In this document: positions 1 through 57,992 of the stretch, piece by piece
Layout: each line of letters starts with the position of its first letter
How positions within the stretch are numbered: position 1 is the stretch's first letter
Source: a virus
DNA: 57,992 nucleotides
Strand: one strand, 5' to 3'
IMG/VR virus record: IMGVR_UViG_3300033141_003442
The notes under the pieces: generated by a model
What the model saw: only the letters and a program-made list of their open reading frames with translations
Database searches by the model: none
Told to the model about the DNA's origin: nothing
Translations under genes and position numbers: made by a program

Positions 1-114
1 AAAATGATTGCTGGTATGTCAGAAAGAGAAAAAGAAGAGCTTGCACCAATTATTGAAGATTATGAAAGATATAAAAAATCTTTAGAACCAGGGTTAAAAT
101 CAGTTCCATTATCG
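1..114. repeat. Terminal duplication: window 1-114 is identical to 57879-57992 (circular or terminally redundant assembly overlap)
   Basis: Direct comparison of the first 114 nt with the last 114 nt; an ORF continues in frame across the junction. Confidence 0.9.
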
Positions 115-480
115 CTTGGTGGTAGATATATAGGTAGTGCTTTCCCAGCTAGAAGGGCAGATTTCTTACGCTTATTATTAGGAGAAGAAGCAAAAACCAT
201 AACACAATCTTATAATAGATTATTACAAGAAGCTCAAGAAAGAGAACGCTTAGCTGGTGCAAGATTGGGATTATTTGAATATCCTTATAGTTTGTATAAA
301 ACAATGCTTACTGCACGATATGGAGTTTCTCCAGTGCAAACGACAGGAGTATTACCAGGGCTTTTTGCAGGATTAGGAACGGCAGGAGGACAAATTTTGG
401 GACAAATTTTAACTAAAAAGCCAACTACAACAAATTTAGGGGCTAAATTCCCTACTAATTATGTGCCCTTAACTTATTAA
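1..480 (+). CDS. Virion-module hypothetical protein, C-terminal portion (ORF starts at 57573 and crosses the circular junction; about 261 aa in total)
   Basis: ORF track 4..480 is in frame with the ORF opening at ATG 57573 (SD AGGGGGTGA upstream); Gly/Ala-rich N-terminus. Confidence 0.6.
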   Translation, partial: KMIAGMSEREKEELAPIIEDYERYKKSLEPGLKSVPLSLGGRYIGSAFPARRADFLRLLLGEEAKTITQSYNRLLQEAQERERLAGARLGLFEYPYSLYKTMLTARYGVSPVQTTGVLPGLFAGLGTAGGQILGQILTKKPTTTNLGAKFPTNYVPLTY

Positions 481-490
481 GGAGGTAATA

Positions 491-2083
491 ATGGCTTTTT
501 CAGATTTTATAAAAAGTCCAGAATTTTTAGGATTACTTTTAGCAGGGTTAGGTGGAGCTTCTATGGCTAATTTGCCTCCCAGTATTGGCATTCCTGCTGC
601 CCAAAGTTTAGGAGCTGGTATAGGTGCAGGATTAGCCAAATATAGAGAAGCAAAGGATTTTAAAGAAAAGGTAAGAATTATTAGTGATGCTGTTAAAAAT
701 AAAAATATATCTATCTCTGAAATAAATGCAATGTTAAATGAAATTCCTGATGAAGATAGACGGAAAAAGATAGAACTTCTTATTAAGCCTTACTTAGAGC
801 AAAAAAAATTACAAGTAATGGATGAGATGTATAAAAGATATATAAATGGAGATATAAGTGGGGCTGAACAATTAGGGATGTTAAATGGTATTAATTTATA
901 TGATAAAGAAGTGCAAAATTATTTTGCTACAAAACATGCACTAGGGCCAGCAGGTATTACTCAAAATATATTTAGGCAGAACATCCCTCAAACGCCAATG
1001 GTTAATATAAATATTCCACAGACACGTCAAGAATTTATGAGAACTCCTGTAACTCAAGCAATAACTCCAATTGTTAGGTCAACAAGGCCATTAACATCTA
1101 TAACAGGGCAACCTACACAGCAACCGTCAATAGCAAGTATGCCTCCTAGTGGGATGGAGAGATTTCCTGCTAAAACAAGCTCTTATAATGTTCCTAGCAC
1201 AGGATTAGGGCAAGGAATTGCTAGTTATTTAAGTAGGCTTTCTGGCCCAGAATTATTATTAGCAAGCAAAAGTCCAGCTTTTCATCCTTTAGTAGATTAT
1301 CTATTTAAAGACATATTAGCAAGAGAACGATGGGTAAGAGAAAGGAAAGGAAAAGAATTAGATTGGCAAATAAAGATGCAAACTCCTAAAACAGAATTTA
1401 GAGTTATTAATAGTGAAGGTTATACAATAACTTATCTCCCAACTGGAGATATTGTGAATGTAAACAAAACAAAACTTTCAGAAGATTTAGGCAAGATTGA
1501 AAATATCATTGCTTATAATGATAAGGTTTATATTATTCCGCAAGGAAGAAAAGCTGTATCAATAAGTGATATTAAAGATAAAACACTTAAAAGAGACTAT
1601 TTAATGACAGCTCTAGGATTTGTAGATAATGAAATAAAGGCTCTTTTATCTAAAATAGGAACGGCTAAATTATCAGCTTCTGAATTGAGAAATTTAAGAA
1701 ATTTTGCTATGAGACTTAATATTAGTGATGAAGATTTAGATAAATTAATGAAAGAAGCAGAAGCACAAGGCGTTAATATAGGATTACCTAAAACAGAAGA
1801 AGTTAAAGACCCAGAAGAAATAATAAGGTATATGAATAAATTAGAAAATACAAGGCAAGTAATTTTAGATAATCTTAGTAAATTAGGAATGAAGAAAAAA
1901 GAAATAGAAAGGATTAAACGGTTAGATGCAGAAAAAATACCGCAGGGGATAGAAATTACTGAGAAAACTTCTACGCAAACCCTTAGTGATGAAGAAGTGC
2001 TTAAACGCTATCCAGATGCAAAGAAAGCACCTGATGGAAATTGGTATGTTAAAAGAAATGGGAAATGGTATAGAATTGAGTAA
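491..2083 (+). CDS. Hypothetical virion protein (530 aa) with Gly-rich hydrophobic N-terminus
   Basis: Long ORF, SD AAGGAGGT 7 nt before ATG; N-terminal GLLLAGLGGASMANLPPSIGIPAAQSLGAGIGAGLA segment; sits directly upstream of the giant ORF. Confidence 0.6.
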   Translation: MAFSDFIKSPEFLGLLLAGLGGASMANLPPSIGIPAAQSLGAGIGAGLAKYREAKDFKEKVRIISDAVKNKNISISEINAMLNEIPDEDRRKKIELLIKPYLEQKKLQVMDEMYKRYINGDISGAEQLGMLNGINLYDKEVQNYFATKHALGPAGITQNIFRQNIPQTPMVNINIPQTRQEFMRTPVTQAITPIVRSTRPLTSITGQPTQQPSIASMPPSGMERFPAKTSSYNVPSTGLGQGIASYLSRLSGPELLLASKSPAFHPLVDYLFKDILARERWVRERKGKELDWQIKMQTPKTEFRVINSEGYTITYLPTGDIVNVNKTKLSEDLGKIENIIAYNDKVYIIPQGRKAVSISDIKDKTLKRDYLMTALGFVDNEIKALLSKIGTAKLSASELRNLRNFAMRLNISDEDLDKLMKEAEAQGVNIGLPKTEEVKDPEEIIRYMNKLENTRQVILDNLSKLGMKKKEIERIKRLDAEKIPQGIEITEKTSTQTLSDEEVLKRYPDAKKAPDGNWYVKRNGKWYRIE

Positions 2084-2096
2084 ATAGGAGAAAAAC

Positions 2097-5000
2097 ATGC
2101 CATTAACCCCAGTTGACTATGACCCTTTTAAAGAAGAAAAACAATCTTCAAAAAAATTAACAAAAAAACAAAAAGCAAAATTAGTTCCCGTTGATTATGA
2201 CCCTTTTGCTTCTGAAAAAAAGCAACCAGAAATCAGTGCTGAAAAAGGTATCCCACAATACCTCATCCCTTTTAGTAAATACCTAGGTATAGAACCAACT
2301 TATGTAAAACCAGGCTCATTTCTTGGTAATTTATTGGCTGTGCCTCATGCCTTTTTTGAAGCTGGAACGACTGCATTTGAAAGCCCTTATTATATTTTAA
2401 AAGGGCTAGGGAAAATATTACGATTACCTTCTTTAGAAAAAGCTGGCGAATGGGGGATTAAAGGACTTGAACCTACAAGAAGACATCATGAATTAATGCG
2501 TAAACAATTATATGTGCCACCTACTTCACCAACAGCACGATTAGCCCATTCCATTAGTAAAAAAGTAGCAGAAGCAATAGGAAGTTTTGCCCGTCCTGAT
2601 TTGCCTGTTTTAGTAGCTAGTCCTACAGCTTATGGTTTTCTTAGTGGATTAGAAACATTAGGAGCAGGAGCTCCACCTACACAAGCTTTAACAGCAGGCA
2701 TACATGGAATGATAGCAGGTAAAACTTTTGAAGCTGTTAGAGGATTAAGTCCTATGCAGGCACTTACTAGAGCCGGGGCTGTTGGAGCTACACCTGAAGT
2801 TGCAAGAGGTCTTATTACTGGTAAACCAGAGCAAATTGGTAAAGGAATAGAGGAAGGACTAAGCCTTGGTATATTTTCTGCATTGGCTACAATAAAAACT
2901 CCCTTAGCAAGAGAAATATATAGAAATAAAGTAAAAGCAGGCGTTCCAAGAGAAAAAGCATTACAAACAGCCTCTTTAGTAGAAGAAACAATTAAATCCT
3001 TAGATATTGATAAAGCTAAAAGTCTACCTCTTAAAGAAAAAGAAATACAAAAAGTAGAGAAAATCATTAGGGAGATAAGTAAACAAATAGAAGATTTACC
3101 AGAAGTTATAAAAGGTAAACGGGGATATAAGACAGAGAAAGGAGCTAAAATAGGGTTAAGATTGTTTGCTAAAGAAAATAAATTACCAAAAGATATGGAT
3201 TTAACCCAACATTACAATTTAGAGAAGGACGAAGCAGGTAATTTTGTTTGGAGAAAGATAACTGAAAAGCCAACGGAAATTAAACCTGCAATTAAACCTA
3301 AAGAAGAAGTAAAGCCTCCAGAGGTAGAAATTCCTAAAGAAGAAAAACCTCCAGCAAAAGAAATCAAAGAAAAGGTTGAAGAAAAGCCTAAGAAAGCCAA
3401 ACCTTATGAAAGCGTTGAACCTGGCAGTGCAGAATGGATGAAAATCTGGAAAGAGCATCCAGAGCTACAAAAGGAGATGGCTGAGATACGCCAGAAACAA
3501 ATAGTTGAGGAAGGTAAGAAAGAAGAAGCTTTACCAGAGGCTAAACCTGAAAAAGAACCTCCCAAAGAAAAACCTCCAGTAGTGCCTTTAACTAAGACAC
3601 TTTATGAAAATTCCTATCCCATTGAATTAAGTAAGGCCAGTGAGGTGTTTCCTAAACATAGACTTGGCGTTGATTATGTAGTTAAGCTGGTGGATAAAAA
3701 TACAGGTAAGGTTACTTGGGCTAGTTTAAGTGAGAAAAGGGCAAGAGAGTTATTTCCACGGTCTTTTGAAGAAAAGGCTAAGGAAGTTCCTAAAGCAGAA
3801 GCTGAATGGCAACCTGTAAAGGATTACAGCAAAGAAATAACTGAAGGAACTCATGTCAAATGGAAATATAAAGGCAAAGAGGGTGAAGGAATAGCCACAG
3901 GCAAGACAGGAAGGCGTAAGACAGGATTTGTTTATCATAAAGTTAAAACTCCAGAAGGCAAAACAAAATATATGCCTTGGACACCTAAAGCAGAATATTG
4001 GATTAAGGCAGAGAAAAAAGTTAAACCTGTTAAAGAAACAAAGGCAGAGGTTAAAGAAAAAGAACCTATAATAGCTATTTCTAAACGTGAACCTAATTTA
4101 CAATTTGAAATTGACCGTATAGAAGGAAATAAATTTATTGTAAAACGTCCTGTTATTATAAGCACATTGAAAGGAGAAGAAGGGAAAATAGTAGAAACAC
4201 CTGATAAATATTTAATAGGGCGAGAATATCCCGTTGAGAATTTTAGATTTGTAACACCCAAAGAATATGTAGCAGAAGTAAAAACAAAAGAAGCAAAAAT
4301 AAAAGCAGAAAGAGAAGCACAAAGGGAAACAGAACGAAAAAAACAGGAAGAAATTAAACAAGCACTTAAAGCCAAGCCAGTTACAGATAAGTATTATATT
4401 TATTTAAAGGACAAAGGTTTTGAGGAAGTTGAGAAAGCCTATCCTGTTAAAATCTCAGGGTTTGAAAAGTATGATTTATTTGCCCATAAGGTAGGTAAAA
4501 AATGGAAAGTTTCTGAAAGTAAAACTGGTGTTGCTATAACAAAAGCCCTTCCAACCCGTAAAGAAGCAATAAAACAAGCTACTGAAATTTTAAATAGGCA
4601 TAAAGAAAAATCTGATGAAATGATAGAAGATGCTATAGCCTATGCGTTATCTCAGACAGGAATTTCTCCACGATATAAGCCTATTTCTAAAGAACCTACA
4701 ATAACTCAACCCAAAGAAAATTTATATGAAGTGCGTCATCCAGAGAAAAAGACATGGTATCAAATCAAAGAAGACCCAGAAACAGAGCAATGGAGAGTTA
4801 TAAAGTTTGAGCCTTATGAAACTATACATGAAGGACAAAAAGTAACTGTTAATAAAGCTACTGAAACAAAGTTTTTTAAAACTTTAGAAGAAGCAAAAGA
4901 TTTTGCTCAAAAAGGAATTATAGGCAAGCCAGTAGAAGTAAAAATAAGTTCTTTTGTAAAAGATGCTTATCTGGAAGAATATGGCAAAGAAAAAGGCACA

Positions 5001-8000
5001 CAAGAATTATCAAATTTAAAAAATAAAGTTCAAAAAGCATGGGATATTTTAAAAAAGAAATATCCTCAATATGCTAATAAAATTACTTCAATTACTATTC
5101 ATAGAATGTCCCCAGAAGATATAGCATTAGGTGGTGTTTCTTCTATTGGTAAGAAAGGAGATGTTATTGTTGACCCAACTCATGCTAAAACAGAGCCTAT
5201 GGAAACGCTTGCTCATGAAATGTTACATGCAACAGGAGCTACTGAAAAAGAAGCTCGTGCTTTTGAAAAAACTATATCTAAAGAAACTAAATTTTATTCT
5301 GGTATCCCTATTGATGAAATAGTTAAAACAGTCAATGAAACAACTAAGAAGGTTGTTGATTATATTAAACAAAAAAAGATTGAAAAAGTTGATAAAGCAG
5401 AAATAGAACATACAGATAGATTTCTTTCTTTTTATGCTAAACAAATACCTAAAGTATTAACTAGACTATATGAAAAAGAACACCTCAAAACAGCTCATCC
5501 AGAAACTGTTTATAGAGAGGCTTTAGGTGAATTACCTACTACTATGCCTGAAAAAGTTAAAAAGCCAATAGTTAATGCTTTGGATGCTTCAAGAGAACAC
5601 GATTATAAGCTTAGTGGTTATGAAATAAAAGTTAAAGAAAAATTATTAGGTAGTTACAATGCTATTTATAAAATATATGGCAAAAAAGGAATAAAAAGAT
5701 TTTTTGATTTACTTTCTGCTGAAGCACATAAACGCCATGCAATTAGTGAAAAACAGTTAAAAGAATTACCACCTGAGTTTCAATTAGCTTATAAAAGAAC
5801 AAAAGAATATTTATTAAACCCATTAAAAGAATATATGAAGTTTTTAGAAGAAAAATATCCTGAAGGATATAAAACAGAAGAAATGGCTAAAAAAGCATTA
5901 GCTGAAGTTGCAGAAAAGAAACAAATAGAAAATATAGAAAGCTTATATACTTTAAAACAAAATAAAGCCAACCTATTTTATTGGGAGAAAAACCCTAATG
6001 CTGAAAAAATAGCTAAAAAGAAATTACCTCAAATTATTACAAAATGGAATAAAGAATATCAAAAAGTAAAAGAGTTATTAAAACAGGCAGAAAAAGATTA
6101 TTTTTATCAACCTACTGTTAGAACTCATGAAGATATTATCCTTGTTCTTAAAAAACCTAAAAAAGAAGGTGCTAAATCTACCGTTGTAGGAGCTTTTGAA
6201 TTCCCTAATGAAAGGAAAGCTAAACAACAATACAATAGAATGCTTAAAGGTGATTATACAGCTATTCTTAATTGGTTTAGACGGGTAGGAGATTTAGAAG
6301 CTGGAAGAGATTTTGTAAATAACATTAAAAAGGGTGATTATACATTAAAGCTTATCAAATTTAAAACAGAGCCTACTTATACTCCTGAAGATATACCTCT
6401 ACAAAGTGTAATGGGCATTTTATCTAAATACAAAGGGAAACAAATCAAAGCTAAAAATCTTCAGGCTAAAGCTATTGCTGAAGATATACAGCGGTTTATT
6501 GAGAAGTTTGTTAATCCTATTAGTGTTAAAAGTTTTCATTTAGAAAAGAAGAATATCCCTGGATGGAGCTTAGACCCTCTTGATAGAAATGATATTTTAC
6601 TTAGAAGGGTGCTTTCTGAAAAATCTCTTATTGAGAAATTAAAACTTTCTGATGTTATAACTAATTCTTTTGCTCAAATAGACCCAGAACAACATCCACA
6701 ATATTATAAATGGCTTTCTGATTTTAATAAATATATGATGACGCCTAGAGAACCTGAAACTACTCGCCGTATTCTTTCTGCTTGGAGTATGTGGGGCAAT
6801 GCAATGTCTGTTATAGCTAATGCTACTCAGTCTTATATTTTAGGCCCCGCTGTAATAATAGAAAATAAATTAAATCCTGCTAAGTTTTTAAAATATGAAA
6901 CTGAGTATTTAAGAAAGTATATTGAAAGTGATTACGATAGTAAAGACTTAGCTTATCTTGAATGGGGAAAGAAAAACGGTGTATTTGCTCCTACAGCATG
7001 GAAAGAAGCTATGCTTGGTTTAACGGGAGAGAGAGGAGGAGTAATACCCAAGATAGAAGATATAGGTTATGCGGGATTTACTTTTGTTGAGTCTGTTAAA
7101 AACAGAATGAATACTTTTCTCTCTGTAGCTAAAATGCTTGAAGAAAAAGGAATGCCTTTTGAAGAAGCTATGAAAAAAGCTCGTGATATTACTTTTGATA
7201 TTCATTTTGATATGAATAAATGGAATACGTTGATTAGAAAGAAATATCCTAGATTATTTCAAACCTTAATGAGTTTTACATTTCATTCCTTTAAAACATT
7301 AAGAAGACTTATTTTTAAATCTTTTCCTTCTGCTAGAGAAAGAAAATATGCTATAGGTGCATTAGCTACTTTTTATTTAACTCATTTTTTAGTTGGCGGA
7401 ATGGCAGCTACTCCAGGCGGAGAACTTTTCTGGCAGATGGTTGATATTCCCTTTAAAAAAGTTTTTAGGCAATCTATAAAGACTTATTTAATGAATGAAT
7501 TTTCTGATAAAGAACGCAAAAAATTACGTTTGTTCATACAATATGGATTGTTGGGATTGGCAGGATTACCAAGTGTAGCAGATAGAATTGGATTTGGTTA
7601 TAGAGAAGTAAGTAAACTTAATAATTTTATAGCAGATGCAATGGCTCATTTAGCTCCTATTCCAGTAATGGTTGCTAATCAAGCTGTTAAAGCTATTAGA
7701 ATGACGCAAAAGGGATATTCTTGGCCGACTGCTATTTCTCAACAATTCTCTCCTACCGTTGTAAGGAATATTTCTAGAACGCTGTATGCAATTAAAAAAG
7801 GTTATTTGCCAACATCCTATGGTAAACCTCTGCAAGATATATATGGTAATAACTTTGTGCCTACTGGATTAGAAGAAATTGCTATGTCTTTTATTGGTGC
7901 AATTCCACCTGAACAACAAGAGATTTATGAAATTAAAGAAGCTCAAAGAAAAAAAGAAGATATAAGATTGGCTCACTTACACGATATTACTAATGATATA

Positions 8001-8324
8001 GTATTAGGATACCTTGATAAAGATTATGCACGAATAGGAAGAGGGTTTGCAAAATGGACAAAATATAATAAAGAAATAATTAAAAAGATAATTAAGGCAA
8101 AAAAAGAGAAAAGAAATGATTTAGCTCGCTTCTGGTCAACTCAGTTAATAGAGCAAAAAGCAGTTGAAACATCTATTAGAAATAGATTAGGAAGACATGA
8201 AAGTGCACCAAATTTGTTAATGATGAGCTGGTGGAAAAAAGGACAAAAAGGTTATGAAGAAGCTGTTAAAGTTATTCTCTTAAGGGAATATTTACGCAGG
8301 CTTAAACAAAGGTTAAGGAGGTAA
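2097..8324 (+). CDS. Giant protein (2075 aa): candidate tape-measure or ejected polyvalent virion protein with HExxH zincin-like motif
   Basis: Uninterrupted 6.2-kb ORF with SD; duplicated N-terminal motif PVDYDPF x2; K/E/P-rich low-complexity stretch; HEMLH motif (LAHEMLHATG); hydrophobic C-terminal segments. Confidence 0.6.
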   Translation: MPLTPVDYDPFKEEKQSSKKLTKKQKAKLVPVDYDPFASEKKQPEISAEKGIPQYLIPFSKYLGIEPTYVKPGSFLGNLLAVPHAFFEAGTTAFESPYYILKGLGKILRLPSLEKAGEWGIKGLEPTRRHHELMRKQLYVPPTSPTARLAHSISKKVAEAIGSFARPDLPVLVASPTAYGFLSGLETLGAGAPPTQALTAGIHGMIAGKTFEAVRGLSPMQALTRAGAVGATPEVARGLITGKPEQIGKGIEEGLSLGIFSALATIKTPLAREIYRNKVKAGVPREKALQTASLVEETIKSLDIDKAKSLPLKEKEIQKVEKIIREISKQIEDLPEVIKGKRGYKTEKGAKIGLRLFAKENKLPKDMDLTQHYNLEKDEAGNFVWRKITEKPTEIKPAIKPKEEVKPPEVEIPKEEKPPAKEIKEKVEEKPKKAKPYESVEPGSAEWMKIWKEHPELQKEMAEIRQKQIVEEGKKEEALPEAKPEKEPPKEKPPVVPLTKTLYENSYPIELSKASEVFPKHRLGVDYVVKLVDKNTGKVTWASLSEKRARELFPRSFEEKAKEVPKAEAEWQPVKDYSKEITEGTHVKWKYKGKEGEGIATGKTGRRKTGFVYHKVKTPEGKTKYMPWTPKAEYWIKAEKKVKPVKETKAEVKEKEPIIAISKREPNLQFEIDRIEGNKFIVKRPVIISTLKGEEGKIVETPDKYLIGREYPVENFRFVTPKEYVAEVKTKEAKIKAEREAQRETERKKQEEIKQALKAKPVTDKYYIYLKDKGFEEVEKAYPVKISGFEKYDLFAHKVGKKWKVSESKTGVAITKALPTRKEAIKQATEILNRHKEKSDEMIEDAIAYALSQTGISPRYKPISKEPTITQPKENLYEVRHPEKKTWYQIKEDPETEQWRVIKFEPYETIHEGQKVTVNKATETKFFKTLEEAKDFAQKGIIGKPVEVKISSFVKDAYLEEYGKEKGTQELSNLKNKVQKAWDILKKKYPQYANKITSITIHRMSPEDIALGGVSSIGKKGDVIVDPTHAKTEPMETLAHEMLHATGATEKEARAFEKTISKETKFYSGIPIDEIVKTVNETTKKVVDYIKQKKIEKVDKAEIEHTDRFLSFYAKQIPKVLTRLYEKEHLKTAHPETVYREALGELPTTMPEKVKKPIVNALDASREHDYKLSGYEIKVKEKLLGSYNAIYKIYGKKGIKRFFDLLSAEAHKRHAISEKQLKELPPEFQLAYKRTKEYLLNPLKEYMKFLEEKYPEGYKTEEMAKKALAEVAEKKQIENIESLYTLKQNKANLFYWEKNPNAEKIAKKKLPQIITKWNKEYQKVKELLKQAEKDYFYQPTVRTHEDIILVLKKPKKEGAKSTVVGAFEFPNERKAKQQYNRMLKGDYTAILNWFRRVGDLEAGRDFVNNIKKGDYTLKLIKFKTEPTYTPEDIPLQSVMGILSKYKGKQIKAKNLQAKAIAEDIQRFIEKFVNPISVKSFHLEKKNIPGWSLDPLDRNDILLRRVLSEKSLIEKLKLSDVITNSFAQIDPEQHPQYYKWLSDFNKYMMTPREPETTRRILSAWSMWGNAMSVIANATQSYILGPAVIIENKLNPAKFLKYETEYLRKYIESDYDSKDLAYLEWGKKNGVFAPTAWKEAMLGLTGERGGVIPKIEDIGYAGFTFVESVKNRMNTFLSVAKMLEEKGMPFEEAMKKARDITFDIHFDMNKWNTLIRKKYPRLFQTLMSFTFHSFKTLRRLIFKSFPSARERKYAIGALATFYLTHFLVGGMAATPGGELFWQMVDIPFKKVFRQSIKTYLMNEFSDKERKKLRLFIQYGLLGLAGLPSVADRIGFGYREVSKLNNFIADAMAHLAPIPVMVANQAVKAIRMTQKGYSWPTAISQQFSPTVVRNISRTLYAIKKGYLPTSYGKPLQDIYGNNFVPTGLEEIAMSFIGAIPPEQQEIYEIKEAQRKKEDIRLAHLHDITNDIVLGYLDKDYARIGRGFAKWTKYNKEIIKKIIKAKKEKRNDLARFWSTQLIEQKAVETSIRNRLGRHESAPNLLMMSWWKKGQKGYEEAVKVILLREYLRRLKQRLRR

Positions 8325-8328
8325 TATA

Positions 8329-8586
8329 ATGGGAGAGAACAAAGATAAACAGGCAGGATTACAGTGGCTTTGGCAACATGCTCTTTTCTTGCCTAAGAAT
8401 AGTGTAAGGGCAATTGCATTTCTGTTTACACTTATGCTTCTTGGTTATCTAGCATTAAATTTAAAAGGGCAAGTTCAAATGACGATTATAGGTGGACTTA
8501 TTAGCGTGCTTACAAGTGCTCTGCATTATTATTTTGGAGGAAGAGAAAAACAAGAGGAGAGAAATAATGAGCAAAGTAATAGCTGA
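8329..8586 (+). CDS. Small membrane protein with two predicted TM helices (holin-like)
   Basis: 85-aa ORF; hydrophobic stretches AIAFLFTLMLLGYLAL and MTIIGGLISVLTSALHYYF followed by a charged C-terminus. Confidence 0.35.
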   Translation: MGENKDKQAGLQWLWQHALFLPKNSVRAIAFLFTLMLLGYLALNLKGQVQMTIIGGLISVLTSALHYYFGGREKQEERNNEQSNS

Positions 8587-8884
8587 AAATGAGAATTGGA
8601 GAATAAGACAAGCAGAAGGAGACAATTATGCTCTTACTTGTGCAAAAGGCCACTTCACATTCTACATTAAGGGTAAAAATGAAAAGCTGGTATTCTATAA
8701 TACTCTTAAATCAGTAGAAGCAAAAATGAAAGAGGTAGCTTTTCTTACTTTTGGCGGATGGTTTGCTTTATGGTTAACTACAGAAGATGTAGCATTTCTT
8801 TTAGCAAATCTTCCTATGACTGATGCAGAAAAACAGGCAAGTATAAATGCTGAAGTAGTAGATGAAAAGATAACTATTCAGTAA
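8567..8884 (+). CDS. Hypothetical protein (start moved to ATG 8567, which has an SD)
   Basis: ORF track 8492..8884; an in-frame ATG at 8567 is preceded by GGAGAG and avoids most of the overlap with the holin-like ORF. Confidence 0.4.
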   Translation: MSKVIAENENWRIRQAEGDNYALTCAKGHFTFYIKGKNEKLVFYNTLKSVEAKMKEVAFLTFGGWFALWLTTEDVAFLLANLPMTDAEKQASINAEVVDEKITIQ

Positions 8885-9541
8885 ATGATGGAAAATAAAA
8901 AGATAATTTGTATCAGCGACCTTCACATTCCTTATACTAGCCGATATTTTATTCCTTTTGCTGGTTATGCTTGTAAAGCGGATAAGGTAATTTTTAATGG
9001 AGATATTCTGGATTTAGTGAGATGCAATACAAACGAAATTAAAAATAGCTATATTGGACAAAAGTTGATTAGTGCATTGAAAAAGATTGTAAAATCAACC
9101 CAAACAATGTTCATTGAGGGTAATCATGACCCAGAATTAGAAAAAAGTCTAACTGAATTATTAGGAATGGAAATTGCTACATTCCCTTTTTATCGTATAG
9201 GCAGGATAGGATTTGTGCATGGACATCAATTTGACCCCTTCTGCAAACATTGGAATTGGCAATTACTATCAAAGTTTGGGCCTTGGTTTTTTAATCCACC
9301 TTCTAGATGGAAACAGAAAGATAGAGAAAAATGGAAAGAGAAAATAGGAAAAATATATACAGAAGCATTTTCTTTCTTAGAAAAAGCTAGTTGGTGTAGA
9401 ATATTAGTTATTGGACATACTCATTATCCTTCTGTCCATAAATTGGAAACAGGACAAAAGCTAGCTGATTGTGGAGATTGGATAGATAGTAAGAGTTGGG
9501 TGGAAATTGAAAGAGGTAAAGTGGAAATTAAAACATTGTAA
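8885..9541 (+). CDS. Calcineurin-like metallophosphoesterase
   Basis: Motifs in order: ISDLH, GDILD, GNHD, GHQFD, GHTHYP. Confidence 0.75.
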   Translation: MMENKKIICISDLHIPYTSRYFIPFAGYACKADKVIFNGDILDLVRCNTNEIKNSYIGQKLISALKKIVKSTQTMFIEGNHDPELEKSLTELLGMEIATFPFYRIGRIGFVHGHQFDPFCKHWNWQLLSKFGPWFFNPPSRWKQKDREKWKEKIGKIYTEAFSFLEKASWCRILVIGHTHYPSVHKLETGQKLADCGDWIDSKSWVEIERGKVEIKTL

Positions 9542-9544
9542 GCT

Positions 9545-10815
9545 ACCCCTTTTTTACGGAAGGGGCTTTATCAGTGAGGAATAATCCTCCTGATTTAGGG
9601 CAGGCTTACAAACTGCCCAGCCCAAGAAGGAACTTTTGCCTTCAAGGGCAAAGATAGCAAGATTTTTGGAGGCATTGTAATCAGCATGGACTTGATAGCC
9701 ACAAGCCTTACAACAAAAAACAGAACCATTACGATTAGAAGATTGAATATGGCCACACTTACTACATCTTTGAGAACTGTATTTAGGGTCAACAAACCAA
9801 ACATCAATACCCTCTTCAAGTGCTTTGTATTGAATATAATTTGGGAGTTTAGAAAATGCCCAGAGAGAAACTTTATGTTTTTCAGCTTTTCTCCATTTTT
9901 TTACACTTCCTCTAATACTATTAAGATTTTCCATAGCAATTACTTGAGCACCAATCCTTTTTGCCTTCTCAACAATTTGCCGAGAAATATTATGCAAAAC
10001 CCAGTTAACAAAGCGGTTTTCTCGCCCACTCATTCTCTTAAGCAAGAGATGGGCAGAGCGAGTGCCTTTCTTTTGGATTTTGCTTCTCCGTTCGGCAAAC
10101 TGTCTTCTTTTATCATTAAGCATTCCTGCTTTAAAAAATTTGCCTATAGAGGTTACAGCAATATTCTTAACTCCCAAATCAACTCCCATAACAGTTTCAG
10201 GTTTTCTAACAAGAGCGGGTTTAATTATTGTAATATTAAGAAAGAAATCTTTGCCATTATAAGAAAGTGTAGCAGTCCTAAATTCATAATTTGTATTATC
10301 AAGTATTTTCTTTTGATAATCTCCAAGAAGATATTTGGCTTTTACTCTACCATTTACAGTAGAAAAAGTGCATTCTCTATTTTTAATAGTTACAGTTCTT
10401 TTATCAAGTTGAATTGCAGAAAAAGGCCTGAAGGTTGGTTTAGTTGCTTTTCTCTTTTTACTCCAATTGATAACACAAAGTTTAACCGCATCACAAGCTT
10501 TATTCCGAGCAGAACATATCAAATTAGCTTGAAGATTGGTTTGCTTTTTAAGTGGATAGTAAACAAGTTTATGGAGTTTAGATTTATTGATTATCTTCTT
10601 TTCAGGCTTCCATGCTTCATTTATGCAAAAATTAAGAGCAAAATTATATTGTCTAAAAGTTTCAAGAACATCTTGCTTTCTTTCTTGTGGAATATCCAGT
10701 TTTACTTTACAAGTCTTGATTATTTTTCTCATCGTGGTAAAATTATATCATGTTTATCTGAAATGTCAAGAAAGGAGTAAAAAGGCAATTCCTCCCCACC
10801 CTTACGGATGGGGTC
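9545..10815. mobile_element. Putative IS200/IS605-family (IS1341-like, tnpB-only) insertion bounded by similar subterminal hairpins
   Basis: Hairpin CCCCTTTTTTACGGAAGGGG at 9546-9565 and CCCCACCCTTACGGATGGGG at 10794-10813, same orientation, flanking tnpB; no tnpA present. Confidence 0.45.
9554..10732 (-). CDS. tnpB: TnpB-like RNA-guided endonuclease (IS200/IS605 OrfB family)
   Basis: 392 aa; RuvC-I (GVDLGVKNIAV), RuvC-II (IAMENLNS), zinc finger CSKCGH...CCKACG, RuvC-III (HADYNASKNLA). Confidence 0.85.
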   Translation of the reverse strand: MRKIIKTCKVKLDIPQERKQDVLETFRQYNFALNFCINEAWKPEKKIINKSKLHKLVYYPLKKQTNLQANLICSARNKACDAVKLCVINWSKKRKATKPTFRPFSAIQLDKRTVTIKNRECTFSTVNGRVKAKYLLGDYQKKILDNTNYEFRTATLSYNGKDFFLNITIIKPALVRKPETVMGVDLGVKNIAVTSIGKFFKAGMLNDKRRQFAERRSKIQKKGTRSAHLLLKRMSGRENRFVNWVLHNISRQIVEKAKRIGAQVIAMENLNSIRGSVKKWRKAEKHKVSLWAFSKLPNYIQYKALEEGIDVWFVDPKYSSQRCSKCGHIQSSNRNGSVFCCKACGYQVHADYNASKNLAIFALEGKSSFLGWAVCKPALNQEDYSSLIKPLP

Positions 10816-10832
10816 TCCTTGCCTAATTCTAG

Positions 10833-11018
10833 ATGAACCAGCAAGAGATAGAAGCAAGAAGACTTACTACTTTAATCAAGCAGTGGGCAATAGAAATTAG
10901 GACTAGATGTTCTGAAACAGAAGACCCAGAAGAGTGCAAAAGACTTATAGAACAATTACTTAAAGCATGTGAAAAGTTTGAACGGTTGATAAATTTAATT
11001 GGATATTTTAAAAATTAA
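10833..11018 (+). CDS. Hypothetical protein (61 aa)
   Basis: ORF immediately after the putative IS left end; no clear SD. Confidence 0.3.
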   Translation: MNQQEIEARRLTTLIKQWAIEIRTRCSETEDPEECKRLIEQLLKACEKFERLINLIGYFKN

Positions 11019-11031
11019 GCAGGAGGCAAAA

Positions 11032-11406
11032 ATGAAGAAATTACCTATTATTTTTCTCTGCTTTATATTTTTGGGTTGTGCTGGGCATACAGGTAAGCTT
11101 GTCAAGAATTATGATGATTTTATGAAACAGGCTAATGAGTTGGCCATTGTTCTTTGCACACATAGTGAATTCTCCACTTGTTATTGGCAGGCTGCACTAG
11201 GAGATGATATAAACAAACTGCCTGCTGAAGCTTTAAACATTCTGGATGAGATTGAACAAACAGTTAAAGGTAAAACGGTAGATGAACTAACGGAATGTGA
11301 AAAAGGGAAGTTATTAGGTTTATGGCAGAGATTTACTTATCTTGTAGGCAAGGATATAATAGAGAAGGTCGTGCCTTATATGATTAAGTTTGTAGGGGCT
11401 TTGTAA
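11032..11406 (+). CDS. Putative lipoprotein (signal peptide plus Cys)
   Basis: In-frame ATG at 11032 preceded by AGGAGG; N-terminus MKKLPIIFLCFIFLGCAG has a lipobox-like FLGC. Confidence 0.5.
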   Translation: MKKLPIIFLCFIFLGCAGHTGKLVKNYDDFMKQANELAIVLCTHSEFSTCYWQAALGDDINKLPAEALNILDEIEQTVKGKTVDELTECEKGKLLGLWQRFTYLVGKDIIEKVVPYMIKFVGAL

Positions 11407-11567
11407 TGACATGGAAAGAATTTAAAGAGAAAGTTGATAAAGAATTAAAAGAGCTTGAGATTAATGAGGATACTAATATTTGTTGGATTGATGTTACCTT
11501 TTATATTTCTACGGAAGTGAAAATTAGATATGACCGTGGTGGGAAGTGTTTAATAATTGAAAATTGA
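11406..11567 (+). CDS. Small hypothetical protein (about 53 aa, below the ORF-track cutoff)
   Basis: ATG overlaps the upstream stop (TAATG) and its stop overlaps the next start; fills a gap that would otherwise be non-coding. Confidence 0.3.
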   Translation: MTWKEFKEKVDKELKELEINEDTNICWIDVTFYISTEVKIRYDRGGKCLIIEN

Positions 11568-11752
11568 GATGGAAAATAGAGAAACATGCTGACGAATGGT
11601 GGATTAGAATTAAATATAACATGTTTCAGTTAAGGGAAACAGAGATAGTAGTTATAGAAATAGAGGACTTGCTTTATGCTGGCCCAAATAAAAAGATAAA
11701 AAATAAAATGGTTAGATTATTTAGGAAATTATATGGGAAGGAGGTTCGGTAA
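11564..11752 (+). CDS. Hypothetical protein (62 aa, TTG start)
   Basis: ORF track; tightly packed with neighbours. Confidence 0.35.
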   Translation: MRWKIEKHADEWWIRIKYNMFQLRETEIVVIEIEDLLYAGPNKKIKNKMVRLFRKLYGKEVR

Positions 11753-12270
11753 TGCCTGCTGAATTGCTTATAAAGGCTTGTGATGCAACCCACAGTAATG
11801 AGGTAAAAGACCTGCGGGGTTGTTATAAAAAAGGTTATGTGGTTGTAATTAAGCCTGATGGTTGGAAATGGGGCAAAGAAGAACTAAACAAGGAAAAGTT
11901 TTACATTGTCCGAGTTAAGGATGCTAATCCTGAAGACTTGCAACATCTAATACAATTCCATGAAATAAGCCTTGGAACTAGATACCATGCTATGTCAGAT
12001 AAACTCGGTGTTTTTGTTAGCAGTCCAGACAAGGATGCTGCCGAGAGTGAGTGTTTGAAGAAATGTCAACTTGTGGCTCAAGAGTTAACTCGCTTTGGGA
12101 TTAATGTAGGTGAAGAAGACTATAATATTAAAATTAAAGAAGAACCAGAAATCCATACAATAGCACGGAGGCGGTATAAAATTGATATTAGTGGAATGGA
12201 AGATAGTTTAAAGAAAGGCATAATTGAGGTAAATGCAAAAGATTTAAAAATCATTGACCAGAGACAATAA
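11752..12270 (+). CDS. Hypothetical protein (172 aa)
   Basis: ORF with SD GGAAGGAGG; start overlaps the upstream stop. Confidence 0.5.
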   Translation: MPAELLIKACDATHSNEVKDLRGCYKKGYVVVIKPDGWKWGKEELNKEKFYIVRVKDANPEDLQHLIQFHEISLGTRYHAMSDKLGVFVSSPDKDAAESECLKKCQLVAQELTRFGINVGEEDYNIKIKEEPEIHTIARRRYKIDISGMEDSLKKGIIEVNAKDLKIIDQRQ

Positions 12271-13868
12271 TGGCAACTGAAGTAGTAAAAGTGATTGACC
12301 CAGACAATGGCACGGGAGCGGATTATACCTCTCTTTCTGCTTGGGAAGCAGGAGAGGAGAAAGATTTACAACAGGCAGATGAGATAGCTGTTGCCAAGTG
12401 CCGATGCACAGGTGGAAGTGCAGATACTGATGCTGTGGTTATTGATGGTAGTTGGAATCCAGATGCTACTCGTTACATTAAAATCTGGACTGACCCAAGT
12501 GAAGGATATAGGCATGATGGGAAATGGAATGACAGTAAATACAGGTTAGTTAATAATGCTGATTCTTATGCACTTGATGTTAATGAGCCTTATACGAAAA
12601 TTGAGGGACTTCAAATCAGACAAACAGGGCCTGGTGATTACAATCACGCTTTGGATGTTAGGAATGCTTCTTATTTTGAAGTTTCATATACTATCGTTCG
12701 TGGATGCAACGGAAATAATGCAAAGGGGATTTATGGAAGTGTATCTGAAGGTCCTGTAAAACTTTGGAATAACATTGTTTATGATTTTAATAGCTCAGAT
12801 GGAATAGTATTAAGTATATCCACGGCAGGACAAAAAGCTTATGTTTATAACAACACAGTTTATAATTGCAATATAGGTATTTATTCAGGAGGATACCAAG
12901 ATATTGTAGCTAAAAATAACCTCGTTCAAGACTGCACTGATGGATATGAAGGTGATTTTGACTCTGATTCTGATTACAACATCTCAGACATCTCTGGCGA
13001 CGCACCAGGTGCAAATAGTAAGACCTGCACAGTTTCCTTTGTTGATGAAGCTAATGATGATTTCCATCTTGCATCCAGTGATACTTGTGCAAAGGATTCA
13101 GGTGTAGATTTATCCTCTGACACAAACTTGGCCTTTTCAGATGACATAGATGGCGAGACACGGAGCGGGACTTGGGATATTGGAGCGGATGAGTATGTAG
13201 TGGCTGGAGGCTTAATCAAAATAATGGATGAGACTGTTTCAATATCAGAGACTTTAATAAGAAGACTTTATGCAAATCGTTTTATCGGAGAGACAGTTGC
13301 AATTACTGAAACTATGCCAAGGAGAGGATATTCAAATCGTTTAATAAACGAGACAATTACTATATCTGAAGGAATATTAAGAAGGTTAAGGTCAAATAGG
13401 ATTATAAACGAGACAATATCAATTGCTGAGGCAATATCTCGTAGAGCATTCTCAAGTAGAGTTATAAATGAAACATTAAGCATAGCTGAAGCAGTGCTTA
13501 AGCGATTAAGGGCTGTAAGGATTATCAGTGAGACTGTATCTGTATCTGAAAGCTTAGTAAGAAGATTACGGTCGATAAGGATAATTAGTGAGACAATTGG
13601 TATAACAGAGAACTTTGTCCGTTCATGTGTTGCTACATTAGTAAAAATAATGAATGAAGTCATATCAATTACAGAAAATTTAGTTAAAATTAAAACTTTT
13701 ATTGAAACAGTAAGTGAAGTAACAATAGGTAAAATAATTTTTCATGCTCATCGTGCATCTATAGGGTTTAAAAATTTTTATTCATCTATAGAATTTAAGA
13801 AGTTTTGTTCGTCTATAAGTTTTAAAAAGTTTATGGCTAAAATAAGCTTTAAAAGAAAAGGAGATTAA
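12270..13868 (+). CDS. Beta-helix (pectin-lyase-fold-like) protein with C-terminal array of 20-aa tandem repeats; candidate receptor-binding or depolymerase protein
   Basis: NN/N-x-G-rich beta-helix-like middle region (YNNTVYNCNIGIYSGG); nine imperfect 20-aa repeats ET-x-SI-x-E...RR...R-I-N. Confidence 0.5.
   Translation: MATEVVKVIDPDNGTGADYTSLSAWEAGEEKDLQQADEIAVAKCRCTGGSADTDAVVIDGSWNPDATRYIKIWTDPSEGYRHDGKWNDSKYRLVNNADSYALDVNEPYTKIEGLQIRQTGPGDYNHALDVRNASYFEVSYTIVRGCNGNNAKGIYGSVSEGPVKLWNNIVYDFNSSDGIVLSISTAGQKAYVYNNTVYNCNIGIYSGGYQDIVAKNNLVQDCTDGYEGDFDSDSDYNISDISGDAPGANSKTCTVSFVDEANDDFHLASSDTCAKDSGVDLSSDTNLAFSDDIDGETRSGTWDIGADEYVVAGGLIKIMDETVSISETLIRRLYANRFIGETVAITETMPRRGYSNRLINETITISEGILRRLRSNRIINETISIAEAISRRAFSSRVINETLSIAEAVLKRLRAVRIISETVSVSESLVRRLRSIRIISETIGITENFVRSCVATLVKIMNEVISITENLVKIKTFIETVSEVTIGKIIFHAHRASIGFKNFYSSIEFKKFCSSISFKKFMAKISFKRKGD
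13229..13710 (+). repeat. About nine imperfect 60-nt tandem repeats inside CDS 12270..13868
   Basis: Periodic repetition in both nucleotide and protein sequence; also generates the spurious antisense ORF 13268..13663. Confidence 0.7.
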
Positions 13869-13988
13869 ATGTTTAAAAAATTACTTAGAAAAATCTTACG
13901 ATATGTAAGAGAGAAAATGATAAGAGAAAAGATTGATATTTCAGATAATATGATTGTAGTTTTTAAATCTAAAGAAAAGAGGTGAAAC

Positions 13989-14240
13989 ATGAATGAATTA
14001 AATGATTTTTTTAAATTTTTGGAAGAAAAAGAAGAGAATAAGTCTGTATTTAGTTTTGAAGCTCTTAAACTTATTTTTATGAAACTAGTAGCTCAAGAGA
14101 TTAAGGATAGTGGTTTTGACAGTTCAGTAGCATTTGAGGGTGATTTAGTAAAATGCAAACAGGTAGGCCATGACCAATTTCTTATGTTATTGAATGGAAA
14201 ACAATTAGACAGAATATTTAAAATGATTAAGGAGAAATGA
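13989..14240 (+). CDS. Hypothetical protein (83 aa)
   Basis: ORF with SD AGAGGTGA. Confidence 0.45.
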   Translation: MNELNDFFKFLEEKEENKSVFSFEALKLIFMKLVAQEIKDSGFDSSVAFEGDLVKCKQVGHDQFLMLLNGKQLDRIFKMIKEK

Positions 14241-14273
14241 AATTAAAATTATTTTAGAAGGAGGGAAAGAAGA

Positions 14274-14846
14274 ATGTTACTCGGTAAGAAAATTAAGTTA
14301 GGTAGGTTTGGAAAAATTTGGGTGCCGTTAAGGGTAATGTTTAATGAAGACTTAGCTTTACTGTCTGATGCTCTAGTTGTTCTTGTAAATGAAAAAACAG
14401 CAGACCGCATAATTATCCCTGGACGCAATATTGTAACTGATGAGGGTGATAAATATTATGCTCAAAAGGCTTGTGGTGAAACTCCAGATAATGACTTTAA
14501 TTCTCTTTATCTAGCGACGGCAGGTCCTGACCCTGTTGGTAAATCAGATAATTATGGCAGTTTTACTGTAGCTAGCGGTAGCGAAAAAGCCGTAAGTTCG
14601 GGTTATCCCAAGACCAATGACAGTGATAGTGATAATACAGGTGCTGGTGTTGATGTAATAACTTGGTTATTTCAATATTCAACCAGTGATGGGCCTTTTA
14701 GTAATATAACTCATTCATTTATTTCAATAGCTAGTGCTAGTGGCACTGACCCGATATTGAATAGTTACAAATGGGCATCTAGTTGGGATAAGGACGGCTC
14801 AACCTCTTGTAAAATATTTGCAAACCATACTGAAAATGGGACATAA
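14274..14846 (+). CDS. Hypothetical protein (190 aa), Ser/Thr/Asp-rich
   Basis: ORF with SD GGAGGG. Confidence 0.5.
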   Translation: MLLGKKIKLGRFGKIWVPLRVMFNEDLALLSDALVVLVNEKTADRIIIPGRNIVTDEGDKYYAQKACGETPDNDFNSLYLATAGPDPVGKSDNYGSFTVASGSEKAVSSGYPKTNDSDSDNTGAGVDVITWLFQYSTSDGPFSNITHSFISIASASGTDPILNSYKWASSWDKDGSTSCKIFANHTENGT

Positions 14847-14849
14847 AAG

Positions 14850-15203
14850 ATGCCGATAGATTTAAGTTTTAATATTACAGAGCAAAGCGGTGTAGTTATT
14901 GAAGCTAATTTTATGGATGTGGATGGTTCTACTATTCCTGTGGCTAATATCAAATCTATAAAGTGGACGTTGAAGGATGTGCTTACTGGTAATATTGTAA
15001 ATAATAGAGAAGATGTATCTGAAGATATAGATAATCCTGTTTATATTTTTCTGTCTGATGATGATTTAGCGATTGTTGATAGAACAAACAAATCAGAAAA
15101 GAAAGAGCTAATAGTAACTGTAATTTATGATAGTAAATATAAGACAAACGCAAAGCTTAATGAGTCATGTTTATTTAAAGTTGATAGGCTAACTTCTGGT
15201 TAA
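14850..15203 (+). CDS. Hypothetical protein (117 aa)
   Basis: ORF packed tightly against neighbours. Confidence 0.45.
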   Translation: MPIDLSFNITEQSGVVIEANFMDVDGSTIPVANIKSIKWTLKDVLTGNIVNNREDVSEDIDNPVYIFLSDDDLAIVDRTNKSEKKELIVTVIYDSKYKTNAKLNESCLFKVDRLTSG

Positions 15204-15212
15204 AGAGATTGG

Positions 15213-15704
15213 ATGATTAAATTTCTTGCATACAAAGGCACTGATTGGCTGGCTAAAGTAATTAAGTGGGAAACTCAGTCAGATTATTCCCACATAGCAT
15301 ATCTTTATGATGACAACCATATAATAGAATGTTGGCCTGAGCATTGGTATCAATTGTTGAATGTAAGGTGGAATATCAGGCCAATGTTTAAAGGATACAA
15401 AAAGGGTGATGAATACGAGATATGGGGCTTAGAGGTTTCGGACGGACAAGCTTGTGTTATTCATAATTTCTTTCTAGGGCTTGTAGAGAAGAAAGCCAAA
15501 TTTGATTATGTAGCTGGATTTGGATTATTTACAAAATGGAAGAAAGAAAAAATAGGACAATATTTTTGCAGTGAAGGATGTATTACTCCACTTGTAAGAA
15601 TATTTGATTGGACACATATTAAGCCTTGGAAAGTAACGCCTGAAAATTTCATACAAATTATTCAGGCTTGTGGTGGGAAGTTAATAGAAAAAGGTAAAGT
15701 TTAA
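15213..15704 (+). CDS. Putative permuted papain-fold hydrolase (YiiX/YaeF-like); assignment tentative
   Basis: His-containing motif (SHIAYLYDD) precedes a Cys motif (QYFCSEGC), consistent with permuted NlpC/P60-like enzymes. Confidence 0.35.
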   Translation: MIKFLAYKGTDWLAKVIKWETQSDYSHIAYLYDDNHIIECWPEHWYQLLNVRWNIRPMFKGYKKGDEYEIWGLEVSDGQACVIHNFFLGLVEKKAKFDYVAGFGLFTKWKKEKIGQYFCSEGCITPLVRIFDWTHIKPWKVTPENFIQIIQACGGKLIEKGKV

Positions 15705-16405
15705 TGTCAAATTCTAACAAGCCATATAGAGTTGTCTATTTTTCTGGTGGTAAAGATAGCACTGCCATGTTAATAGTGTTATTGGAAAACCAAATACCTT
15801 TTGATGAAATAATTTTTAATGATACTGAGGTAGAATTTCCAGAAATATACACACATATAAATTTAGTTCAAAAGAAGCTTGAGGTTAAAATAACATATTT
15901 AAAACCTAAGAAACATTTTGAATACTGGATGTGTGAACACAGAACTAGAAAAGGGAATATTGGTTATGGATGGCCTCGGATAAAATTGCGATGGTGCACT
16001 AAACTTTTTAAGCAACGAGCAGAAAGTTCATACTTTAAGAAAAAACAATTAAAAAATATCCGTAAACTAATAGGAATAAGTACAAGTGAAATAAATAGAA
16101 TGAAAAAATATTATAAGCAAGAAATTTATCCTCTTGTAAAATTTGGAATTGACAGCCAAGAAGCGTTAAAAATATGTTATCGTTATGGTTTTGATTGGAA
16201 TGGATTATATGAGAAATTAAGCCATACAGGCTGTTTTTGGTGTCCATTTCGGAGACTGAGAGAATTAGAAAATATTTATCGTTTTTATCCTCATTTATGG
16301 GTAAAAATGATGGAACTAGATGGTAAGTGTTGGAATAAATTTAGAGAAAATTGGACTTTGAAAGAATTAGAAAAACGATTTAAAAACACAGTTTATCTTT
16401 TTTAA
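15704..16405 (+). CDS. PP-loop ATP-pyrophosphatase family protein (PAPS reductase-like)
   Basis: N-terminal PP-loop SGGKDS (VVYFSGGKDSTAM); C-terminal Cys cluster; about 230 aa. Confidence 0.6.
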   Translation: MSNSNKPYRVVYFSGGKDSTAMLIVLLENQIPFDEIIFNDTEVEFPEIYTHINLVQKKLEVKITYLKPKKHFEYWMCEHRTRKGNIGYGWPRIKLRWCTKLFKQRAESSYFKKKQLKNIRKLIGISTSEINRMKKYYKQEIYPLVKFGIDSQEALKICYRYGFDWNGLYEKLSHTGCFWCPFRRLRELENIYRFYPHLWVKMMELDGKCWNKFRENWTLKELEKRFKNTVYLF

Positions 16406-16505
16406 GGCAATAAACTGCCACATATTTAGCCTCTGAGGCAGGTTTGAATTGAAACAGGATGTTTGATATGGGTAAGGCCGAGAAAATGCAATACGGGGCA
16501 ATCTC

Positions 16506-17075
16506 GTGCAAAAAACAGCTTTAGGAGAAAAAATTACACAACAAGACCATAATTTAAAAGTTAAGATTTATAAATATTTACTTTCTCTGCCTTTTGATGT
16601 TGTTCCTACTTCAGCAGAGATTGCAGAAAAGTTCCAGGTAGATGTTAAGGATGTTGAGAGGGTTCTTGGTTTATTATTGGAACGACTTTACGAATATAGA
16701 AGTAAGCATGTTAATAGAGTTCTGCTTATGCTTGAAAGCAAGTTACTTGAAAAAGCTATGGAAGGCAAACTTGGTGCTATTGAATTAGGATTAAAAATAT
16801 ATAATAAATTAAAAGAAACTTTAGAAATCAGACATAATATAAATGTTGATACTCCTTTATCTCAATACAATATAAATATTTTTACAGAGCAAGATAAGAA
16901 TTTAATAGATAGAATAAACAGAGCATTAAGTTCCATTCCTTCTCTATCTGATAAAGAGAAAGATAAAGGAGTAATTGATGCAGAAGTGGTTAAAGAAGAG
17001 GGGGGGAATATAAAATTTCCAGAGCGTCAATTTGTTAAAAATTTGATTAAGAAGGACAAAAAGAAAAAGAAATAA
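16506..17075 (+). CDS. Hypothetical protein (189 aa, GTG start), possible DNA-binding
   Basis: ORF track; convergent with terL; no ATG in frame upstream. Confidence 0.4.
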   Translation: MQKTALGEKITQQDHNLKVKIYKYLLSLPFDVVPTSAEIAEKFQVDVKDVERVLGLLLERLYEYRSKHVNRVLLMLESKLLEKAMEGKLGAIELGLKIYNKLKETLEIRHNINVDTPLSQYNINIFTEQDKNLIDRINRALSSIPSLSDKEKDKGVIDAEVVKEEGGNIKFPERQFVKNLIKKDKKKKK

Positions 17076-18764
17076 TTATTTACCTATCCAATGTCTTCTC
17101 TCTTTTTCTTGGTTTTGTAATTCTCTCCATCTATCTTTTCTTTTTTTAGCCATTTCACGGCGTTCAAAATAAGGGAATAAATATAAAATTATATATCCAA
17201 TACAATCCATGCCATGAGCTAAATATTCATCTCTTTCCCAAGTTAATTCATTAGTCTTTTTAGTTTTAAGATATTGGAAACATCTATGAATATAAGCACA
17301 ACTTTCTGTTGAAATAAAATTTTCTACAGGGTTATCAGGAATTTCATCATTTATCAAAAGCCCAGGTTTCCCATTATATTCATCAGTTAATTTATTTCTT
17401 ATTTGCACGGTCATCCGTTCTTTTCTGTTAGGAATAGGTATAACAGGAGATAAGCCAGCAGCTATTAAAGCTTCTACACTCATTCCTTTATCGGTTCTTT
17501 GTTGTCCTGCTTCATCTGCAAGATAAATAAATGATGCTGCTTTTCCAAACCATTGTTTTAATTTACTTTTTACATATTTAGCAAAGGGAAATATATCTAT
17601 TTGTTTACCAAGAATACATTTTAAAATAAGAAGACAATCATCATCATCTACTTGAGCACATACCACGCAGGGATGTAGAAAGCCATAATCTATGCCTACA
17701 TATACAGGTTTTTCTTTAATATATGTAAGCTGTCTTATATGCTTAAATTTATCATATTGGGGAAAATGTTTGCCTGATTGTGGAATATCAAAAGTTCCTA
17801 ATACATTTATAGCAAAGTCAATAGCTCCTCTTTGTTGTTTTTCTCTTTCCACATCCTTTTTAGACATCTCATCATCATATCTCCAATCAAACTCATAAAT
17901 ACTAGGTAACTTTAAATTTGGATTTGTCCTTAACGGTTGTCTTTTACTGAATAATTGATAGAAATAATAAGAAGTATAATCATTATCAGCAGGTATAAGT
18001 CTTTCTCTAGCAGGAGTTCCACAAGCTATTCTACATGATACTGTATCAGTTAATGTTGACCATGCTGCGGCGTCTGTATGATACCATAAAGTATATTCAT
18101 CTAAAAAGGCTGCTCTTGCTCTACCACCAGCTCCAAAATCTGCTGTATTTGCCTTTCCTCTAATAGATACTCCAGTTTCAGGATTGATTAAAAGGCGTGT
18201 CCTGTCATGTTCTCTCCATTTAAATCCTTTAGGTAATAACCAATCAGGTAGTGATTTCAATAAATATCTTACTTTTTCAAAAAGACTATCCATATCTCCT
18301 CTTCTATCTACTGTTTCTTCATTCACTGAACCAAGAAGAAAATCACTAGGAAAGAATGGATTAAGAAAAAAGAAAAGAAAAACTCCTGCTACTGTAAAAG
18401 TAAATCCGATACTTCTTTTTTTAAGAGCTATTAAATCGCCTCCATATAATATTCTTTCAACAATAGCTGGGACTAATATTTCTCTTTGATATTTCCATAA
18501 AATATATGGTCTATGAGGACTATTAGGATGTCTTACTGGACAATATATATAAAGAAAACAATCAAAGAAAAAGATTATATCTTTAAAAGTATATAATTTA
18601 ATATCCTGTCTGAATTTACTATCTTTCCTTGCTTTTTTGAGAAGTTCTCTTCTAAATTCTAAATTTGCCTTATATTCTATTGGATATTTTATCTTATTTT
18701 TAGGAAAAACAGCATTTAAATGTTCAATAGAGGGTGCAAACTCAGAGAATTTTTGGGATTTCAT
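17076..18764 (-). CDS. terL: Terminase large subunit
   Basis: 562 aa; ATPase motifs (LWKYQREIL, GGDLIALKKRSIGFT, Walker B-like AAFLDEYTLW); nuclease-domain acidic motifs (VGIDYG, LADEAG, HGMDCIGY). Confidence 0.75.
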   Translation of the reverse strand: MKSQKFSEFAPSIEHLNAVFPKNKIKYPIEYKANLEFRRELLKKARKDSKFRQDIKLYTFKDIIFFFDCFLYIYCPVRHPNSPHRPYILWKYQREILVPAIVERILYGGDLIALKKRSIGFTFTVAGVFLFFFLNPFFPSDFLLGSVNEETVDRRGDMDSLFEKVRYLLKSLPDWLLPKGFKWREHDRTRLLINPETGVSIRGKANTADFGAGGRARAAFLDEYTLWYHTDAAAWSTLTDTVSCRIACGTPARERLIPADNDYTSYYFYQLFSKRQPLRTNPNLKLPSIYEFDWRYDDEMSKKDVEREKQQRGAIDFAINVLGTFDIPQSGKHFPQYDKFKHIRQLTYIKEKPVYVGIDYGFLHPCVVCAQVDDDDCLLILKCILGKQIDIFPFAKYVKSKLKQWFGKAASFIYLADEAGQQRTDKGMSVEALIAAGLSPVIPIPNRKERMTVQIRNKLTDEYNGKPGLLINDEIPDNPVENFISTESCAYIHRCFQYLKTKKTNELTWERDEYLAHGMDCIGYIILYLFPYFERREMAKKRKDRWRELQNQEKERRHWIGK

Positions 18765-18811
18765 ATATATTTTTTATATTAAATCGTTCTTTTTGTCAAT
18801 TTACCATTGCC

Positions 18812-18840
18812 TTGACAAAATTATGATTATAATTTATCAT
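18812..18840 (+). promoter_or_regulatory. Sigma70-like promoter TTGACA-N17-TATCAT upstream of the portal gene
   Basis: TTGACA at 18812-18817, 17-nt spacer, TATCAT at 18835-18840; lies in the divergent terL/portal intergenic region. Confidence 0.4.
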
Positions 18841-18857
18841 ATCCATAATAAATTCTT

Positions 18858-20774
18858 ATGAGAAAAAAGAAAGAAATAGATGTTATTTTAGAACGATATG
18901 AAGAAACAAAGTCTGCCTATAAGGATTTTTGGAAAAAGGCTGAAGAAAGCTACGGCTTTGTTTATGGCAACAAATATCAATGGTATGTAGATGGAAGCGA
19001 CAAATACTATAAAGATTTAAAAGATGCAGAGCGCCCTACTTTATCTATAAATAGAATACAGGCCAAATTAAATCTCCTTGATGGTTATTTTCTTACTACC
19101 AGATATGATATTAAATTCCGTCCACAACAAAAGAAAGACCAAGAAATAGTTGATATAGCTAATCAATTATATAAATTAGTTTGGTATCAAATAAAAGGCG
19201 ATGCGATTGAAGGAGAAGTTTTTTATAATGGCATAATTTCAGGAGAGCATTATTTTTATATTTATCCTGATTATTCTAAAGATATTATTCGTGGTGATGT
19301 AGGTCTTTGTGCTTGTTCTCCATGGGAGATAATGTTTGACCCACGAGCAAAACGATATGATAAAACAGATGCTGAATATGTCTTTAGGTCTGTATGGCTT
19401 CCCATAGAAACAATTAAACGAAGATGGCCTCAAAAAGCCAGACAAATAGATAAATTAGTTAAAGTTTTAACTATTATCTCTACTGAAGGATTTGAAGCTC
19501 TTAAACAAAGCGTTCATATTACACATCCTTACGATAGATGGAGAGATGCTTTATCACGGCCTTATAATATTAAAGCAAATGAAGGAAGAATAGATGAGTA
19601 TTGGTATAAAACTTGGGAAAAAGTTGAAATTATTGTTGATGCTATTACAAAAAAAGTCATTGATGAAAGTGAAATAGACAAAGAAACCTTGGAAATTAGG
19701 AAAAAAGCTGGAGATATAGAAGTTTTAACCAGATATATTCCTAAAGTAAGAGTTAAATATTTGTTTGGAGATATAGAGCTTAGTGATGAACCTTCTCCTT
19801 GGACAAAAGGAGAATTAGCAAAGAATTTCCCTTTTGTTCCTTTTACAATATATAAAATATATTTACCTACAGAAAAGAAATATTTAATCTGGGGTGCTGT
19901 AGAAGTTCTTAAAGATGTTCAAAGAGAGATAAATAAAAGGCATAGTTATCTTGTAGAGGCTATGCTTAATGCTCCTTATAGTGTTTTAATATATGAAGAC
20001 CAAACTTTTACTCCTGAAAGTGAAGAAGCTTTAAGCAAAAAAGGTTTCCGCCCAGGTATGTCTTTAAAAACTTATCCAGGGAAAATAAATAGTTATAAAA
20101 TTGAAAACACTGTGCAATTCCCTGTAGGTTTATTGGAATTAGAAAATTTAGCTCTTAAAGACGCTGATATAGTTTCTCCTATTATTCCGCCTTCTGGTAA
20201 AGTTAAATCTGGTTCTGCAATGCTTCAAGAAGAAAGAATTATGCTTACAGATAAAGCAAGAATATTTAATAATTTCAAAGATACAAAAATACTTTTAGCT
20301 AGATATTTATTTAATGCTATTCAGCAAACTTATGATTATGAGAAAACTTTTAAGGCTGTTGACAGCGATGAAGAATATACTATAAATCAAGTAGTTTTTG
20401 CTACCAAAACAGAGCCTCATCCACTTACTGGTTCTCCTGTTGAAACTGTTGTTAGAGATAAATTTGGCAGGCCTGTAATAGAAAAAATAGTAAATGATAT
20501 TACAAATGAAGCTCTTGATTTTGATATTATTGCTACTGAAGTTAATGCTTCACCAAGTTATAGATTAGCAGTAGCCAATGATTTATTAAAAATAATTCAG
20601 ACAACGCCAAATCCGATTTTTATTAAAATGTTGTTTGAATATCTAGATTTACCTTCCCATATTAAAAAAGAATTAGAGCAACAAATGAATGCTCAAACGC
20701 AGCAAGCATTACAACAACAAAATTTGCCACAAAATATAAGACAGTTACAAACCCCATTCAAGCAAGGAGGATAA
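18858..20774 (+). CDS. Probable portal protein
   Basis: 638 aa, size and position next to terL; general resemblance to portal proteins; not verified by search. Confidence 0.5.
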   Translation: MRKKKEIDVILERYEETKSAYKDFWKKAEESYGFVYGNKYQWYVDGSDKYYKDLKDAERPTLSINRIQAKLNLLDGYFLTTRYDIKFRPQQKKDQEIVDIANQLYKLVWYQIKGDAIEGEVFYNGIISGEHYFYIYPDYSKDIIRGDVGLCACSPWEIMFDPRAKRYDKTDAEYVFRSVWLPIETIKRRWPQKARQIDKLVKVLTIISTEGFEALKQSVHITHPYDRWRDALSRPYNIKANEGRIDEYWYKTWEKVEIIVDAITKKVIDESEIDKETLEIRKKAGDIEVLTRYIPKVRVKYLFGDIELSDEPSPWTKGELAKNFPFVPFTIYKIYLPTEKKYLIWGAVEVLKDVQREINKRHSYLVEAMLNAPYSVLIYEDQTFTPESEEALSKKGFRPGMSLKTYPGKINSYKIENTVQFPVGLLELENLALKDADIVSPIIPPSGKVKSGSAMLQEERIMLTDKARIFNNFKDTKILLARYLFNAIQQTYDYEKTFKAVDSDEEYTINQVVFATKTEPHPLTGSPVETVVRDKFGRPVIEKIVNDITNEALDFDIIATEVNASPSYRLAVANDLLKIIQTTPNPIFIKMLFEYLDLPSHIKKELEQQMNAQTQQALQQQNLPQNIRQLQTPFKQGG

Positions 20775-20777
20775 GGC

Positions 20778-21752
20778 ATGGGTGAAGAAGAAACCAAAGA
20801 AACAATAGAAAACCCTGAGGAAACTTTATCTCCAGAAGGAACTGAAGAAACTACAAAGCCACAAGTATCTTCTGAAGAAACTGAAAAAGAACCTGAAACA
20901 CCGCCAGAGAAAAAAGATAAAGAATATAATTTTAAAGTTTTAAGAAATGAATTAGAAAAACAGAAGAAGTTAGTTGATTATTATGCTAATCTAGCAAAAC
21001 AAACACAAACTCAGCCAGTTCAACCACCTTATGATATTCCTAAGCAACCATTTCCACAGAATATTCCACAAACTCCTCTTATTCCTACACCAACAATGCC
21101 TACTTCTTTTAGTCCTGTGCCACCTAATGTTACTCCAACTTCGCCTACTTTATCTAAAGATATAACTGAGTTTAGCCCTGAAGAAGAAACACAAATAGCT
21201 GAAGCAGATGATCCTGCTGCTAAAGCAAAAGAAATTTTACAAAATAAAATTCGTGCTTATACTGATTATATTTATCAAGCACAAGCCCTACAGCAACCAC
21301 AAATCTCTCCAACAGATATTGCTCGTTTAATAGATGAAAAGGTAAATGAAAAATTAGAAATGGATAGAGTGCAAAGAGGATTAGAAGAAGTAAGCCAAAA
21401 CCCAGAATTTATTGAACTTGTTAAGAAACATGTAGAACCTACTAAAGATAGATTAGCATCTTTCTGGAATAGTTTTTATGTATTTGGAGAAAATGCAGGT
21501 AAGGTTTTGTATGAAGTTTTAAAGGCTTTAGATAAAAGTGAGCCAGAGGTAGCTAAGGAAGCTTTTAAAGCTGGGCAAAAACAAATTGTTGAAAAGTTAC
21601 AGCAAAGAGCAACAGCTCCAACTCCACCTATGGGTAGAGTATCTACAAAAACAGAATATACAGCAGAAGATTTAGAAAATATGTCTGTTGATGAGATAAT
21701 GAATGTTCCACCTGAAATAATAGAGAAATGGAGAAAAGGAGAATTGGATTAA
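20778..21752 (+). CDS. Hypothetical protein, acidic N-terminus and Pro/Gln-rich (scaffold-like?)
   Basis: 324 aa directly after the putative portal; low-complexity P/Q/T-rich region. Confidence 0.3.
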   Translation: MGEEETKETIENPEETLSPEGTEETTKPQVSSEETEKEPETPPEKKDKEYNFKVLRNELEKQKKLVDYYANLAKQTQTQPVQPPYDIPKQPFPQNIPQTPLIPTPTMPTSFSPVPPNVTPTSPTLSKDITEFSPEEETQIAEADDPAAKAKEILQNKIRAYTDYIYQAQALQQPQISPTDIARLIDEKVNEKLEMDRVQRGLEEVSQNPEFIELVKKHVEPTKDRLASFWNSFYVFGENAGKVLYEVLKALDKSEPEVAKEAFKAGQKQIVEKLQQRATAPTPPMGRVSTKTEYTAEDLENMSVDEIMNVPPEIIEKWRKGELD

Positions 21753-22183
21753 TCTTTTTTTGCTAAGTTTTTAAGTTGTTTTAATTTTCTCATAAGTTGT
21801 ATTTCTTTTTTTCTTTCTAACTGTATCATTTTATACATTTCCTGTTTGCTTAAACGGGCTTTTTCTTTTTCTTGTTCTATTTCTTTCACTCTCTTTTTCA
21901 CATCCATCTTAGCCAATTCCATTAATTCTAATACTTTTAAAAGAGGATTACCAAATTCTTTTGGATACAGCCAACATAATCTACTAACTCCTGTTACTTG
22001 TTCTAGCTTTTTTGCTAATTCTAAAGAAGGTCTTGTATCCTGATGAGCCCATCTACATAAAGAGCCAAATGAGGCCCCAGTTGCCTGAGACAACTTCTTT
22101 AAAATTTCATAATATTGCTTTCTTAGTTTGCGGTATCGTCTTTTTGGTTTTTCTATTGGTTCGTCAAACCACTTATTCTTCAT
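21749..22183 (-). CDS. HTH DNA-binding protein with coiled-coil, basic C-terminus
   Basis: Predicted HTH (SLELAKKLEQVTGVSRLCW); last gene of the minus-strand block; its stop overlaps the stop of the convergent plus gene. Confidence 0.5.
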   Translation of the reverse strand: MKNKWFDEPIEKPKRRYRKLRKQYYEILKKLSQATGASFGSLCRWAHQDTRPSLELAKKLEQVTGVSRLCWLYPKEFGNPLLKVLELMELAKMDVKKRVKEIEQEKEKARLSKQEMYKMIQLERKKEIQLMRKLKQLKNLAKKD

Positions 22184-22322
22184 TAGCAGTGCAACAGATT
22201 ATATATACTTGCCCATCAATAGTGCACATTCCTGATGGGAATGTCCCAATAGGACATATTTCACCTGCTGGCACTATAATACAAAAATAAAGAGCAAATA
22301 AAAGTGCAAGTATTCTTTTCAT
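22173..22322 (-). CDS. Small Cys-rich protein with signal peptide (49 aa, below ORF-track cutoff); possible lysis accessory
   Basis: Strong SD AGGAGG 6 nt before ATG; MKRILALLFALYFCIIVPAG hydrophobic N-terminus; next to the amidase. Confidence 0.5.
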   Translation of the reverse strand: MKRILALLFALYFCIIVPAGEICPIGTFPSGMCTIDGQVYIICCTANEE

Positions 22323-22337
22323 TTTTAACCTCCTAAT

Positions 22338-22565
22338 TTAATATTCTACTTCTTCTTTTTCCATCCAAATTCTAAATTTCCAACCACATTCGCTACAATT
22401 GAAGTTAATTGCATTGTCAGAAATATTTTTTTTATTTGGGCAAGAAAATATTATTTTAAGTTCTTCTCCTTCTGGCCAATGCCCAAATGTATATATTTTA
22501 CCACAATTTGGACACTGCCAAATAAGTTTACAAAGTTTTTCTTTCATTTTTTTCTCCTTATTCAA
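22338..22565 (-). CDS. Small Zn-ribbon protein
   Basis: CxxC pairs (CPNCGK, CSECG). Confidence 0.5.
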   Translation of the reverse strand: MNKEKKMKEKLCKLIWQCPNCGKIYTFGHWPEGEELKIIFSCPNKKNISDNAINFNCSECGWKFRIWMEKEEVEY

Positions 22566-23094
22566 TATTTAACAAATATCTTTTAATCCCATTATTAATT
22601 AAAAATGCTGCTTTTATTTGGGCATCGGAAGAATGTAATGGGAGAAGGGGATTATCTATAAAACCTACTTCAATTAAAACAGCAGGCATTTTGGTTTTCC
22701 TTAATACATAAAAATTTCCTTCTTTAATTCCTCTGAACTTGCCTGGGACAATCTCATCAATAAATGTAGCAATATTATCTGCTAGTTTAGCACTTTTAAT
22801 TGAACCAGGATAAATCCAGATTTCCTCTCCCTTAGCATTATGTTTAGGAGAAGCATTAACATGAATACTAACAAAGGCATCTGCTTTTACACTATTTGCA
22901 ATAAAAACCCTATCTCGCAATGGCACATATATATCAGCCGTTCTGGTATAAATACAGTTTACCATATTGGATAAAAAACCACCCAAATATAATGCAATAG
23001 GCAAAACTATATCTTTTTCTTTGTATCCTGCATAAACAGCCCCTGGGTCTTTACCTCCATGCCCTGGGTCAATTACTATGGTGTATTTTTTCAT
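22558..23094 (-). CDS. N-acetylmuramoyl-L-alanine amidase (Amidase_3-type endolysin)
   Basis: N-terminal IVIDPGHGGKDPGA and downstream Zn-ligand pattern typical of Amidase_3 / CwlV-like enzymes. Confidence 0.8.
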   Translation of the reverse strand: MKKYTIVIDPGHGGKDPGAVYAGYKEKDIVLPIALYLGGFLSNMVNCIYTRTADIYVPLRDRVFIANSVKADAFVSIHVNASPKHNAKGEEIWIYPGSIKSAKLADNIATFIDEIVPGKFRGIKEGNFYVLRKTKMPAVLIEVGFIDNPLLPLHSSDAQIKAAFLINNGIKRYLLNIE

Positions 23095-23282
23095 ATCTTT
23101 TCTACCTCACTTAACAACAAATAAAACTTCCCTCTATTTGGCACTTCAACCCTTACTTGTTTAGGCTCGTCATTGCATATATGCACTACAGTGGCCTCCT
23201 CTCCACATATATTAAGCTCCTTAGTGTAAAAATTAGGTAAAATCCTTACTTTATCACCTATTTTAAAGCTGGTTTGACTCAT
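23091..23282 (-). CDS. Hypothetical protein (start moved to ATG 23282)
   Basis: ORF track 23091..23345, but the first 21 codons overlap the neighbouring gene in another frame; the in-frame ATG at 23282 has an SD-like GGAGA..AAAGG. Confidence 0.4.
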   Translation of the reverse strand: MSQTSFKIGDKVRILPNFYTKELNICGEEATVVHICNDEPKQVRVEVPNRGKFYLLLSEVEKI

Positions 23283-23466
23283 TACCTTTCTCCATCTCCA
23301 ATTCAGGAATATAATTAGAACAATACTCAATAAAAGGCCCTCCATTTTTTGTCCCAGCTGAACAATTTTGACTAAAAAGATTATTCCAATATTTACATTT
23401 TGTATTAATACAGGGGGTTTCAGCAGATTTTGCTCTTTCCACTAATTCCATCTTTTTACCTTTCAT
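23263..23466 (-). CDS. Small Cys-rich hypothetical protein
   Basis: 67-aa ORF with several Cys (CINTKCKYW, CSAG, YCSNY). Confidence 0.4.
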   Translation of the reverse strand: MKGKKMELVERAKSAETPCINTKCKYWNNLFSQNCSAGTKNGGPFIEYCSNYIPELEMEKGNESNQL

Positions 23467-23995
23467 TACTTATTTCCTCCATCTCCAAAATTTTATCTGC
23501 AATTATCTTAGCAGTTTCTTTTGGCTTATTTTCAATAATATACACTTCCTCATAAGGCAATGTAAACCGCACTAACACTTTCCTAACTGCCTCGGTTACT
23601 TCAGCGTCCTCTCTTTCCTTAGACCTCATAAAGAAAGTATATAAATTAACTCCATGAAAATCCAATAAATGAATTGTATTTAATGGCAACTTGGCTAATA
23701 AACGGTAAGCACACATATCAACTATGCTTCTGTCTGCTACAATTATCTTGTCTCTATGAACCAAATAGCTACTAATAGTGCAAAAATCTAATGCATTTTC
23801 AAAGTAATTGTAAGCTGGACGGTTAGTAAAAATCTTTTCTTTCCAAGTATCCCTTATTCCCATTTGCACCAATATCCAATGAGCAAACTCACCTACAAAG
23901 GCAAACTTTTCAGGTGGCAATAGCTTTTCAAGATAGACAAATGTCATTGTCTTGCCAATACCGTGACTTCCGCTTAATGCGTAAACTTTAATCAT
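23456..23995 (-). CDS. P-loop kinase, deoxynucleoside/nucleotide kinase-like
   Basis: Walker A SGSHGIGKT; DRS-type motif (IVADRSIVD) as in dNK-family kinases. Confidence 0.5.
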   Translation of the reverse strand: MIKVYALSGSHGIGKTMTFVYLEKLLPPEKFAFVGEFAHWILVQMGIRDTWKEKIFTNRPAYNYFENALDFCTISSYLVHRDKIIVADRSIVDMCAYRLLAKLPLNTIHLLDFHGVNLYTFFMRSKEREDAEVTEAVRKVLVRFTLPYEEVYIIENKPKETAKIIADKILEMEEISNER

Positions 23996-24007
23996 AATTT
24001 AGCTCCT

Positions 24008-24232
24008 TTACCATTTAAAAGCATTCTCTATTATTCTTACCCGTGTTACCAATCTAGGATAATCTTCCTTAAACAACTCCAGTGCTTCTTGGCTCATTAA
24101 AAATCGGTTAAATCTCTCCACATCCTCCAATTCAATAGAGCTACGCACAAGAGAAATAATTGAATCTACCTGCAATGCAATGCGTAACCAATAGTCTATG
24201 TCTGGTTTTAATTGAGTTACTTTGTTTGGCAT
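24008..24232 (-). CDS. Hypothetical protein (74 aa)
   Basis: ORF in co-directional minus-strand block. Confidence 0.4.
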   Translation of the reverse strand: MPNKVTQLKPDIDYWLRIALQVDSIISLVRSSIELEDVERFNRFLMSQEALELFKEDYPRLVTRVRIIENAFKW

Positions 24233-24235
24233 AGT

Positions 24236-24493
24236 TTACTCCTTTTTAAATAAATTTCTTACCGAATTTGATATAAATAGTTTTTTACACTCTTCTTCAG
24301 CTTTCGTGTAAAATTTAGCTACCAATTCTATTTTCTCTAATTCTCTTTCATGCTCAAATCCATAATCTTTTATATCTAAGAAATCCCGATAAGTTTGATA
24401 AGCATCATCCAAATTATCAGATATTACATATACAGTCTTATATTGACTACCAAACCCTTTAACTGTTACTTTAAAAAGACAAAGTGTATTCAT
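24236..24493 (-). CDS. Hypothetical protein (85 aa)
   Basis: ORF in co-directional block. Confidence 0.4.
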   Translation of the reverse strand: MNTLCLFKVTVKGFGSQYKTVYVISDNLDDAYQTYRDFLDIKDYGFEHERELEKIELVAKFYTKAEEECKKLFISNSVRNLFKKE

Positions 24494-24809
24494 TTATTTC
24501 CTCCTTTTTTAAATATTCTAATGTAAACAATTTTGCACAATCAGGGCATAAAATCATAACTGGCATATCCAAGGAAAATAAATCACCCTCTTCAAATGCT
24601 TGATCAAATTCTTCTTCAGTTAATTCCCATGTTACGTAAAAACATTGTTCGATAGGATACCAAAGCCGTCTAGGATGTAAAATATGGTCATTATCACAAC
24701 GTAACTTTTTAGGCAATTTACCTTCCTTATATTCTTTCGTTTCTGTTACTGGTTTGGGTTTGCTCCACCTACCACGCCTTGGACCGCAAATGAAGCCTTT
24801 AATCTCCAT
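24471..24809 (-). CDS. Zn-ribbon-containing hypothetical protein
   Basis: CGPRRG ... CPDC cysteine pairs. Confidence 0.4.
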   Translation of the reverse strand: MEIKGFICGPRRGRWSKPKPVTETKEYKEGKLPKKLRCDNDHILHPRRLWYPIEQCFYVTWELTEEEFDQAFEEGDLFSLDMPVMILCPDCAKLFTLEYLKKEEINEYTLSF

Positions 24810-25353
24810 TTACTTTTCCTCCTTTAACTTTCCATTTTCCCTCTTTTCTATCATAATAATATCCCTGTTTTTTTAGATAAATTGCCAAATTAATAGAATG
24901 AACTTTACAAACTTTACTGAATTTTGCCATGCTTCCAAATTGTTTCAAAACTGCTTCTATTCCGCCATATTTTTCAAATGCTTCGCTAGCTAAACCATGT
25001 GGAGCGTTATTATATATTGGCGGTTTGATTTTAATACCCATTTTTTTAAGTCCTTCCTGTATTGTATGATAATCAAATCCCCATAATTTCCCCATTTCTA
25101 TCGTGCCTTTTTCTTTGTATTGCTTCCTTAATTCTTCCCTTACCTTTTCTGCATCACACTCATAATGATAAAATGCGTTCCAAAGAAAAGATCCTCTGGA
25201 ATATCCAGATAAAGCACAAGCAAGGGCATCTTTGACTTTTTTAGCAAGAGTAGGATTAAGCTTGTCAGCCCACTTAAATAATTCCTTGCCTTCTTGATTT
25301 GAGATATTTAGTTTAAGTTGTTTCCACATTTTTTCTCCTCTCCCAATCTTCAT
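24799..25353 (-). CDS. Hypothetical protein (184 aa)
   Basis: ORF in co-directional block. Confidence 0.45.
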   Translation of the reverse strand: MKIGRGEKMWKQLKLNISNQEGKELFKWADKLNPTLAKKVKDALACALSGYSRGSFLWNAFYHYECDAEKVREELRKQYKEKGTIEMGKLWGFDYHTIQEGLKKMGIKIKPPIYNNAPHGLASEAFEKYGGIEAVLKQFGSMAKFSKVCKVHSINLAIYLKKQGYYYDRKEGKWKVKGGKVNGD

Positions 25354-25561
25354 TTACAAGCAACTGCAACATTTTAACGGTTCTTGAATTTTTAAACTTT
25401 ACAGGCTTTTTCCTTCTACTAGCATACCTTATATACTGGTTTAACCAACATCCAACACAATACCTTCCCTTTGGAATAGCTGGCTTTCCACAGAGGATAC
25501 ATCTACCCTCTTCCATCATTTTCCTCTGCCATTTTAACTGTCTTGATATAATTTCTTTCAT
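25313..25561 (-). CDS. Zn-ribbon protein; N-terminus paralogous to the adjacent 25564..25755 gene
   Basis: CILCGK...CVGCW; N-terminus MKEIISRQLKW resembles MKEIISSQIKW of the neighbouring ORF. Confidence 0.45.
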   Translation of the reverse strand: MKEIISRQLKWQRKMMEEGRCILCGKPAIPKGRYCVGCWLNQYIRYASRRKKPVKFKNSRTVKMLQLLVNEDWERRKNVETT

Positions 25562-25563
25562 AA

Positions 25564-25755
25564 TTACCTCCTATAATATTCTCTCTTAGCAAGTTCAATC
25601 ACTAATTGGGTAAATTTCTTTTCAAAATTCTCAATAAAATTCTTTATTTCAAACATATCTTTTTTAAGCTCTTCAAGCTCTTTTTTTATTTCTTCTTTAG
25701 ATTCTTGCTCTATCTTCTTCGGCCATTTAATTTGGCTTGAGATAATTTCCTTCAT
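25564..25755 (-). CDS. Small coiled-coil protein; N-terminus paralogous to 25313..25561
   Basis: Shared N-terminal motif MKEIIS-Q-KW. Confidence 0.4.
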   Translation of the reverse strand: MKEIISSQIKWPKKIEQESKEEIKKELEELKKDMFEIKNFIENFEKKFTQLVIELAKREYYRR

Positions 25756-25777
25756 GATTGTCCTCCATTTAATTTAT

Positions 25778-26083
25778 TTACCATTTCATCCAACTCTCTA
25801 TTACTAACTGGATTCTTCTCAATACTGCCTTTCTACAATCATTCCAACCATCTTTGTATGCACGAAGTTCGTTTTCAGGAATTTTCCAATCTTTTTTCAT
25901 TTCTTTAAGATGTGCTTCAGGGGGCAGGAAGTCAAAAAAACAGCAATGTGCATAAACATTCATTATTTCTCTTACAAATGCTTCCCAACTAAAATTTCTA
26001 CTCCAAATTTTTCTTAATTCTTCTTCAAAATCCATTGATGTCTTTACTACAATAATCTTTCCTTCATTAACTTCTTGTCCCAT
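25778..26083 (-). CDS. Hypothetical protein (101 aa)
   Basis: ORF with SD. Confidence 0.45.
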   Translation of the reverse strand: MGQEVNEGKIIVVKTSMDFEEELRKIWSRNFSWEAFVREIMNVYAHCCFFDFLPPEAHLKEMKKDWKIPENELRAYKDGWNDCRKAVLRRIQLVIESWMKW

Positions 26084-26159
26084 TTTTTCCTCCTAGGCTC
26101 AAGACAAATAGTTATCTTTTTTCCTTAATAATATCCCAATCTCGCTTATACTCATCATA

Positions 26160-26423
26160 CTAAGCAAATATGAGGGTTGAGATATCATCAATTTTCTTAT
26201 ATCTCTTTTGTAAATACTTCTGTATTTTTTCAAATACAAACGGATAAAATAATCTTTCTTTGTCTTTATTCGTTAATTTTCTAAATTCTTTTTTGGAATA
26301 AGTTGAATTAATGATTATTATTCTTTTATGAGTTCTAACAGTATCATAAATAAATGATGGATTTTGTAAGTAATTTTTTTGACCAGCAACTCTAACTTTT
26401 ATTCCGAAAGTAATTCGCATCAT
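26160..26423 (-). CDS. Hypothetical protein (87 aa)
   Basis: ORF in co-directional block. Confidence 0.35.
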   Translation of the reverse strand: MMRITFGIKVRVAGQKNYLQNPSFIYDTVRTHKRIIIINSTYSKKEFRKLTNKDKERLFYPFVFEKIQKYLQKRYKKIDDISTLIFA

Positions 26424-27057
26424 GGCCTCCTATAATCATTAATAATTTAATTACCAATAACTCAATATACCTATCCCACTCTTTCTTTCTTCTAAGATGG
26501 TGATAACAAACTGTGCATAAACCTGCACTATGGTGTTTTCTCAATCTTTTACAATGGGTGCAAATTATCTTATTACCTCTTGTTACCTCTCTTATTCCAT
26601 ATCTTATTTTTTTATCCCGCTTGAGATATCCATAACAATGGACGCACATCCCTTTGCTTTTATGAATACGCAGTTGCCCACATCTCTTACAGATAATAAA
26701 ACGGATATGCCTTCTTCTGGGGTCATTAAAAAGAATTTCTTTGAAGTAATACTGAGGCTCGCCTAATAATATGGCAAAAAGGTATGTATCATCCTCAATT
26801 ATTTTGGGTATTAATGCTAATTTATCATCAAAAGTCATTTTCTTAATCTTAGCAACCATTTTTTCTATCAGCTTCATTTTGTTATTTTTTCTGGTGTTCA
26901 TTCCAACAAATTTAATCCTCGTCCATAACTCCATAATTTCTCCACTAACTCTTTTCTCTAATATCCAATCTAGTTGTCTCTCCGTAAAACATGCCTTTGC
27001 CGTGCTTAAATCAATAGGTGCATCAAGTTGTATTGATGGCTGTGGGCAAATCATCAC
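26392..27057 (-). CDS. Multi-Zn-ribbon protein
   Basis: Repeated CxxC...CxxC units (CKRCGQ...CVHCYGY; CTHCKR...CTVCYHH). Confidence 0.5.
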   Translation of the reverse strand: MMICPQPSIQLDAPIDLSTAKACFTERQLDWILEKRVSGEIMELWTRIKFVGMNTRKNNKMKLIEKMVAKIKKMTFDDKLALIPKIIEDDTYLFAILLGEPQYYFKEILFNDPRRRHIRFIICKRCGQLRIHKSKGMCVHCYGYLKRDKKIRYGIREVTRGNKIICTHCKRLRKHHSAGLCTVCYHHLRRKKEWDRYIELLVIKLLMIIGGHDANYFRNKS

Positions 27058-27441
27058 TCACCAGATATATTTACCTGCTATATCTACCAAAGCAAGAAAC
27101 ACATCATCCTTCACCTTTTCTCTTGGGTCTAATTTTTCATAGGGAACAAGGTCTGGATGTATTTTCCTATCTGGGTCATAAACTTTGCCATACTTCCATC
27201 CCATTTCCTTATACTTTCTCATCCAAGAGTCATGAGCAGTTTTGGGGTCAGAAAATGCCCGTTTCCCTGTAATTAAATCATCAACAAGCTCAATAAATTG
27301 TGATTTAAACTCACCTTCTCGTTCATTCCAAGGTTTAGGGATTACTGGGCAATTAAGCATCCTTGCATGTAGTCTTGCTCCTTCATAAACAAAGATTGCC
27401 CTACGAATTGCCTTACTCATTTCTAATGCATCTTTTTTCAT
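27058..27441 (-). CDS. RyR-domain (ryanodine-receptor-like domain) protein
   Basis: Motif AHDSWMRKYKEMGWKYGKVYDPDRKIHPDLVPYEKL fits the RyR-domain pattern known from phage proteins. Confidence 0.45.
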   Translation of the reverse strand: MKKDALEMSKAIRRAIFVYEGARLHARMLNCPVIPKPWNEREGEFKSQFIELVDDLITGKRAFSDPKTAHDSWMRKYKEMGWKYGKVYDPDRKIHPDLVPYEKLDPREKVKDDVFLALVDIAGKYIW

Positions 27442-27489
27442 TTGTTCCTCCTTATACTCGTTGTCTTAATTGCTTAACTTTTCTTGCAT

Positions 27490-27750
27490 TCATTTTTTGT
27501 CCTCTCCAATTTTGTATTTTGGCTCAGTAATTTCCAACCCTCTTTCAAGGCTAACTTCTATCCATGCCCTCTTTGCTTCTTGCAATCTTTTTAGAGCTTC
27601 TTCTCTAGTCTTGCCCTCAGCTCCACAACCAGGTAATTCAGGTATTTCTGCACCAAAATATTTCTCGCCATTGTATTCAGTGTATTTGAATATTCTGATA
27701 GTATAAGGCAAATTTAAATAATATTTTAAATCTTTCTTTAAAACTCCCAT
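27490..27750 (-). CDS. HicB-like (UPF0150 family) protein, orphan antitoxin-type domain
   Basis: YTEYNGEKYFGAEIPELPGCGAEGKTREEALKRLQEAKRAWIE matches the HicB/UPF0150 signature; no HicA partner seen. Confidence 0.6.
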   Translation of the reverse strand: MGVLKKDLKYYLNLPYTIRIFKYTEYNGEKYFGAEIPELPGCGAEGKTREEALKRLQEAKRAWIEVSLERGLEITEPKYKIGEDKK

Positions 27751-28169
27751 ACCACATATTCTCCTTTATAAAACTTCCTTCTAATTATTTTTCCAATCAA
27801 ATGTAAACTATCACATCCCAGCATAAAAATATCCACATGCCCATCTTCTCTTTTAACCCATATTTGCACCATGTCCTCTTTGCCCCAAGGCACTGTTTGC
27901 AAGGCTTTCTTTTTTTCTCCTAGACCTGTATGTAGTGTAGCTTGTATCCATAAAGTAGGCTTATTCTCTTTTTTAGCAATTAAATCCACACAACCAAATA
28001 CATCGTTTCGTTGGCTAATATAGATTTGTTTCTTTTTACCAAACTTATCTTTTGTAACAATCATCCGTCCCACAGGTTTCTGGTTATGAATAATCCACCC
28101 TAATTCCTCAAGCCATTTTTTAATCCAGTCTTGAAAGGCTAGTCCTTTTTTTCTGCGAGTGTCTTTCAT
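27738..28169 (-). CDS. Hypothetical protein (143 aa); possible nuclease-like fold, unassigned
   Basis: Start-overlap coupled to the HicB-like gene. Confidence 0.45.
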   Translation of the reverse strand: MKDTRRKKGLAFQDWIKKWLEELGWIIHNQKPVGRMIVTKDKFGKKKQIYISQRNDVFGCVDLIAKKENKPTLWIQATLHTGLGEKKKALQTVPWGKEDMVQIWVKREDGHVDIFMLGCDSLHLIGKIIRRKFYKGEYVVWEF

Positions 28170-28712
28170 TTATTTCTCCCTACACAATTTTTCTTTCAAA
28201 GCTTTATAATCTTCATCAGATACTTCAATTTCTATACCATCAATAATTATTGTATGCTTTTTAGGAATGGGGCGGGCATACTCATAAAATACACAGTCAA
28301 AACTCTTACCTTCTCTAAATCTATTCTCATCAAGTGAGTGCACGCATACATAAGGACGACTACTTCCATCAGCATAAGCTACATAAATTCTTTTTTTCCA
28401 TTCTCCATCAGGCTGAGTAATTTCAATACCAGACCGACTAACTTCAATAAGTTCTCCAAATTTAAAGGCGTAACCTTCAAACATTTCATCAATCCAACAG
28501 CACCGCCCATTGTCTTCTTCAATATGATAATAGTCGTCCCTGACTTCTCTTATAGTTACAACTTGTCCGCAAAATTTCCTGTTCGTCTTGAGAAATAGGA
28601 ATGATTTCCCAAGAAAGCTAATGTTATCACATACCAATTTATTTCCTCTTAACATTGCTTTCCACTGACGAACCCTTACTCTATTTCCTACTTTATAACG
28701 CATTCTATTCAT
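28170..28712 (-). CDS. Hypothetical protein (180 aa)
   Basis: ORF in co-directional block. Confidence 0.45.
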   Translation of the reverse strand: MNRMRYKVGNRVRVRQWKAMLRGNKLVCDNISFLGKSFLFLKTNRKFCGQVVTIREVRDDYYHIEEDNGRCCWIDEMFEGYAFKFGELIEVSRSGIEITQPDGEWKKRIYVAYADGSSRPYVCVHSLDENRFREGKSFDCVFYEYARPIPKKHTIIIDGIEIEVSDEDYKALKEKLCREK

Positions 28713-29640
28713 CCTCCTTCTCTCTTAATATTTCTTTTAATTGTCCTCTATGATGACAATCCTCTAAATGAACTAAACGACCATTCTCTTCAAACTGCAA
28801 GTAAATTTCTTTACCCTCTGTATAATATTCGCTCTGCCTAACCTTTGTAAATTGCAGGATAGGATATTCTTTCCGTTTATCTTCGCCGTCATACAGAATT
28901 TCAAAACCATAGGCAGGCCGCTGCAATGAGCTTTCCCTGCCATAAGGTTTTAACTTCCCATATTCTTCTTTGGCCTGCCAGAATAAAAAGATTAAACTTC
29001 TATGTCCTTCCTGTAACTTACGAATAAACTTATTTACTCTATCATACCTGCCAGTTAAATCTGCCCAGTCCCAAATGATTATGCTGTTTTTACTTATTGC
29101 TAAAGGTTTCATGAAAGGGTCTGTAATGGGAATAAATCTAACTTTTCCTTGTTCTTCCCATTCAATCATTTGTTCTACATCAACCAGTTTAGCAAATCTG
29201 TAAGCGATATTTTCCTTACATTCAGAATAATAGTAATGGACGGTCAATCCTCTTTGTAAATAAAAAAGAGCTATGTTAATAGCAAAGTAACTCTTTCCCT
29301 GTCCATAACTCGCATAAATCAAAATGATGTCTGAAGGAAACAATAAACATTTATATCTAATGCCAAACGGTAAGGGTATCTTAAGCTCTGGCTTTAACAT
29401 ATCTTGGAAAGAAGTGGGCGTGGTATGCTTGATGATGCGGTAATCTCTTGAATTGACTTTCTCTACCTTGCCAAATTCAACAGCCTTGTTCAATATTTTA
29501 TATGCCGTTGAATATTGACTGCTGTTTAGTCCTAAAGTTTGCATCATCTCTTTTATAGTAAAAACAAATTCACCGTCATAGTCTTGGAAACTGTCTAAAT
29601 ACTCCAAGACCAACTTTAAAACAGAACCTTTCTGCGTCAT
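28705..29640 (-). CDS. RecA-superfamily P-loop ATPase (DnaB-C/KaiC-like) with N-terminal wHTH-like region; putative replication protein
   Basis: Walker A ASYGQGKSYF; Walker B-like IIIWDWADL. Confidence 0.5.
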   Translation of the reverse strand: MTQKGSVLKLVLEYLDSFQDYDGEFVFTIKEMMQTLGLNSSQYSTAYKILNKAVEFGKVEKVNSRDYRIIKHTTPTSFQDMLKPELKIPLPFGIRYKCLLFPSDIILIYASYGQGKSYFAINIALFYLQRGLTVHYYYSECKENIAYRFAKLVDVEQMIEWEEQGKVRFIPITDPFMKPLAISKNSIIIWDWADLTGRYDRVNKFIRKLQEGHRSLIFLFWQAKEEYGKLKPYGRESSLQRPAYGFEILYDGEDKRKEYPILQFTKVRQSEYYTEGKEIYLQFEENGRLVHLEDCHHRGQLKEILREKEDE

Positions 29641-29663
29641 TCAGCTCAAGTCCAGATGCCACT

Positions 29664-29816
29664 TTAGTCTTTGATTTTAAAATATTGCTTCAATGCCTGC
29701 CTTATTATATAGCTCCGATTGACATCTTTTTTCTCGCATTCTTTATCAATCCTTACCAAATAATCAAGAGGTAAAGAAACAGTTACCGTGGTATTTCTTC
29801 CTCGTTGCATTTTCAT
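29664..29816 (-). CDS. Ribbon-helix-helix (CopG/Arc-like) DNA-binding protein (50 aa, missed by ORF track)
   Basis: Manual translation gives MKMQRGRNTTVTVSLPLDYLVRIDKECEKKDVNRSYIIRQALKQYFKIKD; ATGA overlap with the upstream stop. Confidence 0.5.
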   Translation of the reverse strand: MKMQRGRNTTVTVSLPLDYLVRIDKECEKKDVNRSYIIRQALKQYFKIKD

Positions 29817-30454
29817 TTTGTTTTGTCCTCCTTATCAATTTTAATATATTCTTTTAAAGCCTGTCTTGTTAATTGTTCAATTAACATTCTTCCAACTGGC
29901 ATTCTGATAGGATGTGGTATCACAAAAGTTTCTTGATATATATCAAGGGCTACAGTAAGAGCCTGTCTTAATTCAAAAGGAGTAAGTGAACAATCCAAAA
30001 TAAGATTTAACATAAAATCAACCACTTCTTTAAATTCATCATCATAAAGATACCTTTCTCTTGGATTATCCTTTCTAATTGCATTTCTTTCATTATTAAA
30101 TTGTTTTATACAAAATGAGCTAAAATTATATGTATGTCTTATATCTTCTAATTGCTTTTCATCCAATACCATCAAATACTTTTCTGTATCTATATCAAAC
30201 ATCATACTTTTCAATGTTTCGCCTGCAACTTCCAATGCTCCAAATCCATTTTCTTCTATTTCTTGAGCGATTAATTTCATAATCTCACGCAGTATTCTCA
30301 CTCTTGACCTACGCTTTATTTCTTCTTCAAATTGTGCATACTCATATTTATTAAATGTTTCTATTATTTTAAGAGCAAATATTCTTTCAATACTAACACC
30401 AAAACTTTCATTTCTAATTCTTAAATCCAAATAATCATCTATTTTCTTACTCAT
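29813..30454 (-). CDS. Hypothetical protein (213 aa)
   Basis: ORF in co-directional block. Confidence 0.45.
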   Translation of the reverse strand: MSKKIDDYLDLRIRNESFGVSIERIFALKIIETFNKYEYAQFEEEIKRRSRVRILREIMKLIAQEIEENGFGALEVAGETLKSMMFDIDTEKYLMVLDEKQLEDIRHTYNFSSFCIKQFNNERNAIRKDNPRERYLYDDEFKEVVDFMLNLILDCSLTPFELRQALTVALDIYQETFVIPHPIRMPVGRMLIEQLTRQALKEYIKIDKEDKTK

Positions 30455-30713
30455 AAGCTTTCCTTTATTAAAATAAGTTTTTCTTTTATTTCAAGTTTGC
30501 TTAATAAATTGAAATAATGTTTATTCTTCATTTCCTCCTTTAATCTTCTTTAATTCCATTGGGTGCAAATAAAAAATGTTATCACCTATCTTTACTTTAA
30601 TTTTGACTATTGTGTTGAAAAAGGAAATACCTCCAATTACTTTCGCCGTCTTCCCTATATGGGCAGGGCAAAACTTCAACAATGTCTCCTATTTCAAAAG
30701 GGTGTTCCATTTT

Positions 30714-31130
30714 TTAAAGCCCTTCAAAACTACTTGGTATGTCATTCTCTGTTACAATTGGATTTATGGTCTTTTCTGGCAAAGATTTAACCCACTTTAT
30801 AAATTTTTTTCTTAAAGTATTAGGTATCCCAAACCAATTATCCTTATCACTCCACCCGTAAGTTGCTATTCCAAAAAGTTTTTTACTAGTGTTTGGGTCA
30901 TCAACAATTACAAATATAGCATCGTAAGACAATTTAAAGCGTTCTATATATAAATAAAAAGAGTTACCTTCTAATTCTCCATTATAAACAGAAATTGTTT
31001 TGCCTTCAATTCTCAAATAAATCCGATTTTTATATAATTCTATTAATGTGCCATCTAAGCATTTGATAATCGGCACGGTATTCTTCCCATTTTCATCCCA
31101 TGCCATATAGTCCCAATTAAAAGAAGACAT
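30714..31130 (-). CDS. Hypothetical protein (138 aa)
   Basis: ORF with SD AAGGAGGA. Confidence 0.5.
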   Translation of the reverse strand: MSSFNWDYMAWDENGKNTVPIIKCLDGTLIELYKNRIYLRIEGKTISVYNGELEGNSFYLYIERFKLSYDAIFVIVDDPNTSKKLFGIATYGWSDKDNWFGIPNTLRKKFIKWVKSLPEKTINPIVTENDIPSSFEGL

Positions 31131-31228
31131 TTTATCCTCCTTAATACAATAATTTAATTTCGTGAAAAAGTTTGAATTTGCTAACTTCTCTATAATCCAT
31201 TAAAAACTTAACCAATTTTACCTCGTTA

Positions 31229-31241
31229 TTCAAACTTTGAA
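31229..31241. promoter_or_regulatory. Perfect 13-bp palindrome TTCAAACTTTGAA (operator-like) upstream of gene 30714..31130
   Basis: Palindrome read directly; related half-site AGTTTGAATTT at 31168-31179; overlaps a candidate minus-strand -35 (TTGAAT). Confidence 0.4.
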
Positions 31242-31354
31242 TTTCACCACTTTAGCTAAATATCCAATATATCATTCTTAAAAGCACCTTTTAAAATTTT
31301 GCTCAAAATGTATGAGGGTAATAGTAATAAATAATAAATATATATAATAACTTA

Positions 31355-31537
31355 CTATGTTTCATCCTTTTCAAGCTCGTCAATAATTCTTTTAATATCA
31401 AGTAATGTATCTGCACAAATATTTACTACTCCATTACCTTGGTATGTAGCTGTATAAGTTGCACTACTTGCTGTTAATTCTCTATTGTCTTCTAGATAGA
31501 TATGATAGCCTTTATAAACTTCTATAAAGGTTTTCAT
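31355..31537 (-). CDS. Hypothetical protein (60 aa)
   Basis: ORF track. Confidence 0.35.
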   Translation of the reverse strand: MKTFIEVYKGYHIYLEDNRELTASSATYTATYQGNGVVNICADTLLDIKRIIDELEKDET

Positions 31538-31878
31538 TTAAAAGCTCCTTTATATTTGCTTTCAATTAGTAATATTTCCTCATAAGTTTCTATTGCAACC
31601 TTAAAATAATCTTCTATCTTTTGAATGTTCTCATATCTCGTTTTAAAATTACTTATTATTCTTGTAAGGTCTTCAGAGCTAAATGGTGTTGACTTTGGAC
31701 TATGTTTAAGTTCTATTTTAATAAGACCAAGAGAAGTTGGAATTATTTGTGTTTTAATTCTCATCTCCCATATTTTATCTTGCATTTCTTCAACAAATAT
31801 ATCTACATTGGCTTTTATCCATTGTTCTTTTGCATTATAATTACCTACACTATCAATCAAGTCCTTTGTTATTTTCAT
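31534..31878 (-). CDS. Hypothetical protein (114 aa)
   Basis: ORF with SD GGAGGAG; preceded by a roughly 150-nt structured leader. Confidence 0.5.
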   Translation of the reverse strand: MKITKDLIDSVGNYNAKEQWIKANVDIFVEEMQDKIWEMRIKTQIIPTSLGLIKIELKHSPKSTPFSSEDLTRIISNFKTRYENIQKIEDYFKVAIETYEEILLIESKYKGAFK

Positions 31879-32044
31879 TTATTAAACTCCTCCATATTTT
31901 GTTTCTGAGCGAGGTTTAATGGCTTAGACAATGTTTTTATATGTCTTTTGGGTTGAAACTAGCTCAGCGGTTAAATATGTGCGTCTGAGAGCGGATGAGA
32001 TGTTGTTTAGATACCCGATTTTAAATTGGCTTTTCATTATCTTA

Positions 32045-32073
32045 ATGATAAAACAAGTAATTTATTTTGTCAA
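32045..32073 (-). promoter_or_regulatory. Sigma70-like promoter TTGACA-N17-TATCAT (minus strand)
   Basis: Plus-strand tgtcaa 32068-32073 and atgata 32045-32050, 17-nt spacer; part of a 35-bp element also present at 39935-39965. Confidence 0.45.
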
Positions 32074-32607
32074 GGGTCTAATTTTTTTAAGTATAATTTT
32101 TTTCCCTTCCTGTGTTGTCCTGATGCCTGTGATAAAGTAATTAACCTTTCTTAACTGTTTCCACCATTTCGTTGCTATTTCACTGTCTGCCATGGTTATT
32201 GAATGAACCTTATTGCTGTCATAGGCACTTATCACTCGCAATAGTGCATTATATTCCATATCATTAGGGTTAGGTAGTTTGCAATTTTTTACTTTAAATC
32301 TATTATAAGGGTTTGGCTGAGGTTCTTCTGGATGTTTGTGGTGATATTTAATTCTAATTTTATTTATGACTTGTTGTGAGGATAATATACCTTTTTTTAA
32401 CTTATCATATAAAAACAAACAGAAAGCTGCAAAACAATTTTTCTTGGCTCTAAGCTTGCAAAGGTTTTCCACTGCCTCAATGAATTGCAGGTCTGTATAA
32501 TCATCACTAATAGTAATCAACCTTATCATTTCTTTCTCATGAACCACTACATCATTTTTTTTGGCAATATCCTTAAAAATTTCAAGCCTGCTGTCTGAGT
32601 TAGTCAT
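32062..32607 (-). CDS. Hypothetical protein (181 aa)
   Basis: ORF with SD GGAGG. Confidence 0.5.
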   Translation of the reverse strand: MTNSDSRLEIFKDIAKKNDVVVHEKEMIRLITISDDYTDLQFIEAVENLCKLRAKKNCFAAFCLFLYDKLKKGILSSQQVINKIRIKYHHKHPEEPQPNPYNRFKVKNCKLPNPNDMEYNALLRVISAYDSNKVHSITMADSEIATKWWKQLRKVNYFITGIRTTQEGKKIILKKIRPLTK

Positions 32608-32610
32608 TAT

Positions 32611-33039
32611 TCAGCCTCCTTGGTTGAAGGTTATGTATCCATTTTCTCTTAACCAAATTGCCATTTTGGCTCGTGCATTAGCTTCAATTTTTTCTATAGC
32701 ATACCATTCTGTAATATTTAATCTATCATAGTAATAATCGAAACCATCTTCATTTTTTTCTATTCTTAAAAATCCCAGTTCTGGCAAATAAAATGGCAAC
32801 CATTCACCCAATTCTGAGTTAGTAGGAGCTTTAATTACTTCTCTATAACTAGGGTTGCAATTTCTTAGCATCTGCCAAAACTTTTTGTCCCGTTCTCTTT
32901 CAAGCAGCAATTGGACTCTATCCCCATCTTTATCATGATAAACTACCCAAAACCAGCCTGGCTCTTTTTGAGGAAACCCTAATTCTTTTAGCCTCCTACT
33001 TAATTCCAAACTAGTTACTTCTTTTTCTGCCCAATGCAT
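32611..33039 (-). CDS. Hypothetical protein (142 aa)
   Basis: ORF in co-directional block. Confidence 0.5.
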   Translation of the reverse strand: MHWAEKEVTSLELSRRLKELGFPQKEPGWFWVVYHDKDGDRVQLLLERERDKKFWQMLRNCNPSYREVIKAPTNSELGEWLPFYLPELGFLRIEKNEDGFDYYYDRLNITEWYAIEKIEANARAKMAIWLRENGYITFNQGG

Positions 33040-33040
33040 T

Positions 33041-33316
33041 TTATCCCTCCTTATTAGGGTATAAATTATTCATAAGATTTAATCCGGGATATGTTTCAAG
33101 TTCTTTATATGTAGGTTCTTTTCCTTCCGCAATTCTGTTCATGATTGCATATATTTCATCATATTTTCGGCGTGCTTCTGCTGTTTGCTTCCTTAATGTT
33201 TCATATTTTTTGATATTCCGTTCTTTTAACAACTCAGCTCTTAATTTTTGCCAAGCTTCTCGGTATTTTTGCATAATAGTATGTGCTTGTTTAAAACTTA
33301 TTTCATTTTCTTTCAT
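33041..33316 (-). CDS. Hypothetical coiled-coil protein (91 aa)
   Basis: ORF with SD AAAGGAGG. Confidence 0.5.
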   Translation of the reverse strand: MKENEISFKQAHTIMQKYREAWQKLRAELLKERNIKKYETLRKQTAEARRKYDEIYAIMNRIAEGKEPTYKELETYPGLNLMNNLYPNKEG

Positions 33317-33368
33317 ATTTGCCTCCTTTATTCAAAAAAATTTCAAGTCTGCTGTCTGGATTGGTTAT
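33306..33368 (-). pseudogene. Vestigial duplicated gene start (paralogous to the 5' end of gene 32062..32607, ATG replaced by ATA)
   Basis: About 47 nt including GGAGG and the first 11 codons (ITNPDSRLEIF vs MTNSDSRLEIF) are about 80% identical to 32571-32620. Confidence 0.3.
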
Positions 33369-33652
33369 TGTTTATCCTCCTTATCCTTCATTTGTTTTCT
33401 ACATTCCAAATAAGATTGGCAAAAGAGTTCTAAAGTAAATTTATCTTGCTCGCTTAAAAAATCTACTTGTGCCAAATCCCGCCCAAATTTTTGGTAGCTT
33501 AATTGAGTAAAACTATTATCAAGATGTCTTCTACTATTTAAATTGCTAGTAATAGAAAATATTGGTCTCCCATTTCCATCCCTGTGAAACTGTAAGGACA
33601 AAAGTGCATCGGTATGTGCTTTGTGTTTGTATTTATATTTTGGCCATTTCAT
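33365..33652 (-). CDS. Hypothetical protein (95 aa)
   Basis: ORF track. Confidence 0.45.
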   Translation of the reverse strand: MKWPKYKYKHKAHTDALLSLQFHRDGNGRPIFSITSNLNSRRHLDNSFTQLSYQKFGRDLAQVDFLSEQDKFTLELFCQSYLECRKQMKDKEDKQ

Positions 33653-33855
33653 TATTTACTCCTTTCATTATAAATTGAATATATTGTTTCAGGTGGGGTT
33701 GCAGTTGAATTTTGGCGTCCCATTAATGGACGAATAAGAATTTCAAACAAAGGAGCAAGCAGGGGCATTTCCTTTTTTAATTCTATCCATGCAGTGCTCT
33801 GTAAATTTCCTGAAGAAGATATTAGTTTTGCTATCTCTCTTTTAATTTCTTTCAT
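33652..33855 (-). CDS. Hypothetical protein (67 aa)
   Basis: ORF track. Confidence 0.35.
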   Translation of the reverse strand: MKEIKREIAKLISSSGNLQSTAWIELKKEMPLLAPLFEILIRPLMGRQNSTATPPETIYSIYNERSK

Positions 33856-34036
33856 AATTGTCTCCTTTGCTTAAACTTAAATAAGCCCTTCGGAGAAGCT
33901 TTAAATCTTGGATATATTCTGGGCAGTAGTTGTTGTTTTTTAAGGCTTCATTGTAACTAGCTTCGTTTGTAATATCTTTATAAACCTCGTGATGAAGCCA
34001 TCTTAAAGCAGCTTCAAAAGCTATTTTGTAATCCAT
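33842..34036 (-). CDS. Hypothetical protein (64 aa)
   Basis: ORF track. Confidence 0.35.
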   Translation of the reverse strand: MDYKIAFEAALRWLHHEVYKDITNEASYNEALKNNNYCPEYIQDLKLLRRAYLSLSKGDNYERN

Positions 34037-34045
34037 TTTTACCTC

Positions 34046-35173
34046 CTATATATCCTTTAAAATGCCTGAAATGACAGGTTTAATATAGCTATCGTATAAA
34101 CCGTCTCTTTCTTCTTCAGTAGTCGTCCAGACTTTTTCAGGTTTGGGATATTGAACGCCTGGCTTATCCTCCCACCGCCGTTGAGCAAGGAATGTGCTGG
34201 GATATATAATATATTCTAGTTCCATATTAGGCCATTCATACTTTATGTAATTATCTAAGCCTTCCATTATTTGGTTAAATAAAGCTTCATCAGGATTTAT
34301 TTTTAACCACTCTGCTAAAGCTCCTACTTTGTTTACTTTTCTGGGATAGTTTAGCCAAAACTTCTCAAATAGAATTCGTTGCTTTTTAATATTTTGTAGT
34401 AGTAAATTATCTGGTGGTTTATAGGGCGGAAAAGGTTGTTGTTTTTCTTTTCCACTGATGAATTCACTTTTCTTATTTGAATCTTTAGAGCTATATAGAT
34501 TATTATTTATATATTTTTTATTATTTTCTTTAAAAGAGTTATTTAAAGAAGATTTTATATCTGTAGTATTCTTTGTAGTATTCTTTGTATTTGTCCTAAC
34601 TTCAGGAGAAGGAGGTGGTAACTTTGAAGTAGGGGGGTGGTTACTTTGAAGTAAAGAGGTATTTACTTCGGAATTAGGAGGTGGTGATTCTGAAGTAGGA
34701 AGGTGGTTATCTTGAGGTAAAGAGGGGGTTTTTTTAGATTTGCGTTGGTCGTATGTAATTTTAAGGACATTGTCAATAATTGGTTCTATAAACATGACAT
34801 TTGAAAGTTTTAAACCTTCGTTAGTTTCTATTGTTTTAAATTCTCTTTTAACAAGTTTTAATCTTATCAAATCATCAAAAGCTCTTTTAACCTGTATTTT
34901 TGTGAAACCAAATAAATCCACATAAGACTGGTAATTCTTTTGTAATCTATCAGCTTTAAACTTTTGTCTATAACCAATTACTTCGCCTGTTTCTGGATTT
35001 CTTTCTTCAACTGGCCTATACCAAAAAACAATGTCCGCCAATAATGTTATAGCTACATGATTCACTGTTCCGTTTTGAGTTTTTATATATCTATACCAAC
35101 TTAAGGGGACAGTATTACCAGAAAATTCAACGCCAATTAGTTTTTTACATTGTTCATTTATTTCATTTCTCAT
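34046..35173 (-). CDS. Putative replication initiator / replisome organiser (DnaD-like C-terminal region) with internal low-complexity linker
   Basis: 375 aa; N- and C-terminal globular parts separated by a P/S/T-rich linker encoded by iteron-like DNA repeats; C-terminal F..FW..YP...A.WLK pattern. Confidence 0.45.
   Translation of the reverse strand: MRNEINEQCKKLIGVEFSGNTVPLSWYRYIKTQNGTVNHVAITLLADIVFWYRPVEERNPETGEVIGYRQKFKADRLQKNYQSYVDLFGFTKIQVKRAFDDLIRLKLVKREFKTIETNEGLKLSNVMFIEPIIDNVLKITYDQRKSKKTPSLPQDNHLPTSESPPPNSEVNTSLLQSNHPPTSKLPPPSPEVRTNTKNTTKNTTDIKSSLNNSFKENNKKYINNNLYSSKDSNKKSEFISGKEKQQPFPPYKPPDNLLLQNIKKQRILFEKFWLNYPRKVNKVGALAEWLKINPDEALFNQIMEGLDNYIKYEWPNMELEYIIYPSTFLAQRRWEDKPGVQYPKPEKVWTTTEEERDGLYDSYIKPVISGILKDI
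34611..34722. repeat. Five imperfect roughly 22-bp direct repeats (iteron-like) inside the replication gene; adjacent 12-bp tandem repeat at 34564-34587
   Basis: ggaggtggtaactttgaagtagg / ggggtggttactttgaagtaaag / aggtatttacttcggaattagg / aggtggtgattctgaagtagg / aaggtggttatcttgaggtaaag. Confidence 0.6.
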
Positions 35174-35243
35174 TTAACTCCTCCTGAAATATATTATGGA
35201 ATTTTTTATGGCAATTATCACATAGCACTATTAAATCTTCTTT

Positions 35244-35777
35244 TCATGTTAAATATTCTCTTCCTCTATTTTCATAGGTTTTATGGTGAACATTTAAATT
35301 TTGGTTTGAACCACATAATGAGCAAGTAGGGTTTTTCCATTTGACATATCTAGATACAACTCGCCAATAAAGGGTCTGGAGAAAATCTTTATAATTCATA
35401 CTAGATAGGATTTCTATATCCTCTTTAGTTATTAAATCAAATAATAAATAAAAATCACAAGCTGGAGTATTTTTGCCTGTCCCAAAATTTGCTAGTTTTC
35501 TCTGTTGTCTTTCTTTTTCTCTTTTCTGGCGTTCTAATTCGGCTTTTTCTTCTCTTTCTTTGCGTTTTTCGTATCGTATTCTTTTACATTCAGGGCAAAT
35601 TGCATTTTTGAAATCCCATTTATTATTTACAATTATAGTTTTCCCACAAATTGAACAAGCGATTTTATATTGTCTTAGTTTTAAAAATTCTCTTACTTTA
35701 TTAAAAACTTCTGTTTGATTTACTTCAATAGGCACTAATAAACAGGCTTCTTTTAATGCCTCTTCCCATTTCTCCAT
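35244..35777 (-). CDS. Zn-ribbon protein with C-terminal HNH-like motif
   Basis: CSICGK...CPECK and C-terminal CSLCGSNQNLNVHHK; coiled-coil K/E/R-rich middle. Confidence 0.4.
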   Translation of the reverse strand: MEKWEEALKEACLLVPIEVNQTEVFNKVREFLKLRQYKIACSICGKTIIVNNKWDFKNAICPECKRIRYEKRKEREEKAELERQKREKERQQRKLANFGTGKNTPACDFYLLFDLITKEDIEILSSMNYKDFLQTLYWRVVSRYVKWKNPTCSLCGSNQNLNVHHKTYENRGREYLT

Positions 35778-35828
35778 TTTAATTCCCTAAAAATAAAAAA
35801 CCCACACAGACAGAACAAGACTTTTTTG

Positions 35829-35894
35829 ACATGGTGAAAGGCCAAGGTGTCTTGCTTGTCCGTGCGGGCTTGGTTTCAAAATGCCTTTCACCAT
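35829..35894. promoter_or_regulatory. 12-bp perfect inverted repeat (ATGGTGAAAGGC ... GCCTTTCACCAT) with 40-nt GC-rich spacer, just downstream of a candidate minus-strand promoter
   Basis: Arms at 35831-35842 and 35883-35894; candidate promoter TTGACA-N17-TAAGAA at 35904-35932 (minus); related GC-rich motifs CCGTGCGGGC / CCCGTGCAGGC. Confidence 0.45.
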
Positions 35895-36012
35895 ATTGAT
35901 TTATTCTTACCAGATTATTTTTAACTTGTCAATATCAAAAATGCCTACACAAGCAAACAGGTGAGAAAGGGAGGAGAAAAGGTGGGACCTGTCTGCCCGT
36001 GCAGGCTGTGAT

Positions 36013-37260
36013 TTAAAATAATTCTTCTAATTCTTTTGCTTTGGTGTCAATCATCAAGTAGATTTCTGTAGCTTCCGCCTCATCCGAAATATCATAAATA
36101 CTATTATAACCCTTTTCTTTCAAAACCTCATTCACTAGTTCACGGTCATAATTTGACAATTGCTCTTCTAATTCCACAAGCCATTGTGCGGGAGGTTGAG
36201 CTTTCTTTTCTGGTTTAGCCTTTTTAGGTTTTGGAGGAGAAGTAGCAGGCTTATTCTTTGCTTCCCATTCCTTAAATTTTTCTACAAACCTATCTATTTT
36301 CTTTGTAGCTTTTTCTTTTACATATTCCATCGAGCAATTAACACTCTTTGCTACTGTTTCAATGTATTCTTCTACTCTTTCTTTATCTAATTTTTTTTTA
36401 GCAATCACATCATCAAAAAATATTATTCGTTCAGGTTCAGGAGCTTGGTCTTCAATTTGTTTGGGTTTGTCGTCCTTTTTTTCTTTTCCAGCCTCCATAT
36501 CCTTTATATCAATCACTTTACCTTGGAAAGTTACTTCTTCCTTTTTAGGTTCTTCTTCAATTGTAGACAATACAATGTCCTCTTCTTCCTCAGAAATTGC
36601 TATATCTAATTCAGGTGTTTTGCGTTTCATTTTAAGCATTTTCAAAACTGCACTCTTTCTCATCATAGCTTCAGGCCATAAATGCCAAGGACTATCTTTA
36701 GTTCCAGCTTGTTCAGCCTTTCTCCATGAAAGAGACATTTTTCTTCTTTTTTCAATTTCTTCCATTCTGATTATATCGAAATCCACTCTATCATCCTTTT
36801 TCCAAAGAGCGTAAGCACAAACAGCTTTCCCTCTGTCTTTTAATGCAATTTTATGGTGCAAATAAGCATCAGTGCCCAATTGATAATTAAACTCATCATT
36901 CTCATAAACTACATGGGCTTCCACTTCAGCATCTGTTACTCTGTTTACCAACTCAATAAGACCTTGATAACCAATTTGGGCATTGCATTCTATTGGATGT
37001 CCTTGTTTTCTATTATTACGCCTAGGTATCAAATAAACATTATCTCCGCCTGGTAGTAATCCCCACTCTGCACATTTCAATAATGCACTGAGCAAACTTT
37101 CAGGAGTGCATTGTTGCAATTGAGGGTTTTTGAAAAGAGCGTTCCAAAAGGCTGCAATCAGGACATCTTTCTTCATTCCTTTAGGTAGCACTTTTAACTT
37201 CTCACTTGTTTCAGGAGAAACTAATTTGGCCTTGATTTCTGCTAGTTGATTTTTTTTCAT
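36013..37260 (-). CDS. recT: RecT-family single-strand annealing recombinase
   Basis: N-terminal region (TPESLLSALLKCAEWGLLPGGDNVYLIPRRN) fits the RecT family; acidic/basic C-terminal tail. Confidence 0.65.
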   Translation of the reverse strand: MKKNQLAEIKAKLVSPETSEKLKVLPKGMKKDVLIAAFWNALFKNPQLQQCTPESLLSALLKCAEWGLLPGGDNVYLIPRRNNRKQGHPIECNAQIGYQGLIELVNRVTDAEVEAHVVYENDEFNYQLGTDAYLHHKIALKDRGKAVCAYALWKKDDRVDFDIIRMEEIEKRRKMSLSWRKAEQAGTKDSPWHLWPEAMMRKSAVLKMLKMKRKTPELDIAISEEEEDIVLSTIEEEPKKEEVTFQGKVIDIKDMEAGKEKKDDKPKQIEDQAPEPERIIFFDDVIAKKKLDKERVEEYIETVAKSVNCSMEYVKEKATKKIDRFVEKFKEWEAKNKPATSPPKPKKAKPEKKAQPPAQWLVELEEQLSNYDRELVNEVLKEKGYNSIYDISDEAEATEIYLMIDTKAKELEELF

Positions 37261-37263
37261 TGC

Positions 37264-37458
37264 CTATCCTCCTACATTTATTATTTTAAAAACTAAATCT
37301 ATTGCTACGACAATACAAGAAAAAAGGATAATAGAAAATAATACCATACCAAGAAAGAAAAAAGGTGGACTTAGTTCTTCAAATTTTGTTTCTATTTTAA
37401 GCCCAATATTATTAAGCAAGATAAAAAATATAACTACAAAATAACAAAATGTTTTCAT
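37264..37458 (-). CDS. Small membrane protein (two TM segments)
   Basis: Two hydrophobic segments in 64 aa. Confidence 0.4.
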   Translation of the reverse strand: MKTFCYFVVIFFILLNNIGLKIETKFEELSPPFFFLGMVLFSIILFSCIVVAIDLVFKIINVGG

Positions 37459-37667
37459 TATTTTTCTCCTTTATTTATTAAATCTTCAAGAGCTTCTCTT
37501 TCTTTCACATAGTCTATCCATAGTTTAACTTCATCAACAGTCTTTCCATAGATATTTGTAAATTTTGGTTTTGGCACAGCTATATATTCATTGCCTTCCA
37601 AATAAATTGCATAATTCCGATACTTTTCTATAAATCTTTTTCCTTCTTTGGTTTTTATTTTCCCCAT
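37458..37667 (-). CDS. Hypothetical protein (69 aa)
   Basis: ORF track. Confidence 0.4.
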   Translation of the reverse strand: MGKIKTKEGKRFIEKYRNYAIYLEGNEYIAVPKPKFTNIYGKTVDEVKLWIDYVKEREALEDLINKGEK

Positions 37668-38342
37668 TCAAATCCTCCTTGTTGCTATTTCTACTTCTTG
37701 ATATATTTCAAGGCCATCAATATTTCTTACTCCTGCCCTAATAGCTGCATTAACTTTTTTGTTATCTACCATTAAATATTCTTTTGGTATTTTGTCAAAG
37801 TCCACTATTTTAAATGTCCAATATTTTCTTTCATATACAGTGCCATTGTCCGTGCTTACTTTTAATTTTTCTTTAGGCATAGCAATTTCAGGTAGCTTGA
37901 CTGGTTCAATACCTTTTTCTTTAGCTTCCTTATCCAGTTGCTCTTGTAATTTTTTCCTTTCTTCTTCAGCTTTCTTTTCCATTTCTCTGCGTTCCATTTC
38001 AAGACGAGTTTTGTAATTTTTTAACTTCAATTTTACTATTTTCTTTGAATTAGAAAGAGGTTTAACTACTTCATTAACCCTAGCTTTCACCTTTTTTATA
38101 AATGTTTTAGGGACAATTATTCTTTTCTCACACTCTTCATTAATTCGTTTTTCGTATTTTGCTATTGTAGCCAATAGCTCAGCAGCCTTTTGGCAATTTT
38201 CTTCATTTGTTATTTCTAGCATCTTTACTTCTTTTTCTAACTGAGTAAATCTTTTCTTCCAAACCAAAAAGGCATTTTGTGCCTCTATTAAAGCTAAATT
38301 AGCCTTGAATTCCGTAAATACTCCATTACTTTTCTCCATCAT
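37668..38342 (-). CDS. Coiled-coil protein associated with the recombination module
   Basis: 224 aa, heptad-like K/E-rich sequence, adjacent to recT. Confidence 0.45.
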   Translation of the reverse strand: MMEKSNGVFTEFKANLALIEAQNAFLVWKKRFTQLEKEVKMLEITNEENCQKAAELLATIAKYEKRINEECEKRIIVPKTFIKKVKARVNEVVKPLSNSKKIVKLKLKNYKTRLEMERREMEKKAEEERKKLQEQLDKEAKEKGIEPVKLPEIAMPKEKLKVSTDNGTVYERKYWTFKIVDFDKIPKEYLMVDNKKVNAAIRAGVRNIDGLEIYQEVEIATRRI

Positions 38343-38689
38343 TTATCTCCTTTTAATAAATTTGGATTTTCCCATACATTTCCTATTACTTCTAAATCAT
38401 ACCAATTTATTATCTCGCTTGATAAATCCATATAACTGCTGGTTATGGGATTTTTTAAATAAAAAGAACCGTTCCCAAAGCTAACTATCCATTTATCATA
38501 AAAAGAAGATATAATATCTTCTTCATAAATTTCTTTGCCGTTTATATCGGTCAATCCAGTAAATAGCATAAGAATAACATTTTTATAAAAACAACCTTCT
38601 ATACTTATTTCTTGATGTTTTAACCATATAGCATCAGGGTATAACATTTTTCTATTCTTTTTATCCCAAGCCCTAACTTTAATCTGCAT
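38339..38689 (-). CDS. YopX-family protein
   Basis: N-terminus MQIKVRAWDKKNRKMLYPD and C-terminus EVIGNVWENPNLL match the YopX pattern. Confidence 0.65.
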   Translation of the reverse strand: MQIKVRAWDKKNRKMLYPDAIWLKHQEISIEGCFYKNVILMLFTGLTDINGKEIYEEDIISSFYDKWIVSFGNGSFYLKNPITSSYMDLSSEIINWYDLEVIGNVWENPNLLKGDK

Positions 38690-39203
38690 TTAAATACCTC
38701 CATCCATTCAAAAAATTTAAAAATGCCTGAAAGCCCTTATTCAGGTCATCAATAAAAATAGTGTCAACAATAGCAGGTTTCCCGTCTTTTTTAAGCCTTA
38801 CCGCCGCCACTTTATTAGGTTTCAATTCTTCAGGCAGAGCATAATAATAAGCACTTAACTGCATTATCCATGCCTTGTTAGCTACCTCAGAGGTTTTTAA
38901 ATCCCATAGCCATTTTTCACCTTTCCATTCAACCAACATATCTGGATGCCCGATGTAGCCAAACTGCTTATGTTTAACTTCAAATTCAGCCTTGATTAGT
39001 TTCACAGGTAACAAGTTTCTAAAGGATTGAATATATCCTTCCAACTCTCCATATTCAGGCACAAACAAATTTTCAAGTTCAGCTACACAATACTTATGAA
39101 TTAGCTTGCCTCTTTCACAAGCTAGCTCTAGCGTATTGCTTGAAACAGGAAATTCTAGGAAAGGTGATATTACTTCTGTAACTCTGGGATAACGCATAAT
39201 CAC
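38679..39203 (-). CDS. PD-(D/E)xK-family nuclease (recombination exonuclease-like)
   Basis: Motif GHPDMLV...LWDLKTS (D...D-x-K) ; co-located with recT. Confidence 0.45.
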   Translation of the reverse strand: MIMRYPRVTEVISPFLEFPVSSNTLELACERGKLIHKYCVAELENLFVPEYGELEGYIQSFRNLLPVKLIKAEFEVKHKQFGYIGHPDMLVEWKGEKWLWDLKTSEVANKAWIMQLSAYYYALPEELKPNKVAAVRLKKDGKPAIVDTIFIDDLNKGFQAFLNFLNGWRYLNAD

Positions 39204-39208
39204 TCCTT

Positions 39209-39409
39209 TTAAGCTAAGTCTCTTATTCTTCCTTCTTCTTCTGAAACTTCGTGCAGAAAAGAACTAATCCTTTCAATTTCTGTATCAGAAAGCCGTTTTT
39301 CTATAGGCAAAAGATTATTTAAGGCGTAAAGGAAATTATGAACTCTACGTTTGTGGTCAAGTGGAATGTATTTTCCATTTTTTTCTTTGTAATTAATTTC
39401 GTAATTCAT
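39209..39409 (-). CDS. Hypothetical protein (66 aa)
   Basis: ORF track. Confidence 0.35.
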   Translation of the reverse strand: MNYEINYKEKNGKYIPLDHKRRVHNFLYALNNLLPIEKRLSDTEIERISSFLHEVSEEEGRIRDLA

Positions 39410-39424
39410 ATTTGCCTCCTTTTT

Positions 39425-39652
39425 TTATTCTACAAATGAATGATTACAAATAATACATCCTGTAATCCGTTTATTTGACACAATGAAAGCTCCACAAATA
39501 GGACAGCTATCCCAGTTAAACAAATCCCACTTCTGTTGCACTTTTTCTAAATGCCCTGTTTCCCATAACTCTACCACTTCAGAAGCCTCTTTTTCAGTAA
39601 AGCCTTCAAAGTGGTAATTTGACCGTCTTGCTACAATCTTTCTTCCATTCAT
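39425..39652 (-). CDS. Zn-ribbon protein
   Basis: CPICGAF...CIICNH. Confidence 0.45.
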   Translation of the reverse strand: MNGRKIVARRSNYHFEGFTEKEASEVVELWETGHLEKVQQKWDLFNWDSCPICGAFIVSNKRITGCIICNHSFVE

Positions 39653-39665
39653 TCCGACCTCCCTC

Positions 39666-39911
39666 TTATATAAAAACTTTCAATCTAATTCCATCCGTTC
39701 CATATTTTGAATACCTAAAATTTTTACACCAAATAATTCCTGATTCCATAATTCCAATAAAGTCTTCAATACCATCCTCATCTAAAGCAAAAATAAAAAC
39801 AGGGATTACAGTGTAGGATACTGGGATAATGAAGAATTCTTTAGAAAGAGCTGGATAATAATGACAAAATACGCCTTCCTCATTAATTGTAATCAATTTT
39901 AATTCATCCAT
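39666..39911 (-). CDS. Hypothetical protein (81 aa), first gene downstream of promoter 39935-39963
   Basis: ORF with SD GGGAGGAG; consensus promoter immediately upstream. Confidence 0.5.
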   Translation of the reverse strand: MDELKLITINEEGVFCHYYPALSKEFFIIPVSYTVIPVFIFALDEDGIEDFIGIMESGIIWCKNFRYSKYGTDGIRLKVFI

Positions 39912-39934
39912 CTTTCTCCTCCCTTTTTTTCTTT

Positions 39935-39963
39935 ATTATAAAACAGTTAAATTATTTTGTCAA
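39935..39963 (-). promoter_or_regulatory. Consensus sigma70 promoter TTGACA-N17-TATAAT (minus strand)
   Basis: Plus-strand tgtcaa 39958-39963 and attata 39935-39940 with exact 17-nt spacer. Confidence 0.6.
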
Positions 39964-39996
39964 GGGTAAATTTAAATTAAATCCCCAAAAACTATC

Positions 39997-40025
39997 TTGC
40001 ACCTTGTATGCTGTTAGGTTATAAT
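39997..40025 (+). promoter_or_regulatory. Divergent plus-strand promoter TTGCAC-N17-TATAAT driving gene 40075..40350
   Basis: TTGCAC 39997-40002, 17-nt spacer, TATAAT 40020-40025; back-to-back with the minus-strand promoter. Confidence 0.5.
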
Positions 40026-40074
40026 CTTCTTTTAAGTATTCTACTGTATGCTTCTTATGGAGGGATAGTAAATC

Positions 40075-40350
40075 ATGCCAAAACGGCTTGTTTACCACAC
40101 CAAAACAGAAGAAAATAAAATCGTAACCCTCTATCCGCCAAGGCTTCATTCTTTTGAACAGATTTTGAATTACATTGCATTCATTTGCAAAGGAGTAGAG
40201 AAAGGTTTGATTTCTGAAACTCAAGCCACCACAGTTAAGGAGTTGATTAGCATTGCAATAGAGGCCGTCCGTAAGAAACAAGAATTTGAGAAGTATGATG
40301 AAGTAGTAAGGTTCAGAGAGAAAGATGAAGAGGAAGACGAGGAAGAATAA
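40075..40350 (+). CDS. Small protein with acidic C-terminal tail (EEEDEEE); lone plus-strand gene inside the minus-strand block
   Basis: SD GGAGGG 9 nt before ATG; own promoter; the antisense minus ORF 39952..40374 looks spurious. Confidence 0.5.
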   Translation: MPKRLVYHTKTEENKIVTLYPPRLHSFEQILNYIAFICKGVEKGLISETQATTVKELISIAIEAVRKKQEFEKYDEVVRFREKDEEEDEEE

Positions 40351-40373
40351 ATTTATATTGGCACTATTTAGCA

Positions 40374-40706
40374 TTATTTATCTTCCCTCCAAATTACCCA
40401 AACATTTGTTTTGACTGTATATAAAATAGTAATTCGCTTTATCTTAGCCGTTTTACATCTCTGCTTAACAAAATATTGTGCTATTTTTATTGCATCAATA
40501 GGAGAAAGGTTAGGTTTAAGGGAAATAGAAGTTTTATAAGTGTTTCTGGTAATTTTTCTAGTGGAAACCCAGTTTGCAGGCTCACTATTTACTATTTGGT
40601 CTTGGGATGGAAAGTTATGGGGCAATTCTATTTCTTGCCAGATATGGTAACCTATAGCAACTGAGGCAATCCAGAGAGCAATTAGTAAGATAATTAAGTC
40701 TTTCAT
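40374..40706 (-). CDS. Membrane-anchored hypothetical protein (N-terminal TM helix)
   Basis: N-terminus MKDLIILLIALWIASVAIGY. Confidence 0.45.
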   Translation of the reverse strand: MKDLIILLIALWIASVAIGYHIWQEIELPHNFPSQDQIVNSEPANWVSTRKITRNTYKTSISLKPNLSPIDAIKIAQYFVKQRCKTAKIKRITILYTVKTNVWVIWREDK

Positions 40707-40969
40707 TAATCAACTCCTAGAATTGCTTTTAAACATTCAACCTCAGTTTCTACTTGGCAGACAATACATAATTTGCCAAGGTGAAGACCATATCGCCATT
40801 CAGTACACCATACTCCACCTTTCTCTAAGTCTCCGATATAGACTAAACTATTATACATTTCCACTTTCAATGGCGAAAAAGAGAGAGGCACGCCTATAAT
40901 TTTATCTTCACAAAAATATAAAATAGTTTCATTTTTTGTTACATGAATATTGTAAGGTGGCAATTTCAT
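40706..40969 (-). CDS. Hypothetical protein (87 aa)
   Basis: ORF track; ATGA overlap with the upstream small ORF. Confidence 0.45.
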   Translation of the reverse strand: MKLPPYNIHVTKNETILYFCEDKIIGVPLSFSPLKVEMYNSLVYIGDLEKGGVWCTEWRYGLHLGKLCIVCQVETEVECLKAILGVD

Positions 40970-41142
40970 TTAACAAGCTCCTTTTCCAGTCTTTTGCATT
41001 GATTATGTAGGGCACTTTCAATTACTTTCCTAAACGATTTATTTGCCATTATCCGTCTTGTGCCTTTTACATGCGACCTATGTCCATAACGGCTAAACCC
41101 CACCTTGGGCAATTTCTTCTTGAGTATTTTTTCTTTAAACAT
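40966..41142 (-). CDS. Small basic protein (about 58 aa, below ORF-track cutoff)
   Basis: SD GGAGG 6 nt before ATG at 41142; stop overlaps the next start. Confidence 0.45.
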   Translation of the reverse strand: MFKEKILKKKLPKVGFSRYGHRSHVKGTRRIMANKSFRKVIESALHNQCKRLEKELVK

Positions 41143-41144
41143 TG

Positions 41145-41765
41145 CTAGCCTCCTTTTTCATCTAAGCAAACTAATAAACCTTTCATTTTTTGCTCCGTTA
41201 TAGTGTTAACGACTTCAAACTTAATAAATTTGTTATATTCATCTTGATAAATAGAAATAGTAACGGGTTTATTTTTCTCATCATTAAATTTTTCAACTTG
41301 AGTGGCTATTTCTTTTAAGAGCTTTGCATTTACAGTTAGTGTTATAATTGGATTTTCTTTAGGATATGCTTTATCTGTATCAGGATATGAAATATCTTTG
41401 TTTTTTATGGACATTGTAAAGACATTATCTAAATCTGTTGTTACCAAGATTGTCTTATCTTCTTTTTGAGATACCATGACATTTTCAAGAATAGGAAGAG
41501 GGCTTTTAGGGATTAACTTTCGAATTTTTGTTACTTCATTTTTGCTAAGATAGAAATCTCGCTCTTGTTTATATTCAAGCCCAGTTTCAGGATATTCCTC
41601 ATAAGGTAAATTTGGCCTTGTTACTTCTATTAATAAATACCTATCAGTAACAACTGTTTTTTCTTTAGTCACTTTAATAACTTGTGAAATATCAAAGTCA
41701 TCTGAACTGTAATCACTTTCCTTTTCAAGTAAATTTGCTATTTGAAGATTGTATTTATTTAGCAT
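41145..41765 (-). CDS. Hypothetical protein (206 aa)
   Basis: ORF with SD. Confidence 0.5.
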   Translation of the reverse strand: MLNKYNLQIANLLEKESDYSSDDFDISQVIKVTKEKTVVTDRYLLIEVTRPNLPYEEYPETGLEYKQERDFYLSKNEVTKIRKLIPKSPLPILENVMVSQKEDKTILVTTDLDNVFTMSIKNKDISYPDTDKAYPKENPIITLTVNAKLLKEIATQVEKFNDEKNKPVTISIYQDEYNKFIKFEVVNTITEQKMKGLLVCLDEKGG

Positions 41766-41789
41766 TTTTATTACCTCCTTCTCTTTTTT

Positions 41790-42311
41790 TTATAAATAAA
41801 ATTCTTTTCCCAAAACATACTGCAATGCTTCAGCAATATGGGTTGTCTTGATATTATCTTCTTTGTCTATTTCGCTAATAGTTTTAGCAACTCTTAAAGT
41901 TGTCTCTAATTCAGAAGGAAGCATCCCTTTGGTTTTATATGCAGTTTCCAGAAGATTTAACCCTTCTTTATCTATTTTGCTTTTATCAAATTCAAGATAC
42001 TCAAAGTTAAAGCAGTTAATTGCTGTAAAAGTCATATCCGTTTGAGGAAGATTTATTTGATACTTTTTAATTTCTTCTGGCGTGCATTTACATATTCTAT
42101 TTGTGGAATTGAAGTTACCGCAAGGGCAAGGTTTTTTGACATAAATGATTTCTTCCAAAAGGTATCTTTGTTCTTCAGGAATGGTCTTTTTTAATCCGAA
42201 TACTACTTGTTGAATGAAATATACATCACTCGTAATAATCAATAATGAATGTTTGCCATTTAAAGCAACATCTAAAACTCTTAAAAAATGTGGTGAATTA
42301 AATTTAATCAT
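41790..42311 (-). CDS. ComM/YifB (Mg-chelatase-like AAA+) C-terminal-domain-like protein; tentative
   Basis: CPCGNFNSTNRICKCT Zn-binding-like motif and C-terminal helix TTHIAEALQYVLG. Confidence 0.35.
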   Translation of the reverse strand: MIKFNSPHFLRVLDVALNGKHSLLIITSDVYFIQQVVFGLKKTIPEEQRYLLEEIIYVKKPCPCGNFNSTNRICKCTPEEIKKYQINLPQTDMTFTAINCFNFEYLEFDKSKIDKEGLNLLETAYKTKGMLPSELETTLRVAKTISEIDKEDNIKTTHIAEALQYVLGKEFYL

Positions 42312-42396
42312 TTTAGCCTCCTTTCTTAATCATTTATCCATTTACAAATAATCCATCCTGTTAACCAAAACGCTATTAAATAACCAAAAAAATCAA

Positions 42397-42588
42397 TCAT
42401 CTTTGCTTCCTCCTTGTTTCTTTTGCAATTTTGTTTCTTCTTCTTCGTTTTAGAAATGTCTTTATAAGATGTCCTCTTTTTCTAGTAGAAGGCCTTTTAC
42501 CAGTAAGATTGAATTTATTTTGGCCAAATAAAATGTCATGATATTCAAAGAATTTTGTTAATAGTTGTTGGTATGTTTTATAATTCAT
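42397..42588 (-). CDS. Small basic protein (63 aa)
   Basis: ORF track; Arg/Lys-rich C-terminus. Confidence 0.35.
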   Translation of the reverse strand: MNYKTYQQLLTKFFEYHDILFGQNKFNLTGKRPSTRKRGHLIKTFLKRRRRNKIAKETRRKQR

Positions 42589-42857
42589 TTTGTTCTCCTT
42601 TTCACAAGCAATTTAGTCAAGCCGTCCTCTGCACCATCAACTTGCTTTCTTCTTTGTTCTTCCCTAATTTCTGCCTGTAAATAATAAATAGCACTTTCAA
42701 TATTATTTAATTCTCTTTGTTTAGCTACCTCAGTCATCATAGTATGCGATTTTTCTAATATTTCTTTTGTTTTTAGCAATCTTTGTAAAGTTTCTAATTT
42801 CCCCATTTCAAGCCCTCCTTTCAAAATAAAAAAGCCCGATGCTCCATAAAGGAACAC
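42585..42857 (-). CDS. Hypothetical protein (90 aa)
   Basis: ORF track. Confidence 0.4.
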   Translation of the reverse strand: MFLYGASGFFILKGGLEMGKLETLQRLLKTKEILEKSHTMMTEVAKQRELNNIESAIYYLQAEIREEQRRKQVDGAEDGLTKLLVKRRTK

Positions 42858-42893
42858 CGAGCCTAAATTTTTAGGGTGGGTGCTTAATTATTC

Positions 42894-43082
42894 TTATAAA
42901 TCAACTTCTGAATGCTTCCCGCAATACTCTTTTTCCATTTCCTCCCATTTTTGTTTTTCTTTATAATAGCAATCTTCACAAAGTCCGTGTGCCCATTCTG
43001 CTTGAGGTGGAAAAATCCTTCCACATCTTTTACAAGTAAAAGTTTCTTCTTCCCATCCTATTTCTTCTTTTTCTTTTGTCAT
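42894..43082 (-). CDS. Zn-ribbon protein
   Basis: CKRCGR...CEDCY. Confidence 0.45.
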   Translation of the reverse strand: MTKEKEEIGWEEETFTCKRCGRIFPPQAEWAHGLCEDCYYKEKQKWEEMEKEYCGKHSEVDL

Positions 43083-43262
43083 TTACTTTACCTCCTTTCT
43101 CTTAAATTCTTAGATATTCAACGCTTCTTTTATTTTTGCTATTTTCTCTGCTTCAGTTTCAAATGTTTTCATTTTTGAGATATTTTCAAGAAACTCTTCA
43201 AGTGCGACGCTGGCATCCTTTATATTGATATATGTCAGTTCAATAATATATACAGGCACAAC

Positions 43263-43526
43263 TCAATCTGATATTTCAATCACCGCTTTACCATTTCTCA
43301 AGGCGAAATTAGCCTCCCCACCACAATTATTATGCCAATTATGTCCATCCCAGTAGTCATATTTAACAATGAATTTCTGCTTTGTATCATATCCTGTTAC
43401 AGCATCAGGCACTTGCTTAGACACCCAATCCAATATTGCTTGGATATCTTCTTTAGCCTTTTTGGTTGCTCTTTCCCTTCTTTTCATTCTTTCAATTATC
43501 CCTGTAATTCTTTCTATTTCTTGCAT
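43263..43526 (-). CDS. Hypothetical protein (87 aa)
   Basis: ORF track. Confidence 0.4.
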   Translation of the reverse strand: MQEIERITGIIERMKRRERATKKAKEDIQAILDWVSKQVPDAVTGYDTKQKFIVKYDYWDGHNWHNNCGGEANFALRNGKAVIEISD

Positions 43527-43541
43527 TGTTACTTACCTCCT

Positions 43542-43790
43542 TTAAATAAATTTAGCTAAATTATTTACTTCTTTGGCAAAAGGTGAAAATAAAGGCGGTT
43601 TATAAGGTCTTTTTCTACACCAAATGTCAATTATGGCCTTAGCTAATAAATAGTTGTCTTCTAGCATGTCATTTGAACAAGCTCCGCTATTTAGTGCTTG
43701 CTGAGCCATTTCATACATTGTTTGTTTAGAGTTTTCTAGCATTTCATTTATTTGCTCTTTAACTTGTTTGAGTTTTTGTTCTTCAGTCAT
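43542..43790 (-). CDS. Hypothetical protein (82 aa)
   Basis: ORF track. Confidence 0.4.
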   Translation of the reverse strand: MTEEQKLKQVKEQINEMLENSKQTMYEMAQQALNSGACSNDMLEDNYLLAKAIIDIWCRKRPYKPPLFSPFAKEVNNLAKFI

Positions 43791-43809
43791 TTTTACTTAC
43801 CTCCTTTCT

Positions 43810-44040
43810 TTATATAGTATTATTTAATGCATTTTTAATAGCTTGTATCTTGCCTCTTTCATAATCATTGTAAGGTTTATGCTTTACAACTTTCTTTAAA
43901 ATATTCATAGATGCTCTTTTAGCGATTTGACAGCCATGATAATACCCCAATTTATACGTTTTTTCCCCATCGTTGTTTGTTACAAACTCTCCATTATGAT
44001 AATAGCCTTTTCCTATATAATGTTTACCATTTTGATACAT
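43810..44040 (-). CDS. Hypothetical protein (76 aa)
   Basis: ORF track. Confidence 0.4.
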   Translation of the reverse strand: MYQNGKHYIGKGYYHNGEFVTNNDGEKTYKLGYYHGCQIAKRASMNILKKVVKHKPYNDYERGKIQAIKNALNNTI

Positions 44041-44042
44041 CG

Positions 44043-44255
44043 TTACTCCTCTCCTTTCTTCAAAATTTTCTCCGTCACCCGCTCAGTACCAATAAGATGC
44101 CGACGGAGAGTAGTTATTTCAGCCTGCAATTTGGCAAGGCATTGAGGGCAAATTCCATGTGTTACGCCCGTGCCTTGCTTTTGCCCTATTACCTTTTTGC
44201 ACCAAGCACAGATGATAGTCATAGTATCACCTCCCTTCAAAATATTCCTTTTCAC
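44043..44255 (-). CDS. Zn-ribbon protein
   Basis: CAWCKK...CPQC. Confidence 0.45.
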   Translation of the reverse strand: MKRNILKGGDTMTIICAWCKKVIGQKQGTGVTHGICPQCLAKLQAEITTLRRHLIGTERVTEKILKKGEE

Positions 44256-44430
44256 AATGCCTAGAGCAGAAAACTAAATGCAAATCCGTTTCAAAAGCAC
44301 GCCGTATTTTTACGGGATAGCGTGCTTTCTTTTCATAGCAATTAGAACAAACATCAGGATAGTTTCCCTTTTTGAGCCAGTCCCGATGAGGATGAAATAC
44401 TTCCCAGTTTTCAGGATATTTGATTTTCAT
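44227..44430 (-). CDS. Zn-ribbon protein
   Basis: CSNCYEKK...CSRHCEKE. Confidence 0.4.
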   Translation of the reverse strand: MKIKYPENWEVFHPHRDWLKKGNYPDVCSNCYEKKARYPVKIRRAFETDLHLVFCSRHCEKEYFEGR

Positions 44431-44447
44431 TTTATCACCTCCTTTTT

Positions 44448-44744
44448 TTATTTCAACGGGATAACTATCCCGTCATACCGCCAGTATTTCAATTTATCTT
44501 TGTCAGAATGCAAACAAAGAGGCATTCCTCTAGGGTCTGAGCAAATATCAACATGAAGTCCCCATTTCTTGGCTATTTCCTTAACTTTCTTTTCAAGTTT
44601 TATTACTCTTTTTTCTTGTCTAGGAGTTAGGCCGTAATTGCAATGCTGTGTGTATAGATTGTGTAGAGAGCGAGCCAACCTTTTCAATTCTTCATAATCT
44701 GCTAGAAACTCTTTTAAATCCTCAATGTTTTTGATGTTTTTCAT
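44448..44744 (-). CDS. Hypothetical protein (start placed at ATG 44744, which has an SD)
   Basis: GGGAGG 6-7 nt upstream of ATG at 44742-44744; the ORF track used an upstream TTG. Confidence 0.45.
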   Translation of the reverse strand: MKNIKNIEDLKEFLADYEELKRLARSLHNLYTQHCNYGLTPRQEKRVIKLEKKVKEIAKKWGLHVDICSDPRGMPLCLHSDKDKLKYWRYDGIVIPLK

Positions 44745-44757
44745 TTTCAAACCTCCC

Positions 44758-44889
44758 TTATTGTTCTTTCTTTAAAAAGCTTACGATTAATATTTTCCTG
44801 TCTTCAAAGCACCACCACATTAAAAAGTGTAATCTTTCAAGCCTTAGTCCTTTTGTTACCTTTACCACTTCTTTGATTTTTTCTAACAT
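44758..44889 (-). CDS. Small hypothetical protein (43 aa), first ORF of the leftward early transcript
   Basis: SD GGAGGTGA 7 nt before ATG; lies just downstream of promoter 44922-44951. Confidence 0.4.
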   Translation of the reverse strand: MLEKIKEVVKVTKGLRLERLHFLMWWCFEDRKILIVSFLKKEQ

Positions 44890-44921
44890 TTTTTAATCAC
44901 CTCCCTTTCTCATGATACCCT

Positions 44922-44951
44922 ATTTTAGCATAATTAAATTTTGTTTGTCAA
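44922..44951 (-). promoter_or_regulatory. Sigma70-like promoter TTGACA-N18-TAAAAT (leftward, early)
   Basis: Plus-strand tgtcaa 44946-44951 and atttta 44922-44927. Confidence 0.45.
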
Positions 44952-45172
44952 GCCCTATTTTAAATTTCTTTGAAAACCACATTAGACAAGGCTTTGAAAA
45001 GAATTTGCACATAACTAGCCTGTAAGCTTGATTAAAACTTATATACCTTAGCCTTCAACCCTTGCTCACAATTGAAATATGACAATATATGTCAATATAT
45101 TTATTTGCTGACCTGCTTAGCTTGCTTATGTCTTCTGCTTCCTTTTATTTTGTCTTGCCTAAATAAATTAAA

Positions 45173-45235
45173 ACCATTCCTAGTCTAAAATAATTCCTAA
45201 TTTAGAACCATTCTAAACTAACACTCATTCTAAAT
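45173..45235. promoter_or_regulatory. Cluster of four ATTC(C)TAA(A/T) half-sites (operator-like) in the early control region
   Basis: aaccattcctag, aattcctaattt, gaaccattctaaac, ctcattctaaat; same half-site forms a perfect palindrome at 46142-46160. Confidence 0.45.
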
Positions 45236-45323
45236 AATATGTTTCCTTTGTTTCTGTAGAAATGATGCGTGTTTTATAAGATATGGCTGACTTAAAAAGT
45301 GTGGGAAAGGATGTCTTGCCCGC

Positions 45324-45351
45324 GTTAACCTCGTTAACTCACTTGGTTAAC
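45324..45351. promoter_or_regulatory. Three GTTAAC palindromic hexamers within 28 bp
   Basis: GTTAAC at 45324-45329, 45333-45338, 45346-45351, upstream of the HNH gene. Confidence 0.3.
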
Positions 45352-45420
45352 CAGTTTAGTCTAGTAAAATTGCCTAATTATATTGATTAAATAAGGGTTT
45401 TAGGGTATTATAATAGTATT

Positions 45421-45936
45421 ATGAAGCAAGGATATAAAGTAAAAAAGGAAGAAATTAGAGAAATTGTAAGACTTTATGTTAAAGAGCATTTGTCTTGTGG
45501 GAAGATTGCCAAAAAGATAGGAAAGATTAGCAGACAACAAGTATGGAATGTATTGAAAAGTTATGGAGTAAATACAACTAAAAAAGATAATGCAGAAGTT
45601 GAGGTTAGATGTGAGTATTGTGGCCAAGTTTTTAAACGGAAACGCTATATTTATTTGAAAAGTCATAAACATTTCTGTTCTTTATCATGTTACCACAAAT
45701 ATTTAAAATTGTCTTCTTATTTTGAGTGGAGACAAGGCCAAAGGATTGCTAGAAAAGTAATTCAATCACACTTTCCTGAAATTGATAGTTTATATCCTAA
45801 TTGGGTAGCCCATCACATTGACGGTGATTGCACTAACAATCATATTTCTAATCTTATGGCTTTTAAATGCCAAGGAGACCATATTAAATGGCATCGTTCC
45901 AAAAATAAACCTAAGCCAATTTGGCCAAAGCAATAG
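45421..45936 (+). CDS. HNH endonuclease with N-terminal HTH and Zn-finger
   Basis: HTH-like SCGKIAKKIGKISRQQVWNVL; CEYCGQ...CSLSC; HNH motif WVAHHIDGDCTNNHISNLMAFKCQGDHIKWH. Confidence 0.7.
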   Translation: MKQGYKVKKEEIREIVRLYVKEHLSCGKIAKKIGKISRQQVWNVLKSYGVNTTKKDNAEVEVRCEYCGQVFKRKRYIYLKSHKHFCSLSCYHKYLKLSSYFEWRQGQRIARKVIQSHFPEIDSLYPNWVAHHIDGDCTNNHISNLMAFKCQGDHIKWHRSKNKPKPIWPKQ

Positions 45937-46059
45937 CCTGCCTTTTTAATTCCTGTCAAACTGTGCCCATGTGCCCTATTTTACTTTGCTTTTCACAACC
46001 AGAGCATTGCCCTTATGCGTTCTAGTTTACTTTGTTGCTTGATTGCTTGGCTGTTTTTT

Positions 46060-46125
46060 TAGGCAGATGGGGGGGTAGGAAAAGGCAGGGGTGAGGGGCG
46101 TTATGAGGGGGTTATATTCCCACCT
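46060..46125. other. G-rich tract cluster followed by a C-rich partially complementary segment (potential G-quadruplex or strong hairpin)
   Basis: gatgggggggtaggaaaaggcaggggtgaggggcgttatgagggggttat then tcccacctcactctccacgcc; stands out in an AT-rich genome. Confidence 0.4.
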
Positions 46126-46141
46126 CACTCTCCACGCCATG

Positions 46142-46160
46142 ATTTAGAATAATTCTAAAT
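46142..46160. promoter_or_regulatory. Perfect 19-bp palindrome ATTTAGAAT-A-ATTCTAAAT immediately upstream of the late-operon -35
   Basis: Read directly; followed by taagaatggttc and TTGACA at 46173-46178. Confidence 0.55.
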
Positions 46161-46172
46161 TAAGAATGGTTC

Positions 46173-46201
46173 TTGACAAACAGTTACAAATGTGTTATAG
46201 G
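46173..46201 (+). promoter_or_regulatory. Candidate late promoter TTGACA-N17-TATAGG (TG at -15/-14) upstream of the capsid gene
   Basis: TTGACA 46173-46178, 17-nt spacer, TATAGG 46196-46201; capsid gene follows with a strong SD. Confidence 0.4.
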
Positions 46202-46347
46202 ATATATATCTGGCAGTATAGGAGTTCGCCACTCCGTTCTTTTATTTCTTAGTTTTCCTATTATTGGCTGTAGTAGGTTTCGCCAGCCTAAAGATAAATG
46301 GGTTTACGTGTAAACGTATAATAAATTTATATAGGAGGTAAAGAAAG

Positions 46348-47352
46348 ATGGCAGATTGGAAACCTGGGAGTTCAATGTATGCAAAGAGGTATGCCACATC
46401 TACCTTTATTGAATATAAGACTGGTATTTGGTGGGACAAGCATGGATATGTGGGGAAGGATGAGAACAATGTAATACAGTTAATAGAGGATTTCACGAGG
46501 GAACCTGGTAATAGTATGAGGTTTTATTTGACTATGGTGCCTGAAGGAGACCCGATTGTTGATGATGATACCTTAGAAGGCAACGAGATGAATATTACCA
46601 ATTACTATCAGGACGTAACGCTTCATGAGTATCGTGGTGGTATTCGTCTTTATGGTAATATGGAAGAGAAGGCGGTTGCCTTTAATATGAGGGAGACAGC
46701 GAGGAGAGTATTAGGAATTTGGAAGAGGCAGGAAACGGGTGATGCTATATTTAGTGCATTAGCCAGTTCTCCGACCAAGGTTATATATGGTGGGGATGCT
46801 ACTTCTACTTCTACTTTAGAGTCTAGTGATTTATGCAATCTTAAGCTTTTATTGCATGCTGCTACTTATGCGGAAAGTGTAGCTGACCCTCGTATTCCTC
46901 CGTTAATAATAGATGGTGAGGAGAAGTATATAGTTATTTTGCACAAGCATTGTTTATCTGATATGCAGTTATATGATAGTGATTTTCGTGCATTAGGGCA
47001 GAGTGTATATCAGAGAAATAGTGATAATCCTTTGATTAAGAGGGCTGCTTTTGTTTACAATAATCTTATTGTTTATTCTACTGATAAGATACCCACTGCT
47101 GATAATTGGGGTTCTGGCGGTGATGTTCATGGAGCTACCAATTTATTGCTTGGTGCTCAAGCAGCTCTTTTAGGTAGGGGCAAGACCAAAGGTGGAGTTA
47201 TTCCTCAATTTGATTGGAGAGAGCAGACTTGGGATTATGGGCATAAATATGGTATTGCTGTTGGTGAAACCAGAGCATTAGCCAAGACTGTTTTTAATTC
47301 CAAGGACTTTTCTACTGTAGCTATTAGGACTGCTGCTAATAGTTATGCTTAA
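46348..47352 (+). CDS. Probable major capsid protein
   Basis: 334 aa; very strong SD (TATAGGAGGTAAAGAAAG-ATG); first gene after the late promoter; size typical of capsid proteins; not verified by search. Confidence 0.45.
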   Translation: MADWKPGSSMYAKRYATSTFIEYKTGIWWDKHGYVGKDENNVIQLIEDFTREPGNSMRFYLTMVPEGDPIVDDDTLEGNEMNITNYYQDVTLHEYRGGIRLYGNMEEKAVAFNMRETARRVLGIWKRQETGDAIFSALASSPTKVIYGGDATSTSTLESSDLCNLKLLLHAATYAESVADPRIPPLIIDGEEKYIVILHKHCLSDMQLYDSDFRALGQSVYQRNSDNPLIKRAAFVYNNLIVYSTDKIPTADNWGSGGDVHGATNLLLGAQAALLGRGKTKGGVIPQFDWREQTWDYGHKYGIAVGETRALAKTVFNSKDFSTVAIRTAANSYA

Positions 47353-47369
47353 TAAACAAGGAGGATTTT

Positions 47370-47906
47370 ATGCCAAAAAGTAAATTATCCGAGGAAGAAT
47401 TGGAAAAGATTAAGGAAGAAGTAATAAAGGAAGCTTCTCCTTATTCTGAAGGTAATCTTATAATTAAGGCAAAAAAACTGCGTGAGCCAGCTCCTCCACT
47501 TGAAAAATTAGGAATAAAAGCTTCTGATGTAATTAAATGGGTTGGTCCCGTTTCAGAGGATTATCAAAATTATCCATCTATACCTGTTAAGATAAGAGGC
47601 AGGTTTGTAGATGTGGTTTTTGATAGAGTTTATAAAGGATATAAGTATTGTGCTCATGTTCCTAATGATGTTATTAAGGCTGAAATATTTTGTAAATTCT
47701 TTTTTAATCCAGCGACAGATAGGACTGAGGTAGTTGTTAATAAGGATGTAGCTTTTGTTCTTCCCAAAGCTCAGGCAAAACAAAAGATTAGGCAGTTAAA
47801 GAGCATTTTTCTTAAAAGACATCGCAATTCTCCTGAAGCTTATGATATAGCAGACCATGTGGTGACTGTAGCTGATGTTGCAGCAGCCTTAGGGGAGGGT
47901 TTGTGA
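47370..47906 (+). CDS. Hypothetical structural-module protein (178 aa)
   Basis: ORF with SD AAGGAGGA. Confidence 0.5.
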   Translation: MPKSKLSEEELEKIKEEVIKEASPYSEGNLIIKAKKLREPAPPLEKLGIKASDVIKWVGPVSEDYQNYPSIPVKIRGRFVDVVFDRVYKGYKYCAHVPNDVIKAEIFCKFFFNPATDRTEVVVNKDVAFVLPKAQAKQKIRQLKSIFLKRHRNSPEAYDIADHVVTVADVAAALGEGL

Positions 47907-48223
47907 TGGCTAGGGCTAAAAAGAAAAAGAAGGTTAAAGAAGGCCCTTTTTTACAAACGCCAAGAGCTAAAAAAAGACCTGGGAAGACAGTTGCTCCTAG
48001 TGGAATACAGGTAATTAAGCCTGTTAAAAAAGGGCAGAAGCCTATTGCTTTTAAAAAAGGAGCATTAACAAAACAGGCTGCCAAATATGGTATGACGCCT
48101 AGAGAGTTTTGCCAGAGCAAAAAAGGAGATTCTCCTTTAAAACGCAAGAGATGCACTCTTGCCTTTAAGGGAGCATTAGCTGCGGGAAGAAAAACATTAG
48201 CTGCTAAAAGGAAGAAAAAATAG
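47903..48223 (+). CDS. Highly basic Lys/Ala-rich protein (histone- or protamine-like; candidate DNA-binding internal protein)
   Basis: 106 aa with KKKKK runs throughout; no hydrophobic core; embedded in the structural module. Confidence 0.5.
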   Translation: MMARAKKKKKVKEGPFLQTPRAKKRPGKTVAPSGIQVIKPVKKGQKPIAFKKGALTKQAAKYGMTPREFCQSKKGDSPLKRKRCTLAFKGALAAGRKTLAAKRKKK

Positions 48224-48237
48224 GGGAGGTTAAGGTT

Positions 48238-48699
48238 ATGGGAATAGAAAAATATATTATCAGTCCATATGAGCCTGCTTCTGCATGGGCTGGTTTAATC
48301 TGGGTGGATACTTCTGCTACTCCTTATATAGTGAAGATGAGAAATAGCACTAATACAGCTTGGATTAATATATTTGGTAAAGCTAGAATAGTGGATAAGA
48401 CAAGTAATTACACTGTTACTAAAGAGGATTCGTTTACTGTTTTTACCAATAAAGGTGCTACCAGCACAGTTACATTTACATTGCCTGCTGCTGAAGCTGG
48501 ATTGAAATATACTTTTGTTAGAATAGCAAGCCAAGAAGTTCGTATTGACCCTAATGGAAGTGAAACTATTGCTGGTGGTAGTGCTGGTAAATATGCTATT
48601 TTGGATGCTGACTATGAAAGTATTACTGTTCAAGCTACCCAGACAGGCAAATGGGAAGTTGTGGCTTATTATGGCTGGGGAGGAACTTTTGAATCTTAA
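48238..48699 (+). CDS. Hypothetical structural-module protein (153 aa)
   Basis: ORF with SD GGGGAGG. Confidence 0.5.
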   Translation: MGIEKYIISPYEPASAWAGLIWVDTSATPYIVKMRNSTNTAWINIFGKARIVDKTSNYTVTKEDSFTVFTNKGATSTVTFTLPAAEAGLKYTFVRIASQEVRIDPNGSETIAGGSAGKYAILDADYESITVQATQTGKWEVVAYYGWGGTFES

Positions 48700-48729
48700 T
48701 TAAAATAAAAATAAAGGAGGAAATAGCAA

Positions 48730-49149
48730 ATGGCAACTGATAGTTATTTTTTAAAACATTGCAGGACAAATTTACAAGTAGGGGCAGTTGAGGGTAATTG
48801 TCTTTGTTATGTAGATACCAGTGAACATAATCTTGCCAGTGGAGATACCTGCCCAGTGCTTTATATTCCTGAGAATTGTCTTGTTAGGCGTGTTACTGTG
48901 ATAAATGTTACTGCTGAAGGTGCGGCTGCTACCCTTAAAGTAGGTGATGGTAGCGATGATGATGGTTGGGATACCGATGCTAATGTGAACTCTGCTGGAA
49001 CGATTACCATTGGTGATGGTGCTTATGCCAGTGCTAATGGGAAAATATATGCTTCAGCGGATACAATTGATGTTATTCCAAGCACTGATTTAGACCAAGC
49101 TACTTTTTGGGTAATAGCAGAATTTTTCAAACTGCCTGATAATGATTAA
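48730..49149 (+). CDS. Hypothetical structural-module protein (139 aa)
   Basis: ORF with SD AAAGGAGG. Confidence 0.5.
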   Translation: MATDSYFLKHCRTNLQVGAVEGNCLCYVDTSEHNLASGDTCPVLYIPENCLVRRVTVINVTAEGAAATLKVGDGSDDDGWDTDANVNSAGTITIGDGAYASANGKIYASADTIDVIPSTDLDQATFWVIAEFFKLPDND

Positions 49150-49155
49150 GTTTTG

Positions 49156-49216
49156 TTGGGGAATAAGGTATAAAAAGTGTTGATTTTTACCCATTAACTT
49201 CTGCCTTATTCCCCAA
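49156..49216. other. 13-bp perfect inverted repeat (TTGGGGAATAAGG ... CCTTATTCCCCAA) with 35-nt loop inside the late operon
   Basis: Arms 49156-49168 and 49204-49216, followed by TTTTAAAAT; candidate attenuator, terminator or RNA element. Confidence 0.45.
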
Positions 49217-49237
49217 TTTTAAAATAGGAGAAGTTAA

Positions 49238-49882
49238 TTGTCTCAAGTATCTACTATAATTCAATATATTGGGGATGAATTAGGGCAGGGTATAACAATA
49301 ACTTCTACTTCAAGACCTTCTACCGCAGAGATTATAAGGCGGATAAATAGAACAACCAAAACTTTTGCTAAAATTCTTGCTCAATACCAGAGTGATTTAT
49401 CTAGAGAAGAAGGCACTATAACAACTATTGCTGGCACGGCAGAATATGCTGATTTAGCAAGTGAAATGTTAACTCCAGATGACACAGCTTATTATATAGA
49501 TGGAGATAGTAAAGTTCCTATTTATAAAAAAAATTACCAAGAAATTCTTTATTTACCAACTGATTCTGCTGCACCTTATTACTTTTATGTAACTAAAAAC
49601 AATCATATAGGATTTTATCCTACTCCAGATGATACTTATACAATAAAAGTGCCGTATTGGCATATTGGAAAAGAAGTTTCAAGTGAGAATGATGATATGC
49701 CATTTAAAGGAATGTTAGATGATATTTATGTGGAAGCTATTGTAAGACGGCTTTTGAATAGAGATGAATTTAATGTTGATTTTGAAAGTAAATGGTTACA
49801 GTTTGTAACTATGAATATATTAAGCACACTTAACTTAAGGAGAGAAAATTTAACACAATTAGGGAAGAATGACTACTTATGA
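49238..49882 (+). CDS. Hypothetical structural protein (214 aa, TTG start)
   Basis: ORF with SD GGAGAAG before TTG. Confidence 0.45.
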   Translation: MSQVSTIIQYIGDELGQGITITSTSRPSTAEIIRRINRTTKTFAKILAQYQSDLSREEGTITTIAGTAEYADLASEMLTPDDTAYYIDGDSKVPIYKKNYQEILYLPTDSAAPYYFYVTKNNHIGFYPTPDDTYTIKVPYWHIGKEVSSENDDMPFKGMLDDIYVEAIVRRLLNRDEFNVDFESKWLQFVTMNILSTLNLRRENLTQLGKNDYL

Positions 49883-51483
49883 GCATACGGTCTTCTAAAC
49901 ATCAAGGACAAACATATATATTTATTAAAAAATTTAAAGGAGTAAATATTGCCAATAGTCCTTGGTATGTAAGTGAAGAAGATGTTGGTTCTCTTTCAGT
50001 AGGAACTAATGTTATTTTTGATAGAAATGGGGTTTTAAGAACTCGCTACGGTTTAACTCAAAAAACTTCCACTGCTTTATCAAATCCGATAGATTGTATT
50101 CATTATTTTATATATGATAAAGTAAATAATAAAAAACAATATTTAGTTACTTCAGGACATAAATTATATAAAGTCGTTCAAGGCACTACAGATTGGTCAT
50201 TTACTTCAATAGGAAATTTAACAGGAACTAATCGCCCTACTATATTTTCTTCAGAAGCTTTATTTAATGGCAAAGCTATTATAGCTTCTGGAGGTAAATT
50301 ACAATCTTATGATTATACTAATTTAGAGACTATAACAGGTGTGAGTTTACCAGAGTTTACCAGTGGTGATGGAACGCTGGACGATTTAAGTGCTCAGGGA
50401 ACTTATACAGGCTCTGCTGATTATACAGATTATGTAGTTAAAATAGATGCTAAGGGTAGTCCTGATACTTTTAAATGGTCTGATGATGGTGGTGATACTT
50501 GGGAAGCTACAGGAGTAAGTATTACTGGTGATTGGCAGGATTTAAATAATGGTATTCAAATTAAATTTGATAACACTACTGGGCATGAAGTAGATGATTA
50601 TTGGACTTTTAGGGCTTATTACGCTCCTAAAGCAAAATGGGTAATAATGCAAACAGCCTCTTTAATTGTTTCTGGAGATTCAAATAATCCAAGTTATGTA
50701 TATGCCAGTGGAGTAGGAGATGAAACAGGATGGTATACAGATAATCCAGTTAACTGGGCAAAGCGTATAGATACAGGAAATGTTATTGGATTAACTTCAG
50801 TTGGTGATTATGTTATTGCTTTTTGCCGAGACCCAGAAGAAATAAATTTATTAGATTTTATTGATTGTAAATTACGCCAGTTAGTTAAAGGTGTATCTGC
50901 AATAAATCATTATTCTATTGTTACTATTGGCTCGTTTGTTTTTATTATTGATAATGATGGAATAAAACAAATTGCTTTAGGACGGTCAACAGGTAAAGGT
51001 AGATTAAGTGACCCTATAGGAGAAAATTTTGTTTCTCCAGATGAAGACCATGCTTTTGCTTTTTATTATCCTCCACATGCCCAATTATGGTTTATTTTTG
51101 AAAACTCAAATTATGCTTGGTGTTATCATGTTATACATAAAGCTTGGACTAAATTAGTTTTCCCAATTACTATAACATCAGCTTATTACAATCCAGATGC
51201 CCAAGAGCTTATTTTAGGTGGGAATGATGGGCATCTTTATTTATATGACCCTGATAATTTTATAGAAAGTTTTGATGTAGAAATAATTACCAAATTCTTT
51301 GAAGCAGACCCTCTTAATGAGGCTTTATATGATGTATTGGAATATACATTTGAAAAATTAAGACCAGGAACTATTACAGCTTATGCTGTTGATGAATTAG
51401 AAAATGAAACTGAAATCGGCTCTACTACATTTGGTGGTTATGGTAGAGGAACTTATGGAAGTAGTAATTATGGAGAAGGATAG
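49879..51483 (+). CDS. Hypothetical tail/baseplate-like structural protein (534 aa)
   Basis: Long ORF with start/stop overlap to neighbours; Gly/Thr/Ser-rich. Confidence 0.5.
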   Translation: MSIRSSKHQGQTYIFIKKFKGVNIANSPWYVSEEDVGSLSVGTNVIFDRNGVLRTRYGLTQKTSTALSNPIDCIHYFIYDKVNNKKQYLVTSGHKLYKVVQGTTDWSFTSIGNLTGTNRPTIFSSEALFNGKAIIASGGKLQSYDYTNLETITGVSLPEFTSGDGTLDDLSAQGTYTGSADYTDYVVKIDAKGSPDTFKWSDDGGDTWEATGVSITGDWQDLNNGIQIKFDNTTGHEVDDYWTFRAYYAPKAKWVIMQTASLIVSGDSNNPSYVYASGVGDETGWYTDNPVNWAKRIDTGNVIGLTSVGDYVIAFCRDPEEINLLDFIDCKLRQLVKGVSAINHYSIVTIGSFVFIIDNDGIKQIALGRSTGKGRLSDPIGENFVSPDEDHAFAFYYPPHAQLWFIFENSNYAWCYHVIHKAWTKLVFPITITSAYYNPDAQELILGGNDGHLYLYDPDNFIESFDVEIITKFFEADPLNEALYDVLEYTFEKLRPGTITAYAVDELENETEIGSTTFGGYGRGTYGSSNYGEG

Positions 51484-51498
51484 TTAGGAGGTTTAAAT

Positions 51499-53004
51499 AT
51501 GGCAAGGTTACCAGTAATTGGTCAAGATGAAGATAGCTGGGGTGGTATTTTAAATGAGTTTTTACAAGTAGGACATTATGAAGATGGAACATTAAAGAGT
51601 GGATTAGGAGCATATTCAGCAATTGTTTATATTGATGGTAGTTCTGTAATTGCAAGGGATTATAAAGGCGATTTGATTGCTTCAGGCACAGCAGGCACAG
51701 ATGATTACTCTGTATTACAGGCTGCTATAAACAATCAATCAGGTCTAATCAAAGTTATAAGTGATTTGACTTTGACTAATAAAGTAGAACCTGCAAGCAA
51801 TATAATTTTAGATTTCCGTGGGCAGACTATAAAATCTGCCTTTACTAATGCCATCATTCAAAAAACAACTACGGGTAATGATATTACTATAATTGGAGGG
51901 ATTTTTGATTCTCAAAACAGCTATGCCACTCCAATTGCCTTTTACAATATAACTAATTTGAGAATAATTGATGTAGAGGTTAAAGATGTCAATGTTACAG
52001 ATGGTGGATATGGGATATACATTGAGGATTGTGATTATGTTTGGATAATAAATCCAAAAATCTCAAATATAACTTCAAGAGATGGATTACAATTCAAGGG
52101 CGTGCATAATGGTTGGATTATCAATCCTTATGTGAATTCGGCTTCTATTTATGGGATTGATTGCCATGCTTCCACAACTCCAAGATATTGTGAGGATATT
52201 TATATTGTTAATCCTAAAGTTTATAACTCTCAGAATGGAATTCATCTTGCTGATACATCCTTTCATTTAATTAATCCCCGAATTACTGGGTCATCTGCTA
52301 ATGGATTGACCATTGATGGTGATGGAACTGTAGTATATATAATTTCTCCTTACATTTATAATTCGGGTCAAAATGGTATTAATACTTACGATGCTACTAG
52401 TATAAGCTTTCTTCAGGTGATAGGTGGTGAAATAGATACGACGGGAGCAGATAAGGATGGAATGTATCTTAAGAACATAACTAAGACAAAAATTGAGAAT
52501 ATTTTTATTCATAATGCAGGAAGATATGGAGTGAATGTTCAGAGTGATAATATTGATATTAGTTTTGCTGAAATAAAAGATTGTGGTAATCATGGTATTT
52601 TCATTGGAGGAAAAAGTCATACTCGTATAATCAACAATGTCATTAAAAATAATGGAGGATATGGCATTCTTGAATACACTGGTAGCGATAATAATGTGAT
52701 AGAATTGAATGAATTTAGCGGTAATACTTCTGGTGCTGTTTCTAAGGTTGGCAGTAATACTAAAGTGCAAAATAATATTGGTTATGTTACCGAAAATGAA
52801 AGTTCAGCTACAATCACTAATGGCAATACCTCTGTAACGGTAAATCATGGCCTTGTTGATACTCCTACTAATATTCAGTTGACTGGCACTCATAGCGAAG
52901 TAAAAGATGCTTATGTTACAAACCCGGGTGCTACGAGTTTTGATATTACTGTAGATGCTGCAGTAACAGCAGACAGAACAGTTTATTGGAAAGCTAAGGT
53001 ATGA
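51499..53004 (+). CDS. Tailspike / tail fibre with right-handed beta-helix (pectate-lyase-like) repeats
   Basis: Recurrent beta-helix motifs (GGYGIYIED, NGIHLAD, NGLTIDG, NGINTYD, GRYGVNVQ, NHGIFIGG, GGYGILEYTG). Confidence 0.6.
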   Translation: MARLPVIGQDEDSWGGILNEFLQVGHYEDGTLKSGLGAYSAIVYIDGSSVIARDYKGDLIASGTAGTDDYSVLQAAINNQSGLIKVISDLTLTNKVEPASNIILDFRGQTIKSAFTNAIIQKTTTGNDITIIGGIFDSQNSYATPIAFYNITNLRIIDVEVKDVNVTDGGYGIYIEDCDYVWIINPKISNITSRDGLQFKGVHNGWIINPYVNSASIYGIDCHASTTPRYCEDIYIVNPKVYNSQNGIHLADTSFHLINPRITGSSANGLTIDGDGTVVYIISPYIYNSGQNGINTYDATSISFLQVIGGEIDTTGADKDGMYLKNITKTKIENIFIHNAGRYGVNVQSDNIDISFAEIKDCGNHGIFIGGKSHTRIINNVIKNNGGYGILEYTGSDNNVIELNEFSGNTSGAVSKVGSNTKVQNNIGYVTENESSATITNGNTSVTVNHGLVDTPTNIQLTGTHSEVKDAYVTNPGATSFDITVDAAVTADRTVYWKAKV

Positions 53005-53143
53005 AATTAACAAGATGGAGAATATTTCCACCTACTTTATTAAGAGATAGAAGTTATAAATTTAAAATAACCAGTAGTGGAATTATGTTTAAATTATATT
53101 CTTTAAGTATAAGTATTAAAACAGTTAAAAAGGTAGGAAATTA

Positions 53144-54331
53144 ATGACTATTACGGACGGGAAAGGTGATTTAATTTATTCCAGTAGAGATTTAAAAAGA
53201 AAATTTCCAGAACAAGGTTTTTATAACCATATCAAAATTGATACTAGTGGTATAGTTTTAAGTAATAGTTGCCGTCCTTTTTTAGATATAGATGGGAATG
53301 CTATAAATGATGGTAGTATTCCTGATAGTAAAATAATAGATGTAGATTTTGCCAAAATAAAAAATGTTTTAATAGATACAGCACAAATTAAAGATGCTGC
53401 CATTACAACTGCTAAGATAGCCGACCTTGCCGTAACAAATGCCAAAATAGCAAATGCTGCTATTACTAATGCCAAAATAGCTAATTTAGCCGTAACAAAT
53501 GCTAAAATAGCTGACTTATCTGCTTCAAAAATCAATGCAGGATATATTGTTACTACTCAATTAGAGGCAGGTTCTAATCCTTCCACTGGATGTATTTTGG
53601 ACGGTAATGGTTTACGAGCCTATAAATCAGGCACAAAGATGGTGGATATAAGCGAAGACCCATTTTTTAGAGGTGTAGGGCATTTTGGGGATGATAATTT
53701 TTTTATAGAAATAGGGAATGATACTTATCCAGGATATATTTTGTTTGAAAAAGATAGTGAATACAAAACGCAGATTTATATAGCAGGGACAAATTATAAT
53801 GAGTTATATATTACTGCAAAAAGTAGAATACACTTTTTCCCTGGAAGCGCAGTGCGGTTTAGGGTCACTGATACAGAAAATATTTCAATCACTCTTCGTC
53901 CTTGGTCAGATGCCGCTTCTGACCTTGGAACATCCTCTTATGCATGGAACAATGTTTATTATTGTGTGGCAAATGATGTTTGCTCGCTTGGAGTAGTAGA
54001 AGAAATATCAAATCCACTTGAACTGCTTAAAAATATTAAGGTCAGTAAAGACAAATATACCCCAAAAGAAATCCCTAAGGCAGATTACAAAACTCTACCC
54101 AAATTTATTAAAACGGTAAAGTATAGTGATTTAAAAAAGAGTAAGAAAAACTTTAAAGAACATTTACAAAGCGTTTTATCTAAAAATGCAGAAGTAACTT
54201 ATGAGGATGATAAAAAAGTAACTGTAAAAATAGAGGCATTAGATATAACAGCAACAATAAGTCTATTATTAGGGGCTATAAGACAATTAAGTGAGAAGAT
54301 AGAAGCATTAGAAAGGGGTAATATACAATGA
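53144..54331 (+). CDS. Tail fibre protein with tandem A/T-K-I-A repeats
   Basis: Repeats AAITTAKIADLAVTNAKIANAAITNAKIANLAVTNAKIADL; C-terminal coiled-coil-like region. Confidence 0.55.
   Translation: MTITDGKGDLIYSSRDLKRKFPEQGFYNHIKIDTSGIVLSNSCRPFLDIDGNAINDGSIPDSKIIDVDFAKIKNVLIDTAQIKDAAITTAKIADLAVTNAKIANAAITNAKIANLAVTNAKIADLSASKINAGYIVTTQLEAGSNPSTGCILDGNGLRAYKSGTKMVDISEDPFFRGVGHFGDDNFFIEIGNDTYPGYILFEKDSEYKTQIYIAGTNYNELYITAKSRIHFFPGSAVRFRVTDTENISITLRPWSDAASDLGTSSYAWNNVYYCVANDVCSLGVVEEISNPLELLKNIKVSKDKYTPKEIPKADYKTLPKFIKTVKYSDLKKSKKNFKEHLQSVLSKNAEVTYEDDKKVTVKIEALDITATISLLLGAIRQLSEKIEALERGNIQ
53389..53520 (+). repeat. Tandem roughly 30-nt coding repeats in the tail fibre gene
   Basis: Repeated gccgtaacaaatgccaaaatagc-like units; these create the spurious antisense ORF 53221..53535. 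Confidence 0.65.
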
Positions 54332-54516
54332 AAGAATTAAAACAAAAAATTATGGAAATACTTGCTGTATTTAAACAAGAAGAATTAGGTAATAGGCTTT
54401 CTCAATTTTCTATAAATGGTCTAATTATAGCAATTGATAATGTATTTGAGGAAGAAATGAAGAAAGATAAAAAGGAGGAAAAGATAAATGGCAAAGATGT
54501 TCAAAAGAACAAGTGA
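54328..54516 (+). CDS. Hypothetical protein (62 aa)
   Basis: ORF track; stop/start overlaps. Confidence 0.35.
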   Translation: MKELKQKIMEILAVFKQEELGNRLSQFSINGLIIAIDNVFEEEMKKDKKEEKINGKDVQKNK

Positions 54517-55099
54517 TACTGATATGGTAGGAACTTTTCTTGCACTGCAAAAAGTAAGTGATAAGTATCCCTGGGGTAATGGTTTTACTTATCTTTTAAT
54601 GCTTAATCCTTCTCCTTCAGATTTGGATGGTGATGATACATTGGATTATGAAGAAAAAACAAATATTACTGATACTTCTGAAGCATTACAAATTGGTAAG
54701 ACTTTTGTATTTGCAGATTTATTACCTGCAGATGGTAATTTACCAAGAGTTGCACGTGGCGGTTATGTTAGGGCTGTGGTGCAGGCTGGCATTGCAAGAA
54801 CAGGTAGCACTGATGGAAATGTTTATCTGACTAAAATCACTTTTGACCTGGGCTATGTAGATTCCAGCAGCAACTTTATTTCTAAATCTAGTGCAAACGC
54901 AACACCTAATTTTCACACAAATGAGACGGATTATCAGCTTTGTAGTAGCCAAGTTTGGCTTGATTATAATTTTGATATACCTAGCGGGTATATGCTTGCT
55001 CTGCGAGTAAGGCTTTATGGTTATATTGCTACAACTGAAAGTGGTAAGATGAAATTGTGTTGTAGTAGGGGCTCTTCCGACAGTTATCTGGAGTTTTAG
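54488..55099 (+). CDS. Hypothetical structural protein (203 aa)
   Basis: ORF with SD AAAAGGAGGAAAAG. Confidence 0.5.
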   Translation: MAKMFKRTSDTDMVGTFLALQKVSDKYPWGNGFTYLLMLNPSPSDLDGDDTLDYEEKTNITDTSEALQIGKTFVFADLLPADGNLPRVARGGYVRAVVQAGIARTGSTDGNVYLTKITFDLGYVDSSSNFISKSSANATPNFHTNETDYQLCSSQVWLDYNFDIPSGYMLALRVRLYGYIATTESGKMKLCCSRGSSDSYLEF

Positions 55100-55102
55100 G
55101 AG

Positions 55103-55291
55103 GTGAATATGAAAGTTTTGGGCTTGTCATATTATCCACTGGATTGCAGGTTAGGAAAATGGTCGCCAGATGAAGTCCGTGAAAACATGTATCGCTCACC
55201 AATTTACAGAATGTTGCGAAGCTTGCCACACAGCATGATATATACGAGAGTGCCTTGGAAACAGATACAAGGAGGAAATTGTGCCAAGTAG
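55103..55291 (+). CDS. Hypothetical protein (62 aa)
   Basis: ORF with SD AGGAGGTGAATATG. Confidence 0.4.
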   Translation: MNMKVLGLSYYPLDCRLGKWSPDEVRENMYRSPIYRMLRSLPHSMIYTRVPWKQIQGGNCAK

Positions 55292-55487
55292 AAGTAGGGC
55301 TCAACACCGTTTAATGAGTATGGCTTATTGTTATAAGAAAGGACAATGCAAATTATCAAATTTTCCTATAGGTGTAAGAAAGAAAATACAAAAAATAGCT
55401 AAGAATATGACTTTGAGCCAATTAAGAGATTTTGCTAAGACAAAAGAAACTGGATTGCCATATAGAAAGAAAAAACGGAGGAAATGA
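55281..55487 (+). CDS. Small basic protein (68 aa)
   Basis: ORF track; Lys/Arg-rich C-terminus. Confidence 0.35.
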   Translation: MPSRSRAQHRLMSMAYCYKKGQCKLSNFPIGVRKKIQKIAKNMTLSQLRDFAKTKETGLPYRKKKRRK

Positions 55488-55708
55488 AAATGCCATCTAA
55501 CAGTAATAATCTTATTGGGATTATTAACAGAGAGACATTTGAAACATTAGATACTGAACAAAAGTTGCAATTGATTTATGGAATTTTACTTGAGATACAA
55601 AAAGAAATGAAAACAAAAAAGCGAGCAGATAAATTTTTTAGTTTTGTTGGCGGAGTTATAGGTGGCATTCTTTTTTGGTTAGGCATAAAAATAAATAAAG
55701 GAGGATAG
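55484..55708 (+). CDS. Small protein with C-terminal TM helix
   Basis: C-terminus FFSFVGGVIGGILFWLGIKI. Confidence 0.4.
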   Translation: MKMPSNSNNLIGIINRETFETLDTEQKLQLIYGILLEIQKEMKTKKRADKFFSFVGGVIGGILFWLGIKINKGG

Positions 55709-55716
55709 AATATATT

Positions 55717-56688
55717 ATGTATCAGGCAAGTGGTTATTTAGAAGTAAATGGCACTAAATTTCCTGTTGTTATGGATAATGGTATTTATTATTTAATGGAC
55801 CCAAATACAGAACAAGCCATTGCTTATTTTAATCCTAGCGACCCTAATTTACAAATTATGGATTATAATACAAATCAACCTATAGGAGTATTTGACTATA
55901 ATAATAACAGAGTAATTGGTATTGGTGCTTATGAAGGGATTGTAGGTTCTTATAGACCTTTTACATCTGCAACAATAAATGAAGTTTTTACTCCTATTGG
56001 AGAAACTGTTATAGGCAATACTCAATATTTTGTTGCTCCATATCAAGGTAAGAATTGGCTTATAAATCCACAAACAGGTGAAGCTCCTTTTTATGCAGAT
56101 GATAATGGGAATATTTATGATGCTGTAACAGGCCAAATAGTGGGGAAAGGACAACCAGACCCAACTTCACCTACTGGTGCATGGACTGTTACTATTGGTA
56201 ATGCCATAGGTGCTTATCAGCCTTATCAAGCAGGATTTAATATTCCTACTAATTTATTTCCTTTTACCACAAGAGAGCAAGAAGAGCAAAGTTGGCAAGA
56301 AAGTCAAAGCCGTCAATATTTGCCTGAATGGGCAGCTAAATTATTAGAAGAAATAGTAACTACTTTAAAAAATCCATCTGCTTTTGCTTATTCTGTTAAA
56401 CCTGCAATAAATCAAGCATTTACTAGAACATTAGGAGAGTTAGCTAAAAGAGGAGTGATAGGTGGACGTGCTGGCGGTAGTAGTGTTGTTTCTAAAGCGT
56501 TAGGAGAAGTAGGTAGAGCTATACCTCAAGCATGGGGACAAACATTAATAGGTGCAGGAGGGTTGTTAGGGCAGGCAAGAGAAGCTACTGCACAAAGTAG
56601 TGGTGGTGGTTGGGGACGGTCTTATACTTACCAGGCCAATCCTTTAGCACCATATACTTTAATGGGAAGTTTATTAGACTTATTATAG
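55717..56688 (+). CDS. Hypothetical virion protein (323 aa), Gly-rich C-terminus
   Basis: ORF with SD AAAGGAGGATAG. Confidence 0.5.
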   Translation: MYQASGYLEVNGTKFPVVMDNGIYYLMDPNTEQAIAYFNPSDPNLQIMDYNTNQPIGVFDYNNNRVIGIGAYEGIVGSYRPFTSATINEVFTPIGETVIGNTQYFVAPYQGKNWLINPQTGEAPFYADDNGNIYDAVTGQIVGKGQPDPTSPTGAWTVTIGNAIGAYQPYQAGFNIPTNLFPFTTREQEEQSWQESQSRQYLPEWAAKLLEEIVTTLKNPSAFAYSVKPAINQAFTRTLGELAKRGVIGGRAGGSSVVSKALGEVGRAIPQAWGQTLIGAGGLLGQAREATAQSSGGGWGRSYTYQANPLAPYTLMGSLLDLL

Positions 56689-56698
56689 GAGGCTAAAG

Positions 56699-57097
56699 AT
56701 GGATTATATTAAAATTAAAGCTATATTAACAAATGCTTTAATGAATGGAGATATGCAAACTACTGCAGCTATTCTTGCTCAATTAGGTATTGACCCTAAT
56801 ATTGCTTTAACATATATGAATGCTATTACTCCAAGGATACCAGGTGAAGTTCCAGCAAATAGTTTATTTGATTTATTAGGAGCAACTCCTAGAATGTCTC
56901 AATTACAGCCTCCCCCTGCTACTACTCAGCAACAACAACCACAAATTCCTACTCTTCCTCAATCTCAATTTAAATTAAATCTTAAATCTTCTACTCCTGA
57001 TATAAATAAGAATTTGTATTGGCAACCTGGGCAAACGCCTAATACTACAACTACTACCAGTCGTAAGAAAGACCTTATTTCTTTATTAGGGCTATAA
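56699..57097 (+). CDS. Hypothetical protein (132 aa), Gln/Pro/Thr-rich
   Basis: ORF with SD GGAGG. Confidence 0.45.
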   Translation: MDYIKIKAILTNALMNGDMQTTAAILAQLGIDPNIALTYMNAITPRIPGEVPANSLFDLLGATPRMSQLQPPPATTQQQQPQIPTLPQSQFKLNLKSSTPDINKNLYWQPGQTPNTTTTTSRKKDLISLLGL

Positions 57098-57099
57098 AA

Positions 57100-57558
57100 A
57101 TGAAAGGCATTTTAATTGCAAATGATGCTATTTGGCAAAAGTATAAAGAGCAATTACTTCCCTTAATGGAAGATTATAATAAAAGAGCTAAAAAGCATTG
57201 TGTATTTAATGATTATAAAGATTGGGATATGGTAGAGTGGATAGATAATTTTATAAATTATCCACAAATTATGATGTGTGCTATTTGGGATGAAGAAAAA
57301 GATAAATTTATTGGATTTGTTGTTTTTGAGATAGTAAATTTCGTAGATATGATAATCTTATTCTGGAGACAAACTTATGTTATTCCTGAAATAAACTTTT
57401 CAAAAATTATTGGGAATATAATAGAAATTATAACGCCAATTTCTTTATTTTTAGGAATAAATTTATGGATAACTTTAAGTTTGAGTGATTCAATAAATAA
57501 AGTTTTAAAGAAATATGATGTTACTCATAGTGGATATTTTTGGAAGATAAAAATATAG
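57100..57558 (+). CDS. Membrane protein (hydrophobic C-terminal segments)
   Basis: IITPISLFLGINLWITLSL segment. Confidence 0.4.
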   Translation: MKGILIANDAIWQKYKEQLLPLMEDYNKRAKKHCVFNDYKDWDMVEWIDNFINYPQIMMCAIWDEEKDKFIGFVVFEIVNFVDMIILFWRQTYVIPEINFSKIIGNIIEIITPISLFLGINLWITLSLSDSINKVLKKYDVTHSGYFWKIKI

Positions 57559-57572
57559 TAAGGGGGTGAATT

Positions 57573-57992
57573 ATGCCAGCACCAGTAGCTGCAGCAGGAA
57601 TAATTGGAGCGAGCACTTTAGGTGCAGCAGCTTTGAGTAAAGGAGGCCAAAAAGCAGGTAAAGTTCCTAGACCTTCAGCAGAAGAAAGGTCACTTCAAAA
57701 AGCTTTATTACCTTTATTATTATCTTCTTTATATGAAAAACCTGAAGATGCTTTACGTGCTCCTAAAAGTTGGACACAAGAAGAATGGGAAGCTTATTTA
57801 AGGGAAACAGGTATCCCTGTTGATTTAGTTAAATCAGGTATTTTAAGTAAGTATAAAAAAACAATTGATGAGATTGAGAAAATGATTGCTGGTATGTCAG
57901 AAAGAGAAAAAGAAGAGCTTGCACCAATTATTGAAGATTATGAAAGATATAAAAAATCTTTAGAACCAGGGTTAAAATCAGTTCCATTATCG
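57573..57992 (+). CDS. N-terminal portion of the junction-spanning ORF (continues at window position 115-480)
   Basis: ATG 57573 with SD AGGGGGTGA; open to the window end, in frame with ORF 4..480 through the duplicated 114 bp. Confidence 0.6.
   Translation, partial: MPAPVAAAGIIGASTLGAAALSKGGQKAGKVPRPSAEERSLQKALLPLLLSSLYEKPEDALRAPKSWTQEEWEAYLRETGIPVDLVKSGILSKYKKTIDEIEKMIAGMSEREKEELAPIIEDYERYKKSLEPGLKSVPLS

What the first reader, a model, noticed from the sequence alone, without database searches (positions are those of the whole stretch)
2097..8324. Giant 2075-aa ORF with duplicated N-terminal PVDYDPF motif and an internal HExxH motif
A 6.2-kb single ORF follows two other large virion-block ORFs. 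It has a duplicated short motif at the N-terminus (LTPVDYDPF / LVPVDYDPF), a long K/E/P-rich low-complexity region, an HEMLH motif in a globular-looking region (about 5215-5240), and hydrophobic C-terminal segments. This fits either an unusually long tape-measure protein or a multi-domain polyvalent protein ejected with the DNA, with a zincin-like peptidase domain. The domain content is otherwise unassigned.
Basis: partly seen in the sequence, partly recalled or inferred. Interest (0 to 1): 0.6.

Follow-up and report, generated by a model that had tools for sequence, protein, structure and literature searches.

The report
Giant modular phage injected-protein gene
The 2075-residue gene is a divergent phage "polyvalent" virion protein, a string of swappable modules including a small zinc-protease domain and a conserved C-terminal domain; it is probably packed in the capsid and ejected into a bacterial host, so it is a new member of a known class, not a tape measure.

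Summary
In detail: one ORF (2097..8324, 2075 aa), PVDYDPF at residues 5 and 31, a K/E/P-rich linker, a single HEMLH (nt 5214-5228) and hydrophobic C-terminal helices.

The window is a complete 57.9-kb phage genome with a 114-bp terminal repeat. Its capsid and portal proteins resemble those of Bcep22/PEp14/GP4-type podoviruses, which carry a giant virion-associated "DarB-like" protein at this same position (last late gene, before lysis).

- **C-terminal domain:** the last ~750 aa are the NCBIfam "tail-700/PLxRFG" domain. It ends proteins of 3000-4400 aa that carry ART-PolyVal, LPD1/5/39, InPase and methylase-helicase domains.
- **Modularity:** close relatives swap modules; one carries a RadC/JAB domain and a different C-terminus.
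- **Composition:** the protein and its giant relatives contain no cysteine.

The tape-measure reading is rejected; the polyvalent, ejected-protein reading is supported by inference. The host is probably bacterial, so the Heimdallarchaeaceae label looks like a binning artefact. This is a new member of a known kind, of moderate interest.

The parts
2097..8324 (+). Giant ORF, 2075 aa plus stop: predicted virion-packaged polyvalent protein
   Evidence: An identical protein is on record as a hypothetical protein of a Heimdallarchaeaceae MAG.
2086..2090 (+). Shine-Dalgarno-like AGGAG, 6 nt upstream of the ATG
   Evidence: upstream sequence aaatAGGAGaaaaacATG
2103..2129 (+). N-terminal motif copy 1, LTPVDYDPF (aa 3-11)
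   Evidence: Conserved in P0002.
2181..2207 (+). N-terminal motif copy 2, LVPVDYDPF (aa 29-37)
2244..2906 (+). Gly/Ala-rich, mildly hydrophobic N-terminal region (aa 50-270). Other family members have compositionally similar regions at the same place, without detectable homology.
3294..3578 (+). K/E/P-rich low-complexity linker (aa 400-494). It includes a short conserved block (aa ~430-488) shared with P0002.
3579..4076 (+). Cargo module A (aa 495-660), 89% identical to P0002 aa 783-947 and also present in L009. No family assignment.
4077..4688 (+). Variable cargo region (aa 661-864). Contains a small DUF2188/phrog_10501-like domain at aa ~791-845. A different module takes its place in L009, and the region is absent from P0002.
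4689..4928 (+). Cargo module B (aa 865-944), 81% identical to P0002 aa 943-1022. No family assignment.
4935..5294 (+). Minimal zincin-like metallopeptidase cassette (aa ~947-1066). Absent from the 94-96%-identical relative P0003/L009.
5214..5246 (+). Active-site motif HEMLHATGATE (aa 1040-1050), i.e. HExxHxxGxxE. E1050 is the proposed third zinc ligand.
5295..6047 (+). Helical connector region (aa 1067-1317), shared with P0003. No family assignment.
6048..8321 (+). Conserved C-terminal domain (aa 1318-2075) = NCBIfam NF032893 'tail-700 / PLxRFG domain' (HMM match aa 1654-2006). Mostly alpha-helical, with a small N-terminal alpha/beta subdomain.
6771..6860 (+). Conserved hydrophobic helix 1 (aa 1559-1588) with the invariant NxTQ motif (N1575, Q1578)
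7350..7418 (+). Conserved hydrophobic helix 2 (aa 1752-1774) ending in the invariant GG..A.P. It reaches transmembrane-range hydropathy in most relatives.
7524..7580 (+). Conserved hydrophobic helix 3 (aa 1810-1828)
491..2083 (+). Upstream 530-aa cysteine-free late protein, positional counterpart of the 530-aa virion protein gp69 of BcepIL02. Its last ~30 codons (about nt 1990-2083) lie in the DNA block that is conserved together with the giant ORF's N-terminus.
   Evidence: No sequence similarity to gp69.
8329..8586 (+). 85-aa ORF directly downstream, with two hydrophobic segments and a charged C-terminus. It is holin-like and marks the end of the virion block.
   Evidence: (phrog_1350, E 0.0036)

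Best explanation
The ORF encodes a phage polyvalent protein: a very large, cysteine-free virion protein of a podovirus-like phage. Exchangeable cargo modules sit between a constant N-terminal address region and a constant C-terminal domain.

Proposed mechanism (all steps below are inferred):
1. The protein is made late and incorporated into the capsid interior with the other internal/ejection proteins. The ~750-aa C-terminal PLxRFG ('tail-700') domain is the virion-specific part, because its type changes when the virion gene set changes.
2. On infection it is threaded, unfolded, through the portal-tail channel with the DNA. Its three conserved hydrophobic helices may insert into the host membrane as part of the ejection conduit.
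3. The cargo then acts early in the cell. The one recognisable enzyme, a ~120-aa minimal zincin (HExxHxxGxxE) with a Wss1/SprT-like fold, most likely cuts the polyprotein into its modules or cleaves a host protein. This is what Iyer et al. proposed for metallopeptidases of polyvalent proteins.
4. The duplicated N-terminal PVDYDPF peptide is a short linear docking motif. Its most likely partner is the C-terminal ~30 residues of the protein encoded just upstream, with which it is co-conserved.

Shown here: the anatomy, the homology of the C-terminal domain, the zincin fold of the predicted model, the modular shuffling, the synteny and the absence of cysteine.
For: Genome type:
- The genome is complete, with a 114-bp direct terminal repeat.
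- The major capsid protein matches PF13252 (E 9e-27) and phrog_334, and the portal matches phrog_156.
- The nearest known phages are Bcep22-like, PEp14, GP4 and cyanopodophages.

Synteny:
- In BcepIL02 and LASTA, a 4400-4700-aa 'DarB-like' protein is the last late gene. It follows a ~400-530-aa virion protein and, in BcepIL02, lies upstream of the lysis cassette (two short reverse-strand genes intervene). A PAPS reductase lies nearby.
- The window has the same layout.
- The JC1 homologue gp69 is virion-associated by mass spectrometry (PMC9144972).

C-terminal domain:
- An exhaustive phmmer search found 18 relatives, with aa ~1318-2075 aligning to the C-termini of proteins of 1382-4403 aa. Local iteration gave E-values of 1e-67 to 1e-230.
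- Those proteins carry ART-PolyVal, Eco57I methylase plus SNF2 helicase (which aligns with the BcepIL02 gp70 core), InPase, LPD1, LPD5, LPD39 and MuF_C.
- NCBIfam NF032893 tail-700/PLxRFG matches at E 5.7e-17.
- tblastn with P0013's copy of the domain hits 48 phages, in several of the same genera as the capsid-protein hits (Klebsiella, Erwinia, Pseudomonas, Microcystis, Serratia, Agrobacterium, Ochrobactrum).
- Foldseek against BFVD gave 24 hits at E <= 1e-3, mostly the last pieces of giant viral proteins. Many are named LPD-, methylase- or helicase-containing; weaker matches include ART-PolyVal and RelA/SpoT proteins.
- 11 of 13 family members match phrog_10089, 'DarB-like antirestriction'.

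Modularity:
- P0002 shares the N-terminus and modules A and B at 81-89% identity, but has another HExxH, a RadC/JAB domain (32.9 bits against a gathering score of 22.1) and an unrelated C-terminus.
- P0003/L009 has a 96%-identical C-terminal domain, lacks the zincin cassette and has another module in place of aa 661-864.
- The phage carrying P0002 shares non-structural genes at 60-90% identity but has an unrelated virion module.

Zincin:
- The model has pLDDT 84.5 and pTM 0.79, with the topology helix / three-stranded sheet / HExxH helix / Glu helix.
- Sub-threshold HMM hits are mostly to metallopeptidase families: M91, DUF3810, SprT-like, DUF6782, M78 and MPTase-PolyVal.

Composition:
- There are 0 Cys in 2075 aa, against 1.17% in the other window ORFs (P ~2e-11).
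- There are also 0 Cys in P0013, P0014, P0018, BcepIL02 gp70 and LASTA gp01.
- From own knowledge, this is typical of proteins translocated unfolded across envelopes.
Against: - There is no experimental evidence of packaging or ejection for this protein or for any PLxRFG-domain protein proven to share this domain. The virion proteomics comes from Bcep22-like phages, whose C-terminus is not demonstrably homologous (best E 0.03-0.13 at the equivalent position).
- The window's C-terminal domain scores below the NCBIfam cut-off (61 against 100 bits) and below 1e-3 against PHROGs.
- Apart from the zincin, no cargo module has an assigned function, so 'polyvalent' rests on architecture and relatives.
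- The zincin misses every Pfam gathering threshold. Its third ligand and its activity are inferred from a model built on only three sequences.
- The C-terminal-domain model is of medium confidence (pLDDT 66). Its PDB neighbours are generic helical bundles, so a membrane or channel role is speculative. Hydropathy of the helices in this protein (1.3-1.5) is below the usual transmembrane range.
Confidence: 0.75

Rival explanations
1. Structural ejectosome/internal-core protein only. In this reading the protein's job is to build the trans-envelope DNA conduit, like T7 gp15/gp16, P22 gp7/16/20 or cyanophage A4 gp26-29. The zincin would be a cell-wall peptidase that helps penetration, and the middle modules would be spacers rather than effectors.
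For: - The phage has a podovirus-type virion module and no tape measure, so it needs ejection proteins (PMC12002296).
- The C-terminal domain has conserved hydrophobic helices.
- The A4 ejection protein gp28 carries a lytic transglycosylase and a metallopeptidase.
- BcepIL02 gp70 and LASTA gp01 begin with a region that reads like a lytic transglycosylase (by eye; not HMM-tested).
Against: - The zincin's nearest folds are Wss1/SprT-type and minimal gluzincins, not the M15/M23 cell-wall peptidases.
- The cassette is dispensable in a 96%-identical relative, which is unexpected for an essential penetration enzyme.
- Relatives of the C-terminal domain carry clearly cytoplasm-directed enzymes: DNA methylase/helicase, ART, RelA/SpoT and RadC.
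- The two readings are not exclusive. The C-terminal domain may be structural while the middle region is cargo.
Confidence: 0.15
2. Unusually long tape measure protein of a long-tailed phage, with embedded enzymatic motifs. T5 pb2 and mycobacteriophage tape measures are precedents.
For: - It is the largest ORF in the genome, has helical and hydrophobic C-terminal parts, and no other ORF is long enough to be a tape measure.
- Tape measures with peptidase motifs exist (own knowledge).
Against: - No tail-tube, sheath, chaperone or baseplate hits were found in the late genes that were scanned.
- The capsid protein and portal resemble podoviruses only.
- The tail spike/fibre genes (51499..54331) lie upstream and a holin-like gene lies directly downstream. 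This is the reverse of the tape measure, distal tail protein, tail-tip protein, fibre order.
- The C-terminal domain is homologous to that of giant proteins of isolated podoviruses such as LASTA.
- Globular alpha/beta modules are inserted and deleted between near-identical relatives, which would change tail length by tens of nm.
Confidence: 0.03
3. A late-expressed protein that is not in the virion. It could be, for example, a membrane-anchored superinfection-exclusion or lysis-timing factor, or a polyprotein processed in the producing cell. Alternatively it could be a protein of an Asgard-archaeal virus or plasmid, as the database label suggests.
For: - There are no proteomic data.
- The record is labelled Candidatus Heimdallarchaeaceae.
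- The protein has hydrophobic helices and a protease.
Against: - Position and synteny match those of virion-associated giants.
- Complete cysteine avoidance is shared with those giants.
- The genome encodes a peptidoglycan amidase (22558..23094, 85% identical to a PF01520 protein). Its nearest genomic relatives are all bacterial, at 35-47% identity.
- Late genes carry AGGAGG ribosome-binding sites.
- The genome has terminal repeats plus terminase, portal and capsid genes, so it is a tailed phage, not a plasmid.
Confidence: 0.05

Closest known systems
PLxRFG ('tail-700', NCBIfam NF032893) domain-containing DarB-like giant proteins of Lastavirus/PEp14-type and related podoviruses (e.g. Klebsiella phage LASTA gp01, 4433 aa; metagenomic P0013, 4403 aa)
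   Same: - The ~600-750-aa C-terminal domain is homologous, with the same invariant motifs and hydrophobic helices.
- It is likewise the last gene of the late operon, after a mid-sized virion protein.
- It likewise contains no cysteine.
- It sits in a genome with the same type of capsid protein.
   Different: - It is half the size and lacks the DarB core (N6-adenine methylase plus SNF2/DExH helicase), the lytic transglycosylase and all named LPD/ART domains.
- Its C-terminal domain is the most divergent seen: 61 bits against a cut-off of 100, and no PHROG hit.
- It comes from an AT-rich (33% GC) phage whose endolysin points to a non-proteobacterial host.
Polyvalent proteins of phages and conjugative elements (Iyer, Burroughs, Anand, de Souza, Aravind 2017, PMC5512222)
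   Same: - It is a multi-module giant in a late-gene/virion context.
- It contains a zincin-like metallopeptidase, the most common hub domain of the class.
- Relatives carry RadC/JAB, ART, methylase-helicase, Pol-beta NTase and ddrB-ParB domains.
- Domain architecture is extensively mosaic between close relatives.
   Different: - Only one module can be assigned.
- Its zincin does not reach the threshold of the Pfam model built from that study (MPTase-PolyVal, 14.4 against 27.5 bits).
- The searched passages of that paper turned up no mention of the PLxRFG domain or a duplicated N-terminal motif. That was a term search, not a full reading.
Bcep22-like (Lessievirus) gp75/gp70/gp69 DarB-like virion proteins (Bcep22, BcepIL02, JC1)
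   Same: - Same genomic position and neighbours.
- Virion association shown by mass spectrometry (PMC9144972).
- No cysteine.
- Related capsid protein, ~25% identity.
   Different: - No significant sequence similarity anywhere.
- Homology of the C-termini is not established (E 0.03-0.13).
Wss1/WLM and SprT/Spartan minimal zincins, and archaeal minigluzincins (proabylysin, projannalysin, selecase)
   Same: - The third-ligand position six residues after the second His matches Wss1.
   Different: - Sequence identity is 8-17%.
- The third ligand here would be Glu rather than His.
- There is no ubiquitin/SUMO-binding or DNA-binding accessory region.
- SprT-like Pfam hits are sub-threshold.
- The domain is embedded in a 2075-aa phage protein.
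Phage N4 virion RNA polymerase gp50 and other encapsidated giants
   Same: It is a very large podovirus protein with regions needed for encapsidation and injection and an internal HExxH zincin domain (PMC5512222).
   Different: No RNA polymerase module and no sequence similarity. The capsid type differs.

Membership tests
PLxRFG / tail-700 domain proteins (NCBIfam NF032893) | Match to the NF032893 HMM at or above the curated cut-off of 100 bits | tested here: not met
   The score is 61.4 bits, E 5.7e-17, for aa 1654-2006 against model positions 303-657. This is significant but below the cut-off. P0013 scores 152.9 bits.
PLxRFG / tail-700 domain proteins (NCBIfam NF032893) | Homology to undisputed members over the whole domain, located at the extreme C-terminus of a large phage protein | tested here: met
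   - Whole-library phmmer E-values are 7e-22 to 1e-5 to the C-termini of P0005, P0006, P0013, P0014 and P0018.
- Local jackhmmer joins LASTA gp01 aa 3823-4384 and P0013 aa 3715-4370.
- There are 14 invariant columns.
- Foldseek against BFVD gives E down to 1e-12.
Phage-type polyvalent proteins (Iyer et al. 2017) | Encoded among late/virion genes of a phage with a portal-terminase packaging system | tested here: met
   Terminase, portal and major capsid protein were identified. The ORF closes the late block, before a holin-like ORF.
Phage-type polyvalent proteins (Iyer et al. 2017) | Several functionally diverse effector/enzymatic domains in one polypeptide | tested here: inconclusive
   One enzymatic domain (the zincin) was recognised. 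At least four other discrete modules exist but are unassigned. Relatives with the same N-terminus or the same C-terminal domain carry RadC, ART, methylase-helicase, InPase and NTase domains.
Phage-type polyvalent proteins (Iyer et al. 2017) | Mosaic domain architecture among orthologues | tested here: met
   Three close relatives differ by whole modules.
Phage-type polyvalent proteins (Iyer et al. 2017) | Packaged in the virion and delivered into the host with the DNA | not testable with these tools
   There is only indirect support: synteny with the mass-spectrometry-verified JC1 gp69 and complete cysteine avoidance.
Zincin-like metallopeptidases | HExxH on a helix packed against a mixed beta-sheet and an N-terminal helix, followed by a helix carrying the third ligand | tested here: met
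   [not shown]
Zincin-like metallopeptidases | Metal binding and peptidase activity | not testable with these tools
   H1040, E1041, H1044 and E1050 are invariant in the 3 known homologues. Activity is untested.
Pfam MPTase-PolyVal (PF18818), SprT-like (PF10263), Peptidase_M91 (PF14891), Peptidase_M78 (PF06114) | Score at or above the Pfam gathering threshold | tested here: not met
   - MPTase-PolyVal: 14.4 bits against 27.5.
- M91: 18.5 against 25.
- M78: 13.5 against 22.
- SprT-like: best E 0.007.
All. The module is an unclassified zincin family with 3 known members.
DarB (phage P1) / DarB-like antirestriction proteins | N6-adenine methyltransferase plus superfamily-2 helicase core | tested here: not met
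   There are no methylase or helicase hits in Pfam, NCBIfam or PHROGs. There is no similarity to BcepIL02 gp70. P0013, by contrast, aligns with the gp70 core.
Tape measure proteins | Located between tail-chaperone genes and distal-tail/baseplate genes in a phage that has a tail tube | tested here: not met
   No tube, sheath or chaperone was found in the late ORFs scanned. Fibre/spike genes lie upstream and a holin-like gene downstream. The virion genes are podovirus-like.
Tape measure proteins | Predominantly extended alpha-helical/coiled-coil polypeptide whose length is constrained | tested here: not met
   The protein contains alpha/beta globular modules. Whole modules are gained and lost between relatives that are 94-96% identical.

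The most novel reading that the evidence does not exclude
The duplicated N-terminal peptide may be a general, undescribed 'address tag' of this class of giant phage proteins.

- Unrelated family members also begin with two copies of their own short acidic/aromatic motif: P0013 DALFADIPS/DDLFADIPS, P0005 LTDEQLIAEYNRKF/LSDSELIAEYERKF, P0012 PFFD/QFFD.
- In the window, the motif pair is co-conserved, within a ~230-nt DNA block, with the last ~30 residues of the upstream virion protein. This block persists across two phages whose virion modules are otherwise unrelated.

If the tag docks the giant onto that partner or onto the portal, it would define how very large cargo proteins are loaded into podovirus capsids. 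Arbitrary cargo could then be targeted for packaging and injection.

A second, less likely novel reading is that the phage really infects a Heimdallarchaeon (probability about 0.05).
Probability: 0.25. Interest if true: 0.6.

Novelty: new member of a known kind. Interest (0 to 1): 0.4.

Why it matters
- **Annotation:** the result turns a 6.2-kb 'hypothetical protein of a Heimdall archaeon' into an interpretable object. It is the injected, modular giant protein of a divergent, complete podovirus-like phage that probably infects a bacterium. This also flags a likely mis-binned contig in an Asgard MAG.
- **Family biology:** three observations may be useful beyond this phage, and I found none of them described in the papers I searched.
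  - The uncharacterised PLxRFG/tail-700 domain changes when the virion gene set changes, while cargo modules are swapped freely. That points to a role in virion incorporation or ejection.
  - The giants are completely free of cysteine.
  - Several begin with a duplicated short motif.
- **New modules:** the unassigned cargo modules and the new minimal zincin family are candidates for early-acting anti-defence or host-takeover functions.

Tried and rejected
- **Whole-protein Pfam and PHROG scans** gave nothing significant. Scanning ten separate segments added only the RadC domain of the relative.
- **tblastn of the whole protein** against 50,697 phage records found no match.
- **The word-indexed protein search** was dominated by low-complexity words. 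It returned only self, P0002, P0003 and P0021 in three tries, even with a 13-sequence profile. The exhaustive phmmer search was what opened up the family.
- **BLASTP against BcepIL02 gp70 and gp69** found no similarity. Profile searches against the C-termini of gp70 and P0002 were not significant, so homology of the C-termini with the mass-spectrometry-verified Bcep22-like giants is not claimed.
- **N-terminal regions** of family members are not detectably homologous to one another.
- **No internal repeats** were found by self-BLAST.
- **PDB sequence searches** with the protein, the C-terminal-domain profile and the zincin profile gave nothing significant.
- **The search for related loci:** the 13-sequence alignment was too divergent to search with. 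The C-terminal domain alone found nothing in GTDB genomes.
- **No tRNA genes** were found.
- **Tape-measure and archaeal-virus readings** were considered and rejected, for the reasons given under the rival explanations.

Full report
**1. The observation**

The ORF is real. It runs from ATG at 2097 to a stop at 8324 on the + strand, is 2075 aa long and has an AGGAG six bases upstream.

- PVDYDPF occurs at residues 5-11 and 31-37 and nowhere else in the six-frame translation of the window.
- Residues 401-500 are 64% K+E+P.
- There is one HExxH, HEMLH at residues 1040-1044 (nt 5214-5228).
- Three moderately hydrophobic helices lie at residues 1559-1588, 1752-1774 and 1810-1828.

By composition alone, an HExxH would appear in 5.6% of shuffled copies and some repeated 7-mer in 2%. 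Neither motif is compelling on its own; conservation makes them so (sections 3 and 4).

**2. What the window is**

The first 114 bases are repeated at the end, so the window is a complete 57.9-kb genome with 33% GC. The late genes identified are:

- a large terminase at 17076..18764 (-) and a portal at 18858..20774 (phrog_156, E 1.8e-66);
- a major capsid protein at 46348..47352 (PF13252, E 9e-27; phrog_334, E 1.5e-45);
- a beta-helix spike at 51499..53004 and a fibre-like protein at 53144..54331.

No tail tube, sheath, chaperone or baseplate gene was detected in the late ORFs scanned.

By tblastn, the capsid protein and portal resemble, at 21-28% identity, only podoviruses: Burkholderia Bcep22-like phages (BcepIL02, BcepMigl, DC1, JC1), Erwinia PEp14, Ralstonia GP4-like phages, Hamiltonella APSE and several cyanopodophages.

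In BcepIL02 the late operon ends with a PAPS reductase, a 530-aa virion protein, then the 4667-aa 'DarB-like' gp70, with the lysis cassette downstream after two short reverse-strand genes. Klebsiella phage LASTA has the same ending. The window ends the same way:

- the 530-aa ORF 491..2083;
- the giant ORF;
- an 85-aa two-helix holin-like ORF at 8329..8586;
- a PAPS reductase at 15704..16405.

The giant protein of JC1 (gp69) is the second most abundant protein in purified virions by mass spectrometry score (PMC9144972). The tail-fibre genes lie upstream of the giant ORF, which is the opposite of the tape-measure arrangement.

**3. The C-terminal domain**

The word-indexed searches were swamped by low-complexity matches. 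An exhaustive phmmer search of 1.84 billion representatives with residues 876-2075 found 18 relatives.

- Residues ~1318-2075 align with the extreme C-termini of proteins of 1382, 1608, 1775, 3032, 3802 and 4403 aa.
- Local iteration joins all of them, and also LASTA gp01 residues 3823-4384, with E-values between 1e-77 and 1e-221 in the run that includes LASTA (1e-67 to 1e-230 in the first run).
- Pfam shows what those proteins are:
  - P0013 has an Eco57I-type methylase, an SNF2 helicase and ART-PolyVal. Its core aligns with the DarB-like core of BcepIL02 gp70.
  - P0014 has InPase, LPD5, LPD1 and MuF_C.
  - P0018 has a Strawberry-notch-type helicase and LPD39.

  These are textbook polyvalent proteins in the sense of Iyer et al. 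2017 (PMC5512222).
- NCBIfam names the domain. NF032893, 'tail-700', 'PLxRFG domain-containing protein', matches the window protein at E 5.7e-17 (61 bits, below the curated 100 bits) and P0013 at 153 bits.
- tblastn with P0013's copy of the domain hits 48 isolated phages in several of the same genera as the capsid-protein hits (Klebsiella, Erwinia, Pseudomonas, Microcystis, Serratia, Agrobacterium, Ochrobactrum). LASTA's giant is annotated both 'PLxRFG domain-containing protein' and 'DarB-like antirestriction'.
- 11 of 13 aligned members match phrog_10089, 'DarB-like antirestriction'. The window's copy is the divergent exception.
- An AF2 model of the domain (pLDDT 66) is almost all alpha-helical, with a small N-terminal alpha/beta subdomain.
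- Foldseek against BFVD gives 24 hits at E <= 1e-3. Most are the last fragments of giant viral proteins, many named as LPD-, methylase- or helicase-containing; ART-PolyVal and RelA/SpoT proteins appear among weaker matches.
- The alignment has 14 invariant columns. They include N1575/Q1578 (NxTQ), E1665/N1669/R1670 and G1767/G1768 followed by a nearly invariant P1773 (GG..A.P). The three hydrophobic helices are at conserved positions, and the middle one reaches transmembrane-range hydropathy in most members.
- The literature I could search treats the PLxRFG domain only as an annotation label of unknown function (PMC9505181, PMC13028781).

**4. The HExxH module**

A relative that is 94-96% identical over the C-terminal 1000 residues (P0003, on scaffold L009) goes directly from '...GKPVE' to 'YSGIPIDE...'. 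It lacks residues ~947-1066. P0003 starts where it does only because a scaffold gap splits that ORF.

The module is therefore a cassette. It recurs in two other proteins (NTase):

- P0004 (57% identity in the module alignment);
- P0008 (41%), next to a Pol-beta nucleotidyltransferase.

The motif HEMxHxxGxTE..A.A.EK is invariant among them.

No HMM reaches threshold, but most of the sub-threshold hits are metallopeptidases:

- Peptidase_M91 (E 0.0027), DUF3810 (9e-4), SprT-like (0.007), DUF6782, M78 and MPTase-PolyVal (0.04);
- proabylysin in the PDB (E ~1).

The AF2 model is confident (pLDDT 84.5, pTM 0.79). It has the zincin topology: a long N-terminal helix, a three-stranded sheet, the HExxH helix and a following helix.

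The glutamate six residues after the second histidine (E1050) is at the position of the third ligand in Wss1 and the metzincins. That spacing is from my own knowledge. The assignment is an inference, because I could not inspect the coordinates.

**5. Modularity**

The only other relative of the N-terminus is P0002 (2245 aa, on a 61-kb contig).

- It shares the first 45 residues, including both PVDYDPF copies.
- It shares part of the K/E-rich linker, module A (89% identity) and module B (81%).
- It has a different HExxH (LHEFAH), a RadC/JAB domain (32.9 bits against a gathering score of 22.1) and a C-terminal 1000 residues with no similarity to the window's.

The phage carrying P0002 shares the non-structural genes with the window at 60-90% amino-acid identity: metallophosphatase, PAPS reductase, amidase and others. 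Its virion genes, however, are unrelated. So the type of C-terminal domain changes together with the virion module, while cargo modules are shared across that boundary. This is my main reason for assigning the C-terminal domain to virion incorporation or ejection. The step is inferred.

A ~230-nt DNA block is nearly identical between the two phages. It covers the last ~30 codons of the upstream ORF, the ribosome-binding site and the first 45 codons of the giant ORF. Within it, the spacer between the two motif copies has diverged while the motif copies differ only synonymously.

Other family members begin with their own duplicated short motifs, followed by Gly/Ala-rich sequence:

- P0013: DALFADIPS / DDLFADIPS;
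- P0005: LTDEQLIAEYNRKF / LSDSELIAEYERKF;
- P0012: PFFD / QFFD.

These N-termini are not detectably homologous to one another.

**6. Composition**

The giant has no cysteine in 2075 residues, whereas the other ORFs of the window average 1.17% (P about 2e-11). P0013 (4403 aa), P0014, P0018, BcepIL02 gp70 (4667 aa) and LASTA gp01 (4433 aa) also have none.

Cysteine avoidance is, to my knowledge, typical of proteins that cross envelopes unfolded. I take it as independent, indirect support for ejection.

**7. Host**

The database record calls the contig Candidatus Heimdallarchaeaceae. The evidence points to a bacterial host instead:

- The genome encodes a homologue (22558..23094, 85% identical) of a protein carrying Pfam Amidase_3, a peptidoglycan amidase.
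- That protein's nearest relatives in 185,579 species genomes are all bacterial, at 35-47% identity: Bacillota, Bacteroidota and cyanobacteria.
- The late genes have AGGAGG ribosome-binding sites.

The label is probably a binning artefact.

**8. Conclusion**

The finding is a divergent phage polyvalent protein that occupies the 'DarB-like giant' position of a podovirus-type genome. It has the PLxRFG/tail-700 C-terminal domain, a new minimal zincin cassette and otherwise unassigned cargo.

- It is not a tape measure.
- It is not a DarB homologue, because it has no methylase-helicase core.
- Its zincin is not a member of any Pfam family by threshold.
- Packaging, ejection, membrane insertion, self-processing and the docking role of PVDYDPF are all inferences.

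I rate it a new member of a known kind, with interest 0.4. The family-level observations raise it somewhat above a routine annotation. These are the co-variation of the C-terminal domain with the virion module, the duplicated N-terminal motifs and the total absence of cysteine.

Noticed in passing
window 1-114 and 57879-57992: There is an exact 114-bp direct terminal repeat. The window is therefore a complete genome (~57.9 kb), circularly permuted or terminally redundant, and the virion block wraps around the window ends.
   Followed up: partly
window 22558-23094 (-): This ORF is a peptidoglycan amidase (Amidase_3) homologue. Its nearest genomic relatives are Bacillota, Bacteroidota and cyanobacteria at 35-47% identity. 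Together with the AGGAGG ribosome-binding sites, this suggests the NCBI label 'Candidatus Heimdallarchaeaceae archaeon' is a binning artefact.
   Followed up: partly
window 9554-10732 (-): A 392-aa TnpB/IS605-OrfB-like transposase (phrog_506, E 4e-45) lies on the opposite strand, inside the otherwise + strand block just after the metallophosphatase gene. Relative L009 has a Cas12f1-like_TNB gene at a similar place on the + strand, and L001 has none. It looks like a mobile insertion.
   Followed up: no
window 4-480, 491-2083, 20778-21752, 48238-48699, 49238-49882, 55717-56688, 56699-57097: Several other late proteins also have no cysteine at all, as does BcepIL02 gp69. They may be the remaining internal/ejection proteins of the virion.
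   Followed up: no
window ~1990-2225; L001 ~9890-10125: A ~230-nt DNA block is nearly identical between two phages whose surrounding virion genes are unrelated. It covers the C-terminal 'SDEEVLKRYPDAKKAPDGNWYVKRNGKWYRIE' of the upstream protein, the ribosome-binding site and the N-terminal 45 codons of the giant ORF. It is either a recombination joint or a co-selected interaction pair.
   Followed up: partly
L001/L002 1-9987 versus window 45421-57558: The phage carrying P0002 shares replication and auxiliary genes with the window at 60-90% identity but has a completely different virion module. That module includes an S8 peptidase with an intein, two Gp80-family proteins and a CBM/beta-helix spike. 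This is a whole-module swap between close relatives.
   Followed up: partly
L007/L008 6915-13033: In another relative the giant is split into two adjacent genes: a 1028-aa protein with a ddrB-ParB domain and a 1010-aa protein carrying the PLxRFG-type C-terminal domain. Both lie at the end of the late operon.
   Followed up: no
window 15704-16405 (+): A PAPS-reductase-like gene (phrog_424, E 1.4e-39) sits within the late region, as in Bcep22-like phages (BcepIL02 gp67). Relative L001 additionally has a radical-SAM gene beside it, so a DNA-modification or nucleotide pathway is possible.
   Followed up: no
window 17076-18764 (-) and 18858-20774 (+): The large terminase and the portal are divergently transcribed. 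They are separated from the capsid/tail block by ~23 kb of minus-strand early genes, which is an unusual split of the morphogenesis genes.
   Followed up: no
window 45421-45936 (+): An HNH endonuclease (several PHROGs, E ~1e-7) lies upstream of the major capsid gene at the start of the late block.
   Followed up: no

What the first reader, a model, noticed from the sequence alone, without database searches (positions are those of the whole stretch)
9545..10815. Solo TnpB (IS1341-like) element with matching subterminal hairpins inserted in a phage genome
A full-length TnpB (RuvC D/E/D plus zinc finger) sits between two similar hairpins, CCCC-N4-TTACGGA-(A/T)GGGG, at 9546-9565 and 10794-10813. 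That is the architecture of an IS200/IS605 element lacking tnpA. It lies in a 1.3-kb slot between a phosphoesterase gene and the next plus-strand gene, so without it the two flanking genes would be almost contiguous. A phage-carried TnpB implies an omega-RNA-guided nuclease that travels with the virus. The omega-RNA scaffold would overlap the 3' end of tnpB (about 9546-9700, minus strand) and the guide would derive from DNA just beyond the right-end hairpin (about 9525-9545).
Basis: partly seen in the sequence, partly recalled or inferred. Interest (0 to 1): 0.7.

Follow-up and report, generated by a model that had tools for sequence, protein, structure and literature searches.

The report
TnpB-only transposon inserted in a phage
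A 1,295-bp TnpB-only IS200/IS605 transposon, carrying its guide-RNA scaffold, sits exactly at the stop/start overlap of two genes in an N4-like phage, leaving both proteins unchanged; it is a textbook member of a known kind, not a new system.

Summary
Window 9538-10832 is a 1,295-bp IS200/IS605 element of the tnpB-only (IS1341) type, on the minus strand.

- **Protein:** TnpB is 392 aa with an intact RuvC D185/E268/D351 triad and a C4 zinc finger.
- **Insertion:** Four related phages have the empty site. Their homology breaks at 9537|10833, with no target duplication.
- **Target:** The target motif (TAM) is TTCAT, the reverse complement of the ATGAA at an ATGA stop/start overlap. The right-end terminus TTAC (GTAA on the plus strand) re-creates the phosphoesterase stop codon, so neither flanking protein changes.
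- **Ends:** The two hairpins are conserved across about 17 independent insertions of the family. They vary in at least three sequence types, and the left and right ends of an element share a type in all but two cases.
- **Guide RNA:** A roughly 112-nt omega-RNA scaffold (9538-9649) has four stems and a pseudoknot next to the guide. Covariation supports it: 95% of cells pair, against 74% when shuffled.
- **Guide position:** The predicted guide is 9537 to about 9518, not 9525-9545.
- **Transposase:** No TnpA is present, so any mobility must be in trans.

The Heimdallarchaeaceae label on the contig is probably a binning error, and a bacterial host is likely. Side lead: 11 of 17 family insertions abut a start codon. 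Cleavage activity and omega-RNA expression are untested.

The parts
9538..10832 (-). The complete IS200/IS605 (IS1341-type, tnpB-only) element, 1,295 bp.
   Evidence: blastn against related phages is contiguous across win 9537|10833 (L185 2579|2580, L187 5650|5651, L188 and L189 5653|5654). Family alignments lose homology at the same two points.
10833..10837 (-). TAM / target site, TTCAT on the minus strand (ATGAA on the plus strand). It is outside the element and holds the ATG of the 61-aa ORF.
   Evidence: (H)TCAT immediately precedes the left end in 17 distinct insertions. It is present in all four empty sites.
10784..10823 (-). Left-end subterminal imperfect palindrome. The outer stem is GGCAA (10823-10819) with TTGCC (10788-10784). 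The inner hairpin is 10813-10794.
   Evidence: The DNA fold gives -11.3 kcal/mol, z = -3.9. The hairpin is conserved with compensatory changes across the family. There are 19 nt from the cleavage point to the inner hairpin foot, as reported for IS608 (PMC3201880).
10742..10769 (-). tnpB promoter: TTGACA, 16-nt spacer, TG, TATAAT (12 of 12 consensus positions). It ends 9 nt before the ATG, which suggests a near-leaderless mRNA.
   Evidence: This is the only 12/12 site in 9300-11100. A TTGAC/TTGAT box and an AT-rich ATA(T/A)A(A/T)-type box at matching spacing recur in most relatives that keep a canonical left end.
9554..10732 (-). tnpB coding sequence, 392 aa plus stop. RuvC D185/E268/D351; zinc finger C323, C326, C341, C344.
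9538..9649 (-). Predicted omega-RNA scaffold, about 112 nt. Stem 1 is 9649-9620, stem 2 is 9618-9598, stem 3 is 9594-9570 and stem 4 (the right-end hairpin) is 9565-9546. The pseudoknot pairs 9609-9604 (GTAAGC) with 9543-9538 (GCTTAC).
   Evidence: Covariance model R1 gives 128.5 bits, its only hit in the window. The single-sequence MFE gives the same four stems, z = -4.78.
9546..9565 (-). Right-end subterminal hairpin, CCCCTT-CCGTAAAA-AAGGGG. It is preceded by AAAG (9569-9566) and followed by TAGC-TTAC.
   Evidence: It shares the (A/T)TCCGTAA core with the left-end hairpin, and the two ends co-vary across the family.
9538..9541 (-). Right-end terminus TTAC (the cleavage motif). On the plus strand it reads GTAA and supplies the TAA stop (9539-9541) of the phosphoesterase gene.
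   Evidence: 20 of the 23 distinct right ends tabulated end in TTAC and 3 in TTAT; the L318 and L320 ends added later also read TTAC. The gene reads TTG TAA here and TTA TGA in the empty sites.
9518..9537 (-). Predicted guide segment of the omega-RNA, AATGTTTTAATTTCCACTTT. It is antisense to the last codons of the phosphoesterase gene.
   Evidence: Inferred from its position directly 3' of the right end. Its only exact match in the window is itself, which is preceded by CTTAC and not by a TAM.
8885..9541 (+). Flanking calcineurin-like phosphoesterase gene, 218 aa.
   Evidence: Pfam Metallophos 2.3e-7. Homologues at 78-81% identity sit in related phages, directly followed by the 61-aa ORF.
10833..11018 (+). 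Flanking 61-aa ORF whose ATG is the reverse complement of the TAM.
   Evidence: Conserved in L185 and L187-L189, directly after the phosphoesterase gene through an ATGA overlap.

Best explanation
Window 9538-10832 is a non-autonomous IS200/IS605 insertion sequence of the tnpB-only (IS1341) type. It inserted as single-stranded DNA 3' of the target TTCAT, on the strand opposite the phage genes. That target is the reverse complement of the ATGA stop/start overlap between a phosphoesterase gene and a 61-aa gene of an N4-like tailed phage.

**Shown:**
- the exact ends and the absence of a target duplication;
- empty sites in related phages;
- matching, co-varying hairpins at the left and right ends;
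- an intact TnpB;
- a conserved, covarying omega-RNA-like scaffold with a pseudoknot directly upstream of the flank;
- a consensus promoter for tnpB;
- no TnpA in the phage.

**Inferred from established knowledge of the family:**
- A Y1 TnpA supplied in trans binds the two hairpins and excises or inserts the top strand.
- The tnpB transcript gives TnpB plus an omega-RNA whose 3' guide is the adjoining phage sequence, AATGTTTTAATTTCCA...
- That complex cuts any copy of the phage genome carrying TTCAT followed by this sequence, that is, the empty site. Such copies arise after excision or arrive with a co-infecting relative.
- Recombination with an element-bearing copy then re-installs the element (retention, or homing).

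Because the right-end terminus reads GTAA on the plus strand, the insertion changes TTA TGA to TTG TAA. The phosphoesterase keeps its C-terminus and the next gene keeps its ATG.
For: - **Identity of TnpB:** Pfam domains; invariant D/E/D and C4 residues; alignment to solved Cas12f/TnpB structures.
- **Insertion:** blastn breakpoints fall at 9537|10833 in four IMG/VR relatives, whose junction reads ..AAAAC(A/T)TT|ATGAA...
- **Ends:** homology to 30 related loci stops at TCAT| and at TTAC|.
- **Hairpins:** they are unique in the window, fold as hairpins, and fall into at least three sequence types. The left and right ends of an element share a type in all but two cases.
- **IS608-like geometry:** 19 nt from the left cleavage point to the hairpin foot, and AAAG 5' of the hairpin that precedes a TTAC cleavage site (PMC3201880).
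- **Omega-RNA:** covariance model R1 hits the window once, at 9538-9686 (128.5 bits). 95.1% of cells pair against 73.7% when shuffled and 36-47% when slid, and 36 of 39 pairs show double-sided changes. The pseudoknot helix was not part of the model, yet it is 95% paired and switches from GTAAGC/GCTTAC to GTAAAT/ATTTAC to GTCAAC/GTTGAC. The four-stems-plus-pseudoknot plan and the roughly 112-nt size match the ISDra2 omega-RNA (PMC10097598).
- **Promoter:** 12 of 12 consensus positions.
- **Transposase:** none in the window at E<=10, but TnpA lies next to the 51%-identical relatives L087, L029, L030 and L089.
- **Mechanism of retention:** PMC10055086.
Against: - No transcript or cleavage data exist. 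Some TnpBs, such as the IS608 one, were inactive when tested (PMC10055086).
- No cognate TnpA or host genome was identified, so current mobility is unknown.
- The nearest sequenced empty sites carry 1-3 mismatches to the predicted guide (position 3 in L185; positions 6, 11 and 15 in L187/L188). Homing into those particular relatives is therefore uncertain.
- A second contig (L162) carries the identical insertion. No same-strain empty site was found.
Confidence: 0.85

Rival explanations
1. The element is an immobile, decaying relic. It inserted once, no cognate TnpA is available, and TnpB and its omega-RNA no longer act.
For: There is no TnpA in the window or in any close relative's flanks. Some relatives have lost hairpins: L003/L004 lack both, and L002 lacks a recognisable left end. 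An identical insertion is seen on a second contig.
Against: The ORF is full length with every catalytic residue. Both hairpins, the TAM, the TTAC end, the promoter and all omega-RNA helices are intact. The left and right hairpins of this copy have diverged from the family consensus together, which argues for continued selection by one binding protein.
Confidence: 0.12
2. It is a native or domesticated phage gene. The flanking hairpins are ordinary transcription terminators that resemble each other by chance.
For: Both hairpins are G+C-rich stems next to T-rich tracts. One terminator-like site was called inside the left end on the minus strand.
Against: Four related phages lack the whole 1,295 bp at a precisely contiguous junction. 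The same end sequences flank TnpB relatives in unrelated bacterial contexts such as dnaA, proS and accB. The motif is unique in the window.
Confidence: 0.02
3. The phage has co-opted the element. The TnpB-omega-RNA complex serves mainly as a weapon against co-infecting relatives that carry the uninterrupted phosphoesterase/61-aa junction, much like the free-standing homing endonucleases of T-even phages, and not only as transposon self-maintenance.
For: The predicted target (TAM plus guide) exists, with 1-3 mismatches, in at least four related phage genomes from the same kind of samples. TnpB relatives of 71-86% identity sit at other sites next to homologues of window gene 32611-33039 in related phage contigs. 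The phage encodes RecT, which would support recombinational copying.
Against: This reading cannot be told apart from ordinary TnpB retention or homing with sequence data alone. The mismatches fall in the TAM-proximal part of the guide.
Confidence: 0.15
4. The contig is an Asgard (Heimdall) archaeal virus, so this is an archaeal-virus TnpB.
For: NCBI files the contig's proteins under 'Candidatus Heimdallarchaeaceae archaeon'. More distant TnpB relatives (35-48% identity) are haloarchaeal or methanogen IS1341-type elements.
Against: Members of the same 90% clusters for the capsid and portal proteins are filed under Omnitrophica and Thermoplasmata, so binning is inconsistent. The phage has a RecT, a phage O/DnaD-like replication initiator, an N4-gp56-type capsid, and portal hits only to phages of bacteria. 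tnpB has a perfect sigma-70 promoter. The closest canonical relatives abut bacterial dnaA, fabZ, ispE, proS and rpsO.
Confidence: 0.08

Closest known systems
ISDra2 TnpB and its omega-RNA (Deinococcus radiodurans; PMC8612924, PMC10097598)
   Same: It shares the RuvC D/E/D triad and zinc finger. The guide RNA is encoded across the tnpB 3' end and the right end. The scaffold is about 112-116 nt, with four stems and a pseudoknot formed by the nucleotides just 5' of the guide. The TAM equals the transposon's target site.
   Different: Sequence similarity is weak: phmmer E = 1.1e-5 to the solved ISDra2 TnpB chains, confined to the RuvC/TNB half. The TAM is (T)TCAT and not TTGAT. The pseudoknot here is six canonical pairs that include the terminal TTAC. 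There is no tnpA in cis. No Rfam family matches.
IS608 (Helicobacter pylori), the mechanistic model of IS200/IS605 transposition (PMC3201880)
   Same: Both have subterminal imperfect palindromes at each end on one strand and insert 3' of a tetranucleotide without duplication. There are 19 nt between the left cleavage site and the hairpin foot. The tetranucleotide AAAG sits 5' of a hairpin whose associated cleavage site is TTAC.
   Different: In IS608 the AAAG/TTAC pair is at the left end and TTAC is the target. Here it is at the right end and the target is TCAT. IS608 carries tnpA.
IS1341-type (tnpB-only) elements, for example haloarchaeal ISHgi14-like copies with 3' sense-overlapping RNAs (PMC4615843)
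   Same: They have a tnpB-only organisation, a non-coding RNA overlapping the tnpB 3' end, and 35-48% protein identity.
   Different: The clade of the window copy (64-88% identity) lies in bacterial and phage contexts. It has its own hairpin types and its own TAM.
TnpB/IS605 genes already recorded in phage genomes (Thermus phage MN1 and Lalka phages, phiCD211, Lactobacillus iLp1308, many Salinibacter and Staphylococcus phages)
   Same: A TnpB gene inside a tailed-phage genome. 380 INPHARED records match at the protein level (PMC11437467).
   Different: The best phage match is only 31% identical. Here the ends, TAM, empty sites and omega-RNA are all defined.
Free-standing homing endonuclease genes of T-even phages (a functional analogue only)
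   Same: A selfish nuclease gene sits between phage genes. It is predicted to cut the allele that lacks it and to be copied in by recombination.
   Different: Target recognition is RNA-guided and set by the flank. The element also has transposon ends.

Membership tests
IS200/IS605 insertion sequences | Subterminal imperfect palindromes (hairpins) at both ends, in the same orientation on one strand, with no terminal inverted repeats. | tested here: met
   Hairpins at 10813-10794 and 9565-9546 (minus sense) share the CCCC(A/T)TCCGTAA core. They fold as hairpins and are conserved with compensatory changes in relatives.
IS200/IS605 insertion sequences | Insertion 3' of a short specific target sequence, with no target-site duplication and scarless empty sites. 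| tested here: met
   Empty sites in L185, L187, L188 and L189 are contiguous across 9537|10833. (H)TCAT abuts the left end in 17 insertions.
IS200/IS605 insertion sequences | A Y1 (HUH) TnpA transposase encoded in the element. | tested here: not met
   A TnpA profile search of all ORFs of 60 aa or more in the window gave nothing at E<=10. This absence is what defines the tnpB-only IS1341 subgroup. TnpA does lie next to the 51%-identical relatives L087, L029, L030 and L089.
IS200/IS605 insertion sequences | Cleavage sites recognised through a guide tetranucleotide 5' of each hairpin foot. | tested here: inconclusive
   AAAG precedes the right-end hairpin and the right cleavage site is TTAC, the pair described for IS608 (PMC3201880). 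The left-end spacing is 19 nt. The left-end guide/TCAT pairing could not be deduced, and no biochemistry was possible.
IS200/IS605 insertion sequences | Evidence of mobility: related copies in different genomic contexts. | tested here: met
   There are 17 distinct left flanks and about 20 distinct right flanks among relatives of 64-88% identity.
TnpB / OMEGA RNA-guided nucleases | RuvC-like nuclease with a D-E-D triad and a C4 zinc finger (TNB domain). | tested here: met
   D185, E268, D351 and C323/C326/C341/C344 are invariant in 41 sequences. Pfam PF01385 and PF07282 match. The residues align to Cas12f/TnpB structures.
TnpB / OMEGA RNA-guided nucleases | A structured omega-RNA scaffold overlapping the tnpB 3' end and the right end, with a pseudoknot next to the guide. 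| tested here: met
   There are four stems plus a pseudoknot. 95.1% of cells pair, 36 of 39 pairs show double-sided changes, and the pseudoknot helix was not in the model. The single-sequence fold has z = -4.78. The plan matches PMC10097598.
TnpB / OMEGA RNA-guided nucleases | The omega-RNA is actually transcribed and processed, with a guide of about 16-20 nt from the flank. | not testable with these tools
   This needs small-RNA sequencing. Only the position of the guide (9537 to about 9518) is inferred.
TnpB / OMEGA RNA-guided nucleases | TAM-dependent, RNA-guided cleavage of double-stranded DNA. | not testable with these tools
   This needs a plasmid-interference or in vitro cleavage assay with TTCAT plus the guide target.
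Nuclease-dead domesticated TnpB (TldR-like and similar) | Loss or rearrangement of the RuvC catalytic residues, plus loss of the transposon ends. | tested here: not met
   The catalytic residues are intact and both ends are intact.

The most novel reading that the evidence does not exclude
This TnpB clade may be adapted to gene boundaries. Its target TCAT is the reverse complement of ATGA, and its right end terminates in TTAC (GTAA on the other strand). An insertion at an ATGA stop/start overlap is therefore silent for both proteins (xxA TGA becomes xxG TAA, and the ATG is kept).

Across the family, 11 of 17 independent insertions sit exactly at the start codon of a real gene, including dnaA, proS, ispE, fabZ, purB and the biotin carrier gene. 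The expectation is 24% if insertion merely avoided ORFs (p = 4.4e-4). If essential genes tolerate this, the left end must also supply expression signals for the neighbouring gene.
Probability: 0.35. Interest if true: 0.6.

Novelty: new member of a known kind. Interest (0 to 1): 0.4.

Why it matters
This is a fully delimited natural TnpB system: a 392-aa protein, a TAM of (T)TCAT, a scaffold of about 112 nt with a mapped pseudoknot, a known guide and a known natural target. It comes with sequenced empty sites in sister phages. That makes it directly usable for testing whether TnpB drives homing between co-infecting phages.

It is also a clean example of an insertion that costs the carrier no coding sequence. 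The start-codon bias seen across the family is a testable lead on how such elements are tolerated in very compact genomes. None of this changes the known picture of IS200/IS605 or TnpB biology.

Tried and rejected
- **Rfam:** no hit at gathering thresholds over the whole window. A permissive scan of 9450-10900 gave only noise with E of about 1 or more.
- **DNA search of INPHARED phages:** no match with 8300-12300.
- **Exact empty-site 25-mer in IMG/VR:** none found. Relatives were reached through flanking proteins instead.
- **First phosphoesterase protein scan of IMG/VR:** found nothing until a two-sequence alignment was used.
- **Exact-protein look-up of the phosphoesterase:** not on record.
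- **Scan of IMG/VR for this copy's hairpin type** (CCCCWTCCGTAA-N2-6-GGGG): 119 or more hits, which is roughly the chance level for that database by my own estimate. Only 2 of the 119 loci hold a distant TnpB, so no cognate TnpA or sister element was found this way.
- **Outward-facing promoter or Shine-Dalgarno sequence in the left end** for the neighbouring gene: nothing convincing (and inspection).
- **Deducing the left-end guide tetranucleotide for TCAT by the IS608 rule:** no clean match.
- **Native-gene and terminator-pair readings:** rejected on the empty sites.
- **The archaeal-virus reading:** considered and judged unlikely.
Full report
**1. Observation**

A 392-aa ORF lies on the minus strand at 9554..10732, between plus-strand genes. 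It matches Pfam OrfB_IS605 (1.4e-9) and the Cas12f1-like TNB zinc-ribbon domain (4.4e-22). The motif CCCCNNNNTTACGGAWGGGG occurs at 9546-9565 and 10794-10813 and nowhere else in 58 kb. Even with three mismatches allowed, the chance expectation is 0.16. In an alignment of 41 relatives, D185, E268 and D351 (RuvC) and C323, C326, C341 and C344 (zinc finger) are invariant. The same motifs align with solved Cas12f and TnpB structures.

**2. It is an insertion, and its ends are exact**

Thirty loci from metagenomes and MAGs carry relatives of 64-88% identity. I aligned their flanks in tnpB sense.

- Upstream, homology begins right after (H)TCAT.
- Downstream, homology ends right after ..(C/T)TTAC.

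In the window this gives 9538-10832, 1,295 bp.

An independent test came from sister phages. I used flanking proteins as bait and recovered five IMG/VR relatives whose phosphoesterase is 78-81% identical to the window's. In four of them (L185, L187, L188, L189) blastn is contiguous across window 9537|10833. Their junction reads ..AAAAC(A/T)TT|ATGAA.. So there is no target duplication, and the element is absent from a conserved locus.

In the empty site the phosphoesterase ends TTA TGA, and that TGA overlaps the ATG of the conserved 61-aa ORF. In the window the right-end terminus TTAC reads GTAA on the plus strand, so the gene ends TTG TAA. The C-terminus (..K-T-L) is the same and the downstream ATG is untouched. 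The insertion sits inside a 4-nt gene overlap and is silent for both proteins.

**3. The ends look like IS200/IS605 ends**

- The left-end hairpin lies inside a longer GGCAA...TTGCC stem (DNA fold z = -3.9).
- The hairpins keep their stems through compensatory changes across the family.
- They occur in at least three sequence types. The majority type is C(T/C)CCCGA(A/T)TTTA(A/T)TCGTGG(A/G)G. L008 and L009 have a ..TGCTTTAGCTG.. core. The window copy has the (A/T)TCCGTAA type.
- The left and right ends of an element share a type in all but two of the elements with canonical ends. In L009 the left-end loop is the reverse complement of the right-end loop. In L018 the left hairpin carries an extra insertion. 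Co-variation of this kind is expected if one protein reads both ends.
- The left cleavage point is 19 nt from the hairpin foot. AAAG sits 5' of the right-end hairpin, whose cleavage site is TTAC. Both features are described for IS608 (PMC3201880).

A TnpA profile was built from phiCD211, three loci found here and an IS608 TnpA sequence written from memory. It finds nothing in the window at E<=10. It does find TnpA next to the 51%-identical relatives L087, L029, L030 and L089. The element is therefore of the tnpB-only, non-autonomous (IS1341) type.

**4. The guide-RNA scaffold**

RNAalifold on the last 260 nt of 20 relatives gave covarying stems. It also gave a long-range pairing between an internal GTAAGC and the terminal GCTTAC. 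I built a covariance model with four nested stems and no pseudoknot. It hits the window once, at 9538-9686 on the minus strand (128.5 bits). It also recovers relatives down to 44% TnpB identity.

On the resulting alignment of 30 distinct rows:

| Measure | Observed | Control |
|---|---|---|
| Cells forming a standard pair | 95.1% | 73.7% shuffled; 36-47% slid |
| Pairs with changes on both sides | 36 of 39 | 23.2 shuffled |

The pseudoknot helix was not in the model, so the alignment is not fitted to it. It is still 95% paired. It switches from GTAAGC/GCTTAC to GTAAAT/ATTTAC to GTCAAC/GTTGAC.

The window RNA alone folds into the same four stems (z = -4.78). Coordinates are:

- stem 1: 9649-9620
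- stem 2: 9618-9598
- pseudoknot: 9609-9604 with 9543-9538
- stem 3: 9594-9570
- stem 4, which is the right-end hairpin: 9565-9546

A scaffold of about 112 nt with four stems, and a pseudoknot made by the nucleotides just 5' of the guide, is the plan seen in the ISDra2 cryo-EM structure (PMC10097598). Rfam has no matching family.

The guide should therefore be the flank from 9537 down to about 9518, AATGTTTTAATTTCCA... Its only exact copy in the window is that flank. There it follows CTTAC and not a TAM, so the phage should not cut itself.

**5. Expression**

A 12-of-12 sigma-70 consensus (TTGACA, 16 nt, TG, TATAAT) lies at 10769-10742 on the minus strand, 9 nt before the tnpB ATG. A TTGAC/TTGAT box and an AT-rich ATA(T/A)A(A/T)-type box at matching spacing recur in most relatives that keep a canonical left end.

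**6. How it most likely works**

The steps shown are listed above. The rest is inferred from the family. A Y1 TnpA supplied in trans excises and inserts the top strand at TCAT. TnpB with its omega-RNA cuts TTCAT-plus-guide, which is the empty site, and recombination re-installs the element (PMC10055086).

In a phage, the empty site is also the allele carried by co-infecting relatives. Their targets differ from the guide at 1-3 positions (position 3 in L185; positions 6, 11 and 15 in L187/L188). The phage encodes RecT. The system would thus behave like a homing endonuclease gene. Whether it does is untested.

**7. Carrier and host**

The window has a 114-nt terminal overlap, so it is a complete genome of about 57.9 kb. 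It encodes:

- a large terminase and a portal (phrog_156, 1.8e-66);
- a capsid protein that NCBI names as N4-gp56 family;
- RecT;
- an O/DnaD-like replication initiator.

NCBI files it under 'Candidatus Heimdallarchaeaceae archaeon'. However, 90%-cluster mates of its capsid and portal proteins are filed under Omnitrophica and Thermoplasmata. Its portal matches only phages of bacteria. The closest canonical TnpB relatives abut bacterial dnaA, proS, ispE, fabZ, purB, rpsO and accB/accC. I therefore regard the archaeal label as a probable binning error (about 0.9).

**8. Comparison and novelty**

TnpB genes in phages are common: 380 INPHARED records match at the protein level, the best at 31% identity (PMC11437467). 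Every defining feature of IS200/IS605 and TnpB that could be tested was met, apart from tnpA in cis, and that absence defines the IS1341 subgroup. This is a new member of a known kind, unusually well delimited.

**9. Side lead**

In 11 of 17 distinct left flanks, the reverse complement of the TAM is the true start codon of a long ORF. In the reconstructed empty sites an in-frame stop lies 0-22 codons upstream with no alternative start. A crude null used all TCAT sites in the same sequences that do not interrupt an ORF. It gives 24%, so p = 4.4e-4.

At six distinct right flanks, the right-end TAA closes an ORF coming from that flank. These are the window, L018, the flank shared by L019, L011 and L020, L024, L034 and L320. 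The gene calls are rough and the sample is small. If the bias holds, the clade is biased towards gene boundaries, and its left end must allow expression of the neighbouring gene.

Noticed in passing
Loci L082, L018, L019, L011/L020, L023, L013, L016, L024, L022, L318, and window 10833: In 11 of 17 independent insertions of this TnpB clade, the TAM's reverse complement is the start codon of a real gene (DnaA-, ProS-, IspE-, FabZ-, PurB- and BCCP-like N-termini). The null is 24% (p = 4.4e-4). At six distinct right flanks, the right-end GTAA supplies the stop of the gene on the other side.
   Followed up: partly
L186 2076-2769 (IMGVR_UViG_3300021491_000012): A sister phage has a different insert of about 690 bp at the very same phosphoesterase/61-aa junction. 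It encodes a radical-SAM-like protein (..GCNFRCLYCHN..). The junction seems to be a hotspot for gene gain.
   Followed up: no
L003 5619-6785, L004 88-1257; L002 1529-2719: The closest relatives (80-86% TnpB identity) are altered at the ends. L003 and L004 lack both the left and right hairpins but keep TTCAT, the promoter, stems 1-3, the pseudoknot and the TTAC end. L002 lacks a recognisable left end. They look immobilised but otherwise intact. This also suggests stem 4 serves transposition more than the guide RNA.
   Followed up: partly
L010; L312-L314 (P0007, labelled Bathyarchaeota; neighbouring Peptidase_S78 gene): In an unrelated virus-like context, tnpB is co-oriented with its neighbours and has no left-end hairpin. 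It is flanked on both sides by a copy of about 45 bp of the upstream gene's 3' end (..AAAGATCCGGAAGTTGCCGCGATT(C/T)TACATAAATTAGC..). This is a different mode of residence and is unexplained.
   Followed up: partly
L001, L005-L007 just upstream of the tnpB ATG: A right-end-like terminus (..TTCCCCTACGGGAAATAACTTAC) lies 7 nt before the tnpB start in place of a left end. These contigs, and L002, carry homologues of window gene 32611-33039 next to tnpB. The same TnpB family therefore sits at other sites in related phages.
   Followed up: partly
L019 vs L011/L020; L023 vs L027; L016 vs L012-L015: Pairs of loci share the right flank but have different left flanks and different neighbouring genes. 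This is possibly recombination between copies. It was not resolved.
   Followed up: no
L019, L011, L020, L084: loop of the right-end hairpin: A palindromic insertion of about 30 nt (CCTGTCTGCGTGCAGGCACGCACAGGTAGA) sits in the loop of the right-end hairpin (stem 4).
   Followed up: no
window 1-114 and 57879-57992: The first 114 nt are repeated at the end of the contig. The window is a complete, circularly closed or terminally redundant genome of about 57,878 bp.
   Followed up: yes
whole window (NCBI proteins MHA1396102-MHA1396179): The contig is deposited in a 'Candidatus Heimdallarchaeaceae' MAG. Near-identical capsid and portal proteins sit in MAGs labelled Omnitrophica and Thermoplasmata. 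The gene content is that of an N4-like phage of bacteria, so the contig is probably mis-binned.
   Followed up: partly
window 2097-8324: A 2,075-aa ORF with lysine/glutamate-rich low-complexity stretches precedes the insertion region. In an N4-like phage it could be a large virion protein. It was not analysed.
   Followed up: no

Follow-up and report, generated by a model that had tools for sequence, protein, structure and literature searches.

Do two adjacent phage genes, one for a predicted cysteine hydrolase and the other for a PP-loop protein, form a single cassette that modifies nucleic acids or counters host defences, or are they independent genes that happen to be neighbours? The pair occurs in IMG/VR record IMGVR_UViG_3300033141_003442, and the whole 57,992-nucleotide stretch that we analysed is called the window here. 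An exact 114-bp overlap between its ends indicates that the window represents a bacteriophage genome of ~57.9 kb that is complete and assembles as a circle. PHROG and Pfam scans of the genome revealed TerL, a portal protein, a major head protein, RecT-like and exonuclease recombination proteins, a replication initiator and an endolysin. Two co-oriented open reading frames, ORF1 and ORF2, fill positions 15213-16405 exactly, with one base common to the stop codon of the former and the start codon of the latter (TAATG). Tail, terminase and portal genes flank the pair, and ORF2 adjoins a putative small terminase gene and TerL.

15213-15704, plus strand: ORF1, 163 aa, a YiiX/YycO-type (Peptidase_C92-like) circularly permuted NlpC/P60 cysteine hydrolase
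15704-16405, plus strand: ORF2, 233 aa, a stand-alone PP-loop protein of ATP-pyrophosphatase type, PAPS-reductase/DndC/SspD superfamily
22558-23094: Amidase_3 endolysin, full length (PF01520, 3.5e-47; phrog_435, 4e-43)

Because of the one-base overlap and common orientation, ORF1 and ORF2 are almost certainly co-transcribed in the window, and they are possibly also translationally coupled. A promoter and terminator scan around both genes yielded nothing above shuffled sequences and no terminators.

Identical copies of both proteins are on record (MHA1396113.1 for ORF1 and MHA1396114.1 for ORF2) in a metagenome-assembled genome labelled Candidatus Heimdallarchaeaceae, and the bins of relatives are labelled Atribacteria, 'uncultured archaeon' and Victivallales. 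The Heimdallarchaeaceae label is doubtful for the window, since it encodes an Amidase_3 endolysin together with a lipoprotein signal. The occurrence of a peptidoglycan amidase and a lipoprotein signal in one genome points instead to a bacterium, probably a diderm, as host. An origin as an Asgard archaeal virus was judged unlikely given that the encoded endolysin targets peptidoglycan. A blastn search of the 6-kb region against cultured phages returned no match.

A permuted cysteine hydrolase and its gene neighbourhood

The His-then-Cys order of motifs in ORF1 had been read from the sequence as suggestive of a permuted NlpC/P60-type hydrolase, and profile comparisons bear this out. As a single sequence, ORF1 matched only phrog_1128 (9e-11), a family whose name is dubious; there was no match in NCBIfam, PADLOC or the PDB and none in Pfam at E<=1, the gathering threshold not being reached, and phmmer searches of the PDB with ORF1 or ORF2 singly gave nothing meaningful. 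Close homologues of ORF1 were recovered with E-values down to 1e-103, and a homologue profile, at a limit of E<=1e-3, collected 321 representative proteins, of which nearly all are 150-210 aa long. Alignment A1, which was used to gather contigs with ORF1 relatives, gave a profile that was uninformative against the PDB, and the wider A2 profile was required. The profile of the 72-sequence family matched 2if6 (E 3e-7) and 3kw0 (1.6e-5), which are YiiX of E. coli and BcPPNE of B. cereus, both YaeF/YiiX-like permuted NlpC/P60 proteins (PF05708; COG 'YycO'). A three-dimensional fold test likewise found the YiiX/BcPPNE fold in ORF1, and the profile match and the fold together are the basis for homology to the YiiX family. 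PF05708 (Peptidase_C92) itself was matched by 10 of the 72 family members, with a best E-value of 5.7e-6. Alignment with YiiX places the following residues at the active site.

15291-15293, plus strand: codon of His27, catalytic His of the S-H-I-A motif (invariant, 72/72; aligned with SH of YiiX 'SDYSHTGML')
15327-15329, plus strand: codon of Glu39 (Glu in 71/72; aligned with Glu of YiiX 'VFEA')
15501-15503, plus strand: codon of Phe97, at the NlpC/P60 signature Tyr position (YiiX Tyr115 equivalent; aligned to YiiX 'YDF')
15567-15569, plus strand: codon of Cys119, catalytic nucleophile of the F-C-S-E motif (invariant, 72/72; aligned with YiiX 'YCSE')

Across the 72-sequence family, the catalytic His and the polar residue precede the catalytic Cys, which is the arrangement of a circularly permuted enzyme. 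YiiX and BcPPNE use a Cys/His/Glu triad, and in structural work their S1 pocket proved to be hydrophobic and to contain a fatty acid; the pocket is narrow and was judged unsuitable for peptides, and lipid-amide amidase activity was proposed (PMC3142127). The substrates of these two proteins are themselves just inferred. ORF1 is only ~16% identical to them and differs in its His-Glu spacing, which is 12 residues compared with 15 in YiiX and BcPPNE (His49/Glu64 numbering, PMC3142127), in having Phe97 in place of the signature Tyr of YiiX, and in being phage-encoded within a tail/lysis context. The signature position is occupied by Tyr in 61 of the 72 family members and by Phe in the 10 closest, the window included. 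Because of this replacement, the chemistry of ORF1 may differ or be weakened, although Tyr99 and Tyr62, which are specific to its subclade, might compensate for Phe97.

The targets of other permuted NlpC/P60 enzymes described in the literature are lipoproteins, phospholipids or peptidoglycan. Much weaker structural similarity connects ORF1 to TseH, a type VI secretion effector of V. cholerae (6v98), and to LRAT/PLAAT, LnsA and lipid-targeting toxins of Salmonella; TseH, LRAT, LnsA and the Salmonella toxins carry other accessory elements and are secreted or membrane-associated, whereas ORF1 has neither a signal peptide nor a tail-attachment domain. Within phages, ORF1 shares its PHROG family, phrog_1128, with genes annotated as 'permuted papain-like amidase' in cultured phages, namely ORF28 of Alteromonas phage vB_AmeM_PT11-V22 and genes of Alishewanella phages Slicko01 and Slickus01. 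These annotated amidases are too divergent from ORF1 for direct tblastn, which found no match among cultured phages, and the cultured-phage members were reached only via an intermediate family member, P0284, at ~30% identity. No experimental characterisation of a phage 'permuted papain-like amidase' gene was found in the literature.

The genes that recur around ORF1 and its relatives belong to tail-fibre, lysis and envelope functions and not to DNA metabolism. In the cultured phage PT11-V22, the order is tail fibre, chaperone, then 'permuted papain-like amidase', and ORF1 shares with ORF28 this placement directly after tail-fibre/chaperone genes. Elsewhere, the ORF1 relative ends the tail module ahead of the portal gene (L041 and L001), follows a GDSL lipase (L040), or has a tail fibre and an Rz-like lipoprotein encoded upstream of it (L029), and in a TARA phage (L039) a holin and a Phage_lysozyme gene precede the C92 gene. 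The slot after holin and endolysin is the usual position of spanins, and in one marine phage it is held by an ORF1 relative. The tail-fibre genes beside ORF1 vary across relatives while ORF1 is conserved. ORF1 was rejected as the main endolysin of the window phage, as a full-length Amidase_3 endolysin is encoded at 22558-23094.

Two further genes of the window accompany ORF1 in its relatives.

8885-9541, plus strand: 218-aa calcineurin-like metallophosphoesterase (PF00149, 2.3e-7; best matches to LpxH, UDP-2,3-diacylglucosamine diphosphatase)
10999-11406, plus strand: 135-aa predicted lipoprotein with a MKKLPIIFLCFIFLGC lipobox, Cys27 at 11077-11079

In the window's clade, the gene directly upstream of ORF1 is usually that of the lipoprotein; the synteny table shows this adjacency in L001-3, L008, L011/12, L014, L016, L017, L019/20 and L025. 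The protein has no family matches; its lipobox is kept as LGC or LSC in homologues and is present in those of L021 and L023. The metallophosphoesterase matches the LpxH model NF003743 at 7.4e-11, far under the cutoff of that model, and all of its PDB matches are LpxH proteins (best 5e-4). Reading toward ORF1, the order in the clade is the metallophosphoesterase and a 61-aa protein, then the lipoprotein, then ORF1. In several relatives this block abuts a convergent Amidase_3 endolysin gene, and in the window tail-fibre genes and a TnpB-like insertion interrupt it. On the basis of this co-occurrence, the lipoprotein and the LpxH-like phosphoesterase are each candidate functional partners of ORF1, bearing in mind that the association may reflect shared ancestry, as it falls largely within one related viral clade.

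A stand-alone PP-loop protein

ORF2 had been read as an SGGKDS PP-loop protein resembling PAPS reductases, and database comparisons confirmed this assignment. ORF2 matches PF01507 (PAPS_reduct) over residues 10-108 (E 4.3e-11), scoring 43.6 bits where the cutoff is 22.5. PF01507 is also present in all 103 of its homologues, and its best match overall is phrog_424 (1.4e-39). Among PADLOC models it matches SspD over nearly its full length (2.6e-24, positions 3-210 of 277) and, more weakly, BrxP (4e-11) and DndC (6e-9). Its scores for all NCBIfam equivalogs, DndC and CysH included, are far under cutoff, with 26.9 bits against 290 in the case of DndC. The conserved motifs are as follows.

15743-15760, plus strand: SGGKDS PP-loop, residues 14-19, the ATP alpha-beta pyrophosphatase signature
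15995-15997, plus strand: codon of Cys98 in an R-W-C-T motif (at least 90% conserved; aligned with a Cys in PptA)
16232-16243, plus strand: C177-x-x-C180 motif (C177 invariant, C180 at least 90% conserved; CxxC also in PptA)

In 46 homologues, S14 and S19 of the PP-loop are invariant and G15, G16, K17 and D18 are at least 90% conserved. Cys98, C177 and C180 together form a candidate Fe-S, Zn or persulfide site. The SGGKDS PP-loop and conserved cysteines are shared with SspD, DndC and BrxP, but ORF2 is far shorter than DndC or BrxP and stands alone, without their partners. The genome-wide PHROG scan revealed no desulfurase, no DndD/SspC/BrxC-type NTPase and no DndE/SspB in the window, and no methyltransferase is recognisable there. 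Phosphorothioate synthesis is reported to require both a PAPS domain and an NTPase (PMC12914056), and the missing phosphorothioation partners count against a modification role for ORF2.

By sequence, the closest solved relative of ORF2 is PptA of Vibrio phage vB_VhaP_VH-5 (PDB 21fy chain C), with a profile match (E 1.5e-9) that spans residues 5-214 and includes the R-W-C-T-like Cys and the CxxC. Whereas the PP-loop of ORF2 is canonical, that of PptA is a degenerate SCGAPS. Like ORF2, PptA is a small stand-alone phage protein encoded just before the portal; tblastn located its gene, annotated as a hypothetical protein, between those for RNA polymerase and portal in vB_VhaP_VH-5. The literature searched contained no paper on the function of PptA (PDB 21fy) and no experiments on the ORF2 subfamily.

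The best 80 IMG/VR loci with ORF2 relatives provide a view of the company that this family keeps. SNF2 helicases are the most frequent neighbours (25 loci), followed by a C5 DNA methylase/TerL cluster (19), portal (12), integrase (9), and then SAM synthetase and a DUF5906 primase-like protein with 7 each. At one locus, a ParB-methyltransferase, a PAPS-like gene, a SAM synthetase and a second ParB-methyltransferase (ParB-N6/N4) are set between TerS and TerL, and at another the ORF2 relative lies inside a replication module. There is also precedent for phage proteins of this kind in defence evasion. A PAPS-domain::Dam fusion contributes to the escape of Vibrio crassostreae podoviruses from Dnd (bioRxiv 10.1101/2021.05.05.442762), PAPS reductases occur in putative anti-defence operons regulated by Aca, according to the literature, and PMC13551039 lends further support to a link between ORF2-type proteins and modification or anti-defence. 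The anti-Dnd protein p0018 of the V. crassostreae podoviruses resembles ORF2 in being a phage-borne PAPS domain in a variable anti-defence region; p0018 is, however, a 479-aa methyltransferase fusion transferred with a second gene, whereas ORF2 is a stand-alone protein of 233 aa. From the neighbours of its relatives and this literature, nucleic-acid modification or counter-defence by ORF2 acting alone is plausible. The sequence-only reading had suggested such a role for the pair; the SNF2, C5 and ParB-N6/N4 methyltransferase, SAM synthetase and terminase neighbours make the role plausible for ORF2, and it does not extend to ORF1 and ORF2 as a unit.

Independent distribution of the two genes

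The distribution of the two genes in other genomes speaks against a single modification or anti-defence cassette. ORF2 adjoins an ORF1 relative in 4 of 23 IMG/VR loci, all in the closest clade: L009, which is the window's own sequence, L011/L012 (ORF1 identity 90%) and L014 (87%). The tight ORF1-ORF2 junction is kept wherever both genes occur (L011, L012 and L014), and this, like the one-base overlap in the window, is a point against their independence. No ORF2 is found within 6 kb in the otherwise syntenic loci L010, L013, L015, L016, L017 and L022, in which ORF1 is 86-93% identical, and all more distant ORF1 loci are likewise without it. As seen from ORF2, L006 carries an 81% identical copy and no ORF1, and only 1 of the best 80 ORF2-family IMG/VR loci, again the window's own sequence, has an ORF1-family gene within 6 kb.

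DNA alignment A4 reveals ORF2 as a clean presence/absence segment of ~700 bp among near-identical genomes, bounded on the left by the ORF1 stop codon and on the right by a conserved intergenic element.

16406-16505, no strand assigned: conserved ~100-nt intergenic element, right-hand boundary of the ORF2 indel

The ORF2 segment is entirely absent from L013, and a different insert of ~230 bp occupies the site in L015 and L017. In the same alignment, the intergenic element is nearly identical in five genomes, with or without ORF2 and whatever the gene downstream; it matched no Rfam family, and its folding is unremarkable (z-scores -0.7 and -1.8). In L010, L015 and L016, these junctions also carry inserted TnpB-like ORFs, which marks the site as an insertion hotspot, and the GC content of ORF2 is 28.9%, compared with 33% for the genome. 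ORF1 and ORF2 are accessory genes independent of each other that lie side by side in just a few close relatives; their pairing is unremarkable and does not amount to a new modification cassette.

Competing explanations and proposed roles

A cassette of ORF1 and ORF2 that modifies DNA or the nucleotide pool could, for example, employ the PP-loop protein for adenylation and the Cys-His-Glu amidase to give ammonia or to remove or transfer an acyl group, much as GATase and ATP-pyrophosphatase are paired in GMP synthase. With adjacency confined to the closest clade and missing even beside ORF1 copies of 86-93% identity, with ORF2 occurring apart from ORF1 in L006 and in all but 1 of 80 ORF2-family loci, with an indel that takes out ORF2 alone, and with solved ORF1 relatives that bind lipid and not nucleotide (PMC3142127), we regard such a cassette as very unlikely. 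ORF1 might also be a peptidase that matures tail-fibre proteins, or a chaperone-associated protease, rather than an envelope enzyme. Its location directly after tail-fibre/chaperone genes in the window, L041, L001 and PT11-V22 favours this idea, and the absence of a signal peptide fits a cytoplasmic role, but the L039 gene belongs to a holin-lysozyme cassette at a distance from the tail-fibre genes, ORF1 is conserved where the adjacent fibre genes vary, and the YiiX-type S1 pocket described above is unsuited to peptides (PMC3142127). These points make a tail-fibre peptidase improbable.

For ORF2, one alternative is that it acts on RNA or a small molecule, through tRNA thiolation of the TtuA/NcsA-like kind or cofactor adenylation, or has a packaging role by the terminase. 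Its fold is equally close to TtuA, NcsA, LarE, FAD synthase and CysD, its three conserved cysteines resemble the Fe-S sites of tRNA thiolases, and a packaging role would suit the putative small terminase and TerL beside it in the window and the TerL or portal genes in many other loci. We nevertheless consider these functions rather unlikely, as the DNA-phosphorothioation proteins SspD, BrxP and DndC give its strongest profile matches, the family recurs beside DNA methyltransferases and SAM synthetase, and the anti-Dnd precedent for a phage PAPS domain is experimental (bioRxiv 10.1101/2021.05.05.442762). It is extremely unlikely that ORF2 is a true CysH-type PAPS reductase, acting as an auxiliary metabolic gene to raise sulfate assimilation in the host. 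This identity was rejected on missing motifs and on model scores under the cutoffs: the 233-aa translation contains no C-terminal ECGLH motif, and ORF2 scores 13.3 bits against a cutoff of 254 for TIGR02057, 13.2 against 165 for TIGR00434 and 17.4 against 154 for NF002537. The canonical SGGKDS, moreover, points to ATP pyrophosphatase chemistry, and at the sequence level PAPS reductases in the PDB align only with the N-terminal ~65 residues of ORF2.

The explanation that we favour, with somewhat better than even confidence, is that of two independently evolving accessory genes, with ORF1 acting on the envelope and ORF2 on nucleic acid or defence. It takes as its basis the observed folds, motifs, homology, synteny statistics and indel structure, and from these we infer substrates, targeting to the envelope and an anti-defence role. 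In a tailed phage genome, the pair would occupy the 3' end of the tail-fibre/late operon. ORF1 would be made in the cytoplasm. Its Cys119, with His27 as activator and Glu39 as orienting residue, would attack an amide or ester carbonyl; the resulting acyl-thioester could then be resolved by water, giving hydrolysis, or by an acceptor, giving transfer. Given the fatty-acid-binding relatives and the tail-fibre, lysis, lipoprotein and LpxH-like contexts, ORF1 most likely acts on some part of the host envelope, and its substrate might be an acylated lipid, a lipoprotein or a cell-wall peptide bond. ORF1 would accordingly serve as an accessory to lysis or adsorption and not as a DNA enzyme. Counting against an envelope role, ORF1 has no export signal or tail-attachment domain that would take it there. 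The window already has a canonical endolysin, which counts against a lysis-accessory role for ORF1.

ORF2, as a protein of the DndC/SspD/BrxP kind, would bind ATP at SGGKDS and adenylate a substrate with release of PPi, and its three conserved cysteines may support sulfur or metal chemistry through an Fe-S, zinc or persulfide site. Alone or with host factors, it would most likely act on nucleic acid, or interfere with a phosphorothioate-based or modification-dependent defence. As a mobile accessory gene, or 'moron', it has been gained or lost as a unit of ~700 bp.

A more specific and improbable extension for ORF1, suggested by the recurrence of three genes together at the tail/lysis boundary, is a phage module for envelope attack or remodelling comprising a YiiX-type acyl-amidase/acyltransferase, an LpxH-like pyrophosphatase and a small lipoprotein. 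If such a module is real, its targets could be lipid A precursors or lipoproteins, which it would deacylate or cleave, with disruption of the outer membrane at lysis or alteration of a receptor for superinfection exclusion as the outcome.

Genes labelled 'PAPS reductase' in viromes are often counted as sulfur-metabolism genes, and for ORF2 this label is misleading. Small PP-loop proteins resembling SspD and DndC, encoded apart from the partners that usually accompany them, are widespread in phages as mobile accessory genes. In phages, too, permuted papain-like amidases recur at the boundary between tail-fibre and lysis genes.

Genome completeness and probable host

The first 114 bp of the window are repeated exactly at its other extremity (1-114 = 57879-57992), and this direct overlap of the contig ends indicates that the viral genome, approximately 57.9 kb in size, is complete and assembles as a circle; no tRNA genes were found in it. 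Its genes include the following:

2097-8324, + strand: protein of 2075 aa that contains an HExxH motif and a long stretch rich in Lys and Glu
22558-23094, - strand: full-length N-acetylmuramoyl-L-alanine amidase endolysin (Amidase_3, 3.5e-47; phrog_435, 4e-43)

The larger product, whose HExxH motif (LAHEMLHATG) is zinc-protease-like, probably serves as a tape measure or as an internal protein of the virion and probably has a peptidase embedded in it. Because the endolysin degrades peptidoglycan, the host is expected to be bacterial, and the NCBI label attached to the window contig, "Candidatus Heimdallarchaeaceae archaeon", is therefore probably a binning artefact. Relatives have been assigned to bins of Atribacteria, an uncultured archaeon and Victivallales.

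The solved relative of ORF2 and a conserved intergenic element

The closest solved relative of the PP-loop PAPS-reductase-like gene product (ORF2) is "PptA" (PDB 21fy), for which no publication was found in the literature searched. PptA is a hypothetical protein of the T7-like Vibrio phage vB_VhaP_VH-5 (MN497414.1, 18758-19510; locus L122), encoded between the RNA polymerase and portal genes, and its own PP-loop is degenerate (SCGAPS).

An intergenic element of approximately 100 nt (16406-16505) is conserved nearly base for base across five related genomes, independently of both the presence of ORF2 and the identity of the downstream gene. The element contains short inverted repeats (CTGCC...GGCAG and GCCTC-T-GAGGC); nothing in Rfam matches it, and its folding energy does not stand out. 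It may serve as a packaging, termination or regulatory site.

The gene block accompanying ORF1

Three genes of the window form a block that accompanies the permuted papain-like hydrolase gene (ORF1) in most relatives, and a fourth gene interrupts it:

8885-9541, + strand: LpxH-like metallophosphoesterase
9554-10732, - strand: TnpB/IS605-OrfB-like transposase-family gene, 392 aa (phrog_506, 9e-45)
10833-11018, + strand: 61-aa protein
10999-11406, + strand: 135-aa lipoprotein (lipobox FLGC)

The TnpB-like gene lies inside the late operon on the opposite strand, splitting a block that is contiguous in relatives. In the related loci L010, L015 and L016, distantly related TnpB-like ORFs are found at different junctions within this block. 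The gene order is sometimes changed (L021, L023). After the metallophosphoesterase, relatives carry a radical-SAM protein (PF04055/Fer4_12; L006, 3884-5238; L008, 4405-5055) that is missing from the window; its gene is a further variable accessory gene of this region. The association of the LpxH-like, 61-aa and lipoprotein genes with ORF1, seen in most relatives, hints at a module directed at the envelope or at lipids.
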